DNA of 34,960 bases from a virus (Duplodnaviria; Caudoviricetes), in the IMG/VR virus record IMGVR_UViG_3300032329_000033, positions 1 through 34,960 of that record; one strand, 5' to 3'. The position numbers and the translations under genes are program-made. Every line of letters begins with the position of its first letter. Within the stretch, counting starts at the first letter, position 1. Shown piece by piece: positions 1-34,960 of the stretch. Below the pieces are notes generated by a model. The model was not told the DNA's origin. It worked only from the letters and a program-made list of their open reading frames with translations, and did no database searches.

Positions 1-2
1 AC

Positions 3-143
3 TTAGACAACCTGTTGAAGGCAACCCTTGATGGGCTGGCTCACGCTGGCGTATATGAGGATGATTCTCAGATCGTTGACTTGAGAATTTATTGGGCCAA
101 TGACATTGGCGGAATGTTAAAAGTGAAAGTGAGCGAAGTATGA
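3..143 (+). CDS. rusA: RusA-family Holliday junction resolvase, 3' part (5' truncated by window)
   Basis: Frame from nt 3 reads LDNLLKATLDGLAHAGVYEDDSQIVDLRIYW...*. It carries the RusA D-N-x-x-K-x-x-x-D and DDSQI catalytic motifs. Not in the ORF track. Confidence 0.9.
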   Translation, partial: LDNLLKATLDGLAHAGVYEDDSQIVDLRIYWANDIGGMLKVKVSEV

Positions 144-298
144 AACAAGAACCAGAATTGATCGACATCTTTGCAATGCTTGCGATGATGTCAATTTTGA
201 ATAAGGCAGGTAAAGGTGTTTTGCCACAAGACATTGCGCGTTCAGCATATGACTTTGCGGAAGCGATGATTGAAGAACGGGAGGATCGTGATGTTTGA
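140..298 (+). CDS. Small phage hypothetical protein (52 aa)
   Basis: ATGA overlap with rusA stop. MKQEPELIDIFAMLAMMSIL...IARSAYDFAEAMIEER resembles the common phage 'D-x-FA..AM...A..AY..ADAM' mini-protein family. Confidence 0.7.
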   Translation: MKQEPELIDIFAMLAMMSILNKAGKGVLPQDIARSAYDFAEAMIEEREDRDV

Positions 299-410
299 TA
301 TTTGGAACATTATCGTAATGACGTTTGCAATCACTGGCGCATTGTGTTGGTTGTGCATGATTTTGTTAGCTATATTTTTTTGGATGTGCCAACGTCCACC
401 ACAGGAGTAA
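291..410 (+). CDS. Small membrane protein (39 aa)
   Basis: GGAGG upstream, overlaps previous stop. MFDIWNIIVMTFAITGALCWLCMILLAIFFW is one hydrophobic helix. Confidence 0.55.
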   Translation: MFDIWNIIVMTFAITGALCWLCMILLAIFFWMCQRPPQE

Positions 411-413
411 AGC

Positions 414-746
414 ATGAGCGAAGAGAGAGACCCACACAAAGCTGTTGACTACATTTTGACTAACGGCAAGAAGTTTGCCAAGGCAAAGGCAGAGCGCGTA
501 TATATCGAAGAATATCGCAAGTCCCTCAAAGCAATTTTGCAAAAGCGATCAACCGAAACTGCAATCACAGCGCAGGAGCGTGATGCATACGCTCATCCAG
601 AATACCAAGCATTACTTGAAGGGTTGCGCGAGGCGGTCGAAATTGAGGAGCGACTCCGCTGGGATTTGATTGCGGCGCAGGCTGTGGTGGAAATATGGCG
701 AACACAGCAGGCAAACAACAGAGCTGAAGGAAAGGCCACGATGTGA
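414..746 (+). CDS. Conserved phage coiled-coil protein (possibly UvsY-like helical fold)
   Basis: AGGAG RBS; 110 aa, predicted all-helical (AQERDAYAHPEYQALLEGL...WRTQQANNR). Confidence 0.7.
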   Translation: MSEERDPHKAVDYILTNGKKFAKAKAERVYIEEYRKSLKAILQKRSTETAITAQERDAYAHPEYQALLEGLREAVEIEERLRWDLIAAQAVVEIWRTQQANNRAEGKATM

Positions 747-1090
747 ACACCTATCAAAGCGTAGTGATGCACACCACTGGTTGGGTGTTGGTAATGCTTG
801 ATGGGTGGGAGATGCACACTCATTGGATTGCGTTGCTTGGTTTTGTTTTATTGTTTTATTCAATGTGGAGAATTTGCATGAAGACACCAGAAGATGAAGC
901 GTTCGATGAGATAGAGAAAGCGCAGGGCTGGCGCAAGCGGCAGATTATGAGTCTGCGTACCAACATTGAATCATTCGATGAGTGGGATCACAGCCACAGA
1001 CCAGAACAGTATTGGGTTGAGCGTCGCGCATATCTTGCGGGATTTGAAGCTGGTCGCCGTTTTGAACGCACAAAGGAATTAAATGACTGA
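743..1090 (+). CDS. Hypothetical protein with N-terminal hydrophobic segments
   Basis: GTG start overlapping previous stop. An internal GGAG-ATG (MKTPEDEAF, nt 878) may be an alternative start. Confidence 0.6.
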   Translation: MNTYQSVVMHTTGWVLVMLDGWEMHTHWIALLGFVLLFYSMWRICMKTPEDEAFDEIEKAQGWRKRQIMSLRTNIESFDEWDHSHRPEQYWVERRAYLAGFEAGRRFERTKELND

Positions 1091-1232
1091 ACCAAAGACT
1101 TACACCTGCCAAGTGTGCAGGATTCAACCAGCCGTCAAAAAGACCATGAGCAATGGAGGCAAGATGATGTGGCGTTGTCAAACCTGCGCCGACCTCAAGA
1201 ACCGATCTGGATTTACAAAAGGTAAGCAATGA
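1083..1232 (+). CDS. Zinc-ribbon mini-protein (49 aa)
   Basis: MTEPKTYTCQVC...WRCQTCADLK has two CxxC pairs; AAGGA RBS; overlaps neighbours at both ends. Not in the ORF track. Confidence 0.7.
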   Translation: MTEPKTYTCQVCRIQPAVKKTMSNGGKMMWRCQTCADLKNRSGFTKGKQ

Positions 1233-1519
1233 CCACGTTGAAAGAAAAGAAGCACATGAGTGCGGTGGCTGAACTGGGGTGCGCTGTTTGTCGCAGGATG
1301 GGCTATGCGGGCACCCCTGCTGAATTGCACCATCCAAGGCGATTGGCGGGGGGCTGGGGACGTTCTAGCCACATGAGTGTCATACCGCTATGCCCAGAGC
1401 ATCATCGCGGCTCTACGGGCGTTCACGGGCTGGGCACCAAGGGCTTCGAAAAGCACTACGGGTACGACGAAGCCGATTTATTAAAAGAAACATTAGAACT
1501 TTTAGGAGTTGAAGCATGA
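1229..1519 (+). CDS. Ref-family (P1 recombination enhancement, RecA-dependent) HNH nuclease
   Basis: LGCAVC...ELHH...IPLCPEHHRG...GVH...FEKHYG is the Ref/HNH zinc-binding pattern. Confidence 0.8.
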   Translation: MTTLKEKKHMSAVAELGCAVCRRMGYAGTPAELHHPRRLAGGWGRSSHMSVIPLCPEHHRGSTGVHGLGTKGFEKHYGYDEADLLKETLELLGVEA

Positions 1520-2253
1520 GCAAAAGGATTGTGTGTTGGTTTAGCTGTGGGGCCGCAAGCGCCGTTGCCACCAAGCTGGCTATTGCCGAGAACGCAGGCA
1601 AGTTGCCGCTGGTCGTTGCATACACCGAAGTTATCGAGGAACACCCTGACAACAAACGGTTTCTTGCTGAATGTGAGAAGTGGTTTGGTCAAGAAATTTT
1701 GATTCTTGGCAATGACCATTACAAGCGGTCAATCTACGAGACCTTCAAGACCAGCGCGATGAACATCAGGGGCGCGGCTCCATGCACTCGCGTGTTAAAA
1801 AAGCAGGTTCGCCAAAGGTTTGAGCAAGTCGGCGACCGTCAAGTGTTTGGCTATACCGCCGAGGAAGAGCAACGGTACGACCGATTCATTGATGCCAACA
1901 ACGATGTGGATGTCTGGGTTCCGTTGATCGACAAGCGTTTGAACAAGGTCGATTGCTTGGCAATGCTTCAGAACGCAGGAATCGAGTTGCCAGCAATGTA
2001 CAAGCTGGGCTACCTCAACAACAACTGTATTGGATGCGTGAAGGGTGGGATGGGGTATTGGAACAAAATTCGAGAGGACTTCCCTGCCACGTTCGAGCGC
2101 ATGGCGAAGCTGGAGCGATTTAAGAAGCAAACCATTTTCAAAGATCGATACCTCGATGAACTCAAGCCTACCGATGGAAACTATCCGCAGGAGCCAGACA
2201 TCGAATGTTCGATCTTCTGCAAGATGGCGGAAGAGGACATTGTTGCTCAATAG
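1516..2253 (+). CDS. PAPS reductase-like / adenine nucleotide alpha-hydrolase (PP-loop) family protein, Cys-rich
   Basis: WFSCGAASAVA PP-loop, EEHPDNKRF, PCT..LKK, NNNCIGCVKGG, ECSIFC; AGGAG RBS. Confidence 0.75.
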   Translation: MSKRIVCWFSCGAASAVATKLAIAENAGKLPLVVAYTEVIEEHPDNKRFLAECEKWFGQEILILGNDHYKRSIYETFKTSAMNIRGAAPCTRVLKKQVRQRFEQVGDRQVFGYTAEEEQRYDRFIDANNDVDVWVPLIDKRLNKVDCLAMLQNAGIELPAMYKLGYLNNNCIGCVKGGMGYWNKIREDFPATFERMAKLERFKKQTIFKDRYLDELKPTDGNYPQEPDIECSIFCKMAEEDIVAQ

Positions 2254-2257
2254 CAAC

Positions 2258-2324
2258 ATTAGGGTATGTCCTAATAAAATAATTGTTGACAAGGTTTAAG
2301 GTGGTGTTAAACTTCCAATCACTG
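2258..2324 (+). promoter_or_regulatory. Sigma70 promoter P1 with upstream palindrome and operator-like inverted repeat
   Basis: TTGACA (2286-2291), 16-bp spacer, TGn-TAAACT (2308-2313). AT-rich UP tract. ATTAGG-n6-CCTAAT at 2258-2275. GTTTAA-n7-TTAAAC at 2294-2312. Confidence 0.85.
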
Positions 2325-2368
2325 ACCAAGCAATGGTTGCAAGGCAGTAACAGCGAAGGAACAGCGAA

Positions 2369-2653
2369 ATGAACAACGACATCAACTTCAACAGCATCGA
2401 CACTCTCGGTTCACTCTTAGCCCAGATCGCCGACCTTACTAAGCAGGCCGATACCATAAAAGACTCCATCAAAGAGTCCGCCAGCGCAGGCGGTGCCAAA
2501 GTGGTCGAGGGTGCGCTGTTCAAGGCCACCTACATTGAGAGCAATCGTTCTGTGTTCGACAAGGACGCATTCATCAAAGAACATGGAGCCGAGGCATATG
2601 CCAAGTTCACAAAGGTTTCTGCCGTGTTCTCTGTCAAGGTCACCAGCAAGTAA
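2369..2653 (+). CDS. Hypothetical phage protein (94 aa)
   Basis: First gene after P1, with GAAGGA RBS inside the AACAGCGAAGGA motif. Confidence 0.8.
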   Translation: MNNDINFNSIDTLGSLLAQIADLTKQADTIKDSIKESASAGGAKVVEGALFKATYIESNRSVFDKDAFIKEHGAEAYAKFTKVSAVFSVKVTSK

Positions 2654-2660
2654 ATCAACC

Positions 2661-2688
2661 GCCCCTTCGGGGGCTTAACAGCGAAGGA
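2661..2688 (+). promoter_or_regulatory. GC-rich UUCG hairpin followed by AACAGCGAAGGA leader/RBS motif
   Basis: GCCCC-TTCG-GGGGC (2661-2674) with no U-tract, then AACAGCGAAGGA (2677-2688). Confidence 0.65.
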
Positions 2689-2695
2689 GATAGTG

Positions 2696-3073
2696 ATGGG
2701 ATTCTTTTCAAAAACCTGTGCAAAGACGCACCTGCCTGTGGTAGTGGATGTGCTGGGAATTCCCCGGCTTAACCTTGTCGTGGCCTTGATGCCAGACGGT
2801 CGCAAGTTCGAGGGTTCATACGATGGCTACGGTCGCGTCGGTGGTGAGAATGTGTTGGAGTACGACGACGGCAAGTTTGTGTGGCCCAAGGTCAAGTTTG
2901 TACTGCGTGACCACTACAACGGTGAGACCTACGCAGAACTGGGTAACTCAGGCGATGAGAAGGCGCAGGGCTTTTTTATGGACAAGGCGTTTTTGCATTA
3001 CTGCATCATGCACGGGCCATTTAAGAATCGCGCTCAATACACTCGAGCATTCAAAAAATACGCAAACTGGTAA
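2696..3073 (+). CDS. Hypothetical phage protein (125 aa)
   Basis: AAGGAG RBS; MGFFSKTCAKT...FEGSYDGYGRV. Start is ATG 2696 or GTG 2693. Confidence 0.8.
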   Translation: MGFFSKTCAKTHLPVVVDVLGIPRLNLVVALMPDGRKFEGSYDGYGRVGGENVLEYDDGKFVWPKVKFVLRDHYNGETYAELGNSGDEKAQGFFMDKAFLHYCIMHGPFKNRAQYTRAFKKYANW

Positions 3074-3083
3074 GGGGAACACA

Positions 3084-3299
3084 ATGAGCGAGACCACCAT
3101 GTCTGAATACATCAAAGGCTTTGATCACGGTTGCGACTACATCGTCGCTGAGATCGAGCGGTACACCAAGGAGGCCATCGATCCCCACGCCAGCCCGGAC
3201 GCGCTTACGCGAAGAATAAAGTCATCCGTCCTAATTGAGCTTCTCAATCGCCTCAAGATGGAAGGTAAATACGACTTAGGGAAAGTACCTACAAAATAA
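3084..3299 (+). CDS. Hypothetical protein (71 aa)
   Basis: AAGGGG RBS before ATG 3084; it is the 3' part of track ORF 2823..3299. Confidence 0.7.
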   Translation: MSETTMSEYIKGFDHGCDYIVAEIERYTKEAIDPHASPDALTRRIKSSVLIELLNRLKMEGKYDLGKVPTK

Positions 3300-3352
3300 T
3301 TTGAAAAAAAGACTTGACAAGGTTTAAGTTGGTGTTAAACTTCCAATCACTG
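3277..3352 (+). promoter_or_regulatory. Sigma70 promoter P2 (near-identical copy of P1)
   Basis: 3314-3352 matches 2286-2324 at 38/39 nt. TAGG-n7-CCTA at 3277-3291 and an A-tract lie upstream. Confidence 0.85.
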
Positions 3353-3397
3353 CACAACGCAGGACAGCGAAACAACTTAACAGCGAAGGAATTCAAA

Positions 3398-3778
3398 ATG
3401 AACACAACTTACACAGCATATGCCGCATCTGACCTGTACAACGCAGGTTACGCTTGCGACGGTCATCCTTTTATCGCCGAGTGCTTTTATGTCTTGGTCG
3501 AGAACGAGGCTGGTCGCCGCTTCCGCCATGTTGCTATTTTCAACGGCACAGAGCGTTTGGTTTGCGAAGAGACGGGCGACGCCTGCTTCCCTGATTTGCG
3601 CGAAGAGGCATCTGCTAAGGCCGAGCGTTTAGCACAGCGTGTTAACGCCGCTCTGAAGGCTGGTTTAGGTTTGGATTCTGCTTGCTGGGATGAGGTCGAT
3701 CCAGCCTATGGTTCTGACGAGTATGTCGATCAGGGTACAGAAGCCAAGCGTCTTTTCGCAGAGAAGCAAGTCGGTTAA
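3398..3778 (+). CDS. Hypothetical phage protein (126 aa)
   Basis: ATG 3398 follows AACAGCGAAGGA. The track start at 3314 is the TTG of the -35 box and is rejected. Confidence 0.8.
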   Translation: MNTTYTAYAASDLYNAGYACDGHPFIAECFYVLVENEAGRRFRHVAIFNGTERLVCEETGDACFPDLREEASAKAERLAQRVNAALKAGLGLDSACWDEVDPAYGSDEYVDQGTEAKRLFAEKQVG

Positions 3779-3780
3779 TC

Positions 3781-3816
3781 AAAAGGGGGGCCAAGCCCCC
3801 CATCAACAGCGAAGGA
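3781..3816 (+). promoter_or_regulatory. GC hairpin (possible reverse-strand terminator) followed by AACAGCGAAGGA motif
   Basis: AAAA-GGGGGGC-CAA-GCCCCCC (3781-3801), then AACAGCGAAGGA (3805-3816). Confidence 0.6.
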
Positions 3817-3823
3817 GTTCACT

Positions 3824-4072
3824 ATGTCATACATTGCAGAAATCGAGTCCCGTGTTGCAGGCATTCCTTGCCTGATCGGCGTGACCTACTTTGAGAGCGT
3901 ACGCGGCTCCTACTCGTACCACGCCGCCAGCGACATGGACTACCACGGTTACACCGAATGCGAATGGGTGGTGTGCGACCGTCGCGGTCGTCCAGCCCCT
4001 TGGTTGGCAAAGAAGCTAACCAGCAAGATTGAATCAGAGATCGAGCAAGAGATTGCAGAGTATTTCAACTAA
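3824..4072 (+). CDS. Hypothetical phage protein (82 aa)
   Basis: AAGGAG RBS; ...SDMDYHGYTECEWVVCDRRGRPAPWL. Confidence 0.8.
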   Translation: MSYIAEIESRVAGIPCLIGVTYFESVRGSYSYHAASDMDYHGYTECEWVVCDRRGRPAPWLAKKLTSKIESEIEQEIAEYFN

Positions 4073-4106
4073 ACCAAATCATTAACCAAACGAAAGCGAA
4101 TCGATT

Positions 4107-4301
4107 ATGAAAGAAGAAATTGAAACAAGTATTAACACCGAGCATGGTGTGCGCGTGTCGGTCTCTGAGTGGGACGACGGTGGTGCGTGGATGCACCTGC
4201 AAGGCCGCAACGGTAGCATGAGTACAGTGCTGACTCGTGCCGAAGCAGAGAAGCTGTTGGCTGGCCTTCAAGCCATCTTGGCGAAAGAGGTGACAGCATG
4301 A
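4107..4301 (+). CDS. Hypothetical protein (64 aa)
   Basis: Fills the gap in the + strand gene chain; ATGA overlap with the next gene. Confidence 0.7.
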   Translation: MKEEIETSINTEHGVRVSVSEWDDGGAWMHLQGRNGSMSTVLTRAEAEKLLAGLQAILAKEVTA

Positions 4302-4477
4302 ACATGGGCAACCTGATGGATCAATTGGAGGCCGACCTGCTCAAGCAGTTCAAGGCCATCACACCAGAGCAACGCGCCGAGGAAGAGCGCCAGCGCCAAA
4401 TCCAGCGTGACTGGGAAGCACAGCACACAGCCATTGAAACTGAGCAGGAGGACGATGATGAACAAGCAGGAGATTGA
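4298..4477 (+). CDS. Acidic hypothetical protein (59 aa)
   Basis: GAGGTG RBS; MNMGNLMDQLEADLLKQF...EQEDDDEQAGD*. Not in the ORF track. Confidence 0.65.
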   Translation: MNMGNLMDQLEADLLKQFKAITPEQRAEEERQRQIQRDWEAQHTAIETEQEDDDEQAGD

Positions 4478-4676
4478 CGACATGATGAAAGACCTTCCAA
4501 GCCAACAGGTACAGGAAGAGACCTTGATTCAGAAGGTCACAATTGGTATAATGTTCCTACTGTTTTTGGTGTTCTGGATGTGGGTGCCAGACTTCACGCT
4601 GACTGAGGAGGAGTGCAAGATACAAGCGCCGCAGACCGTGCTAATCGGGCTTTGCACCGAACCGAAAGCGAAGTAA
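4455..4676 (+). CDS. Small single-pass membrane protein
   Basis: GGAGG RBS before ATG 4455/4458; hydrophobic helix VTIGIMFLLFLVFWMWV. Confidence 0.65.
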   Translation: MMNKQEIDDMMKDLPSQQVQEETLIQKVTIGIMFLLFLVFWMWVPDFTLTEEECKIQAPQTVLIGLCTEPKAK

Positions 4677-4686
4677 AACCGAATGG

Positions 4687-4712
4687 GTTTCTCGGCCCCA
4701 AAAGCCGAGACC
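4687..4712. promoter_or_regulatory. Intergenic hairpin before the packaging genes
   Basis: TCTCGGC-CCCAAAA-GCCGAGA stem with no clear U-tract. Confidence 0.45.
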
Positions 4713-4775
4713 TCTGGCGAACCATAAGCGAATCGATTACACTGCGATCAATTCGACTTATGGGGAATATGGGTT

Positions 4776-5402
4776 ATGCCAGAAACACCGAAGGGGCCAA
4801 AGAAGCCCGCAAAGACCACTAGAGCGGCACAGGAGGCCGCAAAAGCCATTGGGAAGGCTAAGGTAGCCGCAAAGGCCACGAAGGCTTCTACGCCCGCTAA
4901 AAAGACAGGACGACCAAGCAAGTACGATCCTGAGATTGCTCGTGTGATCTGTGAGCAGTTAAGCGAAGGCATTCCATTACGCCAGATATGCAGAAACAAC
5001 GAAGGCTTTCCTGCGTGGAGGACGGTTTACGATTGGATGGGACGCGACGAAGAGCTTTCCGCATCCATCGCGCGCGCCCGTGACATCGGTTATGACGCAA
5101 TCGCCGAGGAATGTCTCCAGATTGCCGATACGATCCACCTCGGCCAGCGCAAGGTGTACAGCGCAGGCGCAGAGGAGGGTGAGGACAGCGTGACCGTCCA
5201 TGAGGAGGATATGCTCGGCCACCGCAAGCTCCAGATCGAGACTCGGCTCAAGCTCTTGGCGAAGTTCCACCCGACCAAGTACGGTGACAAGCTGGGCCTG
5301 CACGGCGTGGAGGGTGCCGCCCCGATCTCCACCGAGGATGCTACGGCCAGCAAGTTCCTTGAAGTGATCCGCAATATGGAGATGACAAAGCGTGTTGGCT
5401 GA
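4776..5402 (+). CDS. terS: Terminase small subunit (Sf6 gp1-like) with Lys/Ala-rich N-terminal extension
   Basis: GRPSKY...ICEQLSEGIPLRQIC...PAWRTVYDW HTH; RKLQIETRLKLLAK..P.KYGDK; directly upstream of TerL. Confidence 0.9.
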   Translation: MPETPKGPKKPAKTTRAAQEAAKAIGKAKVAAKATKASTPAKKTGRPSKYDPEIARVICEQLSEGIPLRQICRNNEGFPAWRTVYDWMGRDEELSASIARARDIGYDAIAEECLQIADTIHLGQRKVYSAGAEEGEDSVTVHEEDMLGHRKLQIETRLKLLAKFHPTKYGDKLGLHGVEGAAPISTEDATASKFLEVIRNMEMTKRVG

Positions 5403-6825
5403 TCTGTTCGATGAGCAGATGGTGGCCGAGTTCAATACTCTGCCCGAACATAACCGAATCGCTTTTATTGCTCATGCCGAGTGGATAGCGCAGGCGCACT
5501 CGTACCAAATACCGCCTGACCTGCACAGCGATTACCGAGTTTTCTTAATGCTTGCAGGCAGGGGTGCCGGAAAAACTAGGTCGGCCGCCGAGGCTTTGTG
5601 GTGGTGGGCATGGACTCACCCCGGCACAATGAGCGTGGTGCTGGCTCCCACGAGCGGGGACTTAAAGTTCACCTGCTATGAAGGGCCAAGCGGACTGCTC
5701 GCCTGCATCCCCGAAGAATTGGTGGTGGACTACAACAAGCAGGATCACTTGATCAAGCTCTCCAACGGCTCGAAGATCAGGGGCGTGTCTGCTGACTCCT
5801 ACGACCGTCTGCGCGGTATCAACTCCTCCTTCTGCTGGTGTGACGAGTTGGCCGCATTCAACTATCTCGGCCCGAACGAGGCGTGGGACAACATGATGCT
5901 GGGCCTGCGTATCAAGCCCGACAAGCAAGAACACAGCCAGCCCCGTGTGATCGTGACTACGACACCGCGCCCCAAGGACTTGATCCTCGATCTGGTGGGC
6001 AGGGAAGGCGACGATGTGGTGGTCGCCCGCGCCAGCACCTACGACAACGCAGTAAACCTCGACAAAGCGTTCCAGAAGCAGTTGGAGCAGTACAAGGGCA
6101 GTAAGCTGTACGAGCAGGAGGTGCTAGGTCAGATCGTCGATCTTGAGGACGGCAAGGTGGTCAGTCGCGATATGTTCAAGCTGTGGCCTGCTGACAAAGC
6201 CTTCCCCAAGTTTGAGACCATCGTCCAGTCTTACGACTGCGCCTTCACGGACAAAGAACACAACGACCCGACCGCCATGACGACATGGGGCGTGTTCAAG
6301 CCGCTCGATGGCCCGATGTCCGTCCTGCTGATCGACTGCTGGGCAGAACACCTGACGTTCCCCACACTCAAGCCCAAGGTGCTGGAGGAGTGGCGCGTGT
6401 CCTATGGCGAGGGGCGCGATGCCAAGCGCCCAGACTTGATCCTCGTGGAGGAGAAGGCGGCGGGCATCTCCCTAATCCAAGAGTTGCGACAGATGCACCT
6501 GCCTGTCCGTGGCTATAACCCCGGCCGTGCGGACAAGATGCAACGCCTCCAGATCACCGCCAGCATCTTCACGACAGGGCGCGTCTGGTTGCCTGAGTCG
6601 TCCGTCCGTAAAGGGTACGTCAAGGACTGGTGTGAGGGCTTCCTGTCCCAGTTGTGTTCGTTCCCTGACTCGACGCATGACGACTATGTCGATAGCGCAA
6701 CGCAAGCGATTCGGTTATTGAAAGATCAGGGGTGGCTCGACATCAATCCAGAACCAAGGGATAATGACGACGACGACTATCTGGAATACACGCAACCGAA
6801 GCGTGTCAACCCCTATTCGATATAA
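5392..6825 (+). CDS. terL: Terminase large subunit
   Basis: Walker A AGRGAGKT, Walker B WCDE, coupling motif TTTP, nuclease motifs SYDCA and HDDYVDS. Confidence 0.97.
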   Translation: MLADLFDEQMVAEFNTLPEHNRIAFIAHAEWIAQAHSYQIPPDLHSDYRVFLMLAGRGAGKTRSAAEALWWWAWTHPGTMSVVLAPTSGDLKFTCYEGPSGLLACIPEELVVDYNKQDHLIKLSNGSKIRGVSADSYDRLRGINSSFCWCDELAAFNYLGPNEAWDNMMLGLRIKPDKQEHSQPRVIVTTTPRPKDLILDLVGREGDDVVVARASTYDNAVNLDKAFQKQLEQYKGSKLYEQEVLGQIVDLEDGKVVSRDMFKLWPADKAFPKFETIVQSYDCAFTDKEHNDPTAMTTWGVFKPLDGPMSVLLIDCWAEHLTFPTLKPKVLEEWRVSYGEGRDAKRPDLILVEEKAAGISLIQELRQMHLPVRGYNPGRADKMQRLQITASIFTTGRVWLPESSVRKGYVKDWCEGFLSQLCSFPDSTHDDYVDSATQAIRLLKDQGWLDINPEPRDNDDDDYLEYTQPKRVNPYSI

Positions 6826-6827
6826 AC

Positions 6828-9800
6828 ATGACCGACCCTATCAAACTTGGCAAAGGCATAACTGGCGCATTGACCAAGGCGAAGGAGTTGGCGCAAGCCC
6901 GTAAGGCGGCATTGCAGTTGGGCGGCAAAGAGTTGCCAGTGACCATGCACCCAGTCGAGGTGCGCGAGGGCAACGTGTTCGCCAACGTCAACCCGCAAGC
7001 ATTCGATAAGGCGTTTAAGAAGAGTAGCTGGCAGTATGTCGGGCCACAAGGCGAAGGCGGCATCGGTGACCGATATAACAAGTTTGGCGAGTTCATAAAA
7101 AATGCGCCATCAATGAACGCCAGCAATGTGTCAATTGGCAAGAATGGCATCCCTGTATTTGGCGATGGCCGCCACCGCTACGCCTATCTGCGTGATCAAG
7201 GCGTTGAGAACATCCCCATGTCGATGGACAAGCAGTCGTTAGAGAATGCCAGACTGCACGGCCTGCTGAATGAGGCTGACGCGCCGATTGATCGAGGGGG
7301 CAACCTTGCTAAGTTCCTTGAAGGTAGCAAGGTGCAGACACCTGTCTATCACGGCACACAAGGCGACTTCAACGAGTTCAAGATTGGCCCACGCGGCAAG
7401 GTTACTAGCGGCATCTACACTGGTTCCAATCCCGATGTAGCCAATATTTATGCAACTGGCGAAGGCGCGAATGTCATGCCCTTGCATATCTCGCTAAAGA
7501 ACCCAGCGACTGAAGACGACACGATCCGCATTTTTGACTCACTGCCATTGGATCAGGTAGACACGCCCAAGAAGCGCATGAAGGTCTTGCAAGACATGGG
7601 CTTTGACGGCATCACATACAACACTGGAAACTCAGGCAATGCTTACCACATCGCCTTTGATCCAAAGCAAGTTAAGTCAGCAATCGGCAACGAGGGTACA
7701 TTCGACCCAGACATCGCCGACATTACTAAAGCCACTGGCGGAGGAGTTCATATGGCAGACGCAGGAAAAGTAACCAAGGGAATAGTTGGTGCGCTGACCA
7801 AGGCTACCGAGATTGCCAGAGCAGAGAAAGCCCTTCCCAAGGTTGATCGCTTAAGCATGAACTACAAAGATGTGACCAAGCGAGTTCCAGAAGTGGCAGA
7901 CGCTCTTGAAAGACTGCTCAAAGGCGAGATCACCAAAGCTGAGTACAACGACGTTGTGAATATGTACAAGCCCGTTACGCCGTACTCGTTTGTGCCCAAG
8001 CCTGCTACGTCTGAGGAGGCCATCGGCGCATTGCGTGGTGATGCCGCCAAGGCACGATACGGCAAACAGGAAGAATACGAACCCGGCTCCAAGGTGGGAC
8101 TGCGTCTTGACATCCCGGCGTACACGGGCAAAGGCGTGTGGGTAAATTCAATCCACGACGAGGTTGGCAAGAAAGTCGCCTATGGCCCCACAGCCAGCGT
8201 CAAGAACGCAAACCTTGGCATTAGCCAGAACGAGTCCAAACGAATCGCTCAAGGTGGCGCAAAAGCCCCATATGCCAAAATTAAAGGTGAATGGAATCCA
8301 TTGAGTGAGGAAGAGGCTGTAGCCAAAGCCCAAGAGTATTTGGATCACCCTGAATGGCGACAGATTGGAATGGATCCCGAACGCCATTCGTACTTCTATG
8401 ACCGCCACACGATGGAACCAATCACTGGAGCTGAAGAGGTGATTCAAATCGGGCCGCTGGTGCTGGGCAAAAATCCCAAGTATGGCAAGATCGAAGACTT
8501 TGACTACGCTACTGGCGGAGGAGTAAGACACATGGCTAAAGCTGGTCGAGTAGGCGACATCGTCGAGGGCGGACTGTCCGTCATCAACAAAGCCAAAGAA
8601 ATTGCAAAGGCCCGCAAAGCCGCCGCTGAAGGCTCCAAGATCGAGGAAGTGTTGGCAAGCCAGACTCCTCCCATGACCACGCCCAGCGGCACAGGATTGC
8701 CTCTCATGCCCCGTGAGCAGGGTATGTACACACCACGCGAGCAAAAAGACTTGCCGCGCATGGTGAACGTAGATAAGGCGCGCGCCGCTGGTGAGAAACC
8801 TAAGTACAACGAGCGTATGCAAGACTTGCTTGACAGCCCCAAGGCTCGCAAGAAGGTGGACAAGCTGATCAACCAAGGCAAAGACTTAAACGTGCAGGAG
8901 TGGTACGGCACTGAACCCTTGCGCCAAGTGGCTATGGATGCTGGTCGCACACCAGAGCAGTTTGAGTCGCTGATGGCGCAGTTGGCAAGCGCCAGCCAAC
9001 GCAACCCTGTGGACAAACAAAACCAAATGGGTTCGTACCTATACCACTTGAGCGAGACAGGCCAACTGCCTGAAAACTCATTGCTTCTGACCAATAAGCT
9101 CAAAGAGGCGCTGAAGGCTGACCCATCATTGGCTGAAGGTCGTCAACTCGTGGAGTTGCCATCTGGCTATGGATCGCTGGCGCAGGGTGACATTTTCAAT
9201 CGCGCCGTGATGATTGGTCAGGGCAACATTGGTGAAGCTTTGCCCCCCAACAAAAAGCTTGGCACGTTCTACGAGAACTTGCTTGGCAACCTAAAGCCCG
9301 TGACGGTGGATGTAAATGCCCTGCGTGGCCCCATCATCGAGCAAGGTGACCCACGCTGGCTGACCAGCAAACTTGTCGAGAAGGACGAGAAGGGCAACAT
9401 CATCAACAGCTACAAACCCCGCGAAATGTACGACACGGGCGAGATGACGATGCGTGAGGCACAGCAACGCCCCGGCTTCTGGGAGGCCGCGCCCTCTGGC
9501 TCTGAATATGCAGGCTTTGAGGACTTGTGGCAACGTGGTGCCAAGCGTCACAACATCGAGCCAGCAGAAGCGCAAGCCCTTGGCTGGTATGGCTCCGCTG
9601 ATGTGACAGCGCTCAAGACCAAGCCTGAGAATTATGTGGACAACCTTGAGCGCCTGATCAAGCGCACCGCCGAGCAAACAGGTCAGTCGCCCACCAAAGT
9701 GATGAATGACCTTGTTACGGGCGAAGGCTTCCTCCGCAAGAAAGGTGGCGCAGTTGAAGGGCCGCACTGGCACAAGGTATTCAACCGCAAGATGGCTGAA

Positions 9801-10340
9801 GGCGGCTATGCATGGGTTGACGACAAACATATTCCCAAAGTTCGTTCGCTTAAGCGCATGGCAAAGGGTGGCTCATCAGATGAGCCTACAACCAGAGAAA
9901 TTATGGAGGCCATGCCCCAAGTGATCAAAGAGGCGACAAGCGAAGAGGCCGAGTCCTACAAGAAACCGCGCTCGGTGTCTGATGTTATTTACCGTGGCGT
10001 TGTTGCCAACAATCCACTCAGTTTTGGTGTTGATATGACCAACGCTGTTTTGAGTGGCGTAGATGCTTTATCTGGCATGGCTGGACATCCGACTCGGTTA
10101 TCGAGTGAAAAGCCATTCGGTGGTTCTGAACACGTTAAAGACTTGATGGACAAATATGGCGTAACTTCTGGAGAGCAAAGACCAATTTCTGAAACTGTGC
10201 TTGGTTTGTTCTCTCCAACTGGAATGATCAAAGGCGCAATGGGTGCAGGCAAAGCCATGCATAAGAGTGGCACTGCAATCAGGGACGCAATTGGCGCGTC
10301 GCCTAAGAAGGCTCGTGGCGGCTTAACCTTAATGAGATAA
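6828..10340 (+). CDS. Large modular polyvalent-type protein: ParB/Srx-like, ADP-ribosyltransferase-like, unknown domain, DUF7178/HhH-like, hydrophobic C-terminal module
   Basis: GDGRHR (ParB-like, about nt 7160). VYHGT...GIY...VMPLHISLKNP...GFDGI...AFDPKQVKSAIGNEGTFD (ART-PolyVal-like). WY...ASQRNPV..Q...KLGTFYENLLG...VTVD...AQALGW. Modules are separated by xAxGG/xKKGG motifs. Confidence 0.75.
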   Translation: MTDPIKLGKGITGALTKAKELAQARKAALQLGGKELPVTMHPVEVREGNVFANVNPQAFDKAFKKSSWQYVGPQGEGGIGDRYNKFGEFIKNAPSMNASNVSIGKNGIPVFGDGRHRYAYLRDQGVENIPMSMDKQSLENARLHGLLNEADAPIDRGGNLAKFLEGSKVQTPVYHGTQGDFNEFKIGPRGKVTSGIYTGSNPDVANIYATGEGANVMPLHISLKNPATEDDTIRIFDSLPLDQVDTPKKRMKVLQDMGFDGITYNTGNSGNAYHIAFDPKQVKSAIGNEGTFDPDIADITKATGGGVHMADAGKVTKGIVGALTKATEIARAEKALPKVDRLSMNYKDVTKRVPEVADALERLLKGEITKAEYNDVVNMYKPVTPYSFVPKPATSEEAIGALRGDAAKARYGKQEEYEPGSKVGLRLDIPAYTGKGVWVNSIHDEVGKKVAYGPTASVKNANLGISQNESKRIAQGGAKAPYAKIKGEWNPLSEEEAVAKAQEYLDHPEWRQIGMDPERHSYFYDRHTMEPITGAEEVIQIGPLVLGKNPKYGKIEDFDYATGGGVRHMAKAGRVGDIVEGGLSVINKAKEIAKARKAAAEGSKIEEVLASQTPPMTTPSGTGLPLMPREQGMYTPREQKDLPRMVNVDKARAAGEKPKYNERMQDLLDSPKARKKVDKLINQGKDLNVQEWYGTEPLRQVAMDAGRTPEQFESLMAQLASASQRNPVDKQNQMGSYLYHLSETGQLPENSLLLTNKLKEALKADPSLAEGRQLVELPSGYGSLAQGDIFNRAVMIGQGNIGEALPPNKKLGTFYENLLGNLKPVTVDVNALRGPIIEQGDPRWLTSKLVEKDEKGNIINSYKPREMYDTGEMTMREAQQRPGFWEAAPSGSEYAGFEDLWQRGAKRHNIEPAEAQALGWYGSADVTALKTKPENYVDNLERLIKRTAEQTGQSPTKVMNDLVTGEGFLRKKGGAVEGPHWHKVFNRKMAEGGYAWVDDKHIPKVRSLKRMAKGGSSDEPTTREIMEAMPQVIKEATSEEAESYKKPRSVSDVIYRGVVANNPLSFGVDMTNAVLSGVDALSGMAGHPTRLSSEKPFGGSEHVKDLMDKYGVTSGEQRPISETVLGLFSPTGMIKGAMGAGKAMHKSGTAIRDAIGASPKKARGGLTLMR

Positions 10341-10342
10341 CT

Positions 10343-12853
10343 ATGGCAACACAATTTCCAATTGATCCAAACGCAGACCGCTTTATTGACGGTTTGAAGA
10401 TGACCGACGATGGTGGTGTTGTTGCTGATCTGCCTGATGATGATGAGCTTGGCGTAGAGGAGCTTGACGACGGTTCCGCCATCGTTAACTTGCAGGACTT
10501 CAAAGGCCCAACGGAAGACGAAGACTTTTACTCCAACCTTGCGGAGACCATGAACCTCTATGACATGGAGAAGATTGGAATGCGTTACCTTGACTTGATT
10601 GACAAGGATAAGGAAGCCCGCGAAAAGCGTGACAAGCAATACGAAGAGGGATTGAAGCGGACTGGCTTGGGGGATGATGCCCCCGGCGGTGCGAACTTCT
10701 TCGGTGCATCCAAGGTCGTCCACCCAATCATGGCCGAAGCCTGCGTGGACTTTGCCTCCCGCGCTATCAAAGAGATGTTTCCACCTGATGGCCCTGTCCG
10801 CACCAAAGTGCTTGGCGAGGTGACTGAGGAGAAGACCGAGGTAGCCGAGCGTAAGCGCGATTACATGAACTGGCAGTTGACTGAGCAGATCGAAGAGTTC
10901 CGCGATGAGCAAGAGCAGTTGCTGACGCAGTTGCCTTTAGGTGGCTCGCAGTTTATGAAGATTTGGTACGACGACACCAAGCGTCGCCCTTGCGCTGAGT
11001 TTGTGCCTATCGACAACATGATCCTGCCCTTCTCTGCTGTGAACTTTTACACCGCCCAGCGCGTGACTGAACAGCAAGACATCACTGGCTGGGAGATGCA
11101 ACAGCGCATTGACCGTGGCCTGTACCGCGACATCAGCTTTATCCGCGCAACGGACGAGCCAGAGCAAACCAAAGCTGAAAAAGCCAACGACAAGATTGAA
11201 GGCAAAGAATTTAACGAAAATGAAGACGGTCTGCGCCGTGTCTACCACATCTACACTTGGTTGAACATTGACGACGATCCAGTGACCAAGGGCGAGACAG
11301 CCCCGTACATCCTGATGATCGACGAGCTTGAGAGCAAAGTGCTTGGCCTTTACCGTAACTGGGAAGAGGGGGACTCCACCATGACCAAGCTCGACTGGCT
11401 GGTCGAGTTCAAATTCATCCCTTGGAGGGGCGCGTATGCCATCGGGCTACCTCACCTCATCGGAGGTCTTTCCGCCGCCTTGACGGGCGCATTACGGGCT
11501 TTGCTGGACACCGCACACATCAACAACTCGGCTACCATGCTGAAGTTAAAGGGTGCCCGCATTTCTGGCGCAAGCCAGCAGATCGAAGTCACGCAGGTCA
11601 CCGAGATCGAGTCCGCTGTTGGCGTAGATGACATCAGGAAGATTGCGATGCCAATGCCTTTCAACCCGCCCAGCCCCGTGCTGTTTGAGTTGCTAGGCTG
11701 GATTACCACAGCGGCCAAAGGCGTGGTCACCACCGCAGAAGAAAAGATTGCAGATGCCAACAGCAATATGCCAGTGGGAACCACGCAAGCATTGATTGAG
11801 CAGGGAGCCGCAGTGTTCTCTGCCATTCACGCCCGCTTGCATGAAAGCCAGCGCCGTGTGTTGCAGGTGCTTGGTCGCTTGAACCGTTGGTATTTGGATG
11901 AGCAAAAGCGTGGTGATGTGGTGGCCGATTTGGAGATCAAGCGCGAAGACTTCAAGCGCAACAGCGATGTGATCCCCGTATCCGATCCCCACATCTTTTC
12001 CGAGACTCAGCGTATTGCTCAAATGCAGTCTGTGTTGCAGATGTCTGCACAGTTCCCTGCCTTGTTTGACCAACGTGCTGTTGTGAACCGTATGCTCAAA
12101 CAGTTGAAGGTTCCAAACGTCAATGAGTTGATCCCCAACGCAAGCAAACCAATTGAGATGAACGCCGCAGATGAGAACTCTGCTATGTCTCTTGGCCGTC
12201 CAGCGTTTGCATATCCTCGTCAGGATCACTTGGCGCACATCCAAGCGCACATGGACTTTGGCCTCGATCCAACCTTGGGATCAAATAAGCTGATTGCGCC
12301 CAAGTTCATACCCAATGCGCTTGAACACATCAAGCAACATATGCTGTTGTGGTACACGCAGAACATGAGCAAGTACGTCCAAGGCAATGGCGATGTGGAC
12401 TTTGGCAAGTACGAAGACAGCAAGCTGGTCAAAGAGATTGACAACGCTATTGCGCTGGCTTCCGCGCATATGAAGCTGGACTCCGCAGAGGTGTTCAGTG
12501 GTTTGTTGCCTGCGCTCGATCGGTTGGGCCAGATCATGCAACAGTTCAAACCACCACCACCACCAATGGATGGCGAAGCGCAAGCCGTGTTGCAGGCTTC
12601 TATGGCAGAGACCCAGCGTCGCGCCGCAGAGGATCAGGCACGACTTGCCTTTGATACTCAGAAATTCCAAGCCGAGATGCAGGCAAAACAAGCGGCGGAG
12701 CAGATCAAGGTGGCTATGAACGCCGAAAACAACTTGACTACCGAGCGCATCAAGACCGCAGAGTTGACCGTGGACGAGGTCAAACTACGACAGGAGCAGG
12801 AGAAAACTGCTGTGAAACTTAACCAAGAAACCCAACGTAACTTAGGAGATTGA
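10343..12853 (+). CDS. Portal protein (P22-like, with C-terminal coiled-coil barrel)
   Basis: 836 aa after TerL. GASKVVHPIMAEACVDF, DYMNWQLTE, PVGTTQALIEQGAAVFSAIHARLH, IPVSDP; helical Gln-rich tail. Confidence 0.9.
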   Translation: MATQFPIDPNADRFIDGLKMTDDGGVVADLPDDDELGVEELDDGSAIVNLQDFKGPTEDEDFYSNLAETMNLYDMEKIGMRYLDLIDKDKEAREKRDKQYEEGLKRTGLGDDAPGGANFFGASKVVHPIMAEACVDFASRAIKEMFPPDGPVRTKVLGEVTEEKTEVAERKRDYMNWQLTEQIEEFRDEQEQLLTQLPLGGSQFMKIWYDDTKRRPCAEFVPIDNMILPFSAVNFYTAQRVTEQQDITGWEMQQRIDRGLYRDISFIRATDEPEQTKAEKANDKIEGKEFNENEDGLRRVYHIYTWLNIDDDPVTKGETAPYILMIDELESKVLGLYRNWEEGDSTMTKLDWLVEFKFIPWRGAYAIGLPHLIGGLSAALTGALRALLDTAHINNSATMLKLKGARISGASQQIEVTQVTEIESAVGVDDIRKIAMPMPFNPPSPVLFELLGWITTAAKGVVTTAEEKIADANSNMPVGTTQALIEQGAAVFSAIHARLHESQRRVLQVLGRLNRWYLDEQKRGDVVADLEIKREDFKRNSDVIPVSDPHIFSETQRIAQMQSVLQMSAQFPALFDQRAVVNRMLKQLKVPNVNELIPNASKPIEMNAADENSAMSLGRPAFAYPRQDHLAHIQAHMDFGLDPTLGSNKLIAPKFIPNALEHIKQHMLLWYTQNMSKYVQGNGDVDFGKYEDSKLVKEIDNAIALASAHMKLDSAEVFSGLLPALDRLGQIMQQFKPPPPPMDGEAQAVLQASMAETQRRAAEDQARLAFDTQKFQAEMQAKQAAEQIKVAMNAENNLTTERIKTAELTVDEVKLRQEQEKTAVKLNQETQRNLGD

Positions 12854-12854
12854 A

Positions 12855-13043
12855 ATGGCTACAAATAGTAACGAAATCAAAGAATATCAAAGCGAACAAG
12901 TTAGCCAACGCGCCCGCATCGCGTCTGGTGCTTGGCTTGATGGTCAACAAATGAAAGAGAAGCAGACAGCGACAATGCCTTTGGCTAATAGCGATCACGG
13001 GAATTTCTCCCAAAACAAGGGCGTTGACAAGAAAAACGCATGA
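12855..13043 (+). CDS. Hypothetical protein (62 aa)
   Basis: AGGAG RBS; lies in the head operon. Confidence 0.7.
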   Translation: MATNSNEIKEYQSEQVSQRARIASGAWLDGQQMKEKQTATMPLANSDHGNFSQNKGVDKKNA

Positions 13044-13225
13044 GGTATACCTCCGACTTCATCGGCGCTGTAAAAGCGCGTAAAGAAGCTATTACGCAGA
13101 GTTTGGCGGTGGGTAATGCCTCCGACTACCCTGCGTATCAGCGACTGGTCGGACATATCGCTGGACTTGAAGAAGCCCTTGTCATTCTTGATAACCTTTT
13201 AAAGGAAGAAGACGATGACAGATAG
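13040..13225 (+). CDS. Small helical head-operon protein (61 aa)
   Basis: LAVG...DYPAYQRLVGHIAGLEEA, a type of gene commonly found between portal and GroES in this phage group. Confidence 0.75.
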   Translation: MRYTSDFIGAVKARKEAITQSLAVGNASDYPAYQRLVGHIAGLEEALVILDNLLKEEDDDR

Positions 13226-13649
13226 CACGGTGGCTGGTGATTCAGCCGATTTGCGGGAAGCCTTTCCTGCTGTAGACCCCGGTGCAAAACCCCTCGGCGC
13301 AAGAGTTTTAGTACAACTGCGTCGAACAAAGAAGACGGTAACTGCAAGCGGGATTGTTTTGGTCTCCGAGACCAGAGAAACCGAAAAATGGCAAAACATG
13401 GTCGGTAAAGTCATTGAGCTAGGCCCAATCGCTTTTAAGAAGCGAGACACAATGGAGCCTTGGGTCGAAGGTACTTGGTGTGAGGTAGGAGACTACATTC
13501 GCGTACCTAAATGGGGTGGTGATCGTTGGGAGGTTCCAGTCCCCGGCGCACTAAATGATGATGATCCAGCCCTCTTCATGGTTCTAAACGACCATGAAGT
13601 TATTGCCAAACTCACTGGTGACCCACTTGCAATGAAGGCATTCATATGA
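13215..13649 (+). CDS. groES: Co-chaperonin GroES-like protein
   Basis: KPLGARVLVQ, TASGIVL, GKVIELGP, VGDYI, LNDHEVIA. Confidence 0.9.
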   Translation: MTDSTVAGDSADLREAFPAVDPGAKPLGARVLVQLRRTKKTVTASGIVLVSETRETEKWQNMVGKVIELGPIAFKKRDTMEPWVEGTWCEVGDYIRVPKWGGDRWEVPVPGALNDDDPALFMVLNDHEVIAKLTGDPLAMKAFI

Positions 13650-14617
13650 GTACCGATACAGAACAAGAAGTAATCGTCATTCAAGAGGAGAAAGACGGCT
13701 CCGCGACGATTGATTTACCCGCAAGCATCCCTTCGCCTGACGTAAACCACGAAGAGGACTCCGAAGAGGCGGATAACGCCGCCAGACAAGCCGAAATGGC
13801 CGCTGGTGGTCAGCTTGACGCTGAAGCTGAAGCCTTGAGAGAGCAAAAACGCCTCAAAAGGCTCAAGCGCAAGGAGTATCACAAGCAAGTTTCGACTGAA
13901 AAAGACCATAAATTGGACTTTTTGAGCCGCCAAAACCAAGAACTGCTCGAAAGACTGTCGGTTTTGGAAAAAAAGTCGCATGGTAGCGACCTTGCTCGCC
14001 TCAATAAGGCGATGGAAGACCAACATAACCGCATTTTGTTTGCAAAACAGAAAATTGCCGAGGCTACACGCGCAGGCAATGGCGAAATGCTTACTTCCGC
14101 GCAAGAAATGTGGTTTGAAGCGCGTCGTCAGTTTGAGGCATTGGATTCAGTCAAGAAGAAAGCGACTGCCCAGCCTCGCCAACGCACAATTCAAGCCCCT
14201 GATCCTCAATTGCAACGTCATGCATCGGAATGGATGGAATCAAATCAATGGTACGACCCCAATGGTCGAGACCCTGATTCAAGAGTTGCATTAACGATTG
14301 ATCAAGCAATGGCTGAAGAGGGTTGGAACCCAAAAACGCCTCAATATTGGGAAGAGCTTGACAACCGCTTGCAAAAGTATCTACCTCACAGGTATACTGG
14401 GGAGGCAGACGAGAGACCAACTCAGAAGCGCCCAAGAAACTTCGTAACTGGGTCAGGCCGCGAGAGTGCATCGAGTAATGTGATTGGCAAGAATCAATTT
14501 GCGTTAACACGCGATCAAGTTCAAGCCATGAAAGATGCTGGAATGTGGGATGACCCCGATAAACGTGCAAAGATGATTCGTCGCTATGCACTTGAAGCTA
14601 AACAACTTAGGAGCTAA
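13646..14617 (+). CDS. Putative capsid scaffolding protein
   Basis: Acidic N-terminus, long coiled coil, W...N.WY motif, C-terminal LTRDQVQAMK..G; position before the capsid genes. Confidence 0.7.
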   Translation: MSTDTEQEVIVIQEEKDGSATIDLPASIPSPDVNHEEDSEEADNAARQAEMAAGGQLDAEAEALREQKRLKRLKRKEYHKQVSTEKDHKLDFLSRQNQELLERLSVLEKKSHGSDLARLNKAMEDQHNRILFAKQKIAEATRAGNGEMLTSAQEMWFEARRQFEALDSVKKKATAQPRQRTIQAPDPQLQRHASEWMESNQWYDPNGRDPDSRVALTIDQAMAEEGWNPKTPQYWEELDNRLQKYLPHRYTGEADERPTQKRPRNFVTGSGRESASSNVIGKNQFALTRDQVQAMKDAGMWDDPDKRAKMIRRYALEAKQLRS

Positions 14618-14619
14618 AA

Positions 14620-15156
14620 ATGGATTCTCGTTTAAAAAAATCATTGTCTGCTGGTGGACGCGAAAGTCGCGCGAGTCTTGACCAAAGTCGAGAGGCACCA
14701 GAACAGCAATTCGTGTCAGCCGAAGAACGTCGCAAGATGTGGAAGGATGAATGGACACAAAGCGCATTGCCTGCTATTCCCGAAATCAAGGGATGGCACC
14801 TTTGCTGGTTATCGACCACGAATAGTTATGACAGCATCGACAAACGTATTCGTCTAGGTTACGTCCCTGTGAAAGCAGAGGAAGTGCCGGGGATGGAGAA
14901 CAATAAAGTCAAAGCTGGGGAACACGTTGGATTTATTGCGTGTAATGAGATGCTCTTGTACAAGATTCCGAATGAAATGTATCAAGATGTCATGGCTCAT
15001 TTTCACCATGAAGCGCCACTTGAAGATGCGAACAAAATCCGTCTACAAGCAGAGCAGATTCAAGGCCGCGATAGTTCTGGCAAGCCCTTGGGCCGAGTCG
15101 AAGGTGAAGGTTTGGAAGGCATTGATAAACCGATGCCAGCACCTGTTTTTAACTAA
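14620..15156 (+). CDS. Conserved head-operon hypothetical protein (178 aa)
   Basis: AGGAG RBS; ALPAIP..GWHLCWLS...RLGYVPV...EMLLYKIP. Confidence 0.8.
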   Translation: MDSRLKKSLSAGGRESRASLDQSREAPEQQFVSAEERRKMWKDEWTQSALPAIPEIKGWHLCWLSTTNSYDSIDKRIRLGYVPVKAEEVPGMENNKVKAGEHVGFIACNEMLLYKIPNEMYQDVMAHFHHEAPLEDANKIRLQAEQIQGRDSSGKPLGRVEGEGLEGIDKPMPAPVFN

Positions 15157-15194
15157 ACAAGCTGGTTAAATGTAACTGATCATAGGAGAGACTC

Positions 15195-15767
15195 ATGTCT
15201 TCATTAAATCAGCCGTTTGGTTTGCGTCCTTCGTTCCACCCCACGGGTTTGGATCGTGCTGTCGCATTGCCTAACGGTATCGCCTCTGGTTATAGCACTG
15301 GTATTTTGAAAGGCCAGCCTGTAGCCCTTAACACTTCTGGAAACATCATTGCCGCGACCGCTGGTAGTGCCTATCAAGGCGCTTTCGCTGGTCAAGAGTA
15401 CACCGATCTTTCTGGTCGCCGTCAAATCAGCAACCAATGGATTGCTTCAACTGCTTATCAAACTGGTTCGCAAGTTACCTACTACTATTCTGATCCGAAT
15501 ATCGTTTACGACATTCAGTGTGATGGTAGCTTGGCTCAAACTTCGATTGGTGATCAAGCAAACTTCAGCAACATTTCCGCTGGTTCAACAACCACTGGTT
15601 TGTCGCAATGCACTATCTCTTCGAGTTTAGTGGGTTCGGGTGCCGTTGGTGATCTTCGTATCATCAATTTGACTCCCGCTGTTGATAACGCATGGGGTGA
15701 TGCATACACCGTGGTACAGGTTCAAGTGAGCCGTAGCCAGTATGTTGCAACCATTAACGCATTCTAA
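15195..15767 (+). CDS. Putative capsid decoration/minor capsid protein
   Basis: PFGLRP, IASGY, DPNIVYDIQ motifs; beta-rich; immediately before the MCP. Confidence 0.7.
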   Translation: MSSLNQPFGLRPSFHPTGLDRAVALPNGIASGYSTGILKGQPVALNTSGNIIAATAGSAYQGAFAGQEYTDLSGRRQISNQWIASTAYQTGSQVTYYYSDPNIVYDIQCDGSLAQTSIGDQANFSNISAGSTTTGLSQCTISSSLVGSGAVGDLRIINLTPAVDNAWGDAYTVVQVQVSRSQYVATINAF

Positions 15768-15779
15768 GGAGAATAAATA

Positions 15780-16694
15780 ATGGCCGCACCAATGCGCAGT
15801 ACGGACTTTAGAAGCATCGTTGAGCCTATCCTCAACGAGTGTTTCGATGGAGTCTATGACCAACGTACCGATGAATGGTCACGAGTTTTCCGTGAGCAAG
15901 AAGGTATTCCCCGTAACTACCACGAAGAGCCAGTCCTTTATGGATTTGGTGCCGCACCTCAACTGCCTGACGGAACTCCTGTTTCGTATCAGCAGGGTGG
16001 TGTTCTCTTCTTGCAACGCTATGTTTACAACGTGTATGGCTTGGCCTTCGCGTTGACCAAAGTGTTGGTTGAAGATGGCGACCATATCCGTATCGGTCAG
16101 GTTTACGCCAAGCACTTGGCTCAGTCATTGATTGAGACCAAAGAGACTTTGGCCGCAAACGTGTTGAACCGCGCTTTCAACTCATCCTACCCCGGTGGTG
16201 ATGGTGTGTCGCTGATCAACACCGCGCACCCCATCGTGAATGGTACTTTTAGCAACCAGTTGGCTACCGCCGCAAACCTGTCGCAGACATCGCTTGAGCA
16301 GATGCTGATTCAGATTCGCCAAGCTGTGGATAACAACCAGAAGAAGATTCGTTTGGTTCCCCGCCAGTTGGTGGTGGCACCGGGCAACGTCTTCCAAGCT
16401 GAAGTGTTGCTCAAGTCCGTGTTGCGTTCTGGCACTGCTAACAACGATCTGAACCCTGTCAAGTCTATTGGCTTGCTGGACGAAGGTGCCGCTGTTATCA
16501 GCCGTTTGACTTCTTCCACCGCATGGTGGGTACAGACCGATGCACCAGAGGGCATGAAGCTCTTGATGCGTCGTCGTCTTGAGAAGACAATGGAAGGCGA
16601 CTTCGAGACTGACTCTATGCGCTACAAGGCGACAGAGCGTTACCAAGTCGGTTTCACTGACCCACGCGCTTTGTACGGTACACCCGGCGTGTAA
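15780..16694 (+). CDS. Major capsid protein (HK97 fold, Mu GpT-like group)
   Basis: Strong RBS (AAGGAG). GFGAAP, GGDGVSL...HP, PRQLVVAP, DFETDSMRYKATERY..GFTDPRALYG; followed by a terminator. Confidence 0.92.
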   Translation: MAAPMRSTDFRSIVEPILNECFDGVYDQRTDEWSRVFREQEGIPRNYHEEPVLYGFGAAPQLPDGTPVSYQQGGVLFLQRYVYNVYGLAFALTKVLVEDGDHIRIGQVYAKHLAQSLIETKETLAANVLNRAFNSSYPGGDGVSLINTAHPIVNGTFSNQLATAANLSQTSLEQMLIQIRQAVDNNQKKIRLVPRQLVVAPGNVFQAEVLLKSVLRSGTANNDLNPVKSIGLLDEGAAVISRLTSSTAWWVQTDAPEGMKLLMRRRLEKTMEGDFETDSMRYKATERYQVGFTDPRALYGTPGV

Positions 16695-16701
16695 AGCAAA
16701 C

Positions 16702-16734
16702 AGGGGCGGGCATAAAATCCTGCCCCTTTTTTTT
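16702..16734 (+). terminator. Rho-independent terminator after MCP
   Basis: AGGGGCGGG...CCTGCCCCT stem followed by a T-run. Confidence 0.85.
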
Positions 16735-16766
16735 AATTTTTCGTCAAACTTTTCAAGGAGCAGACG

Positions 16767-17750
16767 ATGCCTCAATTTTCTGATGACTTATTCTTAGGCC
16801 CAGCCCAAACTTACATGGGCACGGGCATTCGCCCCTATACCACTACCGCAACTGGCGGCACTGGTGGGATTTCTTCTTCTACTTTGCAAATTACCGCTTT
16901 GAACCAAGGCGCTCAAATTGCTTTGGGTATGTATGTTGACGGTACAAGCGTGACCGATGGAACCTACATCACTGCTTTTGGCACTGGTACTGGCGGCATT
17001 GGTACTTACACGCTGAACCAATCCATCAACATTGCAAATACAACCGCGCTGACTATGCACGGCAACATTGCTTTTGATGATCCATCTCCAATGGATTTGG
17101 GTATTGGCCCACTGGGTCGCATCTATGTTTGGGATGTAATTCCACAAGCCAAGGTTGCAAACAATCTTGCAACTGCACAGTCTCCTACTAGCGCGTTCAC
17201 TCTGACCGCTGGCACTTCGGTGAAAGCTGTGACATTGAACAACGGTTCCACTGGTTATGCTCTTGATCTGCCCCGCGCATTGATCATTACCATCGGCACT
17301 GGCACCATTACTAACCGCAACATCACGATCAGCGGCTTTGACTACTACGGTCAAGCCATGAGCGAAGTGATTGCTACTGGTACAACCCAGTCTACAACCG
17401 TAAGCGGCAAGAAAGCCTTCTTCATCGTAACGTCAATCACCACTTCTGGTGCTGTTGGCGGTACTGTTGCAGTTGGTACAACCGATATTCTCGGTCTGCC
17501 TGTTCGCGTGTTTAACGTGGCTTATTTGGCAAGCGTCAAGAGCAACAACACATTGGCGCAAGACGCTGGTACGTTTGTCGCCGCTGACACCGCTACGGCA
17601 ACCACCACCACTGGTGACGTTCGTGGTACATACACTCCTGCTACGGCTTCGGACGGCATCGTTCGCACTGTGGCAGGCATTTTGTTGCCCGGTATTGCTG
17701 TCGGCCCCAATGCTACGCGCACTGGTGCCCTTGGCGTAACCCAAGCCTAA
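16767..17750 (+). CDS. Virion structural protein (Thr/Gly-rich, head decoration/fibre-like)
   Basis: 327 aa after MCP; ITISGFDYYGQAMSEVI...GKKAF motif; AAGGAG RBS. Confidence 0.75.
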   Translation: MPQFSDDLFLGPAQTYMGTGIRPYTTTATGGTGGISSSTLQITALNQGAQIALGMYVDGTSVTDGTYITAFGTGTGGIGTYTLNQSINIANTTALTMHGNIAFDDPSPMDLGIGPLGRIYVWDVIPQAKVANNLATAQSPTSAFTLTAGTSVKAVTLNNGSTGYALDLPRALIITIGTGTITNRNITISGFDYYGQAMSEVIATGTTQSTTVSGKKAFFIVTSITTSGAVGGTVAVGTTDILGLPVRVFNVAYLASVKSNNTLAQDAGTFVAADTATATTTTGDVRGTYTPATASDGIVRTVAGILLPGIAVGPNATRTGALGVTQA

Positions 17751-17761
17751 AGGAGAGCGAC

Positions 17762-18868
17762 ATGGGACAATTTAAACCAATGGTCAAAATGATGACCACT
17801 GAGCCTACAGTTGAGTTAAAGCTCAAAAAAGGTGGCATGGTCAAAATGAAAAAAGGTGGTAGCACTACCAAAGCCAAGAAAATGGCTATGGGTGGTGGCG
17901 CTATGGAAGCACTTGCTGGTACGCCCGCGCTTGTGGGTCGTCCCGCTGTGAATGCTCCCGTGCAGACCCCCGGCAAGCCCTCGATGGCGGCTCGTCGCAA
18001 AGCAATGATGGCTAAGAAGCCAATGGGCATGGGAACGCCATCTGGCCCCGCTATGCCTGCTGGCAATCCAGCACTGCCCGCAATGAAAAAAGGCGGCAAG
18101 ATGGCTGAAGGTGGCAAGTCTGATATGGCACAAGACAAGGCCATGATCAAGAAAGCGTTTAAGCAACACGATATGCAAGAGCATAAAGGTGGCAAGGGTA
18201 CATCTTTGAAGCTCAAAAAAGGTGGTATGAAGAAATTTGCCACTGGCGGAGCAATTCCCTCTGAAGAGTCATATGGTGACTACGACACAACCAAAGTCTA
18301 CTCAGCCAAAAAAGACTCTGCCAGCGGTACTGGTGGCGTAAAGAACGGGAATGCGGGTGGCTTTAAACGTGGCGGTAAAGCCATGAAGATGGCAACAGGT
18401 GGCGCTATTCCTTCCGAGGAATCTTACGGTGACTATGACACTACTAAGGTTTATCAAGCCAAGCCCGACAGCGCAAGCGGTACAGGCGGTGTTCGTATGG
18501 GCAATGCTGGTGGATTCAAGCGTGGTGGCAAAGCAAAAATGGCTACTGGTGGCGTAATGGAATCCAACGGCGGTGGTTACCGTAAAGGCGGTGCCACAAA
18601 AAAGTTTGCTAATGGGGGAAGTGTGCAAGACGACGGTGGCCCTGAGAAGATGCCCCAAGGTCGTAAGCCAGTCCCCCAGCCAGTAGAGATCAATGCTCTT
18701 GCTGGCACTTACAAACAAGGCGGTAAAGTTGCCCCCGGTAACAAAGCTCTCCAAGCGAGCTTTAATAAGATGAACGCTCCTGCGATGCGTGAAGCAAAAG
18801 CAAAGAGTGTTGAGGCTTATGCCCCAATGGGTTCCGTTGTTCGCAAGAACAGAGGTGGAATGTGCTGA
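17762..18868 (+). CDS. Basic Lys/Gly/Met-rich repeat protein with 14 hydrophobic-[K/A/R]-x-GG motifs (putative internal virion protein)
   Basis: LKKGG, MKKGG, MAMGG, MAEGG, FATGG, FKRGG, MATGG, YRKGG, FANGG, YKQGG and repeats of these; AAGGAG RBS; followed by a terminator. Confidence 0.8.
   Translation: MGQFKPMVKMMTTEPTVELKLKKGGMVKMKKGGSTTKAKKMAMGGGAMEALAGTPALVGRPAVNAPVQTPGKPSMAARRKAMMAKKPMGMGTPSGPAMPAGNPALPAMKKGGKMAEGGKSDMAQDKAMIKKAFKQHDMQEHKGGKGTSLKLKKGGMKKFATGGAIPSEESYGDYDTTKVYSAKKDSASGTGGVKNGNAGGFKRGGKAMKMATGGAIPSEESYGDYDTTKVYQAKPDSASGTGGVRMGNAGGFKRGGKAKMATGGVMESNGGGYRKGGATKKFANGGSVQDDGGPEKMPQGRKPVPQPVEINALAGTYKQGGKVAPGNKALQASFNKMNAPAMREAKAKSVEAYAPMGSVVRKNRGGMC
18233..18540 (+). repeat. 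Tandem ~51-codon intragenic repeat (2 copies, plus a partial third)
   Basis: K[F/M]ATGGAIPSEESYGDYDTTKVYxAKxDSASGTGGVxxGNAGGFKRGGKA occurs twice. Confidence 0.9.
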
Positions 18869-18872
18869 AATG

Positions 18873-18898
18873 AAGTGGGGGCTTCGGCCCCCGCTTTT
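18873..18898 (+). terminator. Rho-independent terminator
   Basis: AAGTGGGGGC-TTCG-GCCCCCGCTT followed by TT. Confidence 0.85.
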
Positions 18899-18912
18899 AA
18901 TTGGAGATTTAT

Positions 18913-19713
18913 ATGAGTAATGGAATTGTTGCCTCAGTTACACGCGCTGGCGCATATGAACCGTTTGAATTACAAGTGTCTCGTGGTCAAATCATGGGTC
19001 ACAGCACAGCAAATATTTTTGCTTACGGAACTACTCCTTCTACAGCAGGATTGTTTAGAACCGTGTGGGAAAACATGGCATCAACAGACTATGTATTTCC
19101 ATCATCTGCATCCACAATGAATTTGGTTAGTACGGTGGCAGGAGATACCGCCACCATCACAATTACTGGAACAGATGCCAGTTACAACTTAATTTCTGAA
19201 AGTTTGGTTTTAAACGGAACAACCAATGTTCCAACAACTAAATCATATTTTCGTATTAACAACATATCAGTATCCGCTGGTTCGGCAACTAACCCTACAG
19301 GCGTGATTACATTGTCTGTCAGTTCAACCGTTTACGCTCAAATCAACACACAAGTTGTTAACGGAGTGACTAGCAGTATTGGTACATCTCAGATGGGTGT
19401 GTATACCGTACCTGCTGGCTATACTTTTTATGGTTATAGATACGGTGCATATTCATCATTCAACGGCAATACGGCTAACTACACAACGTACAGGGCATTA
19501 AGCAATGCTTCTTCTGGTGTGCAAAAAGTTATTGTGCAAACACCATTTAATACCACTTACGAAGTTCAAAGGCATTTTCCATTTCCTTACTCTTCTGGAT
19601 CGGATTTGAGATTTCAAGTTGCAAGCAGTGCCGCAACAGCCGCAGTAGTAAGCATCAATATTGGCGGTGTCTTGATAGAAAACAACAACAACGTCACTGG
19701 TTCGGGTACTTGA
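18913..19713 (+). CDS. Putative virion structural protein (266 aa, beta-rich)
   Basis: GGAG RBS before ATG 18913; FELQVSRGQI.GH...TVW....YVFPSSA..M. Confidence 0.75.
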   Translation: MSNGIVASVTRAGAYEPFELQVSRGQIMGHSTANIFAYGTTPSTAGLFRTVWENMASTDYVFPSSASTMNLVSTVAGDTATITITGTDASYNLISESLVLNGTTNVPTTKSYFRINNISVSAGSATNPTGVITLSVSSTVYAQINTQVVNGVTSSIGTSQMGVYTVPAGYTFYGYRYGAYSSFNGNTANYTTYRALSNASSGVQKVIVQTPFNTTYEVQRHFPFPYSSGSDLRFQVASSAATAAVVSINIGGVLIENNNNVTGSGT

Positions 19714-19715
19714 TC

Positions 19716-20240
19716 ATGCCAAGCAAATCACCTTCCCAACATCGTTTGATGGAGGCGGTCGCACATAACCCTGCGTTCGCCAAAAAGGTGCGTATTCCCC
19801 AAAAAGTTGGCAAAGAGTTCGCTCGTGCTGATGAGGGGAAAAAACTTAAAGGAGGCGGATTGTATGACAACATCAATGCAAAGCGTGAAAGAATCGCTGA
19901 AGGCTCTGGCGAAAAAATGCGTCGAGTTGGTAGCAAAGGTGCGCCAACGGCTGAAGCCTTCCGAGAGTCAGCAAAAACCGCCAAATTGAAAGAAGGCGGG
20001 CCAAGCCTTGCTGTTGGCCGAGGTGAAAAACTTTCGACAAAAGCAGGTGCAGGGCTTACGCAAAAAGGTCGAGACAAGTACAATCGAGAGACTGGTTCAC
20101 ATTTAAAAGCACCCCAGCCACAGGGAGGCGCGCGCAAAGACTCGTTCTGCGCTCGAATGAGCGGAATGGCTGGGCCAATGAAAGATGAAAAGGGCGAGCC
20201 GACTCGTAAAGCGGCGGCGCTTGCACGTTGGAAGTGTTGA
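19716..20240 (+). CDS. Basic tri-modular protein; C-terminal module DUF6321-like
   Basis: Module 1 MPSKSPSQHRLMEAVAHNP, linker LKGGG, module 2 LYDNINAKRERI...GAPTAEAF, linker LKEGG, module 3 GLTQKGRDKYNRETGS.LKAP...SFCARM...WKC. Confidence 0.75.
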   Translation: MPSKSPSQHRLMEAVAHNPAFAKKVRIPQKVGKEFARADEGKKLKGGGLYDNINAKRERIAEGSGEKMRRVGSKGAPTAEAFRESAKTAKLKEGGPSLAVGRGEKLSTKAGAGLTQKGRDKYNRETGSHLKAPQPQGGARKDSFCARMSGMAGPMKDEKGEPTRKAAALARWKC

Positions 20241-20241
20241 T

Positions 20242-20634
20242 ATGTCTAAAGTTAAAAAATTAGCTGAAGGTGGAATTTCATCTTTAGGTAGTATCCTTAA
20301 TGTGGGAATTTCCGACGGCCCGTATATGCCCGGCTCACCTCTAAATCCCCTCAATGCCCCATCTTTTGGCGGAAGCATCGGCGGTGGTGGTGAAGGTGGT
20401 GGTGGTGCTGAAGCAGGTCTTAGTCAAATTGACGCTGGCGCAAATACTGTGCGAAGCGCAATCAGTTCTGCACAAAGCGCACTTGGGGGTGGTGGTGGTA
20501 ACAGTTATCCTTCTTATATATATAAAAATGGCGGCTCTGTTAAAAATAGCTACACAACCAAAGATGGCAAACTGAATTTAGGCTCTGGTCGAATTTCTAC
20601 AGCCTCAAAAAATAAATCAACACCTAACTGGTAA
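20242..20634 (+). CDS. Gly-rich low-complexity protein with conserved C-terminal tag
   Basis: MSKVKKLAEGG...YKNGGSV...GKLNLGSGRISTASKNKSTPNW. Confidence 0.7.
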   Translation: MSKVKKLAEGGISSLGSILNVGISDGPYMPGSPLNPLNAPSFGGSIGGGGEGGGGAEAGLSQIDAGANTVRSAISSAQSALGGGGGNSYPSYIYKNGGSVKNSYTTKDGKLNLGSGRISTASKNKSTPNW

Positions 20635-20643
20635 AGAATAATC

Positions 20644-21135
20644 ATGTCGTCAATACCATACAAGCCAATGGCCCAAATGCCAAAAACAGTTGCAAAAAAA
20701 CCGTCAGTCAGTATTCCAAAAATGACTCCAGCAAACACTGTAAAAGCTGGAACAAATCCATTTAATACTGGAAAAGTAATGCCAATGCCCGGCAAACTTC
20801 AAGTAATGCCAAAGCCAAATCCACCGACAATGCCCGGTGGCGGCATGACTCAGTTTACAGGTGGCCCAATGCCCCTTCCAAACCCACCAACAACGAGCGC
20901 CACACCAGACATAATTTCTGGCGGAATTTCAGATGTTGGAGGAAACTACGGTTCCGGAAGAGACCCTTTTAGTGGTCAACCAATGCCAACTGCCGCCGCA
21001 TATAAAAAAGGTGGTCATGTTAAAGCCAGCAAGACTGAATCCAAGAAAAGTTACACATCAAGCGGCGGAAAAATCAATTTAAGTTCTGGCCGAGTGTCAA
21101 CAGCCTCAAAGAATAAAAAAAATCCTAACTGGTAA
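20644..21135 (+). CDS. Pro/Met-rich low-complexity protein with the same C-terminal tag
   Basis: ...YKKGGHV...GKINLSSGRVSTASKNKKNPNW. Confidence 0.75.
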   Translation: MSSIPYKPMAQMPKTVAKKPSVSIPKMTPANTVKAGTNPFNTGKVMPMPGKLQVMPKPNPPTMPGGGMTQFTGGPMPLPNPPTTSATPDIISGGISDVGGNYGSGRDPFSGQPMPTAAAYKKGGHVKASKTESKKSYTSSGGKINLSSGRVSTASKNKKNPNW

Positions 21136-21144
21136 GGAACAAAC

Positions 21145-22206
21145 ATGGCGTTTTCTGGAACCGTTGGTCAAACAGTCATCAATGTACAAACATTGATTGA
21201 TCATGGCGCTCGACGCTGTGGAAAACTTGCCGAAGAGTTGACCTCTGAGCAAGTGCTGTCGGCTCGCCAGTCGCTGTATTTTTTACTTTCCAACCTTGGC
21301 AACCGTGGTATCCAGTTTTGGACAATTACCAAGAAGGTTATTGGCGCACAAGTAGACAACTACATCTACAAGCTCCCCAAGGGTTCAATTGACCTTTGGA
21401 ACGTGTTGTATCGCACGATGGATCGCCCAAATGGCGCATACACCAGTTCCGCTGGTGGAACCGTTGCAAACGTCTATGACGGCGACACGCAAACCATTTG
21501 CACACAGACTTCTGCCAACGGAAACATTGCAGTCAATTTTGGCCCATCAAACCCAATTTATATTGGCTCGATTGGATTTTTGCCTGCGTCTAGTGGCTCG
21601 TGGTCAATTATTTATGAATACTCGCTTGATAATTCCACATGGTCAACTTTGGTTGATTTAGGAACAATTGATGTAGTTAACAACGAGTGGGTATGGACTG
21701 ACATTGTTGCTGGTCAAACCGTTCCTTACTACCGTATTCGTGCATACAATGGTACTACTCTTTCATTGCGTGAGTTGTATTTTGGCAACAATTCGCTTGA
21801 GGTGCAAATGTCTGGTTTAAACCGCGACGACTACACCAACTTGCCAAACAAGAACTTTACGGCAAATCAGCCCTATCAGTATTGGTTTGATCGCACTATT
21901 CCACAACCATCGATCTATGTATGGCCTACCCCATCGACTGCGTTTGTGCAGATCGTTTGTTGGTACTCGCGCCAGATTGAGGATGTTGGCTCGCTCACTG
22001 ATGAGCTTGAGATTCCACAACGCTGGTATGAAGCTGTGCAGATGATGCTGGCTCACCGCATGGCGCTTGAGTTGCCACAGGTGGCTGTTGATCGCATCCA
22101 GTACCTTGAGAAGATGGCTGACAAGTTTCTGGCAGACGCTGAGTCTGAAGAACGTGATCGTTCACCAATTTATTGGGCACCGAATATTTCGGTGTACACA
22201 GCGTAA
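21145..22206 (+). CDS. Head-tail adaptor (P22 gp4-like) with inserted discoidin/F5-8-like domain
   Basis: IDHGARRCG...SARQSL..LL...NRG; Y..LPNK...PYQYWFDR...VWPTP; IPQRWYEA...LA. Central insert NVYDGDTQT...YSLDNSTW...YYRIR. Confidence 0.75.
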   Translation: MAFSGTVGQTVINVQTLIDHGARRCGKLAEELTSEQVLSARQSLYFLLSNLGNRGIQFWTITKKVIGAQVDNYIYKLPKGSIDLWNVLYRTMDRPNGAYTSSAGGTVANVYDGDTQTICTQTSANGNIAVNFGPSNPIYIGSIGFLPASSGSWSIIYEYSLDNSTWSTLVDLGTIDVVNNEWVWTDIVAGQTVPYYRIRAYNGTTLSLRELYFGNNSLEVQMSGLNRDDYTNLPNKNFTANQPYQYWFDRTIPQPSIYVWPTPSTAFVQIVCWYSRQIEDVGSLTDELEIPQRWYEAVQMMLAHRMALELPQVAVDRIQYLEKMADKFLADAESEERDRSPIYWAPNISVYTA

Positions 22207-22580
22207 TGCCTATCTTTCTTGACACAACAGGTTTAACGTCGATTGCAATCGGTGTATGTGACCGATGCAAGATGAAACGCGCCTTTGTGCAATTGGGGCC
22301 AGACCCCAACTTCCCCGGCCTGCGGGTGTGCGACCAAGGGTGCAGGGATCAGTTCGACCCCTATCGCCTTGCCGCTCGCAAGACGGAACGTATCAACCTG
22401 CGGTTTCCGCGCCCTGACACGCCTATCGGTGCTGGTGATAACTATTTGATGACTGGTAGCCAAAACCTTGATGGTTCGAGCCAATTCCAGATTTCGACGC
22501 AAGGGAATACCCAAACGCCGACAAATAACGGCAACGAAGACACGATTGCGCCCAACCCGCCCGACAATACGAGTACATAA
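22206..22580 (+). CDS. Cys-motif neck-region protein (124 aa)
   Basis: TAATG coupling with adaptor; IGVCDRC...LRVC..GC.D.FDP...PRPD. Confidence 0.75.
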   Translation: MPIFLDTTGLTSIAIGVCDRCKMKRAFVQLGPDPNFPGLRVCDQGCRDQFDPYRLAARKTERINLRFPRPDTPIGAGDNYLMTGSQNLDGSSQFQISTQGNTQTPTNNGNEDTIAPNPPDNTST

Positions 22581-25004
22581 ATGTCAGCACAAGTCGTCAT
22601 TACCCAACTCCCAGCCGCTGGTGCCTTAACGGGTACTGAAGCGGTTCCTATCGTTCAAAATGGAGTCACGGTTCAAACCACGACTGGAGCTATTGCTGTC
22701 CAGCCTACGCAGACCCAGACGTTTTTAACGGCTACACAGCAAACCTCTTTGCCAAATAGCCGTTACGTTACGGCTAATACTGGGCTTTCAATTACTGATG
22801 GTGGAGCAGGTTCATTCTTCCAAATAAATCTTACGGGTGCCGCTCTAAGCCTCGATAACGCCTCTGGTGGCATTATTGTGAAGGACACTGCCTCTACGGT
22901 AGCCTCACGCTCAATTGCCGTTTCTGGCGCTGGTTTGAGCGTTTCTAATGCTGATGGTACTGGCGGCAATCCAACGCTTGCGTTGAGCGGCCTTCCTGCA
23001 ACACTGGCAAACCTTTCTGGCTCTGGAATGTTGGCAATTGTTGGTGGTTCCAGCATTAACCCCCGCACCATAACTGGTACGGCCAATCAGATCACATTGA
23101 CCAATGGTGACGGCCAAGCTGGCAATCCAACAATTTCTTTGGCCGACAACGCAGTCATGCCCGGTACGGGATCAATGACTGTTCCGATTGGCACGACAGC
23201 ACAACAACCAGTTGGCTCCAACGGCCAAATTCGATACAACAGCGAGACAAATGCTTTCTATGGATATGCCGCAGGAAGCTGGAATGCTTTCACCTTGGCT
23301 GGTGGCGTATCCACGTTCAGTGCTGGCACAACGGGCTTGGCTCCTTCTTCGCCGCAGTCTGGCTCAATTGTGTTGTCTGGCACCCTTAACGTATCAAACG
23401 GTGGTACTGGCGCAACTTCATTGACGGGTTATGTGTACGGTAATGGCACTGGCGTAATGACTGCCAGTACAACTATCCCAAGCGGTTCGATCACTGGTCT
23501 AGGCACGATGTCTACCCAGAACGCAAATGCCGTGGCTATCACGGGTGGAACGGTTGCTGGTGCGACTATTACTGGTAGCACAATCAACAGCACAACAATT
23601 GGTGCTGGTACAGCGGCGGCAGGTACTTTTACGTCTGTGGCAATGACCACAGGCACGATCACGACTTTACCGTCAAACAATACCGACATTGTCAACAAAG
23701 AGTACGCCGATTCAATTGCCTCTGGTATTAACTTTCACCAAGCGTGTAATTTAGCGACTACAGCCGCTTTGCCATCTTGTACTTATAACAATGGCACTTC
23801 TGGTGTTGGTGCTACTTTGACGGCTACAGCAAATGGCGCGTTGACTGTCGATAGTGTTTTGACAGTGGTAAACAATCGAATCTTGGTCAAAAACCAAGCC
23901 AGTGGTGGGCAAAACGGTATTTATGTTGTTACGCAAGTAGGCTCGGCAGGTACGCCGTTTATTCTGACTCGCGCCACTGACTACGATACAACTGGCACTG
24001 GAACTAACGAAATTGATCAGGGCGACTTTGTTTTGATCTTGGCTGGTACTGCATACGCCAATACATCTTGGGTTCAGCAAACTGCGCTTCCAATTATTAT
24101 CGGAACCACGGCAATTGTTTGGATTCAGTTTGGTGCGCCTTTGACTTACACCGCTGGCACTGGACTGAATGAGTCGCCAGCATACACATTCAATATCGCC
24201 AATACTGGCGTGACTGCGGCAACTTACGGTTCTGCTTCGCAAGTGCCAGTTTTGGCTGTAAATGCACGGGGCCAACTGACATCGGTCACCAATACGTCAA
24301 TTGCGATTGCCGCAGGCGCTGTATCGGGCCTTGCGGCCTCTGCAACAACTGACACTACCAATGCCTCCAACATCACCTCTGGAACGCTTCCTACGGGCCG
24401 TTTGAGCGGTTCTTACACGGGTATCACTGGAGTTGGTACGCTGGCCGCAGGAACATGGAATGCCAGCACAATTGGAATTGGATACGGTGGTACGGGTTTG
24501 ACAGCAACCCCGTCCAACGGCCAGTTGGCTATTGGTAACGGTTCTGGCTATACATTGGCGAACTTAACCGCAGGTACAAACGTCAGTATCAGCAACACTG
24601 CTGGTGGCATCACGATTTCTGCCACCCCATCGTCTGGCGGCACGGTGACATCGGTTGCCATGACCGTGCCTTCGTTCTTGTCTGTTACTGGCTCGCCCAT
24701 TACCACCAGCGGAACATTGGCCGTCACACTGTCTGGCACGGCGTTGCCTGTTGCAAATGGTGGCTCTGGGGCCACAACAGTGACTGGTTACTTGTACGGC
24801 AACGGCACAAGCGCATTTACTGCTTCAACCACGATTCCAAACAGTGCGATCACTGGTTTGGGGACGATGTCCACACAAAATGCCAATGCAGTAGCAATCA
24901 CTGGTGGCACAATTAACGGGACATCCATTGGCGCAACCACAACATCTACAGGCGCATTCACTACTGTGACTGCAACTACAGGCATCTTCGGAGGTACTTT
25001 CTAA
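22581..25004 (+). CDS. Tail fibre protein (807 aa)
   Basis: ITQLP...LTGTEAVPIVQNGVT N-terminus; many G/T/S-rich repeats (NGGTG); NKEYAD...RILVKNQ...NGIY module; ends GGTF. Confidence 0.85.
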   Translation: MSAQVVITQLPAAGALTGTEAVPIVQNGVTVQTTTGAIAVQPTQTQTFLTATQQTSLPNSRYVTANTGLSITDGGAGSFFQINLTGAALSLDNASGGIIVKDTASTVASRSIAVSGAGLSVSNADGTGGNPTLALSGLPATLANLSGSGMLAIVGGSSINPRTITGTANQITLTNGDGQAGNPTISLADNAVMPGTGSMTVPIGTTAQQPVGSNGQIRYNSETNAFYGYAAGSWNAFTLAGGVSTFSAGTTGLAPSSPQSGSIVLSGTLNVSNGGTGATSLTGYVYGNGTGVMTASTTIPSGSITGLGTMSTQNANAVAITGGTVAGATITGSTINSTTIGAGTAAAGTFTSVAMTTGTITTLPSNNTDIVNKEYADSIASGINFHQACNLATTAALPSCTYNNGTSGVGATLTATANGALTVDSVLTVVNNRILVKNQASGGQNGIYVVTQVGSAGTPFILTRATDYDTTGTGTNEIDQGDFVLILAGTAYANTSWVQQTALPIIIGTTAIVWIQFGAPLTYTAGTGLNESPAYTFNIANTGVTAATYGSASQVPVLAVNARGQLTSVTNTSIAIAAGAVSGLAASATTDTTNASNITSGTLPTGRLSGSYTGITGVGTLAAGTWNASTIGIGYGGTGLTATPSNGQLAIGNGSGYTLANLTAGTNVSISNTAGGITISATPSSGGTVTSVAMTVPSFLSVTGSPITTSGTLAVTLSGTALPVANGGSGATTVTGYLYGNGTSAFTASTTIPNSAITGLGTMSTQNANAVAITGGTINGTSIGATTTSTGAFTTVTATTGIFGGTF

Positions 25005-26137
25005 TGGCCGCAACCAATTACACCCCAATATCGCTGTACTACAGCACCACTGCGTCAGCGGTTCCACTAAACACCAATTTGGTTGCAGGTGAGCTTGCGC
25101 TTAATACGTTGGATGAAAAGCTGTACTTCAAAAATAGTGCAGGTACGGTTAAATTGCTGGCCTCAAATGCTGGAGCTTCTGGATCGGTTACTTCGGTTGC
25201 CGCTTCTGTACCTGCGTTTTTGTCAATTGCTGGTTCGCCAATTACAACCAGTGGAACATTGGCAATCACCTATTCTGGCACTGCTCTTCCTGTGGCAAAC
25301 GGCGGTACTGGTCAAACAACAGCCTCTGCCGCATTTAATGCTTTATCACCAATCACTACAACTGGTGATTTGATCATCGGTAATGGAACAAATAGCGCAA
25401 CAAGACTTGCAATTGGCGCAAACGGTTATGTTCTGACTTCCAACGGTACGACTGCAACTTGGTCGGCCAGCACTGGTGGTGTAACGTCTTTCAGTGCAGG
25501 CTCAACTGGACTTACTCCAAGCACTGGAACAACTGGTGCGGTGACATTGGCTGGTACTCTTGCGGTTGCCAACGGCGGTACAGGATTGACCACAACGCCT
25601 GCAAACGGTGCTTTGGACATTGGTAACGGTACAGGATTTACCAGAAGCACATTGACGGCTGGTAGCGGAATCACCATCACCAACGGATCAGGAACCATCA
25701 CAATCGCTTCTAGTGGTTCTTTGCCATCACAGACAGGTAACGCTGGCAAGTATTTGACTACTGACGGAACTACAGCATCTTGGGCGGTTATTAGCGGCGC
25801 TCTTGCTACCCCAACATTATCACCATCGACAACCACTCCAACAGGTGGTTCAACGATGACAATAACGATCAGTAACTACAATAGTTCCTATACTTACATT
25901 ATTGCGGTACAAGCAGGTTCGTATACATTCAACACATCTTCTGGTGTTATCAGTTGGACGGTTCCCAATGTGTCTTCAGTTACAAGTTACAACTGTACAG
26001 TGCAGGCTACATACTCAGGAACAGCAAGTGTTGTGGCGACACAAACAGTCAGTGTTCAAACTTCATTGATTACAGACACTGCAATTGCTATTACTAACTT
26101 CGCTGTGTACTCACTCAACAATGGATGGGCAATCTAA
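25004..26137 (+). CDS. Tail fibre protein with Mtd-N-like N-terminus (377 aa)
   Basis: P...LVAGELALNTLDEKLYFKN; LPVANGGTG repeats; LPSQTGNAGKYLTTDGT..SW. Confidence 0.8.
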   Translation: MAATNYTPISLYYSTTASAVPLNTNLVAGELALNTLDEKLYFKNSAGTVKLLASNAGASGSVTSVAASVPAFLSIAGSPITTSGTLAITYSGTALPVANGGTGQTTASAAFNALSPITTTGDLIIGNGTNSATRLAIGANGYVLTSNGTTATWSASTGGVTSFSAGSTGLTPSTGTTGAVTLAGTLAVANGGTGLTTTPANGALDIGNGTGFTRSTLTAGSGITITNGSGTITIASSGSLPSQTGNAGKYLTTDGTTASWAVISGALATPTLSPSTTTPTGGSTMTITISNYNSSYTYIIAVQAGSYTFNTSSGVISWTVPNVSSVTSYNCTVQATYSGTASVVATQTVSVQTSLITDTAIAITNFAVYSLNNGWAI

Positions 26138-28651
26138 ATGCAATCGAATAAATCACTAGCCATATGGGCAAGCCAAACATATTCACAAACTGGTGGTGTT
26201 AACAATTGGACGCAATATCAGTTGTCATTACTTGGCACGTCAAATAAATTTAACGTGTATAGCGCAGGGTCTTCGTCCACCGTTTTATCCATATATGACG
26301 CATACAACTTTTATGGTACTGCCGCAAATGCTGGCGACACCATGTTGTTAAGTACGAACGGGACTTCTTTCACAAGCGGAACTTTAGGTGCTAGGACTAT
26401 TACCGCACCACCTATGACAATTACTTCTGGGGCTTTTACCACAACATCCATTTATGTGGGGCAATCTCCTTATTATTTTGTAAAACCTGATGGCACAAAG
26501 TTTTGGCAACAAAATGGATCAAACTTAGTATATGAGTTCAACGTAGCAACTCCTTATGACTTGAGTACCGCAACCAGAACCAGTCGAACTTTTGTTTTAA
26601 CCTATACTAAACCTTTTTGTTTTTCTGCTGATGGCACTACTTTATTTACATACTCTGGCGCAGTTATCAATTCATATGCGCTTGGTACAGCATGGGATAT
26701 AACAACTATATCTGCTTACCCCAATGGCACTTGTACTATCACCATTCCAACAACAACAAATTGGGTTGCGGGAGCAACAAATATTTCGTCAATGCGGTTT
26801 AGTCCAGACGGAACGAAATTACTTTTGCAAAATGGTAACCCAACATATGGTAATGCTTGTTCTGGTAATTGGGCTTTATGGACGCTTTCAGTACCTTGGG
26901 TATTAGGCAGTCTAGTTTCCGCAACAACCACAAACGCAACAACTTACAACTATAACCCCGGCGGTAGTTATGGAATGATGATGGGTTCAGAGTTTGCTCC
27001 TGATGGCAGAAGTAATTTTGTTTGCACTGGGGCTTATGGATCGCCAAATTGTGACAATAGTTATTTTTATCTTTACGCTACAACATTTGGCACCGCATGG
27101 AATTTAACTACATGGGCAAACCCTAATGCTGGTGCCGCTCTTTCTGCACTTTCTCAACCAAATCGGCAACAAAACAATGGAGTCACTTGTTTTAACGCAA
27201 CTGGAACCTCTATAAATTACATTGGGTATAATACTAGCAGTTCGTCCTATGTTAGAACATGGACTTGCGATTATTGGAATAAATACAACTTCAACATATC
27301 AGGATACTCGCTTGGTGCAACGCCAACAGCCGCGTACTATGCGGCTCCTACAGTGCGAGTGGATGCGCAGACAACTGCGGCTCGTGTGAACTTGTTTGAC
27401 TACCAAGTCTACATGGCATCATCAAGCACAACTCAGGCTGTGGTGTACAAGCCGTCCGCTGGCTATATTGCCGCTGGCGACACATTGTCTTTAAATGGCA
27501 CAACCACCGTGACTACAAGCGCGGTCACTGAAGGTTCTACTGGCGCTGTCGCGGCTGTGCCAATCTACACAGCAGGTAACCGTTCATATGCAAATAAGAA
27601 TTACACTTTTCCATCAAGCAGTAGCGGAACCAATTGTGTGCGGTTTTCTGCGGATGGTTCGCAGGTGTTTGCTTTGTTGGTGGCTGGTATGCCCTACGGC
27701 ATCGGTATATACCAATTCAATCTAAGTACGCCTTGGGACATTAGCACCGCTACATTTGGCACTATGGTGTTGCCTATGACCATTGCGTCTAGCACTTATG
27801 CGTCATTTGATTTCAGTGCAGATGGATTTCGCCTTATCACTTGGGGAATGTATATAACGGGTTCTAGTGTGCCAACAACATCCGGTTCGGGCTATGTGTA
27901 CGATCACACATTGTCGCAATCGTTCAATATCGGTACAGCAACATATGTCGGTGCATTTGCGACAAGCCTTGATCTGGCGACATACTTTTTTACTGGAATC
28001 AGATTTACTCCTAATGGTCAACAAGTATTGTATGTTTACAACGACTCCTCAAACTACTACGTCAGATATTCCGCGCTAGGAACAGCGTACCGCATTCAGA
28101 CATCTGGTTCTGTTACTTCTTGGAGTAGCACTGCTTCTGCTGTGATATATGAAGCACTTCTTACACCAGACGGTTTAAACATTGTCACGTTGGGTGGTAC
28201 AACAACCTCAAATACGTTAGGTACTGCTAACAGTATGGCTACGGCAACGACGACAAACAACATCGGTACCGCAACCAATAAATGGACTTGGCCGACTGGA
28301 ACCGTAACATCAACAGCAAATTGTGTTACTGGCTACTTTAGTCCTGATGGGACGAAGTTCTATGTTAGTAGCGGTATTTCAAATAATGCGGTGTTATGGC
28401 AAATGAATGTTATGGTTATTCCACAGACTTCATACACTTGCACGTTCCCAACACAAGGTGCGGCGCCTACATCTGTGGTGGTTCCTGATAGAAGCGTTTC
28501 ACAAACCATCTCAACTACACTGTCTAGTGGCGTGATGACATTTGCCGCATCCGCTGTTGGCACAAATGCTAGAGGGATTGCATTAAAAATTACAAGCCCA
28601 CAAATAAATACATCAATCACAAATGCTACTTTAAGTATGTGGCGCAGTTAA
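26138..28651 (+). CDS. Putative receptor-binding protein with beta-propeller repeats (837 aa)
   Basis: About nine [F]x[P/A]DG...(L/G)(S/T)xxWDI blade repeats; follows the fibre genes. Confidence 0.75.
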   Translation: MQSNKSLAIWASQTYSQTGGVNNWTQYQLSLLGTSNKFNVYSAGSSSTVLSIYDAYNFYGTAANAGDTMLLSTNGTSFTSGTLGARTITAPPMTITSGAFTTTSIYVGQSPYYFVKPDGTKFWQQNGSNLVYEFNVATPYDLSTATRTSRTFVLTYTKPFCFSADGTTLFTYSGAVINSYALGTAWDITTISAYPNGTCTITIPTTTNWVAGATNISSMRFSPDGTKLLLQNGNPTYGNACSGNWALWTLSVPWVLGSLVSATTTNATTYNYNPGGSYGMMMGSEFAPDGRSNFVCTGAYGSPNCDNSYFYLYATTFGTAWNLTTWANPNAGAALSALSQPNRQQNNGVTCFNATGTSINYIGYNTSSSSYVRTWTCDYWNKYNFNISGYSLGATPTAAYYAAPTVRVDAQTTAARVNLFDYQVYMASSSTTQAVVYKPSAGYIAAGDTLSLNGTTTVTTSAVTEGSTGAVAAVPIYTAGNRSYANKNYTFPSSSSGTNCVRFSADGSQVFALLVAGMPYGIGIYQFNLSTPWDISTATFGTMVLPMTIASSTYASFDFSADGFRLITWGMYITGSSVPTTSGSGYVYDHTLSQSFNIGTATYVGAFATSLDLATYFFTGIRFTPNGQQVLYVYNDSSNYYVRYSALGTAYRIQTSGSVTSWSSTASAVIYEALLTPDGLNIVTLGGTTTSNTLGTANSMATATTTNNIGTATNKWTWPTGTVTSTANCVTGYFSPDGTKFYVSSGISNNAVLWQMNVMVIPQTSYTCTFPTQGAAPTSVVVPDRSVSQTISTTLSSGVMTFAASAVGTNARGIALKITSPQINTSITNATLSMWRS

Positions 28652-28661
28652 GGAATAATAA

Positions 28662-28997
28662 ATGGAATACGCACATTTAATTTCATCAGAAGAGCATCAA
28701 GATCGCGGTGTAAACCGCAACTACCACGCCGCAGGTGTTGGATTTGGTTTTACTGAACACAACCACCCTTGGTCGCACACAATTACTTGTACTAAAGGTT
28801 CTTTGAAAATAACTGTCGATGGTGTTGATACAACCATCACAACTTCTTCTGAAACATTTGTTTTTCCAGAAAAATTATTGCATTCAGTTGAAATTATGGA
28901 AGACGGTACTGAGTTCTATACTGAACACCCCCTTGATTTAACGCCCTATACAGGCATTTATTTGGAGCAAAACAATGCAACTGAACCTACCAATTGA
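28662..28997 (+). CDS. Cupin-fold protein
   Basis: EHNHPWSH...KGSL.I...F.FP....H.VE...DGT.F; AAGGA RBS. Confidence 0.75.
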   Translation: MEYAHLISSEEHQDRGVNRNYHAAGVGFGFTEHNHPWSHTITCTKGSLKITVDGVDTTITTSSETFVFPEKLLHSVEIMEDGTEFYTEHPLDLTPYTGIYLEQNNATEPTN

Positions 28998-29136
28998 AAC
29001 AGTTAATCAAGTTCTTGGTTATCTTGGAACACGCCCATATCAAGAGGTGTATTCCTTAATCCAAGCCATTCAAGAAGCCGCAAAACCAAAAGAGGTGTCA
29101 AATGGCAACCAAGTGGATACAGAAAGCAATCAGTAA
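28975..29136 (+). CDS. Small helical protein, possible tail-fibre chaperone (53 aa)
   Basis: GGAG RBS; MQLNLPIETVNQVLGYLGTRPYQEVYSLIQAIQ. Not in the ORF track. Confidence 0.75.
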   Translation: MQLNLPIETVNQVLGYLGTRPYQEVYSLIQAIQEAAKPKEVSNGNQVDTESNQ

Positions 29137-29275
29137 ACCCGGCGCTTTGAAGAAAGCCCTTGGCGTTCCTGCTGACAAAAAGATACCTGCTTCCAAATTG
29201 TCGGTGAAGTCTACTGACTCGCCAAAAATGGCTAAACGCAAAACCTTGGCAAAAACATTGCGGGGGTTCGATTGA
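29102..29275 (+). CDS. Small very basic protein (57 aa)
   Basis: GAGGTG RBS; MATKWIQKAISKPGALKKALGVPADKKIP...LAKTL. Not in the ORF track. Confidence 0.75.
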   Translation: MATKWIQKAISKPGALKKALGVPADKKIPASKLSVKSTDSPKMAKRKTLAKTLRGFD

Positions 29276-29276
29276 A

Positions 29277-29492
29277 ATGGGCGATGTTCACGAATTGGCT
29301 TCGGAGACCGACAAACGATTGAGTGTCCACGAGGCAATCTGCGCACAGCGTTATGAGAGCATCCAAAATCGCTTTGACGAAGGCTCAAAGCGCATGAACA
29401 GGATTGAGTACCTGCTGTATGGGGTGATTGCCTGCGTTTTGTTTGGCCCCGGTGTTGCGGCGGAATTTGTAAAAAAGGTTTTGGGGCTGTAA
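29277..29492 (+). CDS. Small coiled-coil + TM protein (XhlA-like, lysis region)
   Basis: LSVHEAICAQRYESI...RIEYLLYGVIACVLFG. Confidence 0.7.
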   Translation: MGDVHELASETDKRLSVHEAICAQRYESIQNRFDEGSKRMNRIEYLLYGVIACVLFGPGVAAEFVKKVLGL

Positions 29493-29496
29493 CGAT

Positions 29497-30024
29497 GTGG
29501 AACCCATCACGCTGGCGCTTACCGCTATTGCTGGAATCAAGCAGGGCATTGCACTGTATAAGGACGCAAAGGCTACAGGCTCAGACCTTTACAAGGTAAC
29601 CAAGGAGATTTCAGGATTCATTGGGCAATTTTTTGATGCCCATGAAGAGGTAAAAAAAGAAGTTAAACGCAATGAGTTAAATCCGCCAAAAGAAAAATCA
29701 CTCAAGGCGCAGGCTTTAGAGAATGTGTTTAACCAGATTGAACTTGAGCGACAGGCAGTTGAGATGCGTGAGTATTTGATTTACCACACAGACCCAGCGT
29801 TAGGTGCAGTTTGGTCAAGATACGAAGTGGAATTTAAAAAGCTTGCAAAAAAACATGATGAAGAAATTAAGCAAGAGGCTATAGCAGAACGGAACAGAAA
29901 ATGGCAACGTCAAAAGCGGCTCAACAAACTAGCGGACGAGGCGTTAATTTTGGGGGCAGTTCTAGTAGTAGTTTTGGAGATGTGGGGGCTGATGTACCTA
30001 ATTCGTCAGAGTCGGGATACATAG
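29497..30024 (+). CDS. Coiled-coil membrane protein (175 aa)
   Basis: GTG start; hydrophobic N-terminus, helical core, C-terminal TM. Confidence 0.7.
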   Translation: MEPITLALTAIAGIKQGIALYKDAKATGSDLYKVTKEISGFIGQFFDAHEEVKKEVKRNELNPPKEKSLKAQALENVFNQIELERQAVEMREYLIYHTDPALGAVWSRYEVEFKKLAKKHDEEIKQEAIAERNRKWQRQKRLNKLADEALILGAVLVVVLEMWGLMYLIRQSRDT

Positions 30025-30179
30025 CAGTTGTTGTTTTGCTGACGGTTTTGTTTTGCCTATTGTTGCCAATGCTGGGAATTTTGTATTTTGACACCCTTAC
30101 GATACAAAAGAAGGCGGAGCGTACTGAGGCTAGGATTGAAAAGTTAGTAAAAAGCTTGGAAGAAAAGGATAAAAAATGA
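29901..30179 (+). CDS. Overlapping TM + coiled-coil protein (start uncertain)
   Basis: YIAVVVLLTVLFCLLLPMLGILYF TM then a charged helix; ATGA overlap with the next gene. Confidence 0.55.
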   Translation: MATSKAAQQTSGRGVNFGGSSSSSFGDVGADVPNSSESGYIAVVVLLTVLFCLLLPMLGILYFDTLTIQKKAERTEARIEKLVKSLEEKDKK

Positions 30180-30529
30180 GCGAAGAAAAAATTCAAGCAA
30201 TGGAAAGCAAAAGCCAGTTGATTGAAAAAATTACGTTTGCTTTGTTGCCCTTATTGTTTTCTTGCGTTGTCTACCTTATGTCTGCGCTGTCTAATCTAGC
30301 CCATGAGGTCACCATCCTTAACAGCAAAATCAGCTTAGTGGTGACTTCGGACAACAAGCAGGCCAGCAACACAGGCGCTGAGTTGGCAAGAGAAAAATTG
30401 CGTCAGGACTTGGAAAAAGAAATTCAACGCAACCGTGACCAGATTGCAGAGAACCGAATGCACATTGCTATTTTGGAAGAAAAAACCGTAGTCAGCAAAC
30501 CGATAAAAACTTTGACAGGAAAGGACTAA
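30176..30529 (+). CDS. TM + coiled-coil protein (117 aa)
   Basis: ITFALLPLLFSCVVYLM TM; AAGGA RBS. Confidence 0.7.
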   Translation: MSEEKIQAMESKSQLIEKITFALLPLLFSCVVYLMSALSNLAHEVTILNSKISLVVTSDNKQASNTGAELAREKLRQDLEKEIQRNRDQIAENRMHIAILEEKTVVSKPIKTLTGKD

Positions 30530-30530
30530 C

Positions 30531-31040
30531 ATGATTCCAATAGTTGCATCCCTACTTGGTAGCCTTGCCCAAAACGGCCTTACCTTGCTTTCCAGCGCCA
30601 TCCAAGCCAAAGGCAAAGAGGTGGTAGAGAACACCCTTGGCGTAAAGATTCCAGATAACCCAACCCCTGAAGATGTCTCTAAGCTACGTCAACTACAGTT
30701 TGACCATGAAGAGCGGTTGCTTGAACTGGGAATTGAAAAAGCCAAGATGGAGTTGGCTGAGTTGGACTTGTTGGCAAAAGCCGCCCAGAACGATGCTGAC
30801 AACATCACAGACCGCTGGCAAGCGGATATGTCATCTGACTCTTGGCTGTCTAAGAATATCCGTCCTATGAGCCTTATAGCCATCTTCTTGGGGTATTTCC
30901 TGTTTGCCATGATGTCTGCCTACGGATTAAACGCAAATGAGTCCTATGTTACCCTGCTGGGGAATTGGGGGATGTTGATCATGGGGGCGTATTTTGGCGG
31001 TCGCACGGTCGAGAAACTGGCAGAAATGAGGAAGAAATGA
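30531..31040 (+). CDS. Holin (GTA-type 3TM holin family)
   Basis: RWQADMSSDSWLSKNIRP, two C-terminal TMs, AYFGGRTVEK; directly before the endolysin. Confidence 0.85.
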   Translation: MIPIVASLLGSLAQNGLTLLSSAIQAKGKEVVENTLGVKIPDNPTPEDVSKLRQLQFDHEERLLELGIEKAKMELAELDLLAKAAQNDADNITDRWQADMSSDSWLSKNIRPMSLIAIFLGYFLFAMMSAYGLNANESYVTLLGNWGMLIMGAYFGGRTVEKLAEMRKK

Positions 31041-31378
31041 GCTTAAACACCGAACAAGCCGCATTCCTGCTGGATGCCTGCAAACTGATTCAATACGCCA
31101 CTGACCAAGGTTTTGTGGTGACTGGTGGTGAATTGGCTCGAACTCCCGAACAGCAAGCCATCTACGTCAAGACTGGGCGCTCGAAAACCCTTAACTCTAT
31201 TCACCTTAAAAGGTGTGCTATTGACTTGAATTTCTTTAAGGATGGGCAGATAATATGGGACAAGGGCATCCTTGCGCCATTGGGTGCTTACTGGGAGACT
31301 TTGAACCCCAAAAACCGCTGGGGCGGAAACTTCAAGTCGCTAGTGGATTGTCCTCACTTTGAACGAAACGTGGGGTAA
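31037..31378 (+). CDS. Endolysin, peptidase M15 family
   Basis: RTPEQQ, SIHLKRCAIDL (S-x-H...D zinc ligands), WGGNF, DCPHFE; ATG 31037 overlaps the holin stop. Confidence 0.9.
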   Translation: MSLNTEQAAFLLDACKLIQYATDQGFVVTGGELARTPEQQAIYVKTGRSKTLNSIHLKRCAIDLNFFKDGQIIWDKGILAPLGAYWETLNPKNRWGGNFKSLVDCPHFERNVG

Positions 31379-31381
31379 AGC

Positions 31382-32017
31382 ATGACAGCCGCATCGGTAA
31401 TGACCTATGACTCCCTCGTGGAGAACATTCAGTCCTATTTGAACAGAACGGATACGGCGACCCTCGAAAAGATTCCCCTTTTTATTATGCTGGCCGAGCA
31501 GATCATTGCCAGCCAGATCAAGTTTTTGGGCAACCTGACGGTCAACACCAGCACAATGGTGGTGGGTCAGCCCATTATTGATAAGCCCGCTAGATGGCAT
31601 AAAACTGTGTCTATGAACGTCACGGTGGATGGAGAGCATCAGCCTGTCCTGTTACGCAAATATGAGTATTTGCGGGAGTATTGGCCTGACGCTACAGCCA
31701 AGGGTATACCCGCATACTACGGAGACTACGATTACACACACTGGCTTGTAGCTCCAACGCCTGACGTAGCCTACACTTTCGAGGTTTTATATTACGAGCG
31801 AATTCAGCCGCTTGATAGTAGCAATCAAACAAACTGGTTCACCATTTACGCCCCGCAGGCGTTGTTGTACGGATCGCTTTTGCAAGCTATGCCGTTCCTT
31901 AAAAACGATGAGCGTTCGCCAATGTGGCAAGCGCATTACGATCAAATTATGCAGACCCTCAAACAAGAGGACATCCAGCGTATTGGTGATCGTCAAGCCT
32001 CAGTATTGGATACATAA
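31382..32017 (+). CDS. Tail adaptor / tubular protein (211 aa)
   Basis: MTYDSL...IQSYL.R...IP.FI.LAE; G.P.YY; .PTPD.AY..E..YY; LLYGSL..A..FLK. Confidence 0.75.
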   Translation: MTAASVMTYDSLVENIQSYLNRTDTATLEKIPLFIMLAEQIIASQIKFLGNLTVNTSTMVVGQPIIDKPARWHKTVSMNVTVDGEHQPVLLRKYEYLREYWPDATAKGIPAYYGDYDYTHWLVAPTPDVAYTFEVLYYERIQPLDSSNQTNWFTIYAPQALLYGSLLQAMPFLKNDERSPMWQAHYDQIMQTLKQEDIQRIGDRQASVLDT

Positions 32018-33249
32018 TGAGTTACAACAGCCCGTTTACTGGCAACGTCATCCAGCCAACTGACGTATCGTATCGTCGCATCATTCTGACGAATGATTTG
32101 CAATTGACATGGCCCATCAACGGAACAACTACTGATGATGCCGCCGCTCGAATCATGGAGGTGTCAACCACCACCACAGCAAACGAGTTGTGGATGCCTC
32201 CTGCCAATCAAGCATCGGTAGGTCAAGACGCATTGATCCGCAATGTAGGGTCTGTTTCTCTAACGGTTAAAGATTTTACTGGCGCAAACACCATTGTCAC
32301 GGTTGCCGCTGGTCAGGCGCAGTACATCTACATCACCACAAATGCCACTACATTTGGTACTTGGGGAATCATTGCTTATGGTATTGGTTCTTCGGGTGCA
32401 GATGCCGCAACCTTGGCTGGTTATGGATTGCTTGCTATTGGTCAGACGTTGAATCAAAGTCAGCCAGTCACCACGTTTTCAAGCAATTACACAGCGGTAG
32501 CGGCAGACCGATCCAATACTTATGTGTGGACAGGTGGCGCTGGGACAATTACTTTGACGCTGGCTTCAACGCTGGGCGACAACTGGTTTATGTTTTTGCG
32601 TAACAGCGGAACTGGCGCTTTGACTGTAGCCTGTTCTGGTGGCAACACAATCAACGCTTCGTCAACCATTGCTTTACAGCCAAGCGACTCTTGCATCATT
32701 GTTTGTAGCGGTACAACTTTCTACACGGTTGGTCTTGGTAAATCTACGCAATTTGCGTTTACTCAATTGTCAAAAGCTGTAAGCACTGGCACATATACGT
32801 TGACGGCTTCAGAGGCTTCTAACGTAATCCAAAAGTACACAGGCGCGTTGAGCGGAAACGTCACAATCATTGTGCCGTCAACCGTGCAGGTTTATTACAT
32901 TTTGAACGAGACTTCTGGCGCATACACTGTAACCATCTCTACAGGCTCTGGTGGCACGGCTGTGCTGACTGCTGGTAGCCAAGCAACACTGGTTTGCGAC
33001 TCGGTTAATTTGTACAACGCCAACACAATTCTGGCTGGCTCTTCATCTATTAGCTTGAGCAGTGGCTCTGTTGGTGCGCCTTCATTGAACTTTGCGGCAG
33101 AGACAACAACTGGTGTTTATCGTGCCGCTTCTGGCGAGTTTGATATTGCAATTCTTGGCGTGAACCTTTTTGCTTTAACGGCAACTGGATTGCAGATTAA
33201 CGGCACGGGAACCTTTACTGGCGGAATATCTGGCGGAGTATTTACATGA
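32017..33249 (+). CDS. Tail-associated structural protein (410 aa)
   Basis: TAATG coupling; beta-rich; GS..APSLNF...TTTG.Y motif; ends SGGVFT. Confidence 0.75.
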   Translation: MSYNSPFTGNVIQPTDVSYRRIILTNDLQLTWPINGTTTDDAAARIMEVSTTTTANELWMPPANQASVGQDALIRNVGSVSLTVKDFTGANTIVTVAAGQAQYIYITTNATTFGTWGIIAYGIGSSGADAATLAGYGLLAIGQTLNQSQPVTTFSSNYTAVAADRSNTYVWTGGAGTITLTLASTLGDNWFMFLRNSGTGALTVACSGGNTINASSTIALQPSDSCIIVCSGTTFYTVGLGKSTQFAFTQLSKAVSTGTYTLTASEASNVIQKYTGALSGNVTIIVPSTVQVYYILNETSGAYTVTISTGSGGTAVLTAGSQATLVCDSVNLYNANTILAGSSSISLSSGSVGAPSLNFAAETTTGVYRAASGEFDIAILGVNLFALTATGLQINGTGTFTGGISGGVFT

Positions 33250-34958
33250 CAGCAAAAGTTTTTGCTATTGATACCCAGCCCGGTGTCCAGCGGGATGGAA
33301 CTGTCTTTGACATGAACTTTTACACCGACGGTCTGTGGGTTAGATTTCAACGTGGTCGTCCCCGAAAAATAGGTGGATACCGCTCAATTACTCAACAAGC
33401 TACGGGTTTGTCTCGTGGCATTTACGTCAACTCTGCTGATGGCGTAAACCAAGTTTTTAGTGGCTACAGTTCTGGTCTTGAGGTTATTAACGTAGATAAC
33501 CTTGGCATCGGTGGAGGTGTCAATCAGTTTACTTTCAAAGGCTTTATCTTGACGCTCAATACACTTGTTGGCGGCACGTTGTACACCAACGGAACTTACA
33601 CTGGTGTAAGCCTTACTGGTGGCTCTGGAGCAGGCGCAAAGGCGACCATTGTGGTTTCTGGTGCTACGGTGACCAGTGTGACGCTTACGGCGGCTGGTAA
33701 CGGCTACGTTGTAGGTAATACATTGAGCGCGACGGCGGCCAGCATTGGCGGAACTGGTAGCGGTTTTTCCATCAAGGTTGCAACAATCAATAGCGGATTT
33801 ACGGCAAGCGACTTAAACCTCTGGCAATTCGATTCGCTTTTCGATTCGCAAGGGAGTGGGAATCAGTTGCTGTTGGCGCACCCCGGTCGTAACTTAGCGC
33901 AGATTGACCAGACCGTAGCAACTCCAGTTTTGGCTGGAGACATCAATGGTTTGACCATGCAACCGTTGCGCGACACCAACGGCACAAGCCCAACTGGAGA
34001 CACCATCTCGGTTGCTGGTGGTGTGGTTGTTTTGCACCCATACGTTTTTGTATATGGTGACAACGGCCTCATCAAAAACTCTGTCGCTGGTGATCCATAT
34101 GATTGGAACGGCGCAGATGCCAACGAGACCAACGTGGCTTCCACAAAGATCGTAAAAGGTTTGCCAGTTCGCGGTGGTTCAAATGCCCCCTCTGGATTGT
34201 TTTGGGCTTTAGACTCATTGATTCGAGTATCGTTTGCGCCTACCACCATTACTGTTGGCGGAACTCCAGAAACTTTTTATTGGCGGTATGACATTATCAC
34301 CAGCCAGTCATCGATCCTTTCAAGTCAATGCGTTATTGAGTATGACGGAATCTATTACTGGGTTGGCGTTGACCGATTCCTTCTGTACAACGGCGTGGTC
34401 AAAGAACTCAAGAACAACTTCAACCAAAACTACTTTTTTGACAATTTGAACTATGCCCAAAGCCAAAAAGTTTGGGCACAAAAGGTTCCTCGTTTTGGCG
34501 AAATTTGGTGGTTCTTCCCTTATGGCGACTCAGAAGAGTGTAATGACGCAATCATTTACAACATCCGCGAAGAGTGTTGGTATGACGCAGGCGGTGCTTT
34601 AGGCGCACGACGTACGGCTGGATACTTTTCTCAAGTATTTCATTATCCAATTGCGGCAGGCTCTACTAAAAGCGAGCAAGTCCTTGTTTTTAGCGCCAGC
34701 ATCATTACAAACTCAACTACAGTTGTAAAGGTTCCAATTACTAACCAGATTTCGACTGGGCAAGTTGTAATTGCAAGCAATATTCCTACTGGTGCAACGG
34801 TAACTTTGATTGCGCCAAGTGCCACCGCTGGTTATTACGATGTGACTTTGAGTGCGGCGGCGACAACCTCCGCAACTGTTGTTGCTACATTTAATACCAA
34901 AGCTGGTCAAATTATTTTGTGGCAACATGAAATTGGCACTGATGAGGTGATTGATACA
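33246..34958 (+). CDS. Tail hub / packaged-DNA stabilisation protein (P22 gp10-like), 3' truncated
   Basis: MTAKVFAIDTQPGVQRDGT...WVRFQRGRPRKIGGY; YWVGVDRFLLYNG.V; FGEIWWFFP...IYN..E..WY; LWQHEIGTD. Open to the window end. Not in the ORF track. Confidence 0.8.
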   Translation, partial: MTAKVFAIDTQPGVQRDGTVFDMNFYTDGLWVRFQRGRPRKIGGYRSITQQATGLSRGIYVNSADGVNQVFSGYSSGLEVINVDNLGIGGGVNQFTFKGFILTLNTLVGGTLYTNGTYTGVSLTGGSGAGAKATIVVSGATVTSVTLTAAGNGYVVGNTLSATAASIGGTGSGFSIKVATINSGFTASDLNLWQFDSLFDSQGSGNQLLLAHPGRNLAQIDQTVATPVLAGDINGLTMQPLRDTNGTSPTGDTISVAGGVVVLHPYVFVYGDNGLIKNSVAGDPYDWNGADANETNVASTKIVKGLPVRGGSNAPSGLFWALDSLIRVSFAPTTITVGGTPETFYWRYDIITSQSSILSSQCVIEYDGIYYWVGVDRFLLYNGVVKELKNNFNQNYFFDNLNYAQSQKVWAQKVPRFGEIWWFFPYGDSEECNDAIIYNIREECWYDAGGALGARRTAGYFSQVFHYPIAAGSTKSEQVLVFSASIITNSTTVVKVPITNQISTGQVVIASNIPTGATVTLIAPSATAGYYDVTLSAAATTSATVVATFNTKAGQIILWQHEIGTDEVIDT

Positions 34959-34960
34959 AC

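Follow-up and report, generated by a model that had tools for sequence, protein, structure and literature searches.

Gene organization of the late region

The window analyzed here comprises the 34,960 nucleotides of a 62%-complete viral record (IMGVR_UViG_3300032329_000033). A short peptide motif ending in Gly-Gly, referred to below as the tag, recurs in its late genes, where the following features were located:

6828..10340, + strand: pre-portal polyvalent protein, 1170 aa (Pfam/PHROG)
7728..7742, + strand: tag KATGG, residue 301, 9 residues past the end of the ART-PolyVal match
8505..8519, + strand: tag YATGG, residue 560
9735..9872, + strand: tags RKKGG, MAEGG, and MAKGG (residues 970, 989, and 1011), 19 and 22 residues apart
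10308..10322, + strand: terminal tag KARGG, residue 1161
10343..12853, + strand: portal (phrog_1216), no strict tag
13646..14617, + strand: putative scaffold (position, coiled-coil character)
13796..13810, + strand: scaffold tag MAAGG, in a variable acidic linker
15780..16694, + strand: major capsid protein, tag-free in 65 homologues
17762..18868, + strand: basic tag-repeat protein, 368 aa, pI 10.2 (from sequence)
19716..20240, + strand: three small basic modules fused (Pfam/PHROG), tags at residues 44 and 91
19845..19859 and 19986..20000, + strand: tags LKGGG and LKEGG of ORF 19716
20242..20634, + strand: low-complexity 130-aa protein, tags at residues 7 and 94
20260..20274 and 20521..20535, + strand: tags of ORF 20242, then a short Trp-ended tail module
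20644..21135, + strand: Pro-rich 163-aa protein, tag at residue 120
21001..21015, + strand: tag of ORF 20644, then the same Trp-ended tail module as in ORF 20242
33246..34960, + strand: tail-nozzle gene, truncated by the record end

The pre-portal gene lies between TerL (5392-6825) and the portal gene. The major capsid protein was 78% identical to that of Caulobacter phage RW and about 40% identical to those of HTVC023P and CRP-901; no solved structure of it was found. The short-tail genes include SU10-type adaptors and the nozzle. In relatives, a tagged pilot protein with a terminal Glu-containing module is encoded a few genes downstream of the nozzle, a position beyond the end of this record and hence out of sight of an earlier note made from the window's sequence. 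No match to this pilot end module was obtained within the window.

A Gly-Gly motif is enriched in late non-shell proteins

The motif of the late proteins could be tightened to [MFYLKHR]-[AK]-x-G-G-x-[V/A/I]. Its strict core, [MFYLKHR][AK]xGG, was picked post hoc from the window and afterwards checked in other loci; it occurred 26 times in the window, compared to 4.5 expected from composition-preserving shuffles, with 24 copies in five ORFs, one in the scaffold, and one in the nozzle. The earlier note had counted about 25 copies, all of those it listed being found in place, and had missed the degenerate scaffold copy. The looser pattern proposed there, x[KAR]xGG, discriminated poorly (40 hits versus 20.4 expected in 43 window genes): 13 hits were spread over nine other genes, including the portal, GroES, and tail fibres, it matched IAQGG within a domain of the 1170-aa protein, and it was non-significant for ORF 19716 (p 0.24) and ORF 20644 (p 0.36) taken singly. 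The absence of the motif from portal and capsid holds for the strict pattern, with none in the portal and 0 in 65 major capsid homologues (5.0 expected).

The tag recurred in 80 related loci. The 69 distinct sequences of the tag-repeat protein, the window's own among them, contained 838 strict tags (59.5 expected), and 74 sequences of the small basic family contained 85 (11.9 expected); the scaffold tag was found in 36% of 58 homologues. In the repeat proteins, the bulky residue stands five positions before the end of the Gly-Gly pair, and position 4 is Ala or Lys in 68% of 1193 sites (K 39%, A 29%). Pro is frequent directly after the pair.

The tag lies at the joints of exchangeable modules

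Modules of the pre-portal protein are strung together in shuffled order, with the motif at their joints. An N-terminal region and ART-PolyVal (172-292) are followed by the tag at 301, an L5 gp82-like module, the tag at 560, a DUF7178-like module, the tags at 970, 989, and 1011, a 150-aa module, and the tag at 1161 with five residues behind it, so that one chain holds ART-PolyVal and three further recurring modules. Its module classes B, J, D, and G recurred in different orders in 39 homologues. Across 40 pre-portal proteins, 97 of the 118 inter-tag segments fell into 17 classes of variable order, and when the tags were masked, 27% of 1031 alignment ends still lay within 10 aa of a tag, compared to 8% at random. 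The ART-PolyVal match ended 9-18 aa ahead of a tag in eight of nine proteins. These matches and classes, together with the fused and stand-alone counts below, support the module-boundary role put forward in the earlier note. The description "between modules" suits most joints but not all: the region before the ART domain is joined without a tag (residues 1-300), and elsewhere untagged segments reach 1142 aa.

The 368-aa protein, for which no Pfam or PHROG family was matched, carries 15 tags (14 plus the terminal KNRGG) spaced 6-67 residues apart. A tag-to-tag duplication gives it a second copy of residues 159-209 at 210-259. A terminal tag with 2-33 trailing residues was present in 67 of 69 repeat proteins, and a tag lay within 33 residues of the end in 33 of 40 pre-portal proteins. 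ORF 19716 combines phrog_16759 (1-43), phrog_16028 (48-92), and DUF6321 (112-172), each of which is a separate gene elsewhere.

Comparison of fused and stand-alone copies was the most informative. DUF6321 was tagged in 23/23 fused copies and 0/8 stand-alone genes of the related loci; the eight stand-alone proteins had the tag nowhere in the chain, and in six of them the initiator Met stood in register with the bulky residue. In the protein database, the counts were 75/76 fused and 0/23 stand-alone, the regex having missed 21 of 120 hits. Module B was tagged in 26/26 fused and 0/2 stand-alone copies of the related loci and in 92/92 fused copies of the database; 11 of its 25 stand-alone-like forms kept a tag, located at a short leader or behind it, a count that includes four possible mis-called starts and was made with a query itself carrying the tag. 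Wherever modules A, B, C, and E adjoin one another, the joint was tagged (48 of 48). The disappearance of the tag from stand-alone DUF6321 genes favors cleavage over a loading address.

Search for a protease and a candidate reader

No known protease family was recognized in the 29 window genes scanned or in the 98 proteins of two complete relatives, C39, C48, C5, and JAB families included; the earlier note's statement that no prohead protease is recognizable therefore extends to these relatives, and the C48/C39/C5-like enzymes it had suggested looking for were not found in them. Peptidase Pfam families were likewise absent from the window's pre-portal protein (searched in five pieces) and 24 homologues, many of whose modules match no family. 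PHROG matches annotated as head and protease spanned only the capsid part.

A module of approximately 60 residues with one invariant Glu ends the pilot/ejection protein of relatives. It was present in 17/17 contigs of the window's clade and 0/14 of the CRP-901 clade and co-occurs with the tags, an association that rests on two clades and ten named phages. All four named relatives lacking it showed no tag excess; it is present in RW without excess (5 tags versus 5.0 expected) and in Pag-Yong1 with 9 versus 7.9. The six module-positive named phages all had the pilot module and the ejection gene next to it, the four module-negative ones had neither, and no other gene showed this distribution. Portal, capsid, cement, GroES, and adaptor families were rejected as readers, being common to tag-free relatives. 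In genome G004, the second gene ahead of the pilot gene encodes a predicted metal-dependent hydrolase (PF10118), with no match in G001. Avoidance of the tag by shell proteins was also rejected as a signature of cleavage, since the CRP-901 clade, which lacks the module, falls just as far below its shuffles (28 tags versus about 61, a sum within the 40 of the 80 loci that reach at least 11 kb).

Across the module's two linked subfamilies only a Gly and the Glu are invariant, little for an enzyme to work with; a comparison with glutamic or aspartic autoproteases, which would call for a known protease fold and a catalytic pair, has this one Glu to go on. No Pfam family covers the module, and two AlphaFold monomer models showed helices only, with no strands. 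Fold searches yielded nothing significant, with a best VIA Z of 2.7, no Foldseek match in the PDB, and none in BFVD at E ≤ 0.001. A complex prediction of two modules with a tag-bearing 36-mer of the 368-aa protein scored 0.03 and was given no weight for or against. The accessible part of PMC11445458 reports no peptidase motif in the module region.

The motif in crAss001 gp45 and in tape measures

The crAss001 cargo protein C1 (gp45) bears the same motif, with 9 copies of x[AK]xGG (2.4 expected) and only one relaxed-pattern match in the other 26 late proteins; gp45 variants lose 110 aa precisely tag-to-tag. As in the window's phage, its gene follows a tail-end gene and small basic modules lie between the tags; the first part of its portal-bound domain ends E-x-G-E-V. 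In the structures (PDB 7QOG/7QOI/7QOJ/7QOL/8CKB), fragments 214-245 and 425-552 are resolved 420 Å apart (PMC10172136). Both sit between tags, and residue 425 is the Ala of N-A-F-G-G. Going by the accessible text of that paper, the four mass spectrometry regions named are tag-free tryptic peptides, and Bayfield et al. take the protein as intact; "cleav" and "protease" have no occurrences in the main text. In contrast to these likenesses, PF25725 (CARG1) matched none of five pilot proteins of relatives. The link between gp45 and the pilot module was weak by hhalign (1-6%; best 6%, E 0.006, through an intermediate family), an atlas neighbour at 0.84 being a lead, and a gp45 homolog search returned only near-identical proteins.

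The pilot end module of relatives matched a tape-measure-type subfamily at 99% in hhalign, with PDB and PHROG matches also. Carriers are Douge gp16 (E 1.5e-28), the JBD30 gp46 "hook" at 1022-1066 (E 1.6e-13), and lambda gpH/gpHC (E 0.0017), and the motif precedes or flanks the module in them, in lambda gpH at 733, 778, and 842. In tape measures, the motif starts the end module itself, lying within 30 aa upstream in 66 of 114. The module is C-proximal in these siphophage proteins and keeps its tags beside it, whereas the window's phage has short-tail genes, its relatives' pilot protein ends with the module, and its tags are distributed among six genes or more. The available portions of the phiCbK, CL31, DT57C, and Douge papers describe no cut mapped to a motif of this kind.

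Interpretation of the motif

The motif sits at seams between swappable modules of the late non-shell proteins, and on sequence comparisons we consider, with moderate confidence, that it probably serves as a protease recognition site. Late-operon position, ART-PolyVal and other polyvalent domains, and the analogy to gp45 suggest that the tagged proteins are head cargo. As the head assembles, fused precursors would be divided into individual pieces, probably by a cut directly after the bulky residue rather than after Gly-Gly; the freed pieces would begin Ala/Lys-x-Gly-Gly, resembling the start of a stand-alone gene after Met removal. From the 368-aa protein some 16 short basic peptides would result, likely serving as a core that is later removed or as filler that neutralizes DNA. 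The least certain step is the reader, which might be the one-Glu module of the pilot/ejection protein acting as an oligomer, or else a host or unrecognized protease. Counting against cleavage, the proteins usually end in a tag with 2-33 residues behind it, and no folded module would be split off there; the untagged joints, the tagged stand-alone-like forms of module B, the lack of a known protease family in the proteins scanned, and the reading of gp45 as intact weigh on the same side. The earlier note had offered cleavage or docking as a pair; the stand-alone DUF6321 genes appear to tilt the balance to cleavage, with both still candidates.

Docking is somewhat unlikely. An uncut address tag, a beta-turn-strand bound by portal, scaffold, or the pilot end module, would load cargo into the prohead, repeated copies adding avidity. 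The terminal tags, the lack of a recognizable protease in the proteins scanned, the tag residues that open the ordered portal-bound domain of gp45, the motif at the start of the tape-measure end module, and the recurring short helices after the motif all agree with such binding. However, stand-alone DUF6321 genes start without a tag and fused forms nearly always have it right at the seam, an address would be needless at every joint, and most ejection-protein genes beside the pilot gene of complete relatives lack a strict tag. Even a motif that is only bound would provide a transferable address by which proteins could be brought into phage heads.

A flexible hinge or recombination seam with no dedicated reader, i.e., a short linker that is tolerated where modules meet and has multiplied through copying, is quite improbable. 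Tag-to-tag indels and duplications are consistent with it, and a linker would likewise be expected in fused forms only. Against it, unrelated proteins and phages keep the bulky residue, A/K, x, G, G, x, and V/A/I in the same positions while synonymous sites are free, the 51-aa duplicate of the 368-aa protein holds 43 of 48 residues but only 99 of 144 bases, and the tag excess follows one gene module between clades. A nucleotide signal (an internal Shine-Dalgarno before an in-frame Met, giving nested proteins) or mere Gly/Lys composition can be set aside as highly improbable: tandem tags are most commonly 8 residues apart (22 cases) with a Met three codons past the Gly-Gly, but the Gly codons vary freely and the first is GGA in only 3.9% of 1169 tags (3.1% before Met) versus 13.4% background, which largely refutes the Shine-Dalgarno and indicates selection on the protein, and composition, which the earlier note had named as a possible explanation, falls short in the shuffles.

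Short codes in viral cargo are known elsewhere. The T4 prohead protease gp21 with its capsid targeting sequence and the phiKZ/SPN3US head proteases are cargo-processing systems, and adenain cuts at (M/I/L)xGG-X, with a bulky residue two positions before Gly-Gly. As in T4, a single short code is common to unrelated head-cargo proteins and the scaffold; here, however, it is internal or C-terminal and contains Gly-Gly, whereas that of T4 is an N-terminal leader with x-E, and no gp21-type family was found. Adenain, pS273R of ASFV, ubiquitin/SUMO, and C39 systems, cited in the earlier note, likewise have Gly-Gly in core or precursor proteins, but the analogies fail on register. The bulky residue lies three positions before Gly-Gly here and Pro often follows, no cognate C5/C48 (Ulp) cysteine protease was found in the window and two complete relatives, the tags are internal and C-terminal rather than N-terminal leaders of C39 type, and terminal tags have trailing residues, with no match to beta-grasp, E1, E2, or JAB families in the same set of proteins. 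A further likeness is to polyvalent proteins, multi-domain late proteins beside terminase and portal with ART-PolyVal, for which Iyer et al. (2017) proposed packaging and proteolytic release of domains (PMC5512222); the pre-portal homologues carry LPD23, PcfJ, ParB_N, and DUF7178. In the accessible part of that paper, processing falls to an MPTase or papain-like domain, a frequent though not obligatory component of which no match was obtained here, and no shared junction motif is named; the present motif also occurs in small basic proteins and in the pilot protein. The literature searched, which covered few subscription papers, contained no description of the motif.

Should cleavage occur at the motif, a plug-in grammar for injected cargo would exist in a large podophage family, freshwater and marine, that has no recognizable head protease, and the gp45 pieces 420 Å apart would have a simpler reading. 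The same five residues would also predict where lambda gpH is cut; the cut is near its C-terminus, at a site that the accessible text of PMC12617516 gives as unmapped. A wider reading, which we consider unlikely as a whole, is that one maturation code is common to short-tailed phages, crassviruses, and lambda-type siphophages, read by a Glu-dependent module on the first-ejected protein that cuts after the bulky residue (phi) of phi-[AK]-x-G-G, on its own chain in tape measures and in trans on podophage polyproteins, which would become separate effectors and basic peptides. The cut of lambda gpH would then fall at Phe733/Ala734. Position 733 lies just beyond the 691-730 range modeled for gpH* in PMC12617516, and a cut at it would leave 79.8 kDa, compared to the estimated ~78 kDa.

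Genome setting and head operon

The window is an entire linear virus record of 34,960 bases, with an estimated completeness of 62%. The late operon runs in the order TerS, TerL, the 1170-aa pre-portal protein, portal, GroES-like protein, putative scaffold, a 178-aa protein, putative cement, and major capsid, followed by several accessory genes, SU10-type adaptors, tail fibres, lysis genes, and a truncated nozzle gene; the names scaffold, cement, and nozzle were assigned from position and from annotations in relatives. The major capsid protein is 91% identical to that of phage MW202545, 78% to those of Caulobacter phages RW, GB2A, RLK, and KcrB, and about 40% to those of HTVC023P, HTVC027P, CRP-901, and DSL-LC04. 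Two conserved genes lie within the head operon:

Window 13215-13649: GroES-like co-chaperonin, matched in 10/10 named relatives.
Window 14620-15156: conserved 178-aa protein that begins with a degenerate but conserved form of the tag, L-[SN]-[AD]-G-G.

Homologues of the 178-aa protein are also present in CRP-901, a phage without tags. An acidic motif, D-G-[SG]-[AV]-x-[VI]-x-L, is common to the N-termini of the portal (two copies) and the scaffold (window 10343-10500 and 13646-13720) and was seen in nearly all of 56 aligned scaffolds; this motif could represent a further docking code, acidic in character. The early gene at 1516-2253 (245 aa) is presumably similar to phage PAPS-reductase-like proteins.

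The tag is enriched and marks module seams

Every motif copy listed in the earlier note was located in the window. Its loose pattern, x[KAR]xGG, occurred above chance (40 versus 20.4 expected from composition-preserving shuffles), but the excess was just about twofold and 13 sites fell in nine other genes. The strict pattern [MFYLKHR][AK]xGG occurred 26 times versus 4.5 expected, with 24 copies in the five tagged ORFs, and V, A, or I was favoured at the second residue past GG. This pattern had been picked on the window itself and was checked on 80 related loci, which are close kin (capsid 92-99% identical). The repeat protein carried 838 tags versus 59.5 expected (69 distinct sequences), the small basic family 85 versus 11.9 (74 sequences), the scaffold 21 versus 1.5 (58 sequences), the adaptor 9 versus 3.1 (54 sequences), the portal 6 versus 5.8 (53 sequences), the major capsid 0 versus 5.0 (65 sequences), and the cement 0 versus 4.2 (70 sequences). 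Four whole relatives gave observed and expected counts of 21/6.2, 23/5.4, 26/7.7, and 22/6.1. The motif is genuine and sits at module seams.

Across relatives the pre-portal protein ranges from about 350 to 1850 aa, many copies being incomplete since they end at the 10-kb flank edge. When 40 of these proteins were divided at the tags, 118 segments reached 70 aa or more, and 97 of them grouped into 17 classes whose order changed between proteins (B-J-D-G in the window, C-Q-B-H-G and B-D-E in related loci L031 and L027). After the tags were masked, 27% of the 1031 internal ends of alignments, which are not independent, fell no more than 10 aa from a tag; random positions did so in 8% of cases. 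The ART-PolyVal match terminated 9-18 aa upstream of a tag in 8/9 proteins, the ninth carrying two copies, and ORF 19716 consists of three small modules, each a separate PHROG gene elsewhere, with both joints tagged. The earlier placement of the motif between modules thus stands for most joints, but window residues 1-300 and several long segments contain more than one domain. On the available text of PMC5512222, the 1170-aa protein belongs to the polyvalent proteins.

The repeat protein contains a tag-to-tag duplication of 51 residues (window 18236-18538), in which 43/48 residues were retained versus 99/144 bases; since residues were kept far better than bases, this suggests that selection acts on the 51-residue unit. 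The neighbouring low-complexity proteins at 20242-20634 and 20644-21135, otherwise unrelated, end in the same basic module of about 25 residues with a terminal Trp, and relatives repeatedly show short tag-plus-Trp tails.

Cleavage, loading, or linkage

A loading address would be expected on a module whether fused or not; a separation signal would be expected solely in a fusion. At the related loci, a tag stood directly upstream of the DUF6321 module in 23/23 fused copies, and none was found anywhere in 8/8 stand-alone genes, six of which begin M-[AS]-K-K-N in the same register as L-K-E-G-G. Module B was tagged in 26/26 fused versus 0/2 stand-alone copies, both of the latter being tagged at the far end, and a tag was present at 48/48 joints connecting modules A, B, C, and E. 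In the protein database, to which both queries included the tag and were therefore biased towards tagged matches, DUF6321 was tagged in 75/76 fused versus 0/23 stand-alone proteins, and module B in 92/92 fused and 11/25 short-leader forms. The regular expression missed 21/120 DUF6321 matches; by eye, 19 were fused and tagged and two were stand-alone and untagged.

We consider the tag a putative cleavage signal, with roughly even chances. A tag with 2-33 trailing residues ends 33/40 pre-portal and 67/69 repeat proteins, which argues against a pure separation signal. That the tag is an uncut address for loading is possible though doubtful, given a DUF6321 module that is tagged when fused and tagless when alone. 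A hinge or plain linker, which is improbable, predicts the fused-only pattern equally, but it does not predict a fixed residue pattern with free codon choice. An internal Shine-Dalgarno site at the tag was ruled out by codon use.

The pilot end module as candidate reader

Head or GG-type protease families were absent from the 29 window genes scanned (early genes and the truncated nozzle gene set aside) and from the ORFs scanned in the complete relatives G001 (60/85 called) and G004 (38/65 called); the earlier statement that no prohead protease is recognisable therefore holds for these 29 genes and 98 ORFs. In 5/5 near-complete relatives, a hypervariable pilot (ejection) protein of about 990-1730 aa is encoded downstream of the nozzle gene and terminates in two or three tags plus a module of about 60 residues. 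Among clusters at 50% identity, 13,264 relatives of this module were counted, and in the best 150 of its matches 291/308 strict tags sat 20-60 aa upstream of the module core. Only one Gly and one Glu are invariant across its two linked subfamilies. Its profile matched tape measures from three phages, Douge, JBD30, and lambda; in the available part of the JBD30 paper, a 'hook' is predicted at this position and no peptidase motif was found (PMC11445458).

The module was present in 12/12 further window-clade contigs versus 0/14 from the CRP-901 clade, six of which are at least 90% complete, and the CRP-901 clade showed no tag excess. Among ten named phages (40-50 kb each), module and tag excess coincided in MW202545 (23 versus 6.3), DSL-LC04 (12 versus 5.3), HTVC027P (11 versus 5.4), and HTVC023P (13 versus 5.9, raised by Gly runs); four phages without the module had no tag excess, and RW and Pag-Yong1 had the module with few tags. 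These data fit the pilot module as a candidate tag reader; any enzymatic role is hypothetical.

In many contigs (L473-L592) the Glu-module, of the G-P-S-H subfamily, lies close to the end of short basic proteins, which are apparently neither tape measures nor giant pilot proteins. In MW202545, the nozzle and pilot genes flank a ketoacyl-synthase gene and a small gene that may encode an acyl carrier (L083:14938-16316), and the pilot protein and the ejection protein after it contain unusually many Cys residues. G004 encodes a PF10118 predicted metal-dependent hydrolase two genes upstream of the pilot gene (L095:7643-8326), with no match in G001.

Comparison with known systems

Analogies drawn earlier to the adenain, ubiquitin, and C39 systems did not extend to membership. 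The tag system would work like T4-type cargo processing, yet it falls outside that group. New here are the comparison of fused with stand-alone modules, the test of codon use, the co-occurrence of tag and module by clade, and the predicted cut register. A cut in that register, after the bulky residue, would divide ORF 19716 into pieces of 44, 47, and 83 aa.

Lambda gpH carries tags at 733, 778, and 842. According to the accessible text of PMC12617516, gpH is cleaved near its C-terminus at an unmapped site, giving gpH* of an estimated size of about 78 kDa; a cut at 733, slightly outside the 691-730 working range of that text, would yield calculated products of 79.8 and 12.5 kDa.

In crAss001 gp45, the motif was seen eight times by eye, and x[AK]xGG occurred nine times versus 2.4 expected (p 0.0004). 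Bayfield et al., in the portion available, resolved two pieces that lie 420 Å apart, residues 214-245 in the tail and residues 425-552 at the portal, and assumed a single intact chain (PMC10172136). Both pieces fall between tags, residue 425 being the Ala of N-A-F-G-G. The structure is compatible with an uncut chain or with cleavage directly behind the bulky residue, because a cut after GG would exclude 425-428 from the domain. The four gp45 MS regions named in that text are tag-free peptides, a reading that the full peptide map may alter. The gp45 domain may be homologous to the pilot module. Natural gp45 variants lack 110 aa, exactly tag to tag.
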